Of a DNA stretch of 64,000 nucleotides, positions 1 to 64,000 are shown one piece after another. The DNA comes from Malacoraja senta. Lineage: Eukaryota. Location: positions 37,448,001-37,512,000 of the forward strand of contig CM075979.1 in the NCBI GenBank assembly GCA_038087875.1, read 5' to 3'. The notes under the pieces were generated by a model. It worked only from the letters and a program-made list of their open reading frames with translations. It ran no database searches and had not been told where the DNA came from. How positions within the stretch are numbered: the first letter of the stretch is position 1; the number at the start of each line of letters is the position of its first letter. The position numbers and the translations under genes are program-made.

Positions 1-392
1 TATTGGGTAGATTACTTTTGTATTTCATATTTTCTCCCTGTATTGCCTTTTTAGTTTGCTTCCCAATCCTCCAGCTTACCAATAATCTTTGCAATGTTTA
101 TATGCCTTCTCTTTCAGTTTTATGCTGTCTTTGACTTTGTCAGCCACGGTTGCCTCATTCTCCCATTAGAATCTCACTTCCTCTTTGGAATGAAAAGATT
201 TGCATCTTCCGAATTGTTTTCATAAATTCTTGTCATTGCTGTTCCAACGTCATTCCTGCTTGGTTCCCTTTCCTATCTACCTTAGCCAGCTCCTCCCTCA
301 TGCCTCTGTCGTCACCTTTGCACAACAGAAATACGCACGTATCCGATTTCATCTTCTCCCTCGCAAATTACAGGGTGAATTTTATCATATTA
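1..392 (-). mobile_element. Decayed CR1 LINE ORF2 fragment
   Basis: Minus strand reads ...KGDDRGMREELAKVDR..., matching KGDFEGMRRELAKIDR of the CR1 ORF2 at 61379-62287. Confidence 0.75.
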
Positions 393-685
393 CTAGACTA
401 AGTGGGACCCGTTGGGTCCCATGTTCACACGGGAGGGCTAGTCCCCCGACGCAATATTCCACCTCTCCACCAATTCCAATATTGGTGGCCAGTGGGGGGG
501 GGGCTTTCTGGAGCGTTGGTATGGGTGTTGTTGGCTGCAGGGACTACTGGTCTCCAGGGGGCTAGTATGGACATTGTGGGCCAAATGGATTATTAGGGTG
601 GCAGCTCAGTCCCTCAAGCCTGATGTGCTGGCAGCTCACTCAGCTGGTGGGCTGGCAGTTGACTCACGGCTATTCCTTGAAATTC

Positions 686-940
686 CATTTCAAGCAGGGT
701 GCAAGGCCACCAAATTCAAATCCATTTTCCTACCACTTCAAGCAGGGTGCAAGGCCACAAAATTCAAGTGCAGTTTCATACCATTTCAAGGGGGGTGCAA
801 GGCCACCAAATTCAAATGCAGTTTCATACCATTTCATGCAGGGTGCAACGACACCACATTCAAATGCAGTTTCATACCATTTCATGCAGGGTGCAAGGCC
901 ATCACATTCAAATGCAGTTTCATACCATTTCAAGCAGGGT
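686..940. repeat. 48-bp minisatellite, ~5 copies, inside Helitron
   Basis: Unit ccatttcaagcagggtgcaaggccaccaaattcaaatgcagtttcata, seen as a 16-aa periodicity in the ORF track. Confidence 0.9.
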
Positions 941-1321
941 GAAACCACCATAAAACCACACAAAACACCACACTCACAGTTCAGTAGACATTCAGTGTGT
1001 TCAGTTGATTCACAGCTCAGACAGAGACGTGACCTCTCCCTCCCCCATCATGCAGAGACTGAGCCACACCCACACTTCTGGGTTTTATAATCCCTCCCCC
1101 TCCCACCAGAAAGGGTGTGGCCTTCATGCCATGATTGACAGGAGAGATTCTCAACATTTTTAAAACACTAATAACACTTTTATTTTTCATTGATGGGAAG
1201 AATCCTCTGCACCTGATGAGCGGAGGGGGACTGAGTAAGAAGGCCAAAAATCACAGCCGTAAGTGGTAGCGTTTTTATCTAAAATAAATATAGTACAAAC
1301 AGGAAGTTGTCAAGTTTAGAT

Positions 1322-2140
1322 AAACAACCATTTGCAGTGCCTTTTACTTCAACCCAAAACCCCCAAACAACCCTTTGCAGTGCCTTTTCACTTCAACCCA
1401 AAACCCCCAAACAACCCTTTGCAGTGCCTTTTCACTTCAACCCAAAACCCCCAAACAACCCTTTGCAGTGCCTTTTCACTTCAACCCAAACCCCCCAAAC
1501 AACCCTTTGCAGTGCCTTTTCACTTCAACCCAAACCCCCTAAACAACCCTTTGCAGTGCCTTTTCACTTGAACCCCAAACCCCCAAACAACCCTTTGCAG
1601 TGCCTTTTCACTTCAACCCAAAACCCCCAAACAACCCTTTGCAGTGCCTTTTCACCAACCCAAAACCCCCAAACAACCCTTTACAGTGCCTTTTCACTAC
1701 AACCCAAAACCCCCAAACAACCCTTTGCAGTGCCTTTTTACTTCAACCCAAACCCCCAAACAACCCTTTGCAGCGCCTTTTTACTTCAACCCAAAACCCC
1801 CAAACAACCCTTCGCAGTGCCTTTTTACAACCCAAAACCCCCAAACAACCCTTTGCAGTGCCTTTTTACTTCAACCCAAAACCCCCAAACAACCCTTTGC
1901 AGTGCCTTTTTACTTCAGCCCAAACTCCCCAAACAACCATTTGCAGTGCCTTTTTACTTCAGCCCAAATCCCCCAAACAACCATTTGCAGTGCCTTTTTA
2001 CTTCAGCCCAAACCCCCCAAACAACCATTTGCAGTGCCTTTTTACTTCAACCCAAAACCCCTAAACAACCATTTGCAGTGCCTTTTTACTTCAACCCAAA
2101 ACCCCCAAACAACCATTTGCAGTGCCTTTTTACTTCAAAC
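1322..2140. repeat. 43-44-bp minisatellite, ~19 copies, inside Helitron
   Basis: Unit aaacaaccctttgcagtgccttt(c/t)acttcaacccaaaaccccc. Confidence 0.95.
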
Positions 2141-2300
2141 CAACCATATTTTCATTTTCAAACCACATTAAGGGCACTCACAGTTGAGTAGACATGTGTT
2201 CAGTGTTATTCGGAGAGACGTGACCCTCTCGCTTCCTCCATCTTGCAGAGACTGAGTGAGGCACACCACTTCTGGATTTTATAGTATCTCCCCCCTCCCA

Positions 2301-2315
2301 CCAGCAGGGGCAGCA
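2301..2315 (+). promoter_or_regulatory. CTCF-like motif within Helitron 5' module
   Basis: CCAGCAGGGGGCAGC matches the vertebrate CTCF core consensus; binding not shown. Confidence 0.45.
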
Positions 2316-2619
2316 GAGAGAATGGCGAAATTCATATTTTAAACATTCATATCTCTCTGATTTTTTATCGATGGGAAAAATCCTCCAGTCCAATCCGGCG
2401 GAGGGGGGCTCTGAGCGAGGTGGCCAAAAATGACGGCCGTATGTGGCGGCATTCTCTCGGAAATCACATCGCAGTGAGTCAAAAGTGGTCAAGATCTTAC
2501 TTTCAGTAATATAGATGAGTTCAAACTGAAGTTCAATAGATAGAGCAAAGGGGAAGTTATAGAGTTATAGACTGCGGAATATAGTTCTCAGTGTTGAGTG
2601 TTGTAGCGCACCAGTTCCT

Positions 2620-3915
2620 TAGACAAAGTCCAATCTCCTCAATGGGGTAGAAGTGAATCTACCTAAGCTTTTGGAAGAACTATTCAGAAGCCCGATAATG
2701 GAGGGAAATAAGGTTTTCCTGACTTTGAAAGTGCTTGCCTTCAAGCTACTGCACCTACTGCCAGATGAGAGCAGGGAGAAGAAGGAATATTTTTTGATTA
2801 TATTGCCTGGTTTTCTGAAGCAGCGTGACGTGTTTGTCGGAGTCAAAAGTGATAAGTCTGCTTGGGCTACATATGCAATCTCTGGAATTGCTTGAAGTCT
2901 TGGACAGAGCAGTTCCCAAACCAAGTTGTGACACAACAGACAATATACTTTCTATGATGCATCTGTAGACGTTTTTAAGGGTCATTGGAGACATACCGTG
3001 TTTCCTCAGTCTTCTCATGAAGCAGAGGCATTGGTGTGCTTTCTTGGCTGTTGCATCAATGTGGTTGGTGAATGACAGATAATTTGTAATATTAACTCCA
3101 ATGAATTGAAGCTCTCACCCATTTCTACAGCCGCACCATTGATGCCGATTGGATCACGTACTTCCTGAAGTCAATAAAACTCCTTTATCATGCTGACATT
3201 ACAGGAGAGTTTATTGTCCTGACACTATTACTCATTTCTTTATCGCCATCTTGTACTCCATTTTGTCATTGTTCGTGATAGGGCCCACCACAGTGGTGTT
3301 GTTTGTAAACTTGTAGATGGAATTAGAGCTGAAATTGGTTGTACGGTCATGAGTGTAAAGGGAGTATAATAAGCGACTGAGAATGCATCCTTGCAGGGCA
3401 CCGGTGGAGAGAGTTAGGTTCGAGAAGACTTATCCTCACTGATTGAGGTCTGTGGGTCAGAAAGTTGAAGATCCAGTGGCAGAGGGGGGAGCTGACACCT
3501 TGGTTCTAGAGTTTGGAGATGGTTTTGGATGGGATTATAGTGCAGATCTAAAGTCAATAAATAGGGATCTATTAAATAGGACTAAATAGGAATCTATTAA
3601 ATAGGATAAATTGGACTCTCCCTCTTCAGTCCTTGTCGATTAGGTGTTCCAGAGATGAGTGCAAGTCCAGGAGGATGGCAATTGTTGTGGACCCGTTGCG
3701 ATGGTACGCAAACTGCAGTGGATCAATGCAGGCTGGAATTAATGGAATGGAATTAACCATCACCAGTCTCTTGAAGACTTTGTGATGGTGGATGTCAGAG
3801 CCACTGGATGGTGGTCATTAAGGCACACTTCCTTCCCTTCCTTCAGCATGTGGATGATAGTGGTCATTTTGAAGCAGGTGGGAATGTCAATGAAGTAGCG
3901 AGATGTTAACTATGT
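2620..3915 (-). mobile_element. Old decayed Rex1/Babar-like LINE RT fragment
   Basis: Minus-strand peptide MRRLRKHGMSPMTLKNVYRCIIESILS is homologous to the C-terminus of the RT ORF at 42879-44066. Confidence 0.7.
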
Positions 3916-4024
3916 CAGGAATTAATCGATAATCTGCAGTGAAGTTCACTGATCCATATATCTGTTTTTTTAAAGGCTTTATTTCAACTATGCTCAGTGT
4001 TTAACATTAATATTTATGAGCTAA

Positions 4025-5485
4025 CAAGACCGTGGGACCCATTTGGTCCCGTTACCTCAATGCAATATTCCACCATTCACCCTATCCCCCAACTGCGCAG
4101 GCGCGGCTGACGTTTTTAAAGTTTAAATGTCAATAACACGTTAAAAAAAAAATCACTTTCCCTGTTCAGTCCCTTATTCCCCTCCTTCATTAACCTCCCT
4201 CTCCCCACCCTCCACCAACCCTCCTCTGCTTCCTCCCCTCAGTCCCCTCCCTCCCCTCCTCTCTATTCCTCCTCCCCTCGATGACTTGGCCATCCCTCTT
4301 CCTACTCCTATCCTCCTCCATTTGCCCTCATCCCCCAGCACTCCCTCCCCCTCCTCTTCACCCTCCCTCTTCTTTTCTCTCTCCTCCCCTCCCTCACCTC
4401 TCCCTCTCTCTCCTTTCCCCTACCCTCCGTTATTTGCTCCCTTCCTCCATAACCCCTCTCCCCTCCCTACCCCCTCCGCTCCCTCTATTCCCCCTCCTCC
4501 CCCACTCCTCACCTCCCCCCTATCCCACCCCCCCCCCACTCTCCCTCCTCACCTTCCCCACTGTCCTTCTCTCCCTCTATCCCCCACTCCCTATATCCCC
4601 CACTACCCCCTCCTCTCCCTCTATCCCCCTTCCTCCCCCACTCTCCCTCCTCACCACCCCAATTTTCCTCCATCTCTCTCCCTACCCCCTCCTCTCCATC
4701 AATCCCCCCACTCTCTCCTCACTTCCCCAGGATCTTTATGTAAACCACTGCTGGCCCCATTTTCTCCACCACGTCCGCGATGAAGTTGTACTTGAGGCAG
4801 AGGCTGTCGGAGGAACGTGTCGAGTGGCCTGGAGCCGGAGGAGGGAGAGGGAGAGGCCGAGGCTGCGGCCTTGTCCTTGTCCCGGGTCCCGCTCCTCTCC
4901 CTCCCCGCGGGCCCGGAGCAGCAGCACCCCCGCCCCCAGACCTAGCCCCAGCGCCCAGGCCCCGGGTTCCCGGCGCGGCCTCTCCCCGCTCCCAGACTCC
5001 GTTGCGTGGGCCCAGAGCGGCAGCGCCGCCACCAGTGCCAGTGCCACTGCCCAGTTCCTGGGTCCCAGGCATGGCCTCTCCCCGCCCCCACAAGTCCCTC
5101 TCCTCTCCCTCCCCGCGGGCTCAGAGCAGCAGCACCGCCGCATCCAGACCCAGCCCTAGCCTCAGTGCCCAAGCCCCGGGTCCCAGGCACGGCTTCTCCC
5201 AGCCCCCAGACTCACCACTGCATGGATACCGGGCCCACTGCGCACGTTCCGGGCTGATGGGCATCTCCAACTGCGCAGGTGCTGCCGGCAAGTGGGGGCG
5301 CTGTTATTTTAAATTTTAAATGTCAATAACTTATAAAATATAACATCAATCAGAACAAAACTTGTCTCTTTTATATCCCAGGACACTGGTGAGTAAGGTG
5401 GGCCAAAAATTATAGCGTTATCATGAACCATTTTGGCGGAGATTTGAAGCGTCACTCGTGCACATGCTTACAAAGTTTTAGTAAT
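4025..5485 (-). mobile_element. Helitron-family element carrying a captured host gene fragment
   Basis: Degenerate 3' end GGGACCAAATGGGTCCCACGGTCTTG|T, plus GCAATATTCCACC, GAGTAAGGTGGGCCAAAAAT and TTTTAGTAAT blocks shared with the Helitrons at 393-2515 and 53193-53996. Confidence 0.7.
4723..5213 (-). pseudogene. HTRA2: Captured HTRA2 (Omi) exon-1 fragment, frameshifted, followed by a GT splice donor and purine-rich intron-like sequence
   Basis: [23 protein letters not shown] resembles HTRA2 [22 protein letters not shown]. Upstream, in another frame, WALGLGLGAGVLLL resembles the HTRA2 transmembrane segment. Similarity stops at AA|GTGAG (4723/4722). Confidence 0.8.
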
Positions 5486-7413
5486 TCCTATAAAAGCTTA
5501 ACATATTATTAAAAAATTAAGAAATATGCACTATATGTTAGCATTCAAACTACTTCAGTGATTCTTCCTTCTTCTTCGGCTTCTTTAAACAGACATATCT
5601 TGGTTATCAGTCTTACCAAGGTGTTGCTCTTGGTCTGAAGTTGTACTGAACGCACAAAACCCTTTGCGTCTGGTATGATCTCCAATATTCTGCCCATCAG
5701 CCAGGAACCTCGTGGCACAGTTGAATCAACCACCAAAATGATGTCACCTGGAATCAAGTTTGTTTTTACCCCTGACCATCGTTGTCGTTCTTGGATTAGA
5801 GGCAAGTATTCCTTTGTCCACCATTCCAAAAAAAAAGCCATATATTGTACCTGTCTCCATCTGCGTTTAATATACAAATCTTCCTTCACAAAGAGCCCAG
5901 GTGGTAATATTGGCTTGATCTTCAACACAAGAAGATGGTTTGGTGTAAGTGCTTCCAAGTCCCTTAGATCATTAGAACTCCTGGTAATGGGCAAAGTCTG
6001 CAATCCTTCATCGTCCAGAACTTGTTGTTTAAGAACAGAGCGCAGCACACTTCGAACCATGTGGATCAATCGTTCCCAAACACCGCCGTGATAGGATCCC
6101 GCTGGGGGATTAAAATTCCACCTTATCCCTTGCTGAAGCATAGCATTCTGGATTTGATTCTGATAAAAGCCTTTGAGTGCTTCTCTCAATTCTCTTTCCA
6201 CTCCGATAAAATTTGTGCCATTATCTGATCTTAAAGATGAAACTTGACCTTGCCGACAGATGAATCTTCATGGTATCAATGCAGGAGTCTGTGTCAAGCG
6301 TAGATGCAACTTCAAGATGTACTGCCCTGCTTGCATTGCAAGTGAAGATTACACCATATCTTTTAACTAGACTTCGTCCTCTCTTCACCTCTATCAGACC
6401 GAAGTGGTCTACTCCTATATCTGTAAATGGAGGCTTATCAGGTAGAATCCTCTCCAGGAGCAAGTCTGCCATTTTCTGTTCTCCAACTCTTCCACGCTGC
6501 CATCTACACACAGTCTTTTATGACCTTTCTTGCAGCAGAGTTAGCTTTGATAATCCAGTAAATTTTACGAAGTTGCAACAGCATATAATTTCTCCCTCCG
6601 TGTCCACTCTGATCATGGATATTTCATAGCAGTAGTGTTGATATGTAAAAGTCCTTCGAGAGAATAATAGGATGTTTAGCCTCTTCATGCATCGCTAGTC
6701 TATTCAGGCGACCACCTACTCTCAGAAAACCTTCATTCAATACCGGATCTAGCTTGTACAAATGACTGCTTCTTTTAATACCCTGTTTACCAACTTTTAA
6801 TGTTGATAGTTCTTCTTTGTATCTTTGTCTTTGACAGAAAGAAATAACTGTGTTTTCTGCTTTAAGAAGATCTTCGGGACACAAACACAGTCCACAGTAT
6901 AATGCTTTAAAGACTTGCATCTCCTTGTCAACCTTTTCCTTTAATTTGCCAAGATCTTTTTCAAAGATACCTCTAGCAATCTCCTTTCTTTTTCGAGTCA
7001 ATAGCAAGAACATTGTCCTTGGTTTAAGAAACAAAGTTACCACAGTTTTCAGCTCATTCCAAGATGAGAAATAGGTAATTAAATAGTTTGTTGAGTCCAA
7101 TCGATCCTTGACAATGACGTTCACCGTGATGTCTTGCTTGATTTCCAGATCATTAGCAGAGATTTCACCTTCCAGATTAAGCTTTGGCCATTCTCTGTCT
7201 GGCTTACCGAGAAGCTCTGGTCCCTTGATTCATCTCTTATTGCCTAAAAAGCGGTCTGCTGTTAGTTCTCTAGAGGCTTCATCTGTAGGATTTTCCTTTG
7301 TGTTAACATATCTCCACTGTGATACATTAGTAGCATCCCTCACAAAAGAGATCCTGTTTACTACAAATGTTTGAAAGCATTTGTTTTTGTTGTTGATGTA
7401 CTTAAGTACTGTT

Positions 7414-8805
7414 GGTAGACAAAAATGCTGGAGAAACTCAGCGGGTGCAGCAGCATCTATGGAGCGAAGGAAATAGGCAAAGTTTCGGGCCGAAATCCTT
7501 CTTCAGACTGATGTAGGGTGGGGAGGGGGGGGGGGGCGGGGAGAAGAAAGGAAAAAGGAAGAGGAGGAGCCCGAAAGCTGAGGGAGAGCTCAGAAGGGGA
7601 GGAGACAGCAAGGGCTACCGGAAATTGGAGAATTCAATGTTCATGCCACTAGGGTGCAGACTGCCCAAGCGGAAAATGAGGTGCTGCTCCTCCAATTTCC
7701 GATGGTGCTCACTCCGGCCATGGAGGAGGCCCAGGACAGAGAGGTCGGATTCGGAATGGGAGGGGGAGTTGAAGTGCTGAGCCACCGGGAGATCAGGTTG
7801 GTTAATGCGTACCGAGTGGATGTGTTTGGCGAAACGATCGCCAAGCCTACGCTTGGTCTCACCGATGTAGATCAGCTGACATCTAGAGCAGCGAATGCAA
7901 TAGATGAGGTTGGAGGAGATGCAGGTGAACCTCTGTCGCACCTGGAATGACTGCTTGGGTCCTTGAATGGAGTCGAAGGGGGAGGTAAAGCGACAAGTGT
8001 AGCATCACTTGCGGTTGCAAGAGAAAGTGCCCAGGGAGGGAGTGTTGCGGGAGGGAAGGGAAGAATTGACCAGGGAGTTACGGATGAGCGGTCTTTGCGG
8101 AAAGCAGACAGGGGGGGAGATGGGAAGATGTGGCGAGTGGTGGGGTCACGTTGGAGGTGGCGAAAATGACGGGGGACTATTTGTTGCATGTGACGGCTAG
8201 TGGGGTGAAAGGTGAGGACTAAGGGGACTCTGCCCTTGTTACGAGTGGGGGGGATGGGGAGAGAGAGCAGTGTTGCAGGGTATGGAAGAGACCCTGGTGA
8301 GAGCCTCATCTATAGTAGGGGAGGGGAACCCCTGTTCCCTGAAGAATTAGGACATTTCCGATGCCCTGGTATGGAACACCTCATCCTGGGAGCAGATGCA
8401 GCGTAGACGGAGGAATTGGGAGTAGGGGATGGAGTCCTTACAGGAAGTAGGGTGGGAAGAAGAGTAGTCTAGATAGCCATGGGAGTCAGTGGGTTTATAG
8501 TTGATGTTGGTCAGAAGTCTATCACCTGCGATGGAGATAGTGAGGTCAAGAAATGGTAGGGAAGTGTCGGAAATGGTCCAGGTGTATTTGAGTGCCGGAT
8601 GGGAGTTAGTGGTGAAGCAGATGAAGTCAGTCAGTTGTGTGTGGGTGCAGGAGGTAGCACCAAAGCAATCGTCGATGTAGCGGAGGTAGAGGTCGGGGAT
8701 GGGGCCCTGGTACGCGTCAAACAAGGATTGTTCGACGTACCCGACAAAGAGGCAGGCATAGCTGGGGCCCATGCGCGTGCCCATAGCTACGCCTTGTATT
8801 TGGAG
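7414..8805 (-). mobile_element. 5'-truncated Penelope-like element (RT C-terminus + GIY-YIG endonuclease + hammerhead-bearing 3' region)
   Basis: MGTRMGPSYACLF...YLRYIDD (PLE RT); LIYCIRC..YIGETKRRLGDRF (GIY-YIG); CTGAAGA..GAAAC core near 7480-7510. Confidence 0.9.
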
Positions 8806-9547
8806 GCTATCAGTCCAAAAGATGGATTTCTCCAGCTGAAGCTGTAATTCCTTTCACAATATTTTGTCCACTCTGACAGCTAGGACTGCAGCCGTAAGTT
8901 CCATTCCGGGAATCGTCATTTGCTTCAATGGTGCCACTCTGGCTTTCCCATTATGAATGCAACATATGCTTGGTTGTTATCGTCTACCAGTCTCAGCTAT
9001 GAAACAGTACCATAACCATTTTCACTTGCATCTGAAAAGTGGTGTAACTGTGCCACACCACGCCACTTTGAATTCCGACATCTGCTGTTGAGATCTGCTA
9101 ACTATCCTGCCCATTGCTGAGAGAAGATTTGTGTTATGCTCTCATCCCATTCGAGTTTTTCCTTGCAGAGCTCCTGCATAATCAGCTTGGCAGGCAGAGT
9201 AAATGGTGCTAGAAATCCCAAAGGATTGTATATAGAGCCAACCACGGATAAGATGCCCCGTCGGGTATATGGTCATTCTTGTACCACAATTCTGAATTTG
9301 AACACATCTGTTTCAATACACCAGTGCAATCCCAGTGCTCTTCCCATAGGCAGATTGTCTTTGTCCAAATCCAACTCGCTGGTCTCCTTGTGGAATGGTA
9401 GCCAATACGGCACGGCAGTTGCTGATCCACTTTGACAGCATGAATCCTCCCTTTTGGCAGCGGGAAGTCAGGTGTGCTGCCATTTGAATTGCTTCCTGTT
9501 CCGAAGACATGAACTTTAACAATCATCCACATAGAAGTTGTTCTTTA

Positions 9548-9847
9548 AGTCCCACTATACGAGTTTACCCAAGAGCTCTCCCGAGTTTTGAAAAAATCAG
9601 ACTCGTGGTAAGTACGTAGAATGTACGTAGCGGGTACATCAGAGCTTGGGACGTCTCTTAGCGGCTCGTAACGCTAATGGCAGGAACTCAGGAAACGCGG
9701 TAAGCTCGTGAAGTTTTTTCAACATGTTGAAAAATGTCCACGAGAGCCCAGAGTACCTACGTGTGGCTATTACCGTAATTCTCCGAGTTCGAATCAGGGG
9801 AAATGCGGGAGAACTCTTGAATTACCTCGTACAGTGGGACAGGCCCT
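9548..9847. mobile_element. PIF/Harbinger-type MITE
   Basis: Inverted termini gtcccactatacgag / ctcgtacagtgggac (left TIR clipped). TTA TSD at 9545-9547 and 9848-9850. Interrupts BEL TVK|NNFYVDD. Confidence 0.8.
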
Positions 9848-10478
9848 TTACTGTGTTTGTTACCTCTGCTGAGAAATAAGCTTTGTTGTCCACAGCAGTC
9901 CTTCTTAATGCAAAGTTTGCACAACTTGGTGATAACACTGCTCCAACGAGATGTACCTTCATCTGGAATTTAACAAGATCTTGCTGCGCATCACCACTGC
10001 AGGAATCGCAAATAGTCAATATGCTTTTCTGATACTTTGACTTGCTGAAACATTGCTTTTAATATCAGCCATCTAAATAACCGGTTCTTGTCTGAATCTG
10101 ATGAGAACTCCAATGAGCGAGTTGGTAAGGTCTGGCAGTGGCAGTTAAGTGATGCTCCTTTGAAGACTGCCCCACAGTCAAAGACCAACCCTCAAAGTTC
10201 CTTTCCTTGAGAGATACACCCAATGGTGTGGGATATACCAGAGTTCTCCATCACTTCGATTCAACTGGTTCACTGATACCATTTCAGTATAACCATTATC
10301 GATCATTCCTGTGAGAAAAGATGAATATTCATCACAATTTTTAAAATTATTTTCAAACTAGCATATCAGGCTCTGGATGCACTGCTCTGCAATGCAACGG
10401 CTATTCGGAAAACTGACACTTTCTTGTTTGAAAGGTAAGTCGAGACAATAGACAATAGTGGATACTATTCATGATATC

Positions 10479-13400
10479 TGTAGATGAGATATGCATGTGC
10501 CTTTAACATAGTGACCTCACACCCACTAACCACTCCCCATATCACAAGTATAACTACAACCTCCACACCCACAGATCGCTCTCTAGTTCCTGTGACAGAC
10601 CACGTACAGCTAGTGCAATGTATAATGTCCAGTATGAATAAAGATAGTAAAGTAACGATGTCTCGTTATCAATCCTTTACATGGTGTCAAATAACGTACC
10701 TTGCGCCTCCCGTTTATCGGTTTATCATTTAATTTTGACCCAGTTTTTTGTTTCCCCCCCTAACTGTTTTTGTTATGGCCTCTTCTGCCCGTAAGCCCGA
10801 TGCGCTCGTTTTTGATTTCGACATCGCCCTTCGATGGGACATATTCAAACGCGACTTTGAACACTATTTCACGATTGCCCATCCTGGCGCCACCGACGCT
10901 CTCAAAGCCTCGCTGCTTCTCAACTTGGCTGGTCCCAACGCCTTGACTCGCTCGGACTTCTTCGTCTACGCTCCTGGAGAATCAGCTCGGGACCCGGCAT
11001 GTCTGTTGGCTAAGTTTGACGCTATTTGTGACATTCCTACTAATTGCATTTTAGAACGTTTTAAACTGTTCGCGCGGCGTCAGCTCCCTGGGGAATCGGC
11101 TGAGAACTATGTCATTGCGCTGCGGGACCTGGGCAGGCGCTGCCGCCTCGAGACGTGGACCCCCGATAATGTCATCAGGGACCTACTGGTTTACGGTCTC
11201 CGTGATGAGAAGCTCAGGTCCGAACTACTTCGCAAGCCGGATCTGACCTTGGCCGATGCAATGCACGCTACTCGCTTAGCCGACGCTGTTTCCGCGGCGG
11301 CACCGCCGGCTGAACAGGCGATCAACTTTGCCAGCACTCCTAGCTATCCCATGAACGCACCCCAGTCGCGACCCCCGGTGTCGCTCGCTGCTCGAGGGGG
11401 ACGCGCCCCGGGGTTCGGTGGTGCCACAAGGGGAGACACCCAGCAAAGGTGCCCTAATTGCAACTTCACATCTCATCAGTTCAATGTGTGCCCTGCGCTG
11501 GGAAAGTACTGCAACTCCTGTAATAAGTTGAACCATTTTGCTGCAGCCTGTCGTTCCCGTGGGAAGCCTGTCGCTGCTCGAAGGCAAAATTTAAACAACC
11601 TTCTACAGTCGGATAATGATCTCAGCTCCCAGCACTATTCCGATGAACATTCTGTTCCTACATCCAACTCCTCTCAGGCAGAAACCAGCTTGTTTACCGT
11701 GGTGAACGCACCTGCTATGATAACGGATCCTTCTGTGCAAGTCACTGTGAACAACTCGACCTTCACGGCCAAAATCGACACTGGGGCGGTTACCAATGTT
11801 ATGTCAACATCTCTTTTCAACCAGATAAGGACTAATGAGAAGATATTTTCTCAGAGCTCAAACCTGCATGCCTACGGTGGGGAGATCCTTACTCCTGTGG
11901 GCAAGGCCACTCTACACTGTAAGATACTGAAGGCCACTCGGCCCCTCACCTTCTTTCTCCTCAATCGAAGTTGCGTTCCCCTGCTGGGGATCCAGGCATG
12001 CCAGGAAATGGGACTGGTGTCCTTCCACCGGGACATCCACCACGTGCGGGCTCTTATGGACCCGCTGGCCGAGTATCCTGACCGCTTTGATGATAAGCTA
12101 GGCAAACTACCCTGCAGCTACAAGATTGAAGTGGACCATAAGATCGTTCCTGTGGTCCATGCTCCTCACCGTATTTCCTTCGCCATGAGGGACAAAGTGG
12201 AGGCGACCCTACACAGTATGGTACAAATGGGCGTCCTAAAGGTGGTCGTCGAGCCCACCAGCTGGGTCTCTTCCATGGTTGTTGCTGCTAAAAAGGACAT
12301 GAGTGAGATACGCATCTGCATCAACCCCAGAGACCTCAACCTGGCCATTCGGCGCCCTCACTACCCTATGAGAACGGTGGAAGACGTCGTTGCACGGGTT
12401 GGTCCAGCAACGGTCTTTTCGGTCCTCGATGCCAAGAGTTCATTCTGGCAGATACCACTGGACGAGCGGTCGTCCATTTTGACAACCTTCGCCACCCCCT
12501 ACGGAAGGTTTCGGTTCCTCCGAATGCCCTTCGGAATCAACTCTGCCAGCGAGGTATTCCAGCGAACCATGGAACAGTTGTTTTCAGATCTGCCTTGCGC
12601 CATAATTGTTGACGACATCCTCGTTTACGGTAAGGATGTTGCCGAACACGATGTCAACCTCCGCCTGATCCTGGACCGGGCCAGGCAAATCAACTTGAAA
12701 CTGAACCCCAAGAAGTGCCGATTCCGCGTCTCGGAGGTCACCTATGTTGGACACGTATTCACCGCTGAGGGGCTGAAGCCTGACCCGCAGAAAACGACTG
12801 CCATCTCAGGGATGCCTCCTCCTACTAACGTGGCAGGCCTGCAACGCTTTCTCGGCTTGGTAAACTACCTGGGGAAGTTCATCCCCGACCTAAGCGAGCT
12901 CAGCGCTCCCCTGAGGGATCTGATCAAAAAGGACACTTCCTGGCTTTGGTTACCCAATCATCAGAAGGCATTTGACATTCTTAAGTCTAAACTTATCAGC
13001 ACACCCACGCTCATGTTCTTTGACCTGCGGCATCCCATTGTCCTCACCTGCGACGCCTCTCAATTCGGACTCGGTGCCGCCTGCCTCCAGGTCCATGACG
13101 GCCTGCAGATGCCTGTCTCATTCGCGTCCCGCACCATGACCGCCACCGAACAGCACTACGCGCAGATTGAGAAGGAGCTACTGGCCGTGCTGTTTGCCTG
13201 CTCCAAATTCCGGGACTACATCGTGGGCAACACTTTCACCGTTGAAACTGACCATCAACCACTTGTTACCATCCTCAACAAACCGATCCATGTGGCCTCA
13301 TCACGTCTGCAGCGCATGCTGCTGCAGCTCCAGCGTTTCACGTTCACGGTGGTTTATCGTAAGGGGAAGGACATGTTCGTAGCCGACACGTTGTCTCGCG

Positions 13401-14589
13401 CCCCGCTGACGTCCACTGCTCGCCACCAATACGAAACGTCCGAGTTACTAGTACTACGATTGAACTTCGTCCCCTCGCCACAGATGAAATCCCTGGTTGA
13501 ACACACTACCAACGACCCTGCCCTGCAACAGCTGTCTGCCGTCATCCGGCAGGGCTGGCCTGACCGTCGCTCGGCACTGCCGGCTGGAGCCGTGCCCTAC
13601 TTCCTGATTCGGGACGAGCTCGTATTGCACGACGGCGTGGTGGTGAAGGGTCACAAAGTGGTCGTGCCCGCGGCGCTGCACGACCACTATTTTCAGGTCG
13701 CACACCGCGGTCACACTGGGGCCGAAGCCACTTTGTCTCTCGCCAAGGCACAGTTCTATTGGCCGGATATGGCAAAGTACATCCGGGAGAGGGTCTCATC
13801 GTGTTCCACCTGCAACAGCCGCGCCCCCCATCAGCAGCGTCAGCCGCTTCTACAGCAGCCCGCGCCCGGACTGCCCTGGATGGCGCTCGCCACAGACATT
13901 TTCGAGTGGCGGGGCAAACATTTCCTGGTACTCGTTGACTTCTACTCCAGCTGGTTTGCGGTTGACCGGCTGCCTTCCGTGACCTCTTCGGCCGTCATCG
14001 ACAGGTTGGACCCTCACTTTAGCACTTTTGGCCCCCCGGCAAGCCTGCAGTCGGACAATGGCAGCCAGTTCACGAGCTCCGAGTTTAAAGCGTTTGCTTC
14101 CAGATGGAACTTTCGCCATTTCACAAGCAGCCCAGAGTACCCGCAAAGCAACGGTTTGGCCGAGCGCGCGGTCCGCAGTGCTAAGCACCTGTTGGAACAG
14201 TGTGGTGGCATTAACTCCGACTTCCACCTGGCCCTCCTCAGCCTTCGGAACATCTCTCGCGACCCTGCCATGGGTTCACCTGCTCAGCGGCTCCTGTCTC
14301 GCGCTACCAGGCTCCCACTCCCGGTGGCCCAGCGATCCCTCATACCCTCGGTCCTTCCACCTGCGGCGGTTCAGAAACGGATTGCCTTCAGGCAAGACAT
14401 CCAAAAGCGGTCCCATGACAGGTCCTGCCACCCGCTGCCGCCCCTCTCCCACAGATCGCTCTCTAGTTCCTGTCACCCACAGATCGCTCTCTAGTTCCTG
14501 TGACAGACCACGTACAGCTAGTGCAATGTATAATGTCCAGTATGAATAAAGATAGTAAAGTAACGATGTCTCGTTATCAATCCTTTACA
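10479..14589 (+). mobile_element. Ty3/Gypsy LTR retrotransposon (Mag-like) with partially deleted 3' LTR
   Basis: 5' LTR TG...CA at 10479-10681; PBS-like TGGTGTCA at 10682; 3' LTR remnant 14474-14589 identical to 10566-10681; ATATC TSD on both sides. Confidence 0.92.
10775..14494 (+). CDS. Gypsy gag-pol polyprotein (Zn knuckles, protease, RT, RNase H, integrase; C-terminus deleted)
   Basis: CPNC..HQFNVC and CNSC..NHFAAAC, KIDTGA, IIVDDIL, TCDAS/EKELLA/TDHQPL, HHCC, and DDE (ATDIF, SDNG, LAER). ATG at 10775 within ORF 10748-14494. Confidence 0.9.
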   Translation: MASSARKPDALVFDFDIALRWDIFKRDFEHYFTIAHPGATDALKASLLLNLAGPNALTRSDFFVYAPGESARDPACLLAKFDAICDIPTNCILERFKLFARRQLPGESAENYVIALRDLGRRCRLETWTPDNVIRDLLVYGLRDEKLRSELLRKPDLTLADAMHATRLADAVSAAAPPAEQAINFASTPSYPMNAPQSRPPVSLAARGGRAPGFGGATRGDTQQRCPNCNFTSHQFNVCPALGKYCNSCNKLNHFAAACRSRGKPVAARRQNLNNLLQSDNDLSSQHYSDEHSVPTSNSSQAETSLFTVVNAPAMITDPSVQVTVNNSTFTAKIDTGAVTNVMSTSLFNQIRTNEKIFSQSSNLHAYGGEILTPVGKATLHCKILKATRPLTFFLLNRSCVPLLGIQACQEMGLVSFHRDIHHVRALMDPLAEYPDRFDDKLGKLPCSYKIEVDHKIVPVVHAPHRISFAMRDKVEATLHSMVQMGVLKVVVEPTSWVSSMVVAAKKDMSEIRICINPRDLNLAIRRPHYPMRTVEDVVARVGPATVFSVLDAKSSFWQIPLDERSSILTTFATPYGRFRFLRMPFGINSASEVFQRTMEQLFSDLPCAIIVDDILVYGKDVAEHDVNLRLILDRARQINLKLNPKKCRFRVSEVTYVGHVFTAEGLKPDPQKTTAISGMPPPTNVAGLQRFLGLVNYLGKFIPDLSELSAPLRDLIKKDTSWLWLPNHQKAFDILKSKLISTPTLMFFDLRHPIVLTCDASQFGLGAACLQVHDGLQMPVSFASRTMTATEQHYAQIEKELLAVLFACSKFRDYIVGNTFTVETDHQPLVTILNKPIHVASSRLQRMLLQLQRFTFTVVYRKGKDMFVADTLSRAPLTSTARHQYETSELLVLRLNFVPSPQMKSLVEHTTNDPALQQLSAVIRQGWPDRRSALPAGAVPYFLIRDELVLHDGVVVKGHKVVVPAALHDHYFQVAHRGHTGAEATLSLAKAQFYWPDMAKYIRERVSSCSTCNSRAPHQQRQPLLQQPAPGLPWMALATDIFEWRGKHFLVLVDFYSSWFAVDRLPSVTSSAVIDRLDPHFSTFGPPASLQSDNGSQFTSSEFKAFASRWNFRHFTSSPEYPQSNGLAERAVRSAKHLLEQCGGINSDFHLALLSLRNISRDPAMGSPAQRLLSRATRLPLPVAQRSLIPSVLPPAAVQKRIAFRQDIQKRSHDRSCHPLPPLSHRSLSSSCHPQIAL

Positions 14590-14767
14590 ATATCCAAGTG
14601 ATTCATAATATCCAAGAACTTTACCACTTCTCCGGACATTTCTTCTGATTTCTTGCTCGTACTTTCATTACAGACATGATTGTATTGCTTGACCAGTAGA
14701 TCCTCTACGTTTACTGTAGATATTTGATTCTTCACAGTAGCCATTCTCATCCCTGCTTTCGTTGTTA

Positions 14768-16603
14768 GGTATGTGAAGAGGAAAAAATTCGTTAAGACCA
14801 AAGTTGGACCCTTGAAGACTGAAAAAGGTGAATTTATTATGGGGAACAAGGAAATGGCAGATGAGTTGAACAGGTACTTTGGATCCGTCTTCACTAACGA
14901 GAACACAAACAATCTTCCTGATGTACTAGTGGCCAGAGGATGTCGGGAGACGGAGGAACTGAAGGAAATCCACATTAGGCAGGAAATGGTGTTGGTTAGA
15001 CTGATGGGACTGAAGTCTGATAAATCCCCAGGGCCTGATGGTTTGCATCCCAGGGTACTTAAGGAAGTGGCTCAAGAAATCGTGGATGCATTGGTGTTCA
15101 TTTTCCGATGTTCTATAGATTCAGGATCAGTTCCTGTGGATTGGAGGGTAGCTAATGTTATCCCACTTTTGAAGAAAGACGGGAGAGAGAAAACAGGGAA
15201 TTATAGACCAGTTAGCCTGACATCGGTGGTGGGGAAGATGCTGGTCAATCATAAAAGATGAAATGTCGACACATTTGGATATCAGTAACAGGATCGGTCC
15301 GAGTCAGCATGGATTTACGAAGGGGAAATCATGCTTGACTAATCTTCTGGAGTTTTTTGAGGATGTAACTAGGAAAATGGACAAGGGAGAGCCAGTGGAT
15401 GTAGTGTACCTGGTCTTTCAGAAAGCATTTGATAAAGTCCCACATAGGAGATTAGTGGGCAAAATTAGGGCACATGGTATTGGGGGTACAGTGCTGACAT
15501 GGATAGAAAATTGGTTGGCAGACAGGAAACAAAGAGTTGGGATTAACGGGTCCCTTATAGAATGGCAGGCAGTGACTAGTGGGGTACCGCAAGGCTCGGT
15601 GCTGGGACCGCAACTATTTACAATATACATCAATGATTTAGATGAGGGGATTCAAAGTAACATTAGCAAATTTGCAGATGACACAAAACTGGGTGGCAGT
15701 GTGAACTGTGAGGAGGATGCTATGAGAATGCAGGGTGACTTGGACAGGTTGGGTGAGTGGGCAGATGCATGACAGATGCAGTTTAATGTGGATAAATGTG
15801 AGGTCATCCACTTTGTTAGCAAAAAAAGGAAGGCAGATTATTATGTAAATGGTATCAAGTTGGGAAAAGGGGAAGTACAATGGGATCTGGAGGTCCTTGT
15901 TCATCAGTCAATGAAAGCAAGCATGCAGGTACAGCAGGCAGTGAAGAAAGCAAATGGCATGATGGCCTTCATAATAAGAGGAGTTGAGTATAGGAGCAAA
16001 GAGGTCCTTCTGCAGTTGTACTAGGCCCTAGTGAGACCACACCTGGAGTATTGTGTGCAGTTTTGGTCCCCTAATTTGAGGAAGGACATTCTTGCTATTG
16101 AGGGAGTGCAGCATAGGTTCACAAGTTCAATTCCCAGATGGCAGGACTGTCATATTCTGAGAGCATGGAGTGGCTGGGCTTGTGTACTCTGGAATTTAGA
16201 AGAATGAGAGGGGATCTTATTGAAACATTTAAGATTATTAAGGGTTTGGACACGCTAGAGGCAGGAAACATGTTCCCGATTTTGGGCGAGTCCAGAAACA
16301 GGGGCCACAGTTTAAGAATAAGGGGTAGGCATTGAGAACGGAGATGAGGAAACACTTTTTCACACAGAGAGTTGTGAGTCTGTGGAATTCTCTGCCTCAA
16401 AAGGCGGTGGAGGCTGGTTCTCTGGATACTTTTGAGAGCGAACTTGATAGGGTTCTTAAAGGTAGCAGAGTCAGGGGATATGGTGAGAAGGCTGGAACGG
16501 GGTACTGATCGTGGATGATCAGCCATGATCACATTGAATGGCGGTGATGGCTCGAAGGGCCGAATGGCCTACTCCTGCACCTATTGTCTATTGTCTATTG
16601 TCT
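14768..16603 (+). mobile_element. 5'-truncated CR1 LINE
   Basis: KSPGPDG, GNYRPVSLTS, GVPQGSVLGP, KFADD; 3' (CTATTGT)n tail. Confidence 0.95.
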
Positions 16604-17289
16604 CTACGCAGGGGACCATAGATGACCCATCCAAGTAGGGTCTTCACGGCAAAAGGTGCGTTCCCTTGGCTGTTGATCAACTCCCTTGGTTCCAATACCT
16701 TCGAAGCATTTGTTCCGATGAGTAGGTTCATACCAGAGTCTGTTCTAGGAATCTTGATATCCTTCTTGTAAGGCCATTGTATCAGGTCTTACTGCTTGGG
16801 AATGTTCAGATGAGAAACAGGCATGGTCTTATATGTAAACACATCAGATAGGTGTATAAAATCATCTTACTCCAGACTAGATATTTCTAAATCTGAGATA
16901 CGATTACTAGATGCAGACTTCTCTTCATTTATGGTACGCAAGAGAATCTTTTGTCCTGTAATGTTCAGTCTTTCCATCAAGCTTTCTGTACAAAATGTAT
17001 TCGAACTTCCATGATCCAAAAATTGGTATGTTTGCAAAACTGTGTCAACCGTGAGGCTCGTTACCTGTACTGGTAAGATGCAGAAAATACAGGTTTCTTC
17101 ACCGGCCCCAATATATGCACTCATGTGAGGCGAGGTAACAGCATCACTCGCAGTTGGCTTCTCCTTCTGGTCTGTATGCTCCGGCTTCTTCTCTGTATTC
17201 TTCTGTTCAGTGTGAAGTAATTCAGGATGATCTTGTTTGCACACATCACAAGTCATAAGACTCTTGCAGGCTTTGACCCGTGTGCGGAC

Positions 17290-17570
17290 GTGGCGTCGAA
17301 GGACGAGATGCCGAAGCGAAGATGTGCAAGCCAAATAACCGAACGGAAACGACACCGAAAAGCCAAATAACCAAAAGCGTATGATGCCGAAAAGCCAAAT
17401 AACGGAATTAATGCAATGCCGAAAAGTCAAGTAACTGAAAGGGCGGGACGCCTAAAATCCAAATAACCGAAAGCGCACATCGCCGAAAAGCTAACTAACT
17501 GAAAGGGCGCAACGCCGAAAAGCCAAGTAACCGAACGGACGCAACGCCGAAAAGCCAAATAACGGACATG
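17290..17570. repeat. Degenerate ~30-35-bp tandem repeat (gccgaaaagccaaataaccgaa), ~8-9 copies; probable transposon subterminal array
   Basis: Repeated CCGAAAAGCCAA(A/G)TAAC motif. Confidence 0.7.
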
Positions 17571-18210
17571 ACATCGCCGGGGGGCAGGACTTGTCAGCAA
17601 TTGGTCCAGACCCCCGCGTCTATCACTTCACTGGCCGGGAGAGACGGGAGGGTGGGGGTAATTTTCCCACACAAGACTGCCCGGGGCTGGAGGGTGACGG
17701 GGCATTCTGAACCCGAGCACCTAGGTGTAAGCGGCCAAAGGAGTGCATCCCTCTGGACATCTACCACTCTCCCCCCGGGGTCAGCGCTGTCCCGCCACCG
17801 CTGCCCTCCACCTCGTCTCCCCTGTGCGGCCACACTGTGACGGGCTGTGGGCCGGCATTGCACGCACACACAGGGCCAGGTGGAGCGGAGCCACGGCTCC
17901 GGGCAGCGGACACATGGGGACGAAAACCCCGCAACGTCCCAGTCAGCTGCAGCAGAGTTGGGGACAGTCTGGTCCCTCCGCCCACCCAGAGTCACTGACC
18001 ATGATGCACCGCCACCCGCACCGGAACCCCACACCAGGGTAATTCACCCCTCCGACCCCTGACCCACACACGGGGTGATTCACCTCCACCCCCACCCCGA
18101 CCCACACATGGGGAGATTCACCCCCCGACACCCACACCAGGTGATTCACCACCACCCCACCCCCCCCTGGCCGCGGGGACAGACGGCTTAGGGCACTGGC
18201 AGCCATAGTA
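17570..18210. repeat. GC-rich interspersed repeat core shared with 47110-47720
   Basis: Shared blocks GCAGCAGAGTTGGGGACAGTCTGGTCCCTCCGCCCACCCAGAGTCACTGACC, GGTGTAAGCGGCC and CTGGCAGCCATAGTAA. Confidence 0.8.
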
Positions 18211-18254
18211 AATTCCCTGGAGGGCTGATGACAAGTGTGCATGACAACGAACAA

Positions 18255-19825
18255 TTTTACTTCGGAGTCACGTGAGTGACTACGTGAAGAACCCCGCCAG
18301 TGTGCCTGCGCGTCATTACGTCAGACGCATTGGCGCAAACGGACGCGAGGAGCTCTAGTGGAATTGTAGTTTTTAACTACAAGGTAAGTATAAAACTTTT
18401 TGGAAGTATTTCTGTGTCCGTTTGCTGTGGGTCTGTTGGGTTTTTCCACAGGCATCATGGAAAAAATGGGGAAGTGGAGGAGGCGAGCGGCACAGCCGGT
18501 ATAAAGTCGCAATATTGCGGTCGGCGACCAGCCGCCTCTGACCACGGTACAGTCGACAGCATAGCGACTGTGGATATTGGGGCTGAAGGGAATTTAGTCA
18601 GCACCAGTGGGGCAAAGCCGATAAAAATCTGCGGGAATGCGGTCGGTAAAGGACTGCCTCATACCCTACAAACAGTCGCCGGCTGGGAGCAGGGAGAACT
18701 GTGGACTTGTGCATTAAAGAACGGAGCCAGCGTCAGTTGGGTGCTAGGCACCATACAAGTCAGGGTCATGGAGCAAGAGTCAGTTTAGGATTCACCTCCA
18801 AGGCTGGATACCACTTTCTGAAGTGGATATTCCAAATGGAGAACCTGTACACAGGTTGCTCCAACGAAACATACTCCAGGAGGAGTGATGTCAGAACCAG
18901 GCTCCAGAAGCCAGGTCAGCAGCACCTAGTATAGGGCTGCTTGATAGCACCCTCATTGATGAGGCGCTTGCACAGGGTCAGCAGAGTTCCAAAATAAGCG
19001 AAGACGGCAGCTGCCAGATGGGCTATTCCTGGCAGTACGATTTGCTGCTCTGTGAGAGTTCTGACCCTGAGTCTGACGGTGAGGCCGATACAAGCGAAGA
19101 CGGCAGCTGCCAGATGTTTTATTCCTGGTAGTACGATTCGCTGCCCCGTCAGAGTCAAGAGAGCCACTGGAAATGACGTGGTCTCTGTGATCAACTATTG
19201 TGTCTACCATCAGCTCTAGTAGTTTACGATGGATGAAAATGCCAAAAAAGCACGAGATCCCAAGGAACTGCGTATTGCTGAAAGTACTAGCAGTGAACCA
19301 AGTTAAGGGGTCAGATGGGCGAAGGCATGTAAGCCTAAGGAAAGTAAACTGCAGAGAATATTGAAGCTGCTCGGTTGATGAACAACGGCAATTTGCAAAA
19401 CAATGGATGGAGGCCATGGTTGGAGATGCATCAAGTGGCACTAAGGTTGCTATGTAGCGCCCACTTCAAGATGAATTGTTTCAGGAAGTATACCATTCGG
19501 TTCAACATCAACCCAAAGTTGCAGCAACTCTGTAAAGCCCAGCAATGTGCAGTCATTCAACTTATTCTTCATGAATCGTGGGAAAGAGTTGGATAATGAG
19601 GCAAAAACAGCAAAGTTGATCACAACATCAATGGTCGTCAAGTCTGCAAAGAGGACGTATCCTTTCAGACATCATACAAAATCCTGGATCGACATCAGGA
19701 GCAAATCGACCATTGAAGCAGGTACTCAGTTGATGTCCTGCAGCAGGAAAACGAAAAAGCGTGGGTTTTGCCTGCCAGGAGCCAGGGACCACAGGTCACT
19801 CAGATGACAAAGGAGGTAGGTGGAC
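18255..19825 (+). mobile_element. Probable DIRS-type (tyrosine recombinase) retrotransposon 5' end with decayed gag, running into the gap
   Basis: Terminus TTTTACTTCGGAGTCACGTGAGTGACTACGTGAAGA; broken gag-like motifs PRNCVLLKVLAVN, SKLQRILKLL, FRKYTIRFNINPK and KELDNEAK (recognised from memory of DIRS gag); 96-bp-period duplication at 18996-19156. Confidence 0.6.
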
Positions 19826-20025
19826 NNNNNNNNNNNNNNNNNNNNNNNNNNNNNNNNNNNNNNNNNNNNNNNNNNNNNNNNNNNNNNNNNNNNNNNNNNN
19901 NNNNNNNNNNNNNNNNNNNNNNNNNNNNNNNNNNNNNNNNNNNNNNNNNNNNNNNNNNNNNNNNNNNNNNNNNNNNNNNNNNNNNNNNNNNNNNNNNNNN
20001 NNNNNNNNNNNNNNNNNNNNNNNNN
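19826..20025. other. Assembly gap (200 N)
   Basis: Run of n. Confidence 1.
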
Positions 20026-20169
20026 TATGTATCACTAATATTAATAATTTTCATCTCAATTACCTTTACACTTTCTTCACTGCCACAGCATTTCAGCTGC
20101 TCATCCGTTTCCATGTCTCTTTTACACATTCGTCTAATGCAATTTTGTGATTAATTTCCCACTTTGTTC

Positions 20170-20981
20170 TGTAAATACGCTCATCTAAAACTTACACCCC
20201 CCCCCCCCCAGTCTAGTTCAGTCAAGAAGCACAGAGTCAAGCACTGGAACAACTTAACTTTATTTTTAGATTGAACAGCAAATTCCCCAATACAATACCT
20301 AAACCACCGTGGGTTCGATCCTTGTATCTGCCTGGCCAAGCCCTTCACTCTCGTGCAAGCGGAAACACTCCAAAAGGTCACGCAGCACAAGCGCTCCTCC
20401 AGAAGATCGATACCGATCTAAGATGGCGCCAACTTTTATAGGTCCATGAACCTTGAGGGGCTGAACTACATAGGGGTGGTCTCTTTAAAATCCAATCAAA
20501 CATATTAATTACATCAATACATTATTGACAGTTCCACAACCCAATAACAGAGTCTCCCATACATTGTTTCTAGGAGAAGCTTCTAGAAGGAAGCTAGCTT
20601 AACTGAATAATGCAACATTTACCCTGGAATTCAAACAGACCTTCCAGAGCTTAACACTTCTGACCAATCAAGAAATAACAGGGTAACTGTCTCGCAACAT
20701 TATTTACATGACTTACAATTCGGTTGCAATAATCCAATCAACCACATGCATTTATAATTCTTTGGAGGTCCTCTGCAGAAATCACATTCATTCTGTCAAT
20801 TGAAGAAATACTCATACATTTCTTATCTGTAACATTGATTGGGACCTAGACTTACTGGCACCATTCAGCAGCTTGTCTTTTTACATACTGAAACACAGAC
20901 TTGACCAAAATGGCCTCGCAATGCATGAATCCTTTACTAAATTTTGGTTCTATTCCTGCTCCTTTTTGGCCAGGATTTACA
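20170..20981 (-). mobile_element. ERV solo LTR, a related subfamily of the LTRs at 30858-40578
   Basis: Minus strand TGTAAATCCTGGC...TATAAAA...TCGATCTTCTGGA...AATAAA...ACTAGACTGGGG...TTACA; GTTC TSD at 20166-20169 and 20982-20985. Confidence 0.85.
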
Positions 20982-22341
20982 GTTCCTATTATCAACTTGA
21001 ACTGATCCAAACTCCATTGCACTAATGCTTACTTCCATTGTCTGCAGACCTGGTTCCTATCTGATTACTGACCCTCAAGATTTCCGCTGTAAAAAATTTT
21101 CCAAAGAATATCATCCTCTTTGTATTCCGGCTCTTTACATAAAAGCCAATCTTTCATTTACTTTCTCTGATTTTTATAACTTTACATAGATTGTTTCAAT
21201 TTCTATTTAGTTTGTGACAAACCTGACATTTGCTAGGTGTCAGTTCTTATTTACAGATAAATCAGTTCATGTTTAAAGTGAAATAAAGTAATTGCATAAC
21301 ATCCAGGGAACAAGTTTGTTCAAACTTCTTAATTTGCTGCCAGAGGAACACACAAATGAACTCTTTGGAAGGATGTTAATACCAGCCCTGATCACGGTCT
21401 CTCACTGATCAATGCCATGGTACATCATACAACTCTCCCCCACCCACTCCCAGAAAATGTTTCAATAGTTAGTCAAGACAGGCAGCATGAAAGGGCATTT
21501 TCTTGTACTGTGCCGGCATCCGGCATAGCTTTCGGATTATATGATTGAGGAGATTCAATTTGTGAGATTTGTAGCTGCAGTTCAGATTATTGCACCTTTT
21601 GTTTGGATACCATTGACAGTTTATAGTACCGCAAGAGTTCTGCATTTCAAAATAGTTCCCAATTTCTTCAGAGCCACTGTAAATCAAGGAGTGCCATTGC
21701 TCCAGCATAAGGGAATTTCACATGTACATCATAGTTTTTCGGACCTATCAAATGTTTATGAGTTCGTATCCGGCATGTAAACTGGCCAGAGAGTTTCATA
21801 TTTTTGGTATCAGTAAACTGCATTTCTTGAAGTGGTCTAGCATTGTTATTCTCCGAATGTTCTTGATTTTGTTTCGAGATAGTTGGCTGTTCTTCCTCAT
21901 GTGTGGTTTGAGCACATCGAGGTCAAGTTCGAGGTCCGCCAGATTGTCGCGGATTCCACTCGGTATTTCTACTCGGTGGTTGGCGGGCTCAGCCAGGATA
22001 CCGCCACCCGTTTGCTCCCTTACCTGCAGAATCCGCCCACCATCAATAAATACGAGGGTCTCAAGGCGCTGCTGCTGCGCACCTTCGGGCTCTGCCACCG
22101 CAATTGCAAGGCCCGGCTCTTACACATGGACGGCCTCGGCGATCGTAAGCCGTTGGTGTTAATGAGCGAGATGCTGTCGCTCATGGATCCACCGGCCTTG
22201 TCTTCTGTTCGAGCAGGCTTTACTGGAGCAGATGCCCGACGACATCCGCCTGCTCCTCGTTGGTTGCGACTTTGCCGATCACCTGCAGCTTGCCGAACGG
22301 GCGGACGAGCTGTGGCTCGCCAAGCAGCAGGAAGGTGTTTC

Positions 22342-25300
22342 TGTGGTGTATGCCCCTTTAAGAGATATCATACACCTATTGTAATACCGGTAGCCACAAA
22401 AGGGGGCTTGCTTAGTATAAAAGCCCTGGTGGTAGTGTGAGCACTCTCTCTTCCTTTCCCCCTCTGAAACCATGATTAAAGGCACGTTGGTTTTACCTGA
22501 TGGTTTCTCGATGGTTATTTAAGTATCTGACTCCAGTACTTAACAGTGGCGACGAGATTAAAGAACCCTGATGTCTTACCGACCTCGGCATCCTGAAAGA
22601 TCGAGTGGAGAACGCTCCCCGCACCCTCCCAAGGCAAAGAAGCTTGGTAGAGGTGGGTGTGTGGTTGAGGCTGGACTGGAGCTCCAAAGTTGTGAGTGTT
22701 GGGGCAAAGTGCAGTCAAGGGGGAGAAGTAACCTCGGAGAGCGGGCCCCAGGAACGCATTGGTAGTTGGGGTGAATACCGTCGGTAGTGCATAGTGTGCC
22801 GGTGCGGGTTTTCCAGTTTCAGCAGTTAAAGAGGCCTGTATACCCGATGGAGGCTGAAGAGACTGGTTGGAAACGGACCTAGAGGGTCCAGGAAAAAGAA
22901 ACGCTGCGAGAGAAGGGCGCAGACAGGGCGGGAACCGCCATTTTTGGCACGCCTAGAAAAAAAAAAAAAAAAAAACCCGGAAGAGATGGGTGCAAAAGCG
23001 GGAACCGCCATTTTTTTGGCACGCCTAAAAACGGAAGAGAACGGTGCCATTTTACAAGTTTTACAAATTCCATTGAAGCTAATTGATGAGCAACATGGCA
23101 ATATTTGGAATCTTCGAGAGCAACTTAGAGACTTGGGACACATATTTGGAAAGATTTGATGTTTTCTGTACTGTTAATGATATAGCAGATGATAAGAAAG
23201 CTGTGAATTTATTGAATTATATGGGTGCTAAGACTTATGGATTAGCAAAGGGGTTGTTACATCCTACAAAAGCTGCAAATGCAACATTTAAACAGATATC
23301 TGATAAATTAAAGGAACACTTGAATCCAGCACCATTGTTCTTATCTGAGCGTTTTGCATTTTATAAAAGGGACCAGCAGTTAGAAGAAACTGTGGCACAA
23401 TTTCTGGCAGAGCTAAGAACATTAGCTGTATTTTGTAAATTTGATGATTTTTTAAATCAAGCATTACGGGATAGATTTATTTGTGGATTGAAAAGTGAGA
23501 CTCTATTACAAAAACTGTTAGCTGAGGGTGATATAGATTTGTCCAAAGCATTTACAATGGCTACGTCATTTGAGAAAGCCCAAGAGGGCGCGGCGGCCAT
23601 ACAACAGAAGAGTCCAGAGTTTGAAACCCATAAATTATTACCAAAGGCTGAGAGATGTGTCCGGTATGGAAAAACCACTCACCATCAGAAAGATTGCTGG
23701 TTTAAAGATAAAATATGTAATGGATGTGGAAAAGTGGGTCACATTGTACGGGCTTGTAGGTCAAAGAAGCCTGGTAGAAGTGAACACTATAGAGCAAGGA
23801 CATTGGGGGCTGAGGCCAAGTTAGTCCATGAAGTTAGGGAAAGTAGTGTGAGCAGCAGTTGTAGTGACTCAGACGTAGAAGCAAGAGAAGTAAGTTGCTT
23901 AAAGATTAAAGCGGTGCAGAATTCGACAGAACTGGATACAATGTGGGTAATGTTGACCATTTCAGGAGTTTCATTGAAACTAGAACTGGATACTGGTTCA
24001 GCGTTAACGGTGATAAATGAGAAGGATTATTATAGGTATTTTTCACAAGAACGGTTGCAGAAGACTAATATTGCTTTAAAAACTTATACGGGTCAAAAGG
24101 TTAGGCCAAAAGGAAGGATTGAGGTATCAGCCAAGTACAATGGTATGACAGTGAGGAATCTGTTTATATACGTGCTGAGGGAAGGCGGACGGCCATTACT
24201 GGGTAGAGAGTGGGCTAGGAGACTGAAATTTGATTGGTCAACTATTCACTCATTAAAGCACAGGGAGCTGGGGTTAACAGGGCCTTTGCAAAGTAAATTG
24301 GTTGAAGTAAAGCATAGGGAGCGGGGGTTAATAGGACCCTCAAAAAGTAAATTGGCTGAAGTGTTGGCAACAGCTCCAGAGGTGTTTCAATCAGGACTTG
24401 GCAAGTTGGTTGGTATTCAAGCTACTATATCAATTACTGAGGGGTCTGCCCCCAAGTTTTTTAAACCTCGACCAGTACCTTTTGCAATTAGACCAGCAGT
24501 GGAAGCTGAATTAGATAACTTAGAGCAACAAGGAGTGCTCTCAAGGATAGATTGGAGTGAATGGGCTACACCTATTGTGCCGGTTATGAAAAAGGCTTTG
24601 CCGGATGGCCCGGGATTAGCACAGAAAGTACGTATTTGTGGTGATTTTAAAGTTACAGTGAATCCAGTGTTAAAAGTAGTACAATATCCATTGCCAAAGA
24701 TTGATGAGATTTTTGCCTCATTGGCAGGAGGGCAACATTTTTCTAAAATAGATCTGGCACAAGCATATTTGCAGATGGAGGTAGAGGAAGATTCCAGATA
24801 TTACCTGACGATTAATACGCATAAAGGCTTGTATAGGTATAATAGGTTGGTTTTTGGGGTAGCTTCGGCGCCGGCTATGTGGCAGAGAGCCATGGAGCAG
24901 GTGCTGCAAGGTATTCCAGGTACCCAATGTTACTTGGATGATATTTTGATCACAGGTAGGACGGTGGAAGAACACCTCTCCAATTTGGAATGGGTGTTGG
25001 GCAGGTTAAAACGTTATGGCCTTAGGGCTAACAAGGCCAAGTGTGACTTCTTCAAGGAACAACTGGCGTATTGTGGACATTTGATTGATAGACATGGGTT
25101 GCATAAATCACCAGACAAAATTGCTGCGGTGGTAAATGTGCCAGCTCCGGTGAATGTGTCACAGTTACGCTCATTTCTGGGACTGATAAATTACTATCAT
25201 AAATTTTTGCCAAACTTATCTGCTATCCTGTATCCATTAAATGGATTGTTAAAATCAGGGGTGAAATGGAATTGGTCGTTGGAATGTGTGAAGGCATTTG

Positions 25301-27631
25301 CTGATAGTAAGGTCTTGATTACATCAAGGAAGGTGCTTGCACATTTTGATCCAGCAATACCAATTAAGCTGGCTTGTGATGCATCTCCTTATGGTATAGG
25401 TGCAGTGCTTTCACATCAGTTTCCAGGGGGTCATGATCGACCAATTGCTTTTGCATCAAGGTCATTGTCCACGGCTGAAAAGAATTACGCCCAAATTGAT
25501 AGGGAGGCTCTTAGCCTGGTATGGGGTGTTAAAAAATTTAATCATTACTTATATGGACAGAAATTTACATTGATTACGGATCATCAGCCGTTGGTTTCGA
25601 TATTTAATCCAAAAAAGGGGGTGCCCTTGATGACGGCACAGCGCTTGCAGAGATGGGCCTTGTTTTTGGGTGCACATCGTTATGACATCCAGTATAGAGG
25701 CACAAAGTTGCATGGGAATGCAGATAGTTTGTCAAGATTGCCATTACCGATTGTAAGTGATGTACCAATGACTGATGTGGCAGAATTGTTTCATATGTCC
25801 ATTTGTGAAGTGTTGCCAGTGGATAACAAACGTATAGAGCGTGAGACAAGGAATGATAGGACTCTTTCAGGGGTATATGATGTAACAGTACGAGGGTGGC
25901 CAGCGGAAGGAGATTCTCGGTTTCCTCAATATTCAGCAAGAAGAGAACAATTGTCTACGTGCAGGGGTACCGTGATGTGTGGTTCTAGAGTGGTGATCCC
26001 CCAAAAGTTACAGAAACAAATCTTGGAGGAACTACACGTTGGTCATCTAGGATGCACTAAGATGAAAAGTCTGGCTCGTGCATATGTATGGTGGCCAGGT
26101 ATTGATGGCCAGATTGAGGAATTGGCCAAAAATTGTTCTGGCTGTCGGCTTGAGCAGAAGACACCTCCATTGGCCCCTATCCATCCATGGGAATGGCCGT
26201 CTGGTCCATGGAAACGGGTTCATATTGATTATGCAGGACCCTTTCAAGAGTCTATGTTCCTGGTGGTAGTAGATGCGCATTCGAAATGGCCAGAGGTTAT
26301 AAAGATGTCCTCGACTACGTCTCAGAAGACGATTGCGACGTTACGAACAATTTTTGCAAGGTATGGTTTGCCTGAACAAATATGTTCGGATAACGGGCCT
26401 CAATTTGTATCTGAAGACTTTAAGAAGTTTCTGAAGACTAATGGCATTAAACACTATACGTCGGCACCTTATCATCCGGCAACAAATGGACTGGCGGAGC
26501 GTTTTGTACAGACCTTTAAGAAGGCGCTTAAAGCAATGAAACATGAGGATCTGCCTATGCAACATAAATTGGACAATTTTTTGTTCAACTATAGAAATGC
26601 GGTTCATGCTGTAACAGGTCAATCACCTGCGATGGTGTTTTTCAACAGACAGTTGGGTTCCAAATTGGACTTAGTTCGTCCTGATCTTAGAAGACAAGTG
26701 GAACAGAAAGTGTTCCATTGTGCACCTCAACGTCTTACCAGGAGTTTCCAGGTTGGTGAAGCTGTACTTGCCCGCGATTATAGAAACCAGAAATGGCAGC
26801 CAGGAGTTGTTGCGGAGGTACAAGGACCTCTAATGTATGCAGTCAACACGGCCGATGGCCAGATTCGCCGGCATGTGGATCAAATCGTACAGTCTACTAT
26901 TGCTCCTCATCTGGAACCTCGGTTAAGTGCTTCGGATCAGCCAGTATCAATGGGGGGCCAATGGTCGAATAAGGAATTGGAACCTATTGTGCCTATGTCT
27001 TGTTATCCTGTTCTAGCTGCCAAAGAAGCACCTATGCCTTCGTTGGATATTTCACCAGCTAAAGTAGCAGTACAGGTTCCTGACCAGGTGGTTGCAAATG
27101 CCAAAACAGGTGTTCCCTAGCTCGGAAGTGCGGTGTTCGCCTGTAGAATCTGGATTAAGACGCTCAACCAGAATATCAAGGCCGCCACAGAGGTTGATTG
27201 ATGAACTTTGACATTGAATACGGGACTGACTAAGTGATGTTTCCTGTGTGTGTGTTTTTTTTTTTTTTCCCCTCACGTATTGGTGATGGTGTTATTATAT
27301 TGTGCTTGCAAAATATAAGGTGAAGGTGATAATGTAATTTTGTCATCTATTATATGATCTGTTGTAGGTATGGTGTACTTTTCCCCTTAGTTTTTGTGTA
27401 AAACTAAGGGTTTTAAAGGGGGAGGATTGTGGTGTATGCCCCTTTAAGAGATATCATACACCTATTGTAATACCGGTAGCCACAAAAGGGGGCTTGCTTA
27501 GTATAAAAGCCCTGGTGGTAGTGTGAGCACTCTCTCTTCCTTTCCCCCTCTGAAACCATGATTAAAGGCACGTTGGTTTTACCTGATGGTTTCTCGATGG
27601 TTATTTAAGTATCTGACTCCAGTACTTAACA
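22342..27631 (+). mobile_element. Full-length young Ty3/Gypsy (Mag-like) LTR retrotransposon
   Basis: 204-bp LTRs at 22342-22545 and 27428-27631, identical by eye; PBS TGGCGACGAG; PPT AAAGGGGGAGGA; GTTTC TSD. Confidence 0.97.
23086..27120 (+). CDS. Uninterrupted Gypsy gag-pol polyprotein
   Basis: LDTGS protease, YLDD RT, ACDAS..DREAL..TDHQPL RNase H, HHCC, HIDYAG/SDNG/LAER integrase; ~1344 codons without a stop. Confidence 0.95.
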   Translation: MSNMAIFGIFESNLETWDTYLERFDVFCTVNDIADDKKAVNLLNYMGAKTYGLAKGLLHPTKAANATFKQISDKLKEHLNPAPLFLSERFAFYKRDQQLEETVAQFLAELRTLAVFCKFDDFLNQALRDRFICGLKSETLLQKLLAEGDIDLSKAFTMATSFEKAQEGAAAIQQKSPEFETHKLLPKAERCVRYGKTTHHQKDCWFKDKICNGCGKVGHIVRACRSKKPGRSEHYRARTLGAEAKLVHEVRESSVSSSCSDSDVEAREVSCLKIKAVQNSTELDTMWVMLTISGVSLKLELDTGSALTVINEKDYYRYFSQERLQKTNIALKTYTGQKVRPKGRIEVSAKYNGMTVRNLFIYVLREGGRPLLGREWARRLKFDWSTIHSLKHRELGLTGPLQSKLVEVKHRERGLIGPSKSKLAEVLATAPEVFQSGLGKLVGIQATISITEGSAPKFFKPRPVPFAIRPAVEAELDNLEQQGVLSRIDWSEWATPIVPVMKKALPDGPGLAQKVRICGDFKVTVNPVLKVVQYPLPKIDEIFASLAGGQHFSKIDLAQAYLQMEVEEDSRYYLTINTHKGLYRYNRLVFGVASAPAMWQRAMEQVLQGIPGTQCYLDDILITGRTVEEHLSNLEWVLGRLKRYGLRANKAKCDFFKEQLAYCGHLIDRHGLHKSPDKIAAVVNVPAPVNVSQLRSFLGLINYYHKFLPNLSAILYPLNGLLKSGVKWNWSLECVKAFADSKVLITSRKVLAHFDPAIPIKLACDASPYGIGAVLSHQFPGGHDRPIAFASRSLSTAEKNYAQIDREALSLVWGVKKFNHYLYGQKFTLITDHQPLVSIFNPKKGVPLMTAQRLQRWALFLGAHRYDIQYRGTKLHGNADSLSRLPLPIVSDVPMTDVAELFHMSICEVLPVDNKRIERETRNDRTLSGVYDVTVRGWPAEGDSRFPQYSARREQLSTCRGTVMCGSRVVIPQKLQKQILEELHVGHLGCTKMKSLARAYVWWPGIDGQIEELAKNCSGCRLEQKTPPLAPIHPWEWPSGPWKRVHIDYAGPFQESMFLVVVDAHSKWPEVIKMSSTTSQKTIATLRTIFARYGLPEQICSDNGPQFVSEDFKKFLKTNGIKHYTSAPYHPATNGLAERFVQTFKKALKAMKHEDLPMQHKLDNFLFNYRNAVHAVTGQSPAMVFFNRQLGSKLDLVRPDLRRQVEQKVFHCAPQRLTRSFQVGEAVLARDYRNQKWQPGVVAEVQGPLMYAVNTADGQIRRHVDQIVQSTIAPHLEPRLSASDQPVSMGGQWSNKELEPIVPMSCYPVLAAKEAPMPSLDISPAKVAVQVPDQVVANAKTGVP

Positions 27632-30600
27632 GTTTCCATCAGCCGGGTGTCCGTGGCTCCACATGCCATGATCCCTGCTCGCATCCTGGAAATGCCTCGG
27701 CCGATCGCCAGTAGAGGCTATCGCCTCTTGGTCTGGGACCGCCATTCCGGGCTCCGATTTCTAGTGGACACTGGGGTTGAGCTCAGCATCTTACCTCCAT
27801 CTGGGGTTGATACCCGTTCTGGTAAGCGAGGCCCCACCCTGACCACCGTCAATGGCAGCCCCATCCACACGTATGATACTCGCACCATTCCCCCCCGTTC
27901 TCGACTCTCGCCGTTACTCGTGGCCGTTTACTATCGTGGACGTCTCGCAGCCACTGCTAGGCGCCAATTATTTTATGGGTCTTTTCCCTCCTGGTTGACG
28001 TCCAGGGCCAGCGCCTCGTTCATCCTGAGTCCCTCCAGCATGTGTCACCGCAGCCCACAGTTTCTTCCAACCCGCATGTTGGATTGATGTCTGATGCAGA
28101 AGGCGCGTACGTTATGATTCTGGCTGAGTTCCCGGAAATCTTGCCCCTCAGTTTCACTCGGCCACCCCTAGGCATGGTGTCATCCATCACATCCTCACCA
28201 CTGGCCCTCCACTTCACACACGGGCATGCATGCTCCTGCCCGACAAGCTACGTTTGGCTAAGGAGGAGTTTAAGCAGATGGAGGATATGTGTAATGCGCA
28301 GCGCTCCGACAGTCCATGGGCTTCCCCACTCCATATGGTTCCCAAGTCGACCAGCAGGAGGAGACTTTGTGGGGACTACCGCCGCCTTAACACCATCATG
28401 ATCGCTGACCGCTACCCAGTCCCGCACATCCAGGACTTCACGGCCCATTTGGATGGGGCTAAAATATTCTCCAAGGTTGATCTGGTGCGCGGATACCACC
28501 AGATCCCCGTCCACCCCAATGATGTGCACAAGACTACCATCATTACCCCGTTCGGCCTGTTTGAGTGGTTGCGAATGCCATTTGGCCTCAAGAATGCCGT
28601 TTGGCCTCAAGAATGCCGTTTGGCCTCAAGAATGGACATGGTTGGCCGCGGGTTGAACTTTGAATTCATTTACCTGGATGACATTCCAGGAGCACTGTGT
28701 GCACCTCCGGGTGCTGTTCCACCGCTTCCGGGACTACAGTCATGTCAGTTCGGTCTAGCCTCCATTTCTTTCCTCAGACACCACGTTATGCCGCAAGGCA
28801 CTACTCCACTCCCCGCCAAGGTAGAGGCGATTCGGCAGTTTCCCCAGCCGCACACCATTAAAGGGGTGCATCTGCGCCCCCCCCCCCCTCCCCCGAGCGG
28901 AACTACAGTGCTTTCCTGGCTCTCTATTTGGCAGTTCGGCACTTCCGGTAATTCGTGGAGGGCAGGCCTTCACCGACCACAAGCCCCTCACTTTCGCGTT
29001 CGCGAAGGTGTCCGACCCCTGGTCCACCTGCCAACAGCGGCACCTGGCGTTCGTCTCTGAGTTTACCACCAATGTCCAGCACATGGCGGATAAGCTTAAC
29101 CAGGTTGCCGACACCTTATCTTGCCCTGCGGTTCATGCCGTGCTGTCCGTGGCCCCAGGCATTGATTATTCTGGATTGGCTGCTGCGCAACGAGATGGAG
29201 ACGAGATGCTTTCCAATTACGCTGCTGTTTCGGGGTTGGTGTTGGAGGATGTTCCGCTCAGACCCTTTGGTGTGACGGTCCTTTGTGATGTCTTCACCGG
29301 GCAGCCGCGGCCCATCGTCCCTGCGGTTTTCGACTCCATCCATGGTCTGGCCCACCTTTCCATCTGGACGACTACTGCATTGGTGGTGGCCAAGTTCGTC
29401 TGGCATGGCCTCCGCAAGCAGGTTGGGGCCTGCATTCCTTGCCAGACATCCAAGATCCAGCGGCATGTATGTGCACTGCTCCAGGATTTTGTTGTCCCTC
29501 AACACCGGTTCAAACATATTCACGTCGACCTGGTGGGTCCTCTGCCGCTGTCTCGAGGCGTCACCCACCTGCTCACGATTGTGGACCGTTTCACGCGGTG
29601 GCCCGAGGCCATTCCACTCCCTGACACCTCCGCCGTGACTTGTGCTCGGGCTCTCGCGGCCCACTGGGCAGCACGTTTTGAAGTTCCCGCCGACATCTCT
29701 TCAGACCGTGGTGCTCAGTTCACCTCTGCCCTGTGGTTGGCCATGGCACAGCTGTACGGCGCTGAGCTGCATCATAATACTGCATACCATCCTCAGGACA
29801 ACGGTTTCGTTGAGTGGTTTCACCGGCACCTGAAGTCCTCATTGAAAGCACGACTCATGAGCCCTGATTGGGTGGATGCATTGCCATGGGTGTTGCTGGG
29901 GATCCGCATGGCCCCACAGGTGGATTTTGACACGTCATCTGCTGAACTGGTTTACGGCTCCCCTCTGAAGATGCCTGGTGATTTCCTTCTTGCGGCTTGG
30001 GGGCAGCAGGAACACCCTTCGTCTGTGCTGGCACACCTTCACGAGAGAGTAGGTGGGCTGGTCCCTGTTCCGACCGCTCGCCATGGTGTTGCTCCTTCTT
30101 ATGTTCCACCTGCACTCACGGACTGCCACTTTGTTTTCCTCCGCAGGGACTCGCACTAGATTCCGCTGCAACGGCTTTATGAGGGTTCCTTCTGGGTGTT
30201 GCGGCCCGGCGTCGCGACTTTTGTTGCGGATGTTGGGGGCCAAGAGGAGATTGTTTCGGTGGCCCACCTCAAGCCCGCCCATATGGATGTCGACAGCCTG
30301 CTGTTGGTGGCCCAACCTCATCATAGAGGTTGTCCGCTGGCCATCCCGCTTTCGCCGGTTGCACCTGTTATGCCTGTTTCGCCTGCTGTGACTGTTCCGC
30401 CTGTTGTAACTGTTCCGCCTCTTGTGCCTGTTGCACCTGTCCCTCCTGTCTCCACTCGGTCTGGCCACCTGATTCGGACTCCTGCTCGTTTCCTTTCCTC
30501 TCGTTCTAGGGGGAGGGGGGTCCTGTAGCGGTACCTAGTGGTGGGGCTGGGAAGTCAAAACCCTCGTCATTGGGTGGCACGGTCACGTGACCGCAGGGGT

Positions 30601-31516
30601 ACATTCGGGGACTTTTAGTTATCAATGCTCCTCCCAGCAACAGGACCTGTGTTCTTAAGCTCTACTAGGCATGCGGTTTTACAAGTTTCTGTTTGTTTTT
30701 AAAAATAAAAAACTATTTCACTCAACCTGCCTGGTCTCGCTTCTAAGGTTACAAAATTGTCCTGTGAGGAAATAGTGTCTTTCTTCTTGGACAGTTTCTC
30801 AGGTTTGAAGATAGCTTGTCTTATGAATGTCTTATGCCAATGTGGGACCAGTAGCCTTGTTAATCCTGGCTAAATTGGACCAGCTAGGACTTCAAAATGG
30901 GGTTAAGTTTCAGGGTTGCTGGGAGATTTGGTCAAATTGGAATTGCTCTCTGCAGAGCTGGGACAGGCTGCGAGAGGTGCCAGAGAGTCTGGAACTTAGA
31001 TACAATTTGCAAGCAAAGAATGGGAAGGCTTGCAAACCCTGTCAATCTGGTGCTAAATGTATAGAATGGATTGGATGGCTGCAAACCAGACATGCACCTT
31101 GTTAATAGTTTATAAATAATGATGCAGTCTGACTCTGCTAGGTGTTGATTGGATGGGGTGTTGAGCCTTGTCTGAGATTTCTGTTAATCAGGGTAAATGT
31201 TTCCAAGTTTACTTCATCTCTAAGTCCGTTGTGAATACAATATATTGAACTGTTGTATCATTGGGTTAGGGAAATGTCTATTACAAGTGTGGTTCGGCCT
31301 CTCGAGTTCCAGGGACATATAAAAGTCCGTGGTCACGAGGCTCAGGGTTAATCTTCTGGAAGAGTGCTCAGGACTGCGTACCCTTCTGGAGTGCCTCTGT
31401 CTGAGCGAGGCCGAGAGGGCTTGAACAGATAGACGCAAGGATCGAATTCGCGGTGGGATGGGTACAGTGTGTGATCGGTGATGCGCATTTGGTAAAATAA
31501 AATTTAGTTGATTCAA

Positions 31517-32453
31517 TAAACAATAGACAATAGACAATAGGTGCAGGAGTAGGCCATTCGGCACCGAGCCAGCACCGCCATTCAATGTGATCATGGCTGA
31601 TCATCCCCAATCAGTACCCCGTTCCTGCCTTCTCCCCATATCCCCTGACTGCTATTTTTAAGAGCCCTATCTAGCTCTCTCTTGAAAGCATCCAGAGAAC
31701 CTGCCTCCACCGCCCTCTGAGTCAGAGAATTCCACAGACTCACCATTCTCTGTGAGAAAAAGTGTTTCCTCGTCTCTGTTCTAAATGGCTTACTCCTTAT
31801 TCTTAAACTGTGGCCCCTGGTTCTGGACTCCCCCAGCATCGGGAACATGTTTCCTGCCTCTAGAGTGTCCAAGCCCTTAACAATCTTATATGTTTCAATG
31901 AGTTATCCTCTCATCCTTCTAAACTCGAGAGTGTACAAGCCCAGATGCTCCATTCTCTCAGCATATGACAGTCCCGCTATCCCAGGAATTAACCTTGTAA
32001 ACCTACGCTGCACACCCTCAATAGCAATAATAATAATAATAATAATAATAGATTTTATTTATATAGCGCTTTTCAGGACTCAAAGTCGCTTGTCCTTCCA
32101 CAAATTAGGGGACCAAAACTGCACACAATACTCCAGGTGTGGTCTCATTAGGGCTCTGTACAACTGCAGAAGGACCTCTTTGCTCCTATATTCGCTGCCT
32201 GCTGTACCTCCATACTTACTTTCATAGACTGATCTACAAGGACCCCCAGATCCCATTGTACTTCCCCTTTTCCCAACTTGACGCCATTTAGATAGTAATC
32301 TGCCTTCCGTTTTTGCTACCAAAGTGGATAATCTCACATTTATCCGCATTAAACTTCATCTGCCATGCATCTGCCCACTCCTCCAACCTGTCCAAGTCAC
32401 CCTGCATTCTCATAGCATCCTCCTCACAGTTCACACTGCCACACAGCTTTGTG
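31517..32453 (-). mobile_element. CR1 3' fragment inserted in the ERV 5' LTR (with an L2 3' tip at ~32027-32090)
   Basis: (CAATAGA)n tail, [13 protein letters not shown]; (AAT)n-gattttatttatatagcgc block matches 60617-60670. Confidence 0.9.
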
Positions 32454-32519
32454 AAGTGCTTGATTCAGTGTTTTTACTGAAACTAGACTGGGGGAAGCAT
32501 AGAAAATAGCAATTATCAT

Positions 32520-32537
32520 TGGGGGCTCATCCAGGAT
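32520..32537 (+). promoter_or_regulatory. Primer-binding site, tRNA-Pro
   Basis: TGGGGGCTCATCCAGGAT versus canonical TGGGGGCTCGTCCGGGAT (two G>A changes), 1 nt after the 5' LTR. Confidence 0.9.
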
Positions 32538-34482
32538 CTCAAAAGATCCCCAAACACAAGTTTACAATCAAGGGTGTTGAGCTGTTTCGATCGAGGGTGC
32601 AGAAATCGGTGCCGCTGTGCGGTTTTCGCATTGATTTTCAGCACCATGAGTCGAAGCGGATCGATCATTCGTGGGCTTGGGAAAGGGTCTAAACGAGATA
32701 ATTAGAACAGAGTCTAGCAAGCACAGGGGAGTGATTTGCACGCCTTTGGGTTGTAGGCCCGGTCCTTGGTTAAAGGCCTAAATTGGTCGTAGTTGGGCAG
32801 ACTGCAGCTGCCTTTAACGACAGCCTAGCGCGTTTCATCAGGTGAGGGGTGGCCCAAGGGTAGACCTGGTAACTGAGTTAGGTGGGGTATTAAAGACAGG
32901 TCTTATCGTTGAATGGATCGCTGCTGGGAACGTGAATTAACAAGTTGCGCTTCAAAAAACGGCATCGATAATTCACAGCACGAAGTGGCAACGCGCTGGA
33001 TGCTCGGTACTCAGCAAAGGGTGTGTCTGTGTTTATATATCTGAGTCCTGTGTGACCGACGAGGAATCTCGAAAAGGTACCGAGCTTGGATAAACTGGGT
33101 ATAGATTGGCCAGATTACTCTAGTTTATTCAAGAAAATCAATTGGGCAATTTTAGCTGATTCGAGAGCCCGCGTAGTAATAAGATACGCACTAAAAATTA
33201 GGAGTTCGAGTTCGAGTGTTCTAAATTTGCAGCAACATTTCCAAATACTGGATTTCATATTGAAGTTCTGTGTAAGGTGGGATTCGAATTCCTGTATATG
33301 GAACTTCGAAGTTGATGCATATCCGTGATCGATTCCGAATAGCGGCTGATCAACAGTGAGTAGTAACCCTATGGTCGATTGTTGATTAGTACCTGATAGC
33401 GAAGAGTACCTGAGAGACGGGAGACTCCCTACTTGACGAAAAGTAATCCGAATAGTGAAGGGTACCCCTAATTCTGTAGAACTAAGAGAGGAGGGATAGA
33501 GGTCCCCCTATAAAAGTCCAGTCTTAGCAGAGGGATAGTAACATTCGGGAGGAAAAGTAATTATTTAATGGAATCTCTCAGCAAAGAGTAAATTAGGAAG
33601 GGGAAAATCTTCGGTATCAGAAGGAGAGGCTCACTGCGTGATACCAGCGTGATGCGGAGGACGGAGCGAGTGTTCGTGAATTGTGTGCTAGTGCTTTAAA
33701 TAATTTTGCAAATTGTAAAATTAGTTTTTCGTATTGTCATCTGGATTTTGCAAATATTTCTGTATGTAAATAAATTTAGAGTAATTAAAAGTTAAGATTT
33801 AGAACGTGTTTAAGTCCGCGGACCGTCATTGTGTTGCTGCTTGTGCGAGTGTTTATAGAATTAAAACTTGAAGCGAGAGTTTGTTTAAGTTAGATATCCG
33901 TAGTGTTTAATTTAGCCATTCGTATTTGTTTGTTTTGTAAATCTGAATCAGGGTGGTTCGATCAGGGGTTCTTCGATCGCTACGTCGGGGGATGTCATCT
34001 TGCTGATTGATTGCACCACGAGGAGAATTGATTAAAGTGGGGTTTACTGTATGATTATAGTTTATATTGGGGTGTGTTTTGGGTTATTAATTATCAGGGG
34101 AATATTTTCATTCTTAGTTATAGTCTTGTTGGTGTGGTTTGAGTTTATTTGTTTGTGCCACCTTAAAGTTAATTAAAAAGAGTGCTGCGTGAGAGACTGC
34201 GAGTGGGAGTTAGACCTTTTGTTTAAAAAAATTTGGAATTGAATGCAGCGATTGTGATTTAACGGATAAGAGTATTGGGAGAGACTGAATAGGAGCGAGT
34301 GGTTTGAATAATTAAACACGAGTGATTGGGAGATGGTCTGCAGTGGGTGTGAATCGGAAAGATCGTTACTCATTGTGAGAGAGAGATTCCATTGACCTTG
34401 GAGTCTGGGAGAAGTAGTGGGAGAAAGAAGTTTTAGTTTCTGGATTTTTTTTTTTGCAATTTGTTATGTCCATTGTTCTGAG

Positions 34483-34749
34483 ATGGGGAATGTCTCTGAG
34501 AAGGATCGATCAAACAGATTGGACAGCCCGATAAGGATAATTTGCAAGGAGCTTCCAAGTGAAGCAGATCGACTGAGGGGATTATCAGGGAAATTAAACA
34601 CACTTTTAAAAGATCAACTTTGGCTGTTGGGGGGAGTAAAGTCTTTGATCAGGATAAATTATGTAGAAAGAATCATTAGAGATTATGGGCATAGTGAAAC
34701 AAACAAGTTAATTCAGATGTGGAAGCATTCTTCACTAGGAGGAAAATAA
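34483..34749 (+). pseudogene. gag: Putative gag matrix (MA) remnant
   Basis: MGNVSEK myristoylation-type start and LWLLGG motif, ~2 kb after the PBS; downstream frames are broken. Confidence 0.5.
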
Positions 34750-36250
34750 AGAAATAAATTGTTTTGCTGTCCACCCTAAGAATGGCGGCTTGTGAATTGG
34801 GGATAGGAGAAGATAATATACCTGATCCTTCTCAGGACATTTCAGAGCAGGGACAAGGGAAATTAATAAGCCAACAGTAGGAGCGAGAGCAGGAGCAAGA
34901 GCAGGAGCAGGAGAGAGTGTTGTCTTTCGAAAAGGAAACTGCTGAAATGGCTCTTAAAGGGAAGGTGCCAACGGAAATTAAATTGGGTAAATCGGATAAG
35001 AATGAGAAAGGGTTTGCACCCCTTGAAGGGAATAATATGCCAAACTGGGCAGAGTTTTTCTGAATAGATATAGAGCCACAGTGTCCACCAGAAAACTCTC
35101 ATGTTCCCAAATCAGAGAAACCGTGCGCAGCTTGAGAGCGGGGCATGAGGGAGGGGTCAACGTTAACTTCGACTCCTCCCCCTAAATTTGAATCTAACAT
35201 AGAAACATCGAGAAAAGATCATCTATCTCCTGGGATTGCCCCATGGGTGGAGAATAATAATAAGGGAAACCCAAGAAAAAGGCTTCATCGACATGGGTGC
35301 TGACATTTCTTAGGAATACCAGTAGTGAAAGAATAAAAGAATCCTTCTTGAGGTACCGGGATAAAACAAATAGCCTTTCAGGGGATGAGATAAAGGGAAA
35401 GTATGGGTGGATTGATCTGGACATGAATAATATTATGGTATCAGAACAACTCACCACAGAAGAGAATTTAGGAAGAAATCCACGTAGACAATGTGTGTGT
35501 AGGGAAATGCCCTCATCAGGTGTAAATGTTCCCCAGACCACAGACAAGCAAACATCGAGGCAGCCTAGTCTAATGGCAGCACGGAGGTTAGAGGTCCAAA
35601 TAAAGGAGATAAGAACGACTGAGGATAAGGAGGAAGAAGACCTCAAGGCCTGGATAGACCTCCCATTTACAGAACCAACCTTTCCTAGGTTTGGTTGCAG
35701 TTGAGCAATCCGGCCCAATCAATGTTTTAATTGTGGAGGACTTGGGCACTGGAGTCGGTCGTGTCCCATGAAGGTATATCATCGGGAAGGAAGGGGACAG
35801 AGAAGGAGGCCACGGGGTCACGGAAACCGAGGTTCCGGTGATCCTGAAGGTAGAGGACGGGCACACTGGCAGGGGGGTCAGGGAGACCAGGGGGAAGAGA
35901 CAGACCATCAGTCTGACCCATTTCGGTGGCTCTGACCTGCCAGTGAGCAACTATACCATACGATAAAAATTAAAAGGCGTCTCTGGCCTAAGAAACAGTA
36001 CTGTAACATCACCCCTTCCTAACCGGGAAAGATACATCGAATCTGACTCTCAGAGAATTCTCACTGAAGGAGGGAGAACGGCAAGAATAACATAGTAGCT
36101 AATGTGGGAAGAGATAACAACAGAGAAATGGAAATGGCACTAGGGAGAGAAGAAACAAACTTACTGTGAAGGAGGAATGGGAGTGGGGAAAAGAAGATAA
36201 TGAACTAATGTGTTGCTGAGTATTGTGCCTGCAGGACAGTGTGTCAACAA

Positions 36251-37592
36251 AAGTCAAGTCAAGTCACATTTATTTATATAGCACATTTAAAAAACAACTC
36301 TCGTTGGCCAAAGTGCTTTACATTTGTTATAAGAATAGCATAAACAAAACAAACTACATACATATATACATGTAGCCCTCACTCAGAGGACGTCAGGAAA
36401 GGCTTGGGAGTATAGATAAGTTTTTAGTCTTGACTTAAAAGAGTTGATGGAGGGGGCAGTTCTGATGGAAAAGGGGATGCTGTTCCACAGTCTAGGGGCT
36501 GCAACCGCAAAGGCGCAGTCGCCCCTGAGCTTATGCCAAGACCGTGGGATATTCAGCAACCCCAAGTCGGACGATCTGAGGGGCCTGGAGGTGGAGTGGT
36601 GGGTGAGAAGACTTTTTATGTAGGTGGGGTCAAGCCCATTGAGGGCTTTGTAGACATGGAGGAGGATCTTGAAGTTTATACGGAACCACACAGGGAGCCA
36701 GTGGAGAGAGGCTAGGATCGGGGTGATGTGGTCCCTTTTTCGGGAGCCCGTCAGGAGTCTCGCTGCACCTTTTTGCACTAGTTGCAGGCGGGACACGGAA
36801 GATTGGCTGATGCCAGTGTAAAGGGAGTTGCAATAATCTAGGCGGGAGCAGATGAATATGTGGATGATCTTTTCGAGGTCATCAAACTGGAGGAATTGTT
36901 TTATTTTAGCTATCGTCCGAAGCTGAAAGAAGGTAGCTTTTACCACGGCATTGACTTGTTTGTCAAATTTCAGTGCTGAGTCAAATATCACGCCAAGGTT
37001 TTTGACGTGAGGTTTGAGTAGTGGGGTAAGGCTTCCAAGGCTGCCTGCTATCATTTTGATTGAGTCCGAGGGGCCGAGAAGGATGACCTCAAACTTACTC
37101 TCGTTTAGTTGGAGGAAGTTCTGGGCCATCCAACACTTTATATCCTCGAGGCAGTGGGTAAGGTTAAGCAGATTTGATTGTTTTTTGGGCTTCAGGGGGA
37201 GATAGAGTTGTGTATCGTCTGCATAGCAATGGAAGGAAATGCCGTACCTTTCAATGACTTGGCCTAAGGGGAGCATATACAGGGAGAAGAGAATGGGGCC
37301 AAGGATGGAACCTTGTGGAACCCCATAGCAGAGATTAGCTGGGGAGGAGAAACAGTTGCCTATGTTAGTCGAGAAACTCCTATGTTTGAGGTAGGATATG
37401 AACCAGCTCAGGGCAGTGCCATCAATACAAACCCCATACCGGAGACGGTCAATTAGGATGGTGTGGTCAACAGTATCAAATGCTGCGCTGAGGTCAAGAA
37501 GGAGCAGAATTACACAGTCGCCGGAGTCAACGGTGAGCAGTAGGTCATTGTGTACCTTCAACAAGGCAGACTCTGTGCTATGGTGAGCCCTG
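36251..37592 (-). mobile_element. 5'-truncated L2 LINE inside the ERV
   Basis: LLDLSAAFDTVDH, GVPQGSILGP, YADD, SRLDYCNSL, HITPILASLHWLP; (TTGAC)n tail. Confidence 0.92.
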
Positions 37593-39844
37593 AGTCTATC
37601 TGGGGAGTGAGGTAAAAGAATGCACAGACCCCTAAGAACAAGAAGAAGACAACGGAAGGTAATGAAGCTGCCCAGAAAAAGGTGAGAATTGACACTGTCC
37701 TGCCCCTTTAAGACACTTGGGAAGGCCAGCAAGAAGAGCCTCAGTATCCCCACCCCCTAGCAAAAGACACCATCATTAGAAAGGAGGAAGAAACGATCTA
37801 CCCTGGTGCCTAACTCTAGAGCACCTAGCTACTGGAAGAATAAAAGGAAGGAGAATGAAGGACACTTTAAACACCTTTGAAGGAAATAACATCAACAACT
37901 TATAATGACTTCTGTGACAGACCTCACTCTAAAGGATTGATTTCGAATAAAATATTTCTCTGTGGTTTGGGGCAGAATAGCTGAATTGCGTCCAAATTAT
38001 GGGGTTAAAAATAAATTTATAAATTTTGGATTCGGTCTCGAAATTATATGGTGATGAATTGGAGGGACTTTAAAATGTTTAAGATTTGGAATAGACTTGT
38101 GGAATCTGACTTCGGACTAATTGGAGTTTGATGATTAACTGACATTGTTATTATCTCATCCTCAGAAAGGCAGACAAAGATGGAAAGGATTGTTCAAAGG
38201 GCATCAAGAAGGATGGAACTTGGGAAGATCTGGTAATAGGGAATTACTTAGGGAATATGAGAGTTAAATTAAAATCGGGATTACAATTGGAATTAAACTT
38301 GGAACTTAAAATGGGAATTGGAATTGGAATATAATTGGACATGGTCAAAAGAGGAACTGTGAGCAACAGGATTTCCCTTTAAGAGACATCATTCGGTGTC
38401 AGAGAACTATAGGAGTGAGAACCCCTAGACAACGAAGCCAATAGAATAAAAGACACCAAAGCCAATAGAATAAAAGCGAGAACCCCGAGACAGAGAACGA
38501 AGCCAACATCGCAAGAGTCAACATATAAGAGCTAATAGAATAAAGAACCAACATATTGGAGAATTAGCATGGTGACTAGTTATCATAGTGAAGAGTCTGT
38601 ACATAAATGAGAGAAACTGGAGGACAGACTTGGTTAACTGCAAAGGGGAAACTTGGATTGTCTTGGGAATAGCAGAGCCGATGTGTATTTGCCCGATGTA
38701 TTTGAATTGTTTAACCCTTGCTGGTATAGAGGCTTATATTATCAAGGTTAAAAGAAATTGTCCCTGGATTTGGCATTTTTTATTGGACAAGATGAAATTA
38801 GTAGTATAAGAAATTGATTGTTTGAACAGCTGGGAATTCCACAGGAATTGGAAGGGAATTGTATTATCGGCTACGATGCTGTGGAATGAAGAAGAGGAAA
38901 TGGGCATTGAAATTTGAAATGGTACATTGAAGGCTGAGACTGAATTGGGTGAAATTGGAACATTTATCATGGTTTGCTTCAAATTAGAGTCACGCCTGTA
39001 GGGGAATCTGGACTGAACCCAGCTGAAATTCATATGATTTCCTGTCACCAGATATACATAGTAACACCATGTGAAGATGAAGAAGGAGATTTAATGTCAA
39101 TCCTAGAATAATAAAGAGTGGGTTAGGTAACAGATAGGAATACAATATAATAGGTTCAATAGATAATAGAATAGGGCTAGGTTCAAGTGAAATAGAAATA
39201 GCGAATGTGTGGGAGAGCATGAGTGCATGATGGTAACTTGCTTTGTCCCAAGCTTCTTAGGATTTTCTAGGGTTTAGGTTCGACTGTGGAAGGTGATGGA
39301 AGACTGGGCAGGAACAAGGATGGAGGGAATTCGCGCCCACGAAAACTCGGGAGGTGAAGACTCCTCAGACAGGACTTGTGAAGTCATGCCCATGAAAACT
39401 CGGGACACTTTACAAGATTCTGAGAAGAAACAACAACATCTTGTGTTACTGATGGATGGGGAAATGTAAAGCACACTTAAGTATATCTGGTTAGCTGATT
39501 GCTGCACCACTTTGGTTATCATTTATGATGGGTTATCATAATGATACGAGGAAGGAATGTTAATCCTGGCTAAATTGGACCAGCTAGGACTTCAAAATGG
39601 GGTTAAGTTTCAGGGTTGCTGAGAGATTTGGTCAAATTGGAATTGCTCTCTGCAGAGCTGGGACAGGCTGTGAGAGGTGCCAGGGAGTCTGGAACTTAGA
39701 TACAATTTGCAAGCAAAGAATGGGAAGCCTTGCAAACCCTGTCAATCTGGTGCTAATTGCACAGAATGGATTGGATGGTTGCAAACCAGACATACACCTT
39801 GTAAATAATTTGTAAATAATGTTGCAGAGTCTGACTCTGCTAAG

Positions 39845-40079
39845 GTACACAAAAATGCTGGAGAAACTCAGCGGGTGCAGCAGCATCTATGGAGCGAAGG
39901 AAATAGGTAACGTTTCGGGCCGAAACCCTTCTTCAGAGGCTCAGGGTCGATCTTCTGGAAGAGCGCTCAGGACCGCGTACCCTTCTGGAGTTCCTCTGTC
40001 TGAGCAAGGCCGAAAGGGCTTGAACAGATAGACGCAAGGATCAAACCCGCGGTGGGATAGGTACAGTGTGTGATCCCCC
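39845..40079 (-). mobile_element. Penelope 3' tip with hammerhead core, fused to a 140-bp copy of the same LTR
   Basis: 39845-39937 matches the PLE end at 7414; 39936-40075 is identical to 40335-40474; 14-bp direct repeat CTGACTCTGCTAAG at 39831-39844 and 40080-40093. Confidence 0.88.
39906..39937 (-). ncRNA. Minimal hammerhead ribozyme core (PLE-associated)
   Basis: Minus strand CTGAAGA-A-GGG TTTCGG CCC-GAAAC GTT with palindromic AACGTT stem III; related copies near 7480, 45270 and 55330. Confidence 0.6.
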
Positions 40080-41209
40080 CTGACTCTGCTAAGTGTTGAT
40101 TGGATGGGGTGTTGAGCCTTGTCTGAGATTTCTGTTAATCAGGTTGAATGTTTCCAAGTTTACTTCATCTCTAAGTCCGTTGTGAATACAATGTATTGAA
40201 CTGTTGTATCATTGGGTTAGGGAAATGTCTGTTATGTATGGGATTAATCGATATCTGTAATTGGGTGATTAAGAGACAACCCTCGTGTGGTTCGACCTCT
40301 CAAGTTCCAGGGACATATAAAAGTCTGTGGTCACGAGGCTCAGGGTCGATCTTCTGGAAGAGCGCTCAGGACCGCGTACCCTTCTGGAGTTCCTCTGTCT
40401 GAGCAAGGCCGAAAGGGCTTGAACAGATAGACGCAAGGATCAAACCCGCGGTGGGATAGGTACAGTGTGTGATCTGTGACGCGCTTTTGGTAAAATAAAA
40501 TGTAGTTGATTCAAGTGCTTGATTCAGTGTTTTTACTGAAACTAGACTGGGGGGAAACTTAGAAACGAGATATTATCAGCCTCTACCACAGATGGGGCAA
40601 ATAGCAATGGAGGGGGTGGGCAGGTGTGTAGTGTATAAAGCGGTAATGCTGTTTCCACTGCATAGGCTTTTATGAACTGATGTATGGACACATGACAGGA
40701 ATTAAGTAGGGATACAGCATTTTTCAAAGAAGGCTTTAAAAGCATTCTTGCTATTTTTCCTCTACCCATCCAGTAAACTGTTTTGGTTTCAGCGCTTGGA
40801 ACAGAGTGCCAATTGTAGGAGTCTGGTGTTAGGCATGGGAACCCTAGTATAATTTGAACCACAGTTCTGGTGATGATTTCCTGACCAGACCACTGCTGTC
40901 AGTTCATTACTCTGCCAGTGGATTTGAAGGATTTTGTGGAGACAGCATTGCTGAAATAACCCCTGTTGTAGGTTGTTGTAGGTAGCCCGTCTCCAAATCA
41001 CTTGCAAGGGTAGGGATCACTGTTAGCAAGTAAACCATGCATATTGTTCTATATTTGTGGTTTCAACATGTCCCCTGCTACTGTAATTGTCAGTGATTAA
41101 AGACAAGTAAAGAATCCTAACTTTAGCCCAATTATCACCCAGAGCCCAGAGTGAGTGGAGTAAATCAAAGCCAAAATGTAGGGTTATATTACTAAGGCCT
41201 CACTAGACT

Positions 41210-44200
41210 CCAGGATTGTGAATCAAGAACCAGAGGAAATCGGTTTAAGGTTAGGGGGGGGGGGAGATTTAATAGGAACCTGAGGGGGTAACTTATTTTT
41301 TTATACAAAGGGTGATATGTATATGGAATGCGCTGCCAGAGGAAGTAGTTGAGGCAAGTACTATCACGTTTAAAAAACATTTGGGCAGGGGATGCCTCCA
41401 TTATGTCCGGAAACGTGGATGACGGGCAGGACTTCAGGTCAGACTGAAGCGCAGGGGACTTCGGCCCACTCTCCCTACTATCCTACTGGCCAACGTACAG
41501 TCCCTTGAAAATAAAGTGGAGGACTTAAGGGCAAGACTGCTTTATCAAAGGGAGCTGAGGGAATGCTCTGTGTACTGTTTCAGAGACATGGCTCCCCAGA
41601 CTCAGCGGTCCAGCCTGAAGGGTTCTCCATCCACCGTATGGACAGTACACTGGCATCTGGGAAAGGGAGAGGAGGGGGCGTCTGCCTCATGGTCAACTCT
41701 GCGTGGTGCTCAGACGTGGCAGTCCTGTCCAACTCCTGCTCTCCACACCTCGAACATCTGGCGGTGAAGTGCCATCCCTTCTACCTCCCAAGGGAATTTA
41801 CCTCCATCATCATGACCGCGGTCTACATCCCACCCCAGGCAGACGTCCGTCTGGCACTGGAGGAGCTGCACGCCGTGGTCAACAAACACCAGACGTCTTA
41901 CCCCGAGGCGTTCACCACCATAGCCGGGGACTTCAATAAGGCAAACCTAAAGAAATCACTCCCTAACTTCCACCAACATGTCTCCTGCTGCACCAGAGGA
42001 CCAAACACCCTCGACCACTGCTACACGACCATCAAGAATGCCTATCGTTCTATCCCTCGCCCTCACTTCGGTAAATCCGACCATACCGCGGTGCAGTTTC
42101 TTCCTGCCTACAGGCAGCAATTAAAGAGCGCACCCCCAGAGGTGAGGACAGTACAGAGCTGGTCGGGGGGGGGGGGGGGGGCAGAGGAACAACTCCAGGA
42201 CTGTTTGGAGTCTGTAGACTGGGCAATGTTCAAGGACTCGGCAACAGACCTGAACGAATACGCCACAGTCGTTACAGACTTCATTACGAAGTGTGTGGAG
42301 GACTGCATCCCCACCAAAACCTTCCGAGCGTTTCCCAATCAGAAACCTTGGATGAACTTTGAGATTCGCACTCTTCTGAAGTCCAGACACCGGGCATTCA
42401 TGTCTGATGATACAGTGGCCTACAAGAAGTCCAGATACGACCTTGGTAAGGCCATCAAAAAGGCCAAAAGGGACTTCTGCTCCAAACTAGAGGAAGAGAC
42501 AGATGTTCGGCGGCTGTGGCAGGGCCTGAATGCAATCACCTCTTACAAGGCGAAATCAGGAGGCAGCTCGAATGTCGGCGAAACATCACTCCCTCATGAG
42601 CTCAATGCGTTTTACGCACGCTTTGATAGGGAGAACACCGATGTGCCTTGCCGAGCCCCCATTCGCTGTGATGGTATTTCAGTCTCAGTCACAGAGGCCG
42701 ACGTCAGGAAATCCTTCAGAGGGTTGAACCCTCGAAAAGCGCCTGGACCTGATGGTATACCGGGTCGTGTTCTAAAAACCTGTGCGGACCAACTGGCTGG
42801 AGTTTTTACGGACATTTTCAACCTCTCACTTTTGAGGTCTGAGGTTCCCACCTGCTTCAAAAGGGCATCAATATACCAGTGCCCAAGGTGACGTACCTCA
42901 ATGACTATCGACCTGTGGCATTAACGCCTGTGGTGATGAAGTGCTTTGAGAGGTTGATCATGACGCAGATCAACTCCTACCTCGACAAAAACCTGGACCC
43001 ACTGCAGTTCGCTTACCGCCACAACAGATCAATGGTGGATGCGATCTCGCTGGCCCTCCACTCCGCTCTGGACCACTTGGACAACAAAAACTCATATGTT
43101 AGGCTGTTATTCATCGATTACAGCTCGGCATTTAACACAATCATCCCCTCCAAGCTGGTTACCAAACTCGCAGAACTGGGTCTCTGCGCATCCCTCTGCA
43201 ATTGGATCCTCAACTTCCTCACTCTCAGACCACAGTCTGTTCGTATTGGTGGAAATGTGTCAGACTCGATAACAATTAGCACGGGAGCACCTCAAGGCTG
43301 CGTGCTCAGCCCCCTGCTGTACTCACTCTATACTCATGACTGCGTAGCCAGACATAGTGCGAACTCCATCATCAAGTTCGCTGACGACACCACTGTTGTG
43401 GGACGTATCACTGATGGGGATGAGTCAGAGTATAGAAGAGAGATCGAGCAACTGTCCATATGGTGCCAGCACAATAACCTGGCCCTCAACACCAGCAAAA
43501 CCAAGGAACTGATTGTGGACTTTGGAAGGAGTAGGATGGGGACCCACAGTCCCGTTTATATAAACGGGTCGATGGTTGAAAGGGTCAAGAGCTTCAAATT
43601 CCTGGGCGTGCACATCTCTGAAGATCTTTCCTGGTCCGAGAACACTGATGCCATTATTAAGAAAGCACATCAGCGCCTCTACTTCCTGAGAAGATTACGG
43701 AGAGTCGGTTTGTCAAGGAGGACTCTCTCTAACTTCTACAGGTGCACAGTAGAGAGCACGCTGACCGGTTGCATCGTGGCTTGGTTCGGCAACTTGAGCG
43801 CCCTGGAGAGGAAAAGACTACAAAAAGTAGTAAACACTGCCCAGTCCATCATCGGCTCTGACCTCCCTTCCATCGAGGGGATCTATCACAGTCAATGCCT
43901 CAAAAAGGCTGGGAGTATCATCAAAGACCCACACCATCCTGGCCACACACTCATCTCCCTACTGCCTTCAGGTAGAAGGTACAGGAGCCTGAAGACTGCA
44001 ACGACCAGGTTCAGGAACAGCTACTTCCCCACAGCCATCAGGCTATTAAACCTGGCTCGGACATAACACTGAACTTTATTAGCCAATACTGTTATTTGCA
44101 CTTTATCAGTATATTGATTCATGTGTGTATATATTTATAGAATGCCTTGTAGTCAATGCCTACTATGTTCTGTTGTGCTGAAGCAAAGCAAGAATTTCAT

Positions 44201-44305
44201 TGTCCTATCAGGGACACATGACAATAAACTCACTTGACTTGACTTGACTTGACATGCATAGAATAGGTTTAGAGGTATATGGGCCAAACCTAAGTAGGTA
44301 GGACT
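41210..44305 (+). mobile_element. CR1 3' fragment split by the Rex1-like LINE (pieces 41210-41389 and 44253-44305)
   Basis: CR1-type 3' sequence (..ctgccagaggaagtagttgaggc..aaacatttgggcagg | acatg..ataggtttagaggtatatgggccaaac). Confidence 0.7.
41390..44252 (+). mobile_element. Rex1/Babar-like LINE (APE endonuclease + RT, frameshifted)
   Basis: GKGRGGGVC, AVYIPP, GDFN, LDHCY, SDH; [24 protein letters not shown]; (CTTGA)n tail. Confidence 0.88.
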
Positions 44306-44994
44306 GAAGGCTAGGACCATTTCAATTCAGGTCTCACTAAAGACTACATTGGAACAACGTACCGAAGACTGAAGGACATGCATGTTGACATACTTAGGGA
44401 GTTGTTCAGCCTAAGTTTCTGTAGGATGTTTAAAGGCAAATCCAACTGTAATCTTGCACACAATCTCATTTGGATCATGAAGCCCTAACTTTCCAGCACA
44501 GAATTGGTGGCCAGCTACAAGTCAAAACTCATGGAAATGCCCACAGTACAATACCTAATGGCAGATGCCACAACCTTCATTCTAGCATACACAGAAGTCT
44601 CTGAACATCTATGCTGCACTGAGGTTCTGACATAAACATAAATTCAGACTATTACCATCACAGCTTTGGATCCCACTATTGGTATTGGCAGCAGCAGATT
44701 GCTAGGCCAACTGAGGCTGAAGGTTGTGGTTGAAATAAACATGAGGTTTGCTGAATATTGACAGATATCCTGGTTTCCTTGGTGCCTTCCTCTCATGTTG
44801 CTCCAATTACATGTTGTTGCAGCAGAAGCTATTTGCATCATAAGGAACCCAGCACACAGTGCATTTTTTCTTAAAATGGGGACTCTAACCCCAGCCAAAT
44901 GGATTACCCTTCATAATACATCTGTGGTTGAACACCTGTTCATGCCTGTGCCCTTGTAGTTAGATTGCGTTGCTGCAAGGTTACACTCCAATAC

Positions 44995-45175
44995 GTTTCA
45001 AGTTTCATCTTCAGGATTGAGCACAATAAAGTCAACATCGTAAATCTCCTCTGAACCCTTTCCAGCTTGACATCTTTCCTATAACATGGTGGCCAGAACT
45101 GAACACAATACTCTAAATGCAGCCTCACCAACGTCTTATACAACTGCAACATGACCTCCCAACTTCTATGCTCAC
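44995..45175 (-). mobile_element. CR1 fragment
   Basis: [19 protein letters not shown]. Confidence 0.8.
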
Positions 45176-45225
45176 ACATTGTCACCCATGTTAACTGGAT
45201 ACCCAGAGATGTTGATGATGTGGAA

Positions 45226-45420
45226 ACTTAGCGGGTGAGGCAGCATCTATGGAGCGAAGGAAATAGGCAACGTTTCGGGCAGAAACCCTTCTTCAGACAT
45301 TTCGTTTCGGCCCGAAAAGCTGCCTATTTCCTTCGCTCCATAGATGCTGCCTCACCCGCTGAGTTTCTCCAGCATTTTTGTTTACCTTCGATTTTCCAGC
45401 ATCTGCAGTTCCTTCTTAAA
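45226..45420. mobile_element. Inverted pair of Penelope terminal fragments (hairpin)
   Basis: gcgggtgaggcagcatctatggagcgaagg... and its reverse complement, joined at the hammerhead core. Confidence 0.8.
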
Positions 45421-45479
45421 CAAGATGTTGATGTGTGAGGATCTGTTTTCCAGGTTCCTGCCATCAAAATATTGTTCAA

Positions 45480-45770
45480 TGAAGAGACAGAAAAATTATA
45501 TTATATCATTTTGGAAGAACCTCAATGTCACTCAGCTTTTTTTTATTAGATCACCAGATCTTTTGACTAGTCTCTTTTATTTTTAGAATAGACAATGAAA
45601 GGCTTAAACATTTTTGGCCAAGGTTATCCTTGAATGTCTTGAAGCTGAAGCAATTTTTTTATTCTTCCTGATGAATGTGCATGAGGGCATCCTCTTCCAA
45701 AATATGCAGTCTCATCCATGTTATAGTTATTTAGAAGAGAAGCCCCCTGCATTGAAGGCACTGTGTAGTC
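45480..45770 (-). mobile_element. Tigger/pogo (TcMar) transposase fossil
   Basis: Minus strand NMDET..FWKRMPSCTFIRKNKKIAS..FKD resembles pogo/Tigger N.DETGLFWKKMPSRTFI...GFK..KD. Confidence 0.65.
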
Positions 45771-46089
45771 AGCAAAAAATTATGACAAAAAACGCATGCT
45801 TGACTAATCTACTAGAGTTCTTTGAATATGTCATTGATAGATTCGATGAAACCAGTGGATGTGGTGTATTTAGATCTTTTGCTAAGATCTTACGCAAAAC
45901 ATGGATTAGTTTAGCAATTCAGCGTGGAAACAGGCTTTTGGTCCCACCGAGTCCACTCTGGCCACTGATCACCCATTCACGCTGGTCCTATGTTATCCCA
46001 TTTTCTCATCCCGACCCTACATATCACCGACAGCAGCTTCCATTGACGGTGAGGATGCAACCGCAAGAACATTGCTAGAAAACTGTGCT

Positions 46090-46450
46090 TTCTGATGCCC
46101 GGGGCAACGAGGGGGGAGGAGGCCGCTGCGAGGCAACGATGCAGGCAGGCGGGCGGGCGGGCGGGGGGGGAGGGGCGGCGCGAGGCTACGGACCGGCGCA
46201 TCCCAGCGGCCTCGCGCGCGGCCGGGTGTAGAGTGCAGGCGGCTCCCGGGCGAACTCCTTCGGGCCGCGGCAGGTGCGTTTCCCCAGCCTGGCGGCTCGG
46301 CTCGGCGCGGCCCCTCGGTTTGTTCAGGTGGTGCCGTGGACCTCTCCGTACTCAGGAGCGGCCACAGTGCCGACCCGCCTCTCGGATGTGGGCGTTTTTC
46401 GCCGCTGCTGGAGATGGCGGGATTGGACGCAGGCGTGGGGTGGGGATGAA
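46090..46450 (+). promoter_or_regulatory. CpG island, candidate host promoter or non-coding first exon
   Basis: Dense undecayed CpGs, GC boxes (GGGCGG), donor-like CAG|GTGCGT at ~46273; not part of any repeat seen twice in the window. Confidence 0.55.
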
Positions 46451-46954
46451 TGGGGAAGGGCACTCGACGAGTTAATCGATATACTTTTATGTGGAGAGCA
46501 AAGATACTAGCAATTTTAGATACTAAAGATGCTCCTGTAGTATCTTTGGTAGAAAGGGACGTGGGATCAGTCTGTAGGTGCGGGTTGCCCATGACCTTTG
46601 GGAATAATGGAGCTGGCGCAAGGGCATTGATCAACTACTTTCCACGTCCAAGACCAAAGAAATAGGCCGCCTGGACACTCTTTCTTACCATTCCCCGTCC
46701 TTAGGTTCTGGAATTTGAACCAGATCCAGTCATTTAGTCTTTCAGAATTTGCCAACTAGAAGTAGAAGCTAGAGAAAAGTCAGTGTGACTCCCATGTTCA
46801 TAAAGAGAAGAAGGCAGGGAAGTATTGGACCATTTAGTTTAATATCTATTGCTGGCATGGTGTTATAGGGGGGTTGCACGTAAGGTCATCAGGTCAAAGG
46901 GCATGATGCACGGAGTAGCGCAATCCTGGAGTACAAGCCAGCTTCCGGCATACA

Positions 46955-47725
46955 CTAGTAACTCACGCAACACATACGTTCTTACCTGTTAAAAACTGCC
47001 AAAATTGTAAATTTTTGCACTGTAAAATATTGTGGAAATAGGGGTAATAGTGAAAACCACCAAAATCACTGCTGCAAACTGACTTGCAAAAGAGCAGCGT
47101 GCCGGCGGATTGAGGACAAGTCCTGGCCCACGATAGCCCGGGGTTGGAGGGTGACTGAGCGCTCTGAACCAAATGTTCTAGTATCTTTGCTCTGAACCTG
47201 AGCACCAAGGTGTAAGCGGCCGAAGGAGCGCATCCCTCGGGACAGCCCCCACACTCCCCCCCCCGGGGTCAGCGCTGTCCGGCCACGGCCGAACCCCGCC
47301 CCGTCTCCCCCGTACGGCCGCACTGTCACGGGCTGTGGGTCGGCAGCGCCCACACACGGGGCCGGGTGGAGCGGGGCAGCAGAGTCAGCTGCAGCAGAGT
47401 TGGGGACAGTCTGGTCTCTCCACCCACGCAGAGTCATTGACTGCACTGCACCGGCACCAGCACCCCAACCACCTGGGCACGTCCCTGTCAGTTGCAGCAG
47501 AGTTGGGGACAGTCTGGTCCCTCCGCCCACCCAGAGTCACTGACCGCGCTGCACCGGCACTCCGACCCCCCCACCGGCACCCCGGCCCCCCCCGAACACC
47601 ACCCGACCACACCCCCCTACCCCCCCCCCCGACCCAGGATCCGCGAGCGTGGAACCAGTCAGCGTGGAGTCCGGATGGTGGGACAGAAGACGGGCCCGCT
47701 GTACTGGCAGCCATAGTAAGTGCTT
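46955..47725 (-). mobile_element. Probable Helitron of a second family (3' end at 46955; 5' end not resolved)
   Basis: Minus strand ends CGTATGTGTTGCGTGAGTTACTAG|T, interpretable as a CpG-decayed hairpin plus CTAG; internal core shared with 17570-18210. Confidence 0.55.
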
Positions 47726-48109
47726 ACCTGACGCTCGCTGCTTGTGCTCCAGAGGTTTGCGTGGCAACAATACGGCTCACAGGTCGTGACCTCGACTGCC
47801 GTGCAACCTCGCTACAATCAGTAATCAGTGAGGAAATAATCAGTTTGGAAAGCTGAATACAGGCCCTCCTCAAATTATGACAGGGATTTGGTTCCTGCGA
47901 ACTGTACGGACCCCAAACAGTTCGCAAATAGGAGATGTCAGTTCCACATGGCAGAAGATGCTTGCAGCCCCACAGCAGTTGGCAATTTCATCCCACCGGT
48001 CTCCCAAATGTATGGACAGTATATAAACATGCATTCATTAACTGGGGAGGACCCATGGAAGCAAACCTAATCAACATGGTTGATTATGTGTAAGAAGGTG
48101 TGTAAGAAG

Positions 48110-48398
48110 TCTTAGAATAAAAGGGGGGCCAGTTAAGGCTGAGGTGAGAAAAAACTTTTTCACCCAAGGAGTTGTGAATTTGTGGTATTCCCTGTCACAG
48201 AGGGCAGTGTAGGCCAAATCACTGGGTGGATTTAAGAGAGAGTTAGATAGAGCTCTAGGGGCTAGTGGAATCAAGGGATATGGGGAGAAGGCAGGCACGG
48301 GTTATTGATTGGGGACGATCAGCCATGATCACAATGAATGGCGGTGCTGGCTCGAAGGGCCGAATGGCCTCCTCCTGCACCTATTTTCTATGTTTCTA
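48110..48398 (+). mobile_element. CR1 3' end
   Basis: Matches the 3' UTR of the CR1 at 16310-16600. Confidence 0.85.
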
Positions 48399-48399
48399 A

Positions 48400-49232
48400 G
48401 GAACTTCAGATGCTGGTTTAAACCAAAGGTAGCCACAAAAAGCTGGAGTAACTCAGCGGGACAGGCAGCATCTCTGGAAAGAAGGAATGGGTGACGTTTT
48501 GGGTCGAGACCTATGCACAAAAGTAACGATGATAAAGGTAACAGGCCATTATAAGCTGTTTGTAGGGTGAAAATGAGAAGCTAGTGTGACTTGGGTGGGG
48601 GAAGGATAGAGAGAGAGGGAATGCTGGGGCTACCTGAAGTGAGAGAATTACAGCCACTAGGCTTTAAGCTGCCCAAGCGAAATATGAGATGCTGTTCCTC
48701 CAATTTGCATTTAGCCTCACTCTGACAATGGAGGAGACCGAGGACAGAAAGGTCTGTGTCGGAATGGGAAGCAGAATTAAAGTGTCCAGCAACCGGGAGA
48801 TCAGGTTGGTTCACACGGGCTGAGCGACGGTGTTCCGCGAAACGATCACCTAGTTCGTTTGGTCTCGCCGATGTATGAGTCCACATCTTGGAGGAACAGC
48901 ATCTTATATTTCGCTTGGGCAGCTTATGGCCCAGTGGTATGAATATTGATTTCTCTCACTTCAGGTAGCTCTCTCTATCCCTCCCCCACCCAAGTCGCTC
49001 TAACTTCTCATTTTCACCCTACAAACAGCTTGTAATGGCCTGTTTCCTTTATCATCGTTACTTTTTTGCATATATTTAATTCAATGTTCTTTATCTCTCC
49101 ACATTACCGTCTATATCTCTTTTCCCTTATCCCTAACCAGTCTAAAGAAGGGTCTCGACCAAAAAAAGAAACCCATTCCTTCTCTCCAGAAATGCTGCTG
49201 ATCCTGCTGAGTTACTCCAGCTTTTTGTGTCT
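48400..49232. mobile_element. Inverted Penelope-like fragments (48400-48890 minus; 48890-49232 plus)
   Basis: GIY-YIG C-terminus LGDRFAEH..LEEQHLIFRLGSL; the LEEQHLIFRLGSL portion and hammerhead-bearing ends are present in both orientations. Confidence 0.82.
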
Positions 49233-49239
49233 ATGGTTT

Positions 49240-52200
49240 TATAAATCATGTTTGACAAATTTGCTCAAATTCTTCCACAATTGTATGACTGCATGTGAAA
49301 CAGAAAATTGATAGAGGGAAACTGGTAGATGTGGTGCATTTTCAAAAAAGCATTTGATAGGAAACTACAAATAAGCTGGTGCATATTGGAGGAAGTGTGT
49401 TAGCATGGATTAAAACCTGGCTGTCACAGATAGTTGGAATTTATAGGCCTTTTTGAGGGTGGTTGGATGTAACTAAGGGAGTGCATCAGTGATCTATTCT
49501 TGGCTCTCTATTTGCATTAATGACCTGGAAGAGGGAACAGAATGTAAAGTTTCCCAATTCAAATCAAGTCAAGAGAGTTTATTGTCATGTGTCCCAGATA
49601 GGACAATGAAATTATTGCTTGCTGCAGCACAACAGAATATAGTAAGCATAAATACAGAACAGTTCAGTGTGTCTATATAGCATAGACCATATATATACAC
49701 ATAAATAAACAGATAAAGTGCAATAGGATGTTATAGTTCAGAGTTTGTTTGATGGCGAGTTTAATAGCCTGATGGCTGTGGGGAAGAAGCTGTTCATGAA
49801 CCTGGATGTACCAGATTTCAGGCTCCTGTACCTTCTACCTGAAGGCAGCGGAGAGATGAGTGTGTGGCCAGGATGGTGTGGGTCTTTGATGATGCAGGCA
49901 GCCTTATTGAGGCAGCGACTGTGACAGATCCCTTCGATGGTGGGGAGGTCAGAGCCGATGATGGACTGGGCAGTGGTCACAACTTTCTGCATTATTTTCT
50001 GCTCCTGGACGCTCGAGTTGCTGAACCAGGCCAGGATGCAACCAGTCAGCATGCTCTCTACTCTGCACCTGTAGAAGTTTGAGAGAGTCCTCTTTGACAT
50101 CTTCTCCGTAATCTTCTCAGGAAGTAGTGGCGCTGATGTGCTTTCTTTATGATTGCTTCAGTATGCTGGGACCAGGAAAGATCTTCGGAAATAAGTATGC
50201 CCAGGAATTTGAAGCTCTTGACCCTTTCCACCATTGTCCTGTTGATATAAACGGGATTGTGGGTCCCTATCCTACCCCTTCCAAAGTCCACAATCAGTTC
50301 CTTGGTTTTGCTGGTGTTGAGCCAGGTTATTGTGCTGGCACCATTTGGTCAATCGGTCGAACTCACTTCTATACTCTGACTCGTCACCGTCAGTGATTCG
50401 TCCCACAACAGTGGTGTCGTCGATGAACTTGATGATGGAGTTCGCACTATGACCGGCTACGCAGTCATGAGTATAGAGTGAGTAAAGCAGGGGGCTGAGC
50501 ATGCAGCCTTGAGGTGCTCCCGTGCTGATTGTTATCGATGATGACACATTTCCATCAATACGGACAGACTGTGGTCTGTGGATGAGGGAGTCGAGGATCC
50601 AATTGCAGAGGGATGCGCAGAGACCCAGTTCTGAGAGCTTGGTAACCAGCTTGGAGGGGATGATCGTATTAAACTCCGAGCTGTAGTCAATGAATAACAG
50701 CCTGACATGAATTTTTGTTGTCCAAGTGGTACAGAGCGGAGTGGAGAGGCAGTGAGATCGCATCCACCGTTGATCTGTTGTGGTGGTAAGCGAACTGCAG
50801 TGGGTCGAGGTTCTTGTCGAGGTAGGAGTTGATATGCGCCATAATCAACCTCTCAAAGCACTTCATCACCATAGACGTTAGTGCCGCTGGTCGATAGTCA
50901 TTGAGGCACGTCACCTTGCTCTTCTTGGGCACCGGTATTATTGATGCCCTTTTAAAGCAGGTAGGAACCTCAGACCTCGGAAATGAGAGGTTGAAAATGT
51001 CTGTAAAAACTCCAGCCTGTTGGACTGCACAGGTTTTTAGAACACGACTGGGTATGCCATCAGTTCCAGGCGCTTTCCGATGGTTCTTCTGAAGGATCTT
51101 CTGACGGATCTGTGATTATGACTGAAATACCATCACGGCGAATAGGGGCTCAGGAAGGCACATCAGTGTTCTCCCTTTCAAAGAGTGCGTAAAACACATT
51201 GAGCTCGTCAGGGAGTGATGCTTTGCTGATAATTAAGCTGCCTCCTGATTTCGCCTTGTAGGAGGTGATGGCATTCAAGCCCTGCCACAGTTGCCGAACA
51301 TCCGTCTCATCCTCCAGCTTGGAGCAGAAGTCCCTTTTGGCTTTTTGATGGCCTTACCAAGGTTGTATCTGGACTTCTTGTAGACCTCTGTATCTCCAGA
51401 CCTGAATGCCCGGGATCTGGACTTCAGAAGAGTGCGGATTTCATGGTTCATACAAGGCTTCTGGTTAGGAAACACTCTGAAGGTTTTTTTGGGGATGCAT
51501 TCCTCCACACATTTCTTTATGAAGTCTGTAACGTCTGTGCCGTATTCATTCAGGTCCTTTGCCGAGTCCCTGAACATTGCCCTGTCTACAGACGGCAAAC
51601 AATCCTGGAGTTGTTCCTCTGCCCCCCACCCCCGACCAATTCTGTACAGTCCTCACTCACCTCTGGGGGTGCTCTCTTCAATTGCTGCCTGTAGGCAGGA
51701 AGAAGCAGCACCGCAGAATGGTCGGATTTATCAAAGTGACGGCAAGGGATAGAGCGATAGGCATCTTTGATGGTCGTGTAGCAGTGGTCGAGGGTATTTG
51801 ATCCTCTGGTGCTCCAGGAGACATGTTGGTGGAAGTTAAGCAGCGATTTCTTAAGTTTGGCTTTGTTGAAGTCCCCGGCTATGGTGGTAAATGCCTCGGG
51901 GTAAGCCGTCTGGTGCTTGTTGACATGGCGTGCAGCTCCCCCAGTGCCAGATGAACATCAGCCTGGGGTGGGATGTAGACCGTGGTCAGAATGATAGAAG
52001 TGAATTCCCTCGGTAGGTGGAAGAGACGGCACTTCACAGCCAGGTGTTCCAGTTGTGGAGAGCAGGAGTTGGGTAGGACTGCCACGTCTGAGCACCACAC
52101 AATTTTGGTATCAATTTGCCAATGATACAAAAAAATGTGGAAGGATGTATTGTGATGAGGGCAATGTGGTTCTGCAACAGCATGTAGATAGAATGAACAT

Positions 52201-52980
52201 TTGGGCAAAAACCTGGCAAATAGAGTTTATTGTGGGGAATTGCAAAGTCATGCACTTCACTCAAAGGATTTTTTTTTTAAAGGGTTTATTATCTAAATGA
52301 TCTAAATTTGTTATCTAAATGAAGAGAGACAGAAAATGAATGAAGGCAAATGGGATCTAGGTGGGTGCATGAATCGAAAGGTTCAGGCAGGTCCAACAAG
52401 TTGTTAAGAAAGCAGGTTGGCTTTTATTGGAAGACCGTTGAAGTTTAAGAATATGGAGGTTTTGTTACAGTTATATTGTTTCGGGTCAAGTGCCTTCTGA
52501 TTGTGGGCAGGGGGCGGCAGAAGAAAGCTCGAAAAGGGGAGAGAAGAAGGTTGGGAGAAGAAAGTTGGCCTATCAAGATCGCCCAGACAGTTTGTCTTTG
52601 TATTCCTTGGAGTTTGGAAGAATGAGGGTCATCTTATTCAACCATATAATATCCTAAAGGGGCGTAAAAGGGTAGATGTTGAGATGTTTCCACAAGGGGA
52701 CATAGCTACAACATAAGGGACCAGTCATTTAAACCCAAGGTGTGTTGAAATTTCTTCTCCCAGGGTGGTGAATCTCAGGAATTCACTGGCCCCGCGGGTA
52801 GTGGTGGCCAGAGCATTTGATATACTTATGGTGGATATAGATAACTATCTGAAAAATCATGGAATTGAAAGTTAATGGGAACTGACAGAAGATGAGTTGA
52901 AGCCAACATAGATCAGCCATTATATTGAATGACAGAGCAGGGTTGAGGAGCCAAGTGGCCTATGCTTGTTCATATTTTCG
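49240..52980 (+). mobile_element. Old decayed CR1, split by a Rex1-like LINE (pieces 49240-49557 and 52098-52980)
   Basis: SCLTNLLKFF, INDLEEGTECKVSQF | FANDTK: the CR1 motif continues across the insertion. Confidence 0.7.
49558..52097 (-). mobile_element. Rex1/Babar-like LINE, same family as 41390-44252
   Basis: Collinear APE and RT peptides ([24 protein letters not shown]); CTTGA tail. Confidence 0.88.
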
Positions 52981-53192
52981 TGTATTCACTGGAGTCTGCA
53001 CCGTACCTCCTTTCAGCTCAGGAATTTCATTTGGTGCTCATCCTACGCAGGTTAACACAGTCACAGGGAGAACAGGCGAATTCAATGCTAGCACATCAGA
53101 ATCCAGGTTGTTGAAACTGATAGTGCAGTAAAGCTTTGGACAAATCTCATGTTATGGAGAATAAAATTTGGGAGCCAGTCATGCATATGTTA

Positions 53193-53996
53193 TTTATATA
53201 ATTAAAAGTCTAAACTTGACCACATCCTGTTTGCACTGTATATTGATTTTAGAAAAAACACGATCACTTACGGCTGTGATTTTTGGCCACCTTACTCAGA
53301 GTCCCCCTCCAGCTGTCAGGGCCAGATGATTTTTCCCATCGATGAAAAATAAAAGACTTATTCATGTTTAAAAACTGTTGAGATTCTCTCTCCTGTCAAT
53401 CACACCATGAATGCCACACCCCTTCCGGTGGGAGGGGGAGGAGCTATAAAACCCGGAAGTGTGGGCGTTGCTCAGTCTCTGCAAGATGGGAGGGAGAGGG
53501 TCACAACTCTCAGTCTGAGCAGGAAATCTACAGAACTCTGAGAATACTGACCTGTGAGTGCCCTTTATGTGTTTTTAAACTGCCTTTTGCAACTGTGTGG
53601 CTATTGAAATGTGTGCCTTTTGCAACTGTAAAAAAAGATGAAAATGTCTAAAATTGATTGTGCACCCTCTCCCCCTTCTCTCACAGTCTCTCACCCGATT
53701 TTGGCAGAATTACTGGCAGTTTCTGAGCTGCCAGCCTGCCAGGCTTGAGTTACTGAGCTGCCAGGCCTGAGTGAGTTGCCAGCCCAAGAATCCATTCGGC
53801 CCACAATGTCCATACTAGCCCTCTGAAAAAACAGTCCCTTCGGCCTACAACACCTATGCTAGCACTCCAGAAAGTCCCCCCCCCCCCCCCACAACACTGG
53901 CCAGCAATCTTGGAATTGGTGGAGAGGTGGAATATTGTGTTGGGGGGCCAGCCCTCCTGTGTGAAACTGGGACCCAACGGGTCCCACTTAGTCTAG
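53193..53996 (+). mobile_element. Non-autonomous Helitron (simple form of 393-2515)
   Basis: A|TTTATATAATTAAAAGTC start (TC>TT); TGGGACCCAACGGGTCCCA hairpin; CTTAGTCTAG|T end; AT target. Confidence 0.85.
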
Positions 53997-54451
53997 TAAT
54001 AGTTAAATTGCAAGATACAATAGAATGATCAAGGGTTTTACCAGTTGATGAACTGAGGCAGGGAAGGCTCTGACAGTTTGATGGAACTGGAAAAATTAAT
54101 TAACTTGGAAGTAATTGATAATCCCTTTCAATACCGTCCACTGCAGACTTGAACATTCTGCAAATTGCATACAATTCACTTTTAGTTCCTGCAAAGAGAA
54201 ATGCATGTGATCAGTGTCACTTTGTGTATATCGTAGGTATGAACCAGCTTCTGCAGTTCATTTCTGCACCTATCTATTTGGCAAGTAATGTTCACACTAC
54301 TAAATTTTCCGTCATCAGCAGCATTCTCCCAACTCCCACCCCTCCCTATAAGAGTTCTGGGAGTCATCATTGACTGGAAACTCAAGTGTGAACTGGCACA
54401 AAAGCATGTTAGAGTTTTAATACCTTGTGGTGAATTAATCAGTCCTCACAC

Positions 54452-54870
54452 CATAATAAGACCATAAGACATAGGAACCGAATTAGGCTATTCAGCTGAA
54501 ATGAGTCTACTCCACCATTTAATCATTGCTGATCTATATTTCCATCTCATCCCCATTCTTCTGCCTTCTCATCATTCACACCCATCCATTCACCAACCAT
54601 AACTCCAACAACAAACGAGAACCTCAACAATATTCAGGTTAAAGCAGCCTATTGGATTAGCATCCGTGCATAGCCATTACACCTATGATAACTAAGATCA
54701 TACTGTAAGTGATAGGAGCAGAAATAGGCCATTTGGCCCATCAAGTCTAATCCACCATTCAATCATGGCTGATCTATCCCTCCCTCCTAACCCCATTGTC
54801 TTGCCTTCTCCCCAGAACCCCTGCACCCGTACAAATCAAGAATCTGTCTATCTCTGATTTAAAAATATCC
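54452..54870 (-). mobile_element. Two CR1 3'-end fragments (54452-54575 and 54695-54870)
   Basis: ataggagcagaa..ggccatt..ccattcaatcatggctgatc; (CCATAAGA) tail. Confidence 0.7.
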
Positions 54871-55224
54871 ATGGTATATCCAAAATATCCATCCAACTGT
54901 TTATATTGCAGCTATTTGTCAAGGCTACACTGACAAACCCGTACCCATCACGGCTTAGAGTGAAAAGCACAGGTACAGGTATTACCTGCAGCTGGCCCTT
55001 CAAGATGCGCACCATCCTTATTTGGAAACAAATCAATCTTCCTTGCTTGTCGACAAAGGTAAATGCTGGAACTCCATACCCGATAGTATTGAGGAGTCCA
55101 GAAAGACGGCATAAGTGTACTGTGGATAACATCACTTCAAAGGCAATATGGCAAGCTTAATAAATATATTTTGCATTGATGTCTATTCACCTGTGCATTT
55201 GAAGATAGACTATTAGTAAGATTG

Positions 55225-55420
55225 TGTAAGAAAGAACTGCAGATGCTGGTTTAAATCGAAGGTAGACGCAAAATGCTGGAGTAACTCAGTGGGACAGGCA
55301 GCATCTCTGGAGAGAAGGAATGGGTGACTGTCTGAAGAAGGGTCTCGACCCGACACATCACCCATTCCTTCTCTCCAGAGATGCTGCCTGTCCCGCTGAG
55401 TTACTCCAGCATTTTGCGTT
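55225..55420. mobile_element. Inverted Penelope terminal fragments (hairpin)
   Basis: aaatgctggagtaactcag..gggtgac joined to tgtctgaagaagggtctcgaccc..gagttactccagcatttt. Confidence 0.8.
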
Positions 55421-55733
55421 TATTAGTAAGAGTGTTAAACTCTTGTACCGAACTGTTGCATGTAATTAATTTTACCCTGATTGCAATATATATTTATTTA
55501 ACAGATGTTTGAACCTATTTGCTCACTAATATGGTGGATGCATTTTGTGCCATAACTACATCAGTCATCACTTTGGTACAAATTTAGCAAGTGTCAAGGA
55601 GCCAAATATTGCAAGTAACAAATTGATGTAACGCATGTAACATATCTGACCTAACAGATGATTCTAGAAGTGGGTAAGTTTCCCTGTTTAGTTTTCTGAG
55701 ATTCATGAGCTCGATGCTGCATAAGGATGTTGA

Positions 55734-56000
55734 TAGAAACATAGAAAAATAGGTGCAGGAGGTGGCCATTCGGCCCTTTGAGTCAACACTGCCATTCAAT
55801 ATGATCATGGCTGATCACCTAAAATCAGTACCCCGTTCCTGCTTTTCCCCCACATCCTTTAGCCCTAAAAGCTAAGTCTAACTCTCTCTTGAAACCTTCT
55901 CTGGGTGAAGAAGTTTTTCCTCATCCCAATCCTAAATGGTCGACCCCTTATTCTTAAACTGTGATCCCTGGTTCTGGATTCCCCCAATATCGGGAACATT
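55734..56000 (-). mobile_element. CR1 3' end with internal deletion
   Basis: atagaaacatagaaaataggtgcaggag tail and 3' UTR. Confidence 0.8.
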
Positions 56001-56939
56001 GGCGTCAGACAACTCATGGCACCAGTCTGACTTTATAATAATTGAATTTATGACTTTGCAAAGTAGTTTTCTGTCCAGCATCTGTTATAGAATTTTGCAC
56101 TCACTGTTGCCTTGCCAAACCTAGTTAAAATGATCCCTGTTTTTATATTAGGTGTTGCCAAGAAAAGCACATTTTATAACATGATGGTGTGTGTTGTCTT
56201 CTGGATCAATGTAAAAAGCTGAAGGTATTTGAACACTAAATGATTGGAGAAGATGATTTGCCAGTTTAACTTTTAACTTGAATTTATTTCTACTGTGTTG
56301 TTCAGAATCAACAAATGCACAGCCTGATCGTTCGACATTTGGGCCAACATTTTGGTGTCTTTTTCAAAATATTTATTTTTGTGTTTTTCTTTAAGGTTTT
56401 AATTTACTTCTCTTGAAAGTAACAGTTAAGTCATCTTTCTCTCAAACACTCAATCAGATCAAAACAAGACAATAGAATCAAATTGCCTTCATGCTAGCAG
56501 TTCCATACAATGTAAATCCATACATGTGTGATTTAGAAAAAAGAAGATTGAAAGAGCTTTTACAAGAATAGTTAAGAAGATAATAAGTAGTGGATTAGAC
56601 ATGTAATGAGTGCAAAGCTGGTATTGTCCCATACGTATCAGAGAAGGACTATGAGTGTTAGATTGTGATAGTGGATTGATATTGGATGTGTGTACTTAGT
56701 AAGAGTAGGCATCTGTTGACTTCAACTCTAGCATAACAACAACAATGTTAATAATGCAAATTGGGTCCAACTAATGTAATGTATTATAAGAAGCCTCGTA
56801 ATCATCAGCATACACACTTTCCCCCACCCATGCCATTTAAAGAAATCCTAATGACTTTTAAATATGTTGCGAATTGAATTGGAAATCAAAAGAACTGCAT
56901 TCTTTATTGGGATGTGGAACAGGAGAATTGAAATCATGG

Positions 56940-57240
56940 CAACCAGTCAGAAGAGTCAAGAAGAGGTGGAGAGGTATCTGCCCAGTAGGACTTGTCTATA
57001 GACTTCATCAACAGGCATAAGAGAGTAGTAACTCAGTGAATGTATGACTGAAGAGCAAGAGCTTGAAAAACTGCTCCACAAAGAGGTAGTGACAATGACA
57101 TCCCATATCTTGCTATCCCAGCAACTGCAGAGCCGTTAGCCAGGAATATTCTTATGAAAGTAAAGGCCACAACTATCCAAATTCTTTTCACCTCAGGATC
57201 ATTCCACATAATGCAAGTAATTCCAGCAATATGCCAAAGA
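56940..57240 (+). mobile_element. Ancient Harbinger transposase N-terminal fossil
   Basis: MTEEQELEKLLHKEVV and MKVKATTIQILFTSGSF resemble Harbinger/HARBI1-type M.EEQCLRRLR..KEVV and VKVT.ALNFFASGSFQ. Confidence 0.55.
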
Positions 57241-58374
57241 CCCAAAGACCCATGATCAGCTTTACGATAAGTGTAGAACACAAAGCGATGGAGTAACTCA
57301 GCAAAGGAGGAAGATGACTGAACTTTATTGCCTTCCATCACAGTGAGGAATGTTGATTCCACTGTGATGGATGTTTATGTTAAATTTATTTTATGTGTGT
57401 ATTGTGTTCTTTTCACTTAGTATGACTGTATGTAAATCAAATTTCACTGTACCTTAATTAATTAAGTGACAATAAATGCGAACTTGAACTTGATCAGGCA
57501 GCATCTCTGGAGGACATGGATAGGTGACGTTTTGGGTCAGGACCTTCTTGTGTTTACTCAATGTGACTGCAGCGAGATGCATTTAACCTCTCTCATTTAT
57601 TATTTCCCTGTGCCAATTTTTCCCTCCTGAAACAGTTATAGAGTTAATATTTTGCTTTTTGATGTTGCAGTGTGAATTATTTTTTATCGTTAAGCTTTTG
57701 ACAACTTTATATAGATGACAGCTGCTTTGATAATTTCTCATAATAATTTTGCTTAGGAGTGGGATGGTGTAATTCATTCTGTTTCCTCTGTGAAGGAAAT
57801 TGCATTTTGTAATGTGAAGTTAAAGTGTACTTCAACTGATAATTAATCTTTGGTAACTGTTGTTCCATGCTTTGGCAGTTTTATATGTTTTCTAGAGTTA
57901 ATGCTAACCGATTATTTCTATTTAAATAAAGCTACTACACACTTTATTGCCGACAACATTTAACAAACTACATCTTTCACTCCATTCAACTGAGGCATCC
58001 TGCCTTAATAGCACGGAGGGGAGAAGATGGATTTAACAATTGCAGTGCTATTAACTTTAGCCCTGAGATGCATTTATTCTGCATTGGTAAGAGATGAACA
58101 CATTAAAATATTTAGTTCAAAGTATTTACTTGCACTTCTAACACAATTTTCTTTTAATGCAGATGGACTACAAGAATTCAACTTTAAAAGGTCTGTTTCT
58201 CGTGTTAATTTTTCCTACTGTCAAATTTGAAAGCAGAACTAACACTATATTTACATGAATTCAAAAATGAAGGCAAAAGAAGATGGAAAGTTACAATTAA
58301 TTAGACATTGGCCACTTGACATCTACAATCTAGGAATGTTTATTTTTACCTGGTTGCTGCTTAATCCACATCCA

Positions 58375-59040
58375 CTCCACCCTCTCCGGAGACTAAGAAA
58401 AGCAGGTCTCCCTACTGTTCATCAAAGGACCTTTTACAGGGGCACAATCAAGAGTATATTGACCTACGGCATCACTTCCTGGTTTGGGAGCTGCAAGGCT
58501 TATGAGCAAAACCAACAACAGGATAGTGAAGACAGCCAGTAGGATCATTGGTGCCCCACTCCCTTTCCTGTTGGAGATCCATCAGAAGCGGAGCATCAGC
58601 AGAGCCATCTCCATTATTAAGGACCCCTATCATCCATCACACCACATCTTCTCCATTCTGCCATCTGGGAAGAGGTACAGGAGCATCAGCTGCAAAACCA
58701 GCAGGATGCTACACAGCTTCTTCCCACAGGCAATAAGACTGGTTAACGGACTGTGTCCCCTCCCCATATATCATACACCAACACATCTAACCTCGCCCAT
58801 ACTTTGACAGCTAGGCACCTGTCAAAGCAAAGCCACCGTTCGGTCTGAATGCCTGTTTTTATTTCAATTATTAGGCCTATTTTAGATATGGTAATTTTAA
58901 TTTTTAAAGCTATATGTATTCTGTTTTTATTAATTGCACTGACGGGAACTGATTGAGAAACAATTTTTCGTTTCATCCGTGTATGTAAGTACTCAGTTAA
59001 AATGACATTAAAGTAAATACTGAATACTGATACTGAATAC
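58375..59040 (+). mobile_element. Rex1-like LINE 3' fragment
   Basis: LRRLRKAGL..FYRGTIKSILTYGITSWFG, LPSGKRYRS; TACTGA-repeat tail. Confidence 0.8.
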
Positions 59041-59430
59041 TCTGCAGAATGTTCTATGCCTTCTAAAGTTACCACAAAATAAGCATTCTTATTGGCAGAA
59101 GCTCAGCTTGCTAAGATGGTGGAGTTTGTATATTGGGGGTGCTAGTTTACATAGTGAGTGGTAGATTGTCTTCTCATACTCATGCTTACTTTATTAGCCA
59201 AGTATGTTTTGCAACATACGAGGAATGTGATTTGCCATACAGCCTAAGGCTGTGGGCCGAGCATCAAAAATGTGTCTAGAAATAGATTTTCGTGACCCAC
59301 GTCACCGAACTACATGAAATTTTCCACAGATTTAGATGAAATATAATTGGGAAGGATGTCATAACTCGTCATTGCCAAAATATGCACATTAATTAATTAA
59401 ACTAATTAGAAAATAAGATCGGGAAAGTAA

Positions 59431-59445
59431 GCGCCATCTAGTGGC
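59431..59445 (-). promoter_or_regulatory. Strong CTCF consensus motif
   Basis: GCGCCATCTAGTGGC is the reverse complement of GCCACTAGATGGCGC. Confidence 0.55.
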
Positions 59446-60079
59446 CAATGCCCATATTACACCATGGGCAGCCTATTTCCGTGTTGCAGTCCATTTAAAC
59501 TATATATGATTTTACCTATATATATATATGACTTGTAAATATGACTGTAATCATATATAATTAAGTATAACTATTATATAAAAATAATATGATGAATATA
59601 ATTGTGAGTGTTTTTTTAATGACACTGTCACAGAGGTCCTGCTCCTGAACCAGCCTAATTAATGGGTGAGGGCAGTTCTTGTGGGTTCCTCCCTTTACTG
59701 AACCCCACTGACTGCCAGTGTGCAGAGTGGGGGTCACGGCCATAGTGGGACTGGGGCAGTTCCAGGCTGGGGCACAGTCCTGCAAGGCATCTTCCAGTCG
59801 CTTTAATAGGAAATGTAATGAGACTGCAGCAGAGCTCCCAGATTTTAAGGGCTCATGAACCTGCCTAATTAAAGGGTCAGGACAGATCCTCTGGGTTCCC
59901 CCTTTTACTGAACCCCACTGACTGCCATAGTGGGGAGAGTGGGGTTAACGGCCATAGTGGGACTGGGGCAGTGCTAGGCTGGGTGGCGGACCTGTAAGAG
60001 ACCTGTCTTATTTCTGATGTAAATGTCACATCCTAACCAAGAATTGAATGCTCTGAAGTTTACTACAATGACCCTATAT

Positions 60080-63000
60080 TTAGGAGGATATTGCAGATGA
60101 ATACGTGGCTTGAAAAATGGTGCAAGGGGGAGGGATTCAAATTTTTAGGGCATTGGAACCAGTTCTGGGGGAGGTGGGACCAGTACAAACAGGACGGTCT
60201 GCACCTGGGCTGGAATGGAACCAATGTCCTTGGGGGAGTGTTTGCTAGTGCTGTCGGGGAGGATTTAAACTAATATGGCAGGGGGATGGGTGCAAGAGCA
60301 GAGAGGCAGGGGGTGTAAAATGAGGGTAGAAGCAATAGGTAGCAAGGTGAAAAGTAAAAGTGGCAGGCAGACAAAACCAGGGCAAAAATCAAAAAGGGCC
60401 ACTTTTCAACATAATTGTATAAGGGGTAAGAGTGTTGAAAAGACAAGCCTGAAGGCTTTGTATCTTAATGCAAGGAGCATTCGTAATAAGGTGGATGAGT
60501 TGAATGTGCAGATAGTTATTAATGAATATGATATAGTTGGGATCACGGAGACATGGCTCCAGGGTGACCAAGGCTGGGAGCTGAACATTCAGGGATATTC
60601 AATATTCAGGAGGGATAATAATAATAATAATAGATTTTATTTATATAGCGCTTTTCAGGACTGAAAGTCGCTTTACATTGAGAGTCAAGAATAAACAAAA
60701 CAAAATAGAGCAGTAAGACAGAGATGCAAAGGGGAAGGGAACATGGGACTAAGGGTATGCAGAGGTGAAGAGATGGGTCTTGAGGCGGGACTGGAAGATG
60801 GTGAGGGACTCAGAATTTCGGACCAGTTGTGGGAGGGAATTCCAGGGCCTGGGAGCTGCCCTGGAGAAGGCTCTGCCTCCAAAAGTGCAGAGGTTTGATT
60901 TCGGAGTGGAGAGGAGACCAGCTGATGTGGATCTGAGGGACCGTGAGGGTTGGTAGGGGGAGAGGAGGTCAGTGAGATAAGGGGGGGGGCCAAGTTGTTG
61001 AGGGCTTTGTAGGTGAGGACCAGGATTTTGTAGGTGATCCGGTGGGAAATGGGAAGCCAGAGAAGTTCTTTGAGAACTGGGGTGATGTGGTGCCAGGATT
61101 TGGTGTGGGTAATGAGTCGAGCGGCTGCATTCTGGACCAGTTGGTTGATGCTGCTGGAATTGATTCCAAAGAGAAGAGAGTTACAGTAGTCCAGTCGGGA
61201 GGAGATGAAGGCATGGATGAGTCTTTCAGCAGCGGGTGGTGTGAGAGAGGATCTGATTTTGGCAATGTTGCGGAGGTGAAAAAATGATGTTTGGACAACA
61301 TGGCGGATGTGAGGCTCAAGGGAGAGGGTTGAGTCAAAGATCACGCCAAGGTTGCGTGCCTGAGGAGATGGGGAGACAGTGGTGCCGTCAATAGTGAGAG
61401 TGGGGTTGTTAATTTTAGTGAGTGTTGATTTGGAGCCAATGAGGAGAAATTCTGTTTTGCTACTGTTTAAGGAGCGACAGAAAGGAAAAGGAGGCGGGGT
61501 AGCGTTGCTGGTTAGAGAGGAGATTAACGCAATAGAAAGGAAGGACATTAGCTTGGAGGATGTGGAATCGATATGGGTAGAGCTGCGAAACACTAAGGGG
61601 CAGAAAACTCTAGTGGGAGTGGTGTACCAGCCACCTAACAGTAGTAGTGGAGTTGGGGATGGCATCAAACAGGAAATTAGAAACGCGTGCAACAAAGGTA
61701 AAACCATTATAATGGGAGACTTCAATCTACATATAGATTGGGTGAATCAAATTGGCAGGGGTGCTGAGGAAGAGGATTTCTTGGAATGTATGCGGGATAG
61801 TTTTCTAAACCAACATGTAGAAGAACCAACGAGAGAGCAGGCTATTCTAGACTGGGTATTGAGTAATGAGGAAGGGTTAGTTAGTAGTCTTGTTGTGCGT
61901 GGCCCCTTGGGCAAGAGTGACCATAATATGGTTGAGTTCTTCATTAGGATGGAGAGTGACATTGTTAATTCAGAAACAACGGTCCTGAACTTAAAGAAAG
62001 GTGACTTTGAGGGTATGAGACGTGAATTGGCCAAGATAGACAGGCCAATGATTCTTAAAGGGTTGACGGTGGATATGCAATGGAAGGCATTTAAAAACTG
62101 CATGGATGAACTACAACAAGTGTTCATCCCAGTTTGGCAAAAGAATAAATCAGGGAAGGTAGTGCATCCGTGGATAACAAGGGAAATCAGGGATAGTATC
62201 AAAACAATAGAGGAAGCCGACAAATTAGCCAGAACAAGCAGCCTACCAGAGGACTGGGAGAAATTCAGTCCAGCAGAGGAGGACTAAAGGCTTAATTAGG
62301 AAAGGGAAAATAGATTATGAAAGAAAACTGGCAGGGAACATAAAAACTGACTGCAAATGTTTTTATAGATATGTCAAGAGGAAAAGATTAGTTAAAACAA
62401 ATGTAGGTCCCTTGCAGTCAGAAACAGGCGAATTGATCATGGGGAACAAGGACATGGCAGACCAATTGAATAATTACTTTTGTTCTGTCTTCACTAAGGA
62501 AGACATAAATAATCTGCCGGAAATAGCAAGGGACCGGGGGTTAAATGAGATGGAGGAACTGAGTGAAATCCAGGTTAGCCGGGAAGTGGTGTTAGGTGAA
62601 TTGAATGGATTAAAGGCCGATAAATCCCCAGGGCCGGATAAGTTGCATCCCAGAATACTTAAGGAAGTAGCCGCAGAAATAGTGGATGCATTAGGGATAA
62701 TTTTTCAAAACTCTTTAGATTCTGGAGTAGTTCCTGAGGACTGGAGGGTAGCTAATGTAACCGCACATTTTAAAAAGGGAGGGAGAGAGAAAACGGGGAA
62801 TTACAGACCAGTTAGTCTAACATCGGTGGTGGGGAAAATTCTGGAGTCAGTTATTAAAGATGGGATAGCAGCACATTTGGAAAGTGGTGAGTTCATTGGA
62901 CAAAGTCAGCATGGATTTATGAAAGGTAAATTATGTCTGACGAATCTTATAGAATTTTTCGAGGATGTAACTAGTAGAGTGGATAAGGGAGAACCAGTGG

Positions 63001-64000
63001 ATGTGTTATATCTGGACTTTCAGAAGGCTTTCGACAAGGTCCCACATAAGAGATTAGCATACAAACTTAAACACATGGTATTGGGGGTTCAGTATTGATG
63101 TGGATAGAGAACTGGCTGGCAGACAGGAAGCAAAGAGTAGGAGTAAACGGGTCCTTTTCAGAATGGCAGGCAGTGACTAGTGGGGTACCGCAAGGCTCAG
63201 TGCTGGGACCCCAGCTATTTACAATATATATTAATGAACTGGATGAGGGAATTGAATGCAACATCTCCAAGTTTGCGGATGACACGAAGCTGGGGGGCAG
63301 TGTTAGCTGTGAGGAGGATGCTAGGAGGCTGCAAGGTGACTTGGATAGGTTGGGTGAGTGGGCAAAGGCATGGCAGATGCAGTATAATGTGGATAAATGT
63401 GAGGTTATCCACTTTGGTGGCAAAAACAGGAAAGTAGACTATTATCTGAATGGTGGCCGATTAGAAAAAGGGGAGATGCAACGAGACCTGGGTGTCATGG
63501 TACACCAGTCATTGAAAGTAGGAATGCAGGTGCAGCAGGCAGTGAAGAAAGCAAATGGTATGTTAGCATTCATAGCAAAAGGATTTGAGTATAAGAGCAG
63601 GGAGGTTCTACTGCAGTTGTACAAGGTCTTGGTGAGACCACACCTGGAGTATTGCGTACAGTTTTGGTCTCCTAATCTGAGGAAAGACATTCTTGCCATA
63701 GAGGGAGTACAGAGAAGGTTCACCAGACTGATTCCTGGGATGGCAGTACTTTGATATGAGGAAAGACTGGATAGACTCGGCTTGTACACGTTGGAATTCA
63801 GAAGACTGAGGGGGGATCTTATAGAAACTTACAAAATTCTTAAGGGGTTGGACAGGCTAGATGCAGGAAGATTATTCCCGATGTTGGGGAAGTCCAGAAC
63901 TAGGGGTCACAGTTTAAGGATAAGAGGGAAGACTTTTAGGACCGAGATGAGGAAATCATTTTTTACACAGAGAGTGGTGAATCTGTGGAATTCTCTGCCA
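60080..64000 (+). mobile_element. Long CR1 LINE (ORF1 SGNH-esterase C-terminus + ORF2 APE/RT), frameshifted, runs off the window
   Basis: WCKGEGFKFLGHW..DGLHL (ORF1); LNARSI, GITETWL, GDFN, SDH, KFADD. Confidence 0.95.
60617..61472 (-). mobile_element. L2 LINE 3' fragment inserted in CR1 ORF2
   Basis: LNSSKTEFLL, RNLGVIFDS, SRLDYCNSL, HITPVL; (TAT)n tail. Confidence 0.9.

What the first reader, a model, noticed from the sequence alone, without database searches (positions are those of the whole stretch)
4025..5485. Helitron that captured exon 1 and the start of intron 1 of the mitochondrial protease gene HTRA2
Seen: between Helitron-type ends shared with two other copies in this window lies a GC-rich segment encoding [23 protein letters not shown], preceded by a hydrophobic WALGLGLGAGVLLL stretch. 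It ends exactly at a phase-2 GT donor (AA|GTGAG) followed by purine-rich sequence. It has the same orientation as the element and is bracketed by a duplicated internal block (CAACTGCGCAGG..TTTAAATGTCAATAAC at ~4090-4137 and ~5268-5330). Known: the motif plus a TM segment fits HTRA2/Omi rather than secreted HTRA1/3/4, and Helitron gene capture is documented in maize, bats and insects. Inferred: DNA-level capture (intron retained, so not a retrocopy), possibly an amplified gene-carrying Helitron family in a chondrichthyan. I know of no description of this but cannot search.
Basis: partly seen in the sequence, partly recalled or inferred. Interest (0 to 1): 0.82.

Follow-up and report, generated by a model that had tools for sequence, protein, structure and literature searches.

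The report
Helitron copy carrying HTRA2 exon 1
This is a decayed copy of a rolling-circle transposon (Helitron) that picked up most of the first exon, the splice donor and the start of the first intron of the mitochondrial protease gene HTRA2 and spread them through a skate-like genome, much like a known case in bats but in a lineage where I found no description of it.

Summary
On the minus strand, 4966-4723 is collinear with codons ~24-125 of batoid HTRA2 exon 1. It is 87% identical in DNA to the little skate gene and 82% to the sawfish gene. The best hit among 1.84 billion proteins is Leucoraja erinacea HTRA2.

The similarity stops at AA|GTGAGG. That is exactly where exon 1 ends (phase 2) in both real genes. 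In both genes, as here, a purine-rich minisatellite follows.

The copy is dead:
- a 1-nt deletion near 4810 shifts the frame;
- the membrane-segment unit is triplicated and one copy carries a stop;
- no other HTRA2 exon lies anywhere in the 64 kb.

The flanks carry Helitron hallmarks: a 3' hairpin 9-13 nt from a degenerate CTAG, no inverted terminal repeats, and an A|T-type junction. They match, weakly but in the same order, two better-preserved copies in the window that have a TC start, a hairpin and CTAG 11 nt after it.

Contigs from four related organisms show that the ends are very abundant. They also show several diverged copies that span the exon-intron junction.

Not shown: the start codon and promoter, transcription, and the capture mechanism.

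The scan has noted HTRA2-carrying Helitrons in at least seven other windows of this genome. Verdict: a real new member of a known kind, of moderate interest.

The parts
4021..4089 (-). Helitron 3' terminal region. The hairpin is GGGACC/GGTCCC at 4034-4050. The degenerate terminal tetranucleotide is CTTG (ending at 4025) or TTAG (ending at 4021). The conserved CAATATTCCACC motif is also here.
   Evidence: The strand folds with z -3.4. It aligns with copies A and B. An independent profile hits 4024-4088 at E 1e-3. Summed contig depth jumps from ~48 at 3900-3999 to ~91,000 at 4000-4099.
4090..4137 (-). Internal block, copy 2 (CAACTGCGCAGG ... TTTAAATGTCAATAAC), on the downstream side of the cargo.
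   Evidence: Exact matches; 81% over 42 bp. Most family copies join 4108 directly to ~4319-4339, so they lack 4109-4318 (joints and loose ends).
4160..4722 (-). Purine-rich (on the minus strand) minisatellite, read as the captured start of HTRA2 intron 1. It begins with the GT donor at 4722-4721.
   Evidence: Sequence; repeat periods. It is 71% identical over 585 bp to Leucoraja intron 1, E 9e-65. The real genes have the same kind of sequence straight after exon 1: L001 6375-~7550 and L002 3408-~4800, at 94-97% purine.
4723..4966 (-). Captured HTRA2 exon 1, codons ~24-125. It covers the transmembrane segment, the linker and the start of the protease domain ([11 protein letters not shown]...). 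A 1-nt deletion near 4810 shifts the frame.
   Evidence: DNA identity is 87% to Leucoraja exon 1 and 82% to Pristis exon 1.
5005..5213 (-). Two extra degenerate copies of the ~105-bp unit that encodes the transmembrane segment; one carries a stop codon. These are nearly private to this copy.
   Evidence: 5094-5213 against 4886-4999 is 82.5% identical. 5188-5116 aligns to L001 6076-6146 with score 57, against a maximum of 30 in shuffles. Depth here is only 125-250.
5214..5267 (-). Stretch of unknown origin that holds an ATG (5262-5260) in frame with the first unit. Homology to the HTRA2 start is not shown.
   Evidence: Local alignment to the first 75 nt of exon 1 plus 60 nt upstream, in both real genes, is no better than shuffles.
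5268..5330 (-). Internal block, copy 1, on the upstream side of the cargo.
5300..5485 (-). Helitron 5' terminal region. The end reads CTAAAACTTTG..., where copies A and B read TCTAAACTTGAC.
   Evidence: Alignment. An independent profile hits 5390-5417 at E 0.04. Depth is ~124,000 at 5300-5399 and falls to ~650 at 5500-5599.
393..1316 (-). Related Helitron copy A. It has a TCTAAAC 5' end preceded by A, an 8-bp-stem hairpin, and CTAG 11 nt after the hairpin followed by T. Its cargo is different.
53206..53990 (+). Related Helitron copy B, with the same ends as copy A.

Best explanation
Window 4021/4025-5480/5485 is one old, inactive copy of a non-autonomous Helitron, oriented on the minus strand. 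Its cargo was copied at the DNA level from the host HTRA2 gene.

The cargo holds about the last four-fifths of exon 1 (transmembrane segment, linker, first residues of the protease domain), the exon's own phase-2 GT donor, and about 560 bp of the purine-rich minisatellite that begins intron 1.

Shown:
- the identity of the cargo;
- the exon-intron boundary;
- the absence of the rest of the gene;
- the hairpin-bearing ends shared with other copies;
- many diverged copies of the ends, and several copies of the exon-intron junction, in this organism and three related ones.

Inferred:
- A Rep/helicase transposase supplied in trans moved the element by rolling-circle transposition, from the 5' end to the hairpin-marked 3' end.
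- The cargo entered an ancestral short element between its 5' and 3' parts by template switching or filler-DNA repair. The ~50-60-bp block duplicated on both sides of the cargo would be a trace of that.
- The present copy does nothing as a gene. It has a frameshift and a stop, its termini are mutated, and its hairpin stem is shortened to 6 bp.
- At most it offers a splice donor in the element's orientation.
For: Cargo identity:
- HtrA motif against PDB.
- Best true relative in 1.84 billion proteins is Leucoraja erinacea HTRA2.
- Frame-aware alignment gives PGAWALGLGLG...GEGEE...GRSLGLS in one frame and DS..[16 protein letters not shown].ILG in the next. Both match skate and sawfish HTRA2.
- DNA identity is 87% and 82% to the two real exons.

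Boundary:
- The real genes end exon 1 at GGGAG|GTGAGG (L001 6374/6375) and GGCAG|GTAGCG (L002 3407/3408), followed by more than 1 kb of purine-rich repeats.
- Many genomic ORFs of other vertebrates end ...ILGR at the same point, because the donor supplies the stop codon.

Not the gene itself:
- No other HTRA2 exon lies in the 64 kb.
- The copy carries a frameshift and a stop.

Helitron features:
- Copies A and B, and a fragment in Leucoraja, have a 17-nt palindrome 11 nt before CTAG, then T.
- Copies A and B have a TC... 5' end, and copy A's is preceded by A.
- This is the layout described for Helraiser/Helibat (PMC4778049).
- The target's ends are the best non-member hits of profiles made from those copies.
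- There are no terminal inverted repeats and no tRNA or Rfam match.

Amplification:
- Summed depth of contigs at least 80% alike is ~91,000-124,000 over the ends and ~6,000-11,000 over 4700-4999, against ~48 in the unique flank. The tool itself warns that summed depth is not a copy number.
- Distinct contigs at ~85% identity span 4610-4924, 4678-4929, 4729-4997 and 4734-5027 in another organism.
- 94-135 contigs per run join the 3' backbone directly to the pyrimidine-rich (plus-strand) region.
Against: - The target's own termini are not canonical: CTTG or TTAG instead of CTAG, and CTAAAAC or TACTAAAAC instead of TC...
- Its similarity to copies A and B is weak (E 1e-3 and 0.04).
- Copies A and B and the Leucoraja fragment all read TAATA after CTAG. 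The true 3' end may therefore lie 5 nt further on, which is not canonical.
- No empty site and no transposase gene were examined.
- No single contig links the exon to a Helitron end in another copy. The chain runs end to repeat region, then repeat region to exon.
- Depth in 4700-4899 may be inflated by low-complexity stretches.
- The intron-start alignment is no better than alignments to other pieces of the same minisatellite (18 of 51 controls score as high).
- Start codon and promoter are not shown.
Confidence: 0.78

Rival explanations
1. The carrier is not a Helitron but another kind of repeat, for example an unclassified composite repeat or a Helentron/Helitron2-like element. The hairpin and CTAG would then be incidental or belong to a different end structure. 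The HTRA2 fragment would still be a multi-copy DNA-level duplicate.
For: - Three independent A/B-type copies share CTAG plus TAATA before their flanks diverge.
- Copy B has G, not A, before its 5' TC.
- The target's termini are degenerate.
- No transposase or empty site was seen.
Against: - The hairpin lies 11 nt before CTAG, followed by T, in three copies, and copies A and B start with TC.
- There are no inverted terminal repeats.
- There is no tRNA-like head.
- Different cargoes sit between the same ends, as is typical of Helitrons.
- In Helentrons, from my own knowledge, the palindrome lies after the 3' inverted repeat and insertion is between T and T. Neither fits here.
Confidence: 0.12
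2. It is a remnant of the real HTRA2 gene, or of a segmental duplicate of it, that happens to lie between two unrelated Helitron fragments. On this reading the Helitron did not capture or move it.
For: - Only 4.7 kb of sequence lies downstream on the minus strand, so a very long intron cannot be excluded from the window alone.
- In the little skate a Helitron fragment lies next to the real exon 1, so such neighbourhoods do occur.
Against: - In both real genes exon 2 lies 3.4 kb after exon 1. The window has nothing there or anywhere else.
- The exon has a frameshift, a stop and an internal triplication.
- Several diverged copies of the same exon-intron junction exist in each of the related organisms examined.
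- The two flanking fragments are the matching 5' and 3' parts of one family, in the same orientation as the exon.
Confidence: 0.06
3. The HtrA-like motif is a chance or convergent similarity within GC-rich low-complexity sequence.
For: Most of the ORF is Gly/Pro/Ala-rich, and a first word-based search with the 124-aa ORF found nothing.
Against: - 17-20 of 23 residues are identical to HtrA proteins.
- 87% DNA identity runs over ~240 aligned bases of skate exon 1.
- The transmembrane and linker parts are collinear with the gene.
- The end point matches the conserved donor.
Confidence: 0.01

Closest known systems
HelibatN3, the vesper-bat Helitron that carries the NUBPL promoter, 5' UTR, first exon and part of intron 1 (Pritham and Feschotte 2007, as cited in PMC4224331; PMC4778049)
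   Same: - It is a non-autonomous Helitron with a DNA-level capture of the 5' end of a host gene.
- The capture includes the first coding exon, its splice donor and the start of intron 1, in the element's orientation.
- It was amplified to many copies.
- The 3' palindrome lies 11 nt before CTAG.
   Different: - The host lineage is a cartilaginous fish (skate-like) rather than a bat, and the gene is HTRA2.
- About 100 codons are captured rather than 6.
- Promoter and start codon are not shown in this copy.
- No transcript evidence exists.
- The termini of this copy are degenerate, and the cargo is flanked by a duplicated 50-60-bp block.
Gene-fragment-carrying Helitrons of maize and other plants
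   Same: They show DNA-level capture of exon-plus-intron pieces between conserved Helitron ends, and cargo that differs among copies sharing the same ends. This is from my own knowledge of the field; it was not tested here.
   Different: Plant elements often carry pieces of several genes. Here a single gene piece was identified in the target copy.
The ALG13-exon-1-carrying Helitron family reported by this scan in the same genome (s1-174991)
   Same: Same genome, the same kind of event (first exon plus donor), and reported to be in hundreds of copies.
   Different: The captured gene is different. I did not examine that family or test whether its ends are the same.

Membership tests
Canonical Helitron (non-autonomous) | 5' terminus TC | tested here: inconclusive
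   Copies A and B start TCTAAACTTGAC. The target reads CTAAAACTTTG or TACTAAAAC at the aligned place, so it is degenerate or shifted by 1-2 nt.
Canonical Helitron (non-autonomous) | 3' terminus CTRR | tested here: inconclusive
   Copies A and B and the Leucoraja fragment have CTAG. The target has CTTG at the aligned place, or TTAG 4 nt further on. All three A/B-type copies also share TAATA after CTAG, which is unexplained.
Canonical Helitron (non-autonomous) | Palindrome or hairpin about 10-12 nt upstream of the 3' end | tested here: met
   Copies A and B have an 8-bp stem 11 nt before the end of CTAG. The target has a 6-bp stem 9 or 13 nt before the end. Fold z-scores run from -2.0 to -3.4. 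The reference layout is in PMC4778049.
Canonical Helitron (non-autonomous) | Insertion between host A and T, with no target-site duplication | tested here: inconclusive
   Copy A has A before TC and T after CTAG. Copy B has G before and T after. The Leucoraja fragment has T after. The target has A before CTAAAAC and T after CTTG; alternatively, after TTAG the three related organisms read T where this genome has C (position 4020). No duplication of flanks was seen, and no empty site was available.
Canonical Helitron (non-autonomous) | No terminal inverted repeats | tested here: met
   The inverted-repeat search of 3990-5520 finds only internal low-complexity pairs.
Canonical Helitron (non-autonomous) | A Rep/helicase-encoding autonomous relative with the same ends in the genome | not tested
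   The only lead is an unchecked first-stage note of a stop-free Rep/helicase ORF elsewhere in this genome (s1-203309).
HTRA2 exon 1 (as opposed to HTRA1/3/4) | N-terminal transmembrane segment and linker directly upstream of the [10 protein letters not shown] motif, in one exon | tested here: met
   PGAWALGLGLGAGVLLL...GEGEE...GRSLGLS...VPP, then the frameshift, then DS..[11 protein letters not shown] are collinear with Leucoraja and Pristis HTRA2 exon 1. The motif alone does not separate HTRA1 from HTRA2.
HTRA2 exon 1 (as opposed to HTRA1/3/4) | Exon ends in phase 2 after ...ILG(R/K), with a GT donor | tested here: met
   The window has GGGAA|GTGAGG at 4723/4722. L001 has GGGAG|GTGAGG at 6374/6375, and L002 has GGCAG|GT at 3407/3408.
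HTRA2 exon 1 (as opposed to HTRA1/3/4) | Start codon and mitochondrial presequence present | tested here: not met
   No significant alignment of 5195-5345 to the first 75 nt of exon 1 plus 60 nt upstream, in either real gene. Only codons ~24-125 are shown.
Promoter-and-first-exon-carrying Helitron acting as an exon trap (HelibatN3 type) | Captured promoter drives transcripts that splice from the captured donor into host exons | not testable with these tools
   No RNA run holds the stretch. No promoter homology was found: BLAST of the element against 6 kb upstream of Leucoraja HTRA2 gives nothing.

The most novel reading that the evidence does not exclude
The capture may have started from a Helitron sitting at the HTRA2 promoter. 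In the little skate a 5'-truncated Helitron of the related A/B type still ends, hairpin and CTAG included, 63 bp upstream of the HTRA2 start codon and in the gene's orientation. That is the donor layout expected for capture by bypass of the 3' end. If so, skates preserve both the donor locus and its amplified products. Some of the hundreds of copies carry a membrane-anchor-coding first exon with a working donor, and these could have seeded chimeric transcripts of host genes.
Probability: 0.12. Interest if true: 0.7.

Novelty: new member of a known kind. Interest (0 to 1): 0.5.

Why it matters
Helitron capture and mass copying of a first exon with its splice donor is a known route to exon shuffling and new transcripts in bats and plants. 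My searches of the paper library for Helitron with HTRA2, and for Helitron with skate, found no description of it in cartilaginous fishes. These fishes evolve slowly, so old capture events and their source loci may still be readable.

This copy adds one well-documented case. Gene, boundary and intron were all checked against two real batoid HTRA2 loci. It also shows that the family predates the split of several related organisms.

The copy itself is decayed and is probably without effect.

Tried and rejected
- Word-based protein search with the 124-aa ORF found nothing. Its length filter excludes full-length HTRA2, and no skate ORFs seem to be on record.
- Searches for RNA runs found none that hold the stretch, so use of the donor at 4723 could not be tested.
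- Homology of the ATG at 5262 and the sequence upstream of it to the HTRA2 start and 5' UTR is no better than shuffles. A MAFFT alignment of that part is ambiguous.
- Base-level homology of the first 60 nt of the intron is no better than alignments to other pieces of the same minisatellite. The intron claim therefore rests on position, strand, repeat type and the 585-bp BLAST match.
- BLAST of the element against the Leucoraja locus for promoter or Helitron-backbone matches found only exon and intron matches. The upstream Helitron fragment there is of the A/B type.
- The search for terminal inverted repeats (the Pack-type or TIR reading of another scan note) found none.
- tRNA and Rfam searches, to rule out a SINE, found none.
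- Profile search for further family copies in the window found only the four already seen.
- The whale-shark model P0016, 'HSPA12B-like' with an HTRA2 exon 1 at its C-terminus, looked like a possible chimera. It is more simply two neighbouring genes merged by annotation, and I did not pursue it.
- The order of events for the duplicated block and for the 4109-4318 segment, which most copies lack, could not be resolved from one copy.

Full report
**What is there.** Read on the minus strand, the stretch has five parts.
- A ~185-bp AT-rich end region runs from 5485 down to ~5300.
- A GC-rich segment runs from ~5267 down to 4723.
- A GT follows at 4722-4721.
- About 560 bp of purine-rich minisatellite runs from 4722 down to ~4160.
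- A ~140-bp end region runs from ~4160 down to 4021 and contains a hairpin at 4034-4050.

The GC-rich segment ends with ...[28 protein letters not shown].

**What the GC-rich segment is.** Against PDB sequences the ORF matches only HtrA proteases. HTRA1 and HTRA2 score about equally, because only the 23-residue motif aligns.

A phmmer search of the last 53 residues against 1.84 billion proteins gave six hits. Four carry the HtrA motif, and the best of those is P0002. NCBI names P0002 'serine protease HTRA2, mitochondrial-like [Leucoraja erinacea]'.

I fetched its locus (L001) and the HTRA2 locus of the sawfish Pristis pectinata (L002).
- Window 4966-4723 is collinear with codons ~24-125 of the 125-codon skate exon 1.
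- One frame gives PGAWALGLGLGAGVLLL...GEGEE...GRSLGLS...VPP.
- After a 1-nt deletion near 4810, the next frame gives DS..[16 protein letters not shown].ILG.
- DNA identity over ~240 aligned bases is 87% to the skate exon and 82% to the sawfish exon.

This settles HTRA2 against HTRA1/3/4. The membrane segment and linker lie directly upstream of the motif in one exon.

Upstream, 5005-5213 holds two more degenerate copies of the ~105-bp unit that encodes the membrane segment, one with a stop. Nothing in 5195-5345 aligns significantly to the first 25 codons or the 5' UTR of either real gene. The start codon is therefore not shown to be present.

**The boundary and the intron.** In the skate gene exon 1 ends GGGAG|GTGAGG (L001 6374/6375). 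In the sawfish it ends GGCAG|GT (L002 3407/3408). Both are in phase 2. The window reads GGGAA|GTGAGG at the same codon.

In both real genes the intron opens with more than 1 kb of purine-rich minisatellite, at 94-97% purine in the sawfish. The element's 4722-4175 matches the skate intron repeat at 71% over 585 bp, E 9e-65.

The first 60 intron bases do not align better to the skate intron start than to other pieces of that repeat. The intron claim therefore rests on position, strand and repeat type rather than on base-by-base homology. A retrocopy is excluded, because the donor and intron-type sequence are retained.

**It is not the gene.** Full-length sawfish and shark HTRA2 proteins find nothing else in the 64 kb. 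In the real genes exon 2 lies 3.4 kb after exon 1.

**The carrier.** Two better-preserved relatives lie in the window, at 393-1316 and 53990-53206, and there is a second partial 5' part at 2160-2503. In Helitron orientation the two full copies start TCTAAACTTGAC. They end with a 17-nt palindrome (8-bp stem), then 11 nt finishing in CTAG, then T. That is the layout described for Helraiser/Helibat (PMC4778049).

The target shares the hairpin sequence, a CAATATTCCACC motif and a GAGTAAGGTGG-CCAAAAAT block, in the same order. Profiles built without the target hit its two ends as the best non-member matches, at E 1e-3 and 0.04.
- There are no terminal inverted repeats.
- There is no tRNA-like or Rfam element.
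- The target's own termini are degenerate: CTTG or TTAG at the 3' end, and CTAAAAC at the 5' end.

One oddity: the two window copies and a third A/B-type copy in the skate all read TAATA after CTAG.

**Amplification and age.** I laid Logan contigs of the source-like run and of three other organisms on 3300-6299 at 80% likeness.
- Summed depth is ~48 in the unique left flank.
- It is ~91,000 and ~124,000 over the two end regions.
- It is ~6,000-11,000 over 4700-4999.
- It is only 125-250 over the extra units at 5000-5199.

The tool warns that such sums are not copy numbers, and low-complexity stretches may inflate some bins. Independent of depth, distinct contigs at ~85% identity cover 4610-4924, 4678-4929, 4729-4997 and 4734-5027 in another organism. 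Two of these bridge the exon-intron junction. Also, 94-135 contigs per run join the 3' backbone (up to 4108) directly to the repeat region at ~4319. Most copies therefore lack 4109-4318.

Contigs of two other organisms run from the left flank into the element's first ~30 bases (3542-4051 and 3797-4051). This suggests the insertion is shared and old.

Other first-stage notes report HTRA2-carrying Helitrons in at least seven other windows of this genome. I did not check them.

**Mechanism.** The element most likely moved by rolling-circle transposition, using a transposase supplied in trans. This is inferred from the end structure. How the cargo got in is not settled.
- The cargo sits between homologous 5' and 3' backbone parts and is flanked by a duplicated 50-60-bp block. 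This fits template switching or filler-DNA repair, with re-entry upstream of the exit point, better than simple read-through to a new terminator.
- In the skate HTRA2 locus, however, a 5'-truncated A/B-type Helitron ends 63 bp upstream of the ATG in the gene's orientation. That is the layout expected for capture by 3'-end bypass.
- The window copy has no internal old 3' end, and the sawfish locus has no such fragment. I therefore treat the bypass idea as a lead only.

**Comparison and novelty.** The closest known case is HelibatN3, which amplified the NUBPL promoter, 5' UTR, first exon and part of intron 1 to about a thousand copies (PMC4224331; PMC4778049). The kind of event is the same. The lineage, the gene and the size of the coding piece differ.

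Promoter capture and transcription are not shown here. No paper in the library combines Helitron with HTRA2, and the two that mention Helitron and skate are not about this. I rate it a new member of a known kind, real but decayed, of moderate interest.

Noticed in passing
L001:5737-5937 (Leucoraja erinacea contig JAMYXN010000928.1), next to HTRA2 exon 1 at L001:6001-6374: A 5'-truncated Helitron of the copy A/B type, 86% identical to the window copies, lies in the same orientation as HTRA2. Its hairpin and CTAG end 63 bp upstream of the start codon. The sawfish locus L002 has no such fragment. This is a possible donor layout for capture by 3'-end bypass.
   Followed up: partly
window 388-396 and 53987-53995; L001:5934-5942: All three A/B-type Helitron copies read CTAG followed by TAATA before their flanks diverge. 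Either the true 3' end lies 5 nt beyond CTAG or the family has a strong target preference.
   Followed up: no
window 385-2503: A composite arrangement. A full Helitron copy (393-1316) is followed by about 14 tandem copies of a ~60-bp unit (1320-2140), and then by a second Helitron 5' part with its own end (2160-2503).
   Followed up: no
window 1020-1140 and 53390-53500 (cargo of copies A and B): In Helitron orientation the cargo of the A/B copies contains a TATAAAA box, a CACCC-type box and a nearby ATG. This may be a captured promoter and first exon of another gene.
   Followed up: no
protein P0016 (Rhincodon typus 'heat shock 70 kDa protein 12B-like'): This gene model ends with an intact HTRA2 exon 1 (...ILGR, then a stop supplied by the donor). 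It is most simply two neighbouring genes merged by annotation.
   Followed up: no
window 10748-14494, 23083-27120 and 5545-6201: Two long Ty3/gypsy pol ORFs (1248 and 1345 aa, with RT, RNase H and integrase) and a BEL/Pao-type DUF5641 ORF lie here. The window is a transposon-rich region with no host exon recognised.
   Followed up: partly
window 4020: The three other organisms read A where this genome has G. On the minus strand that places a T directly after TTAG.
   Followed up: partly
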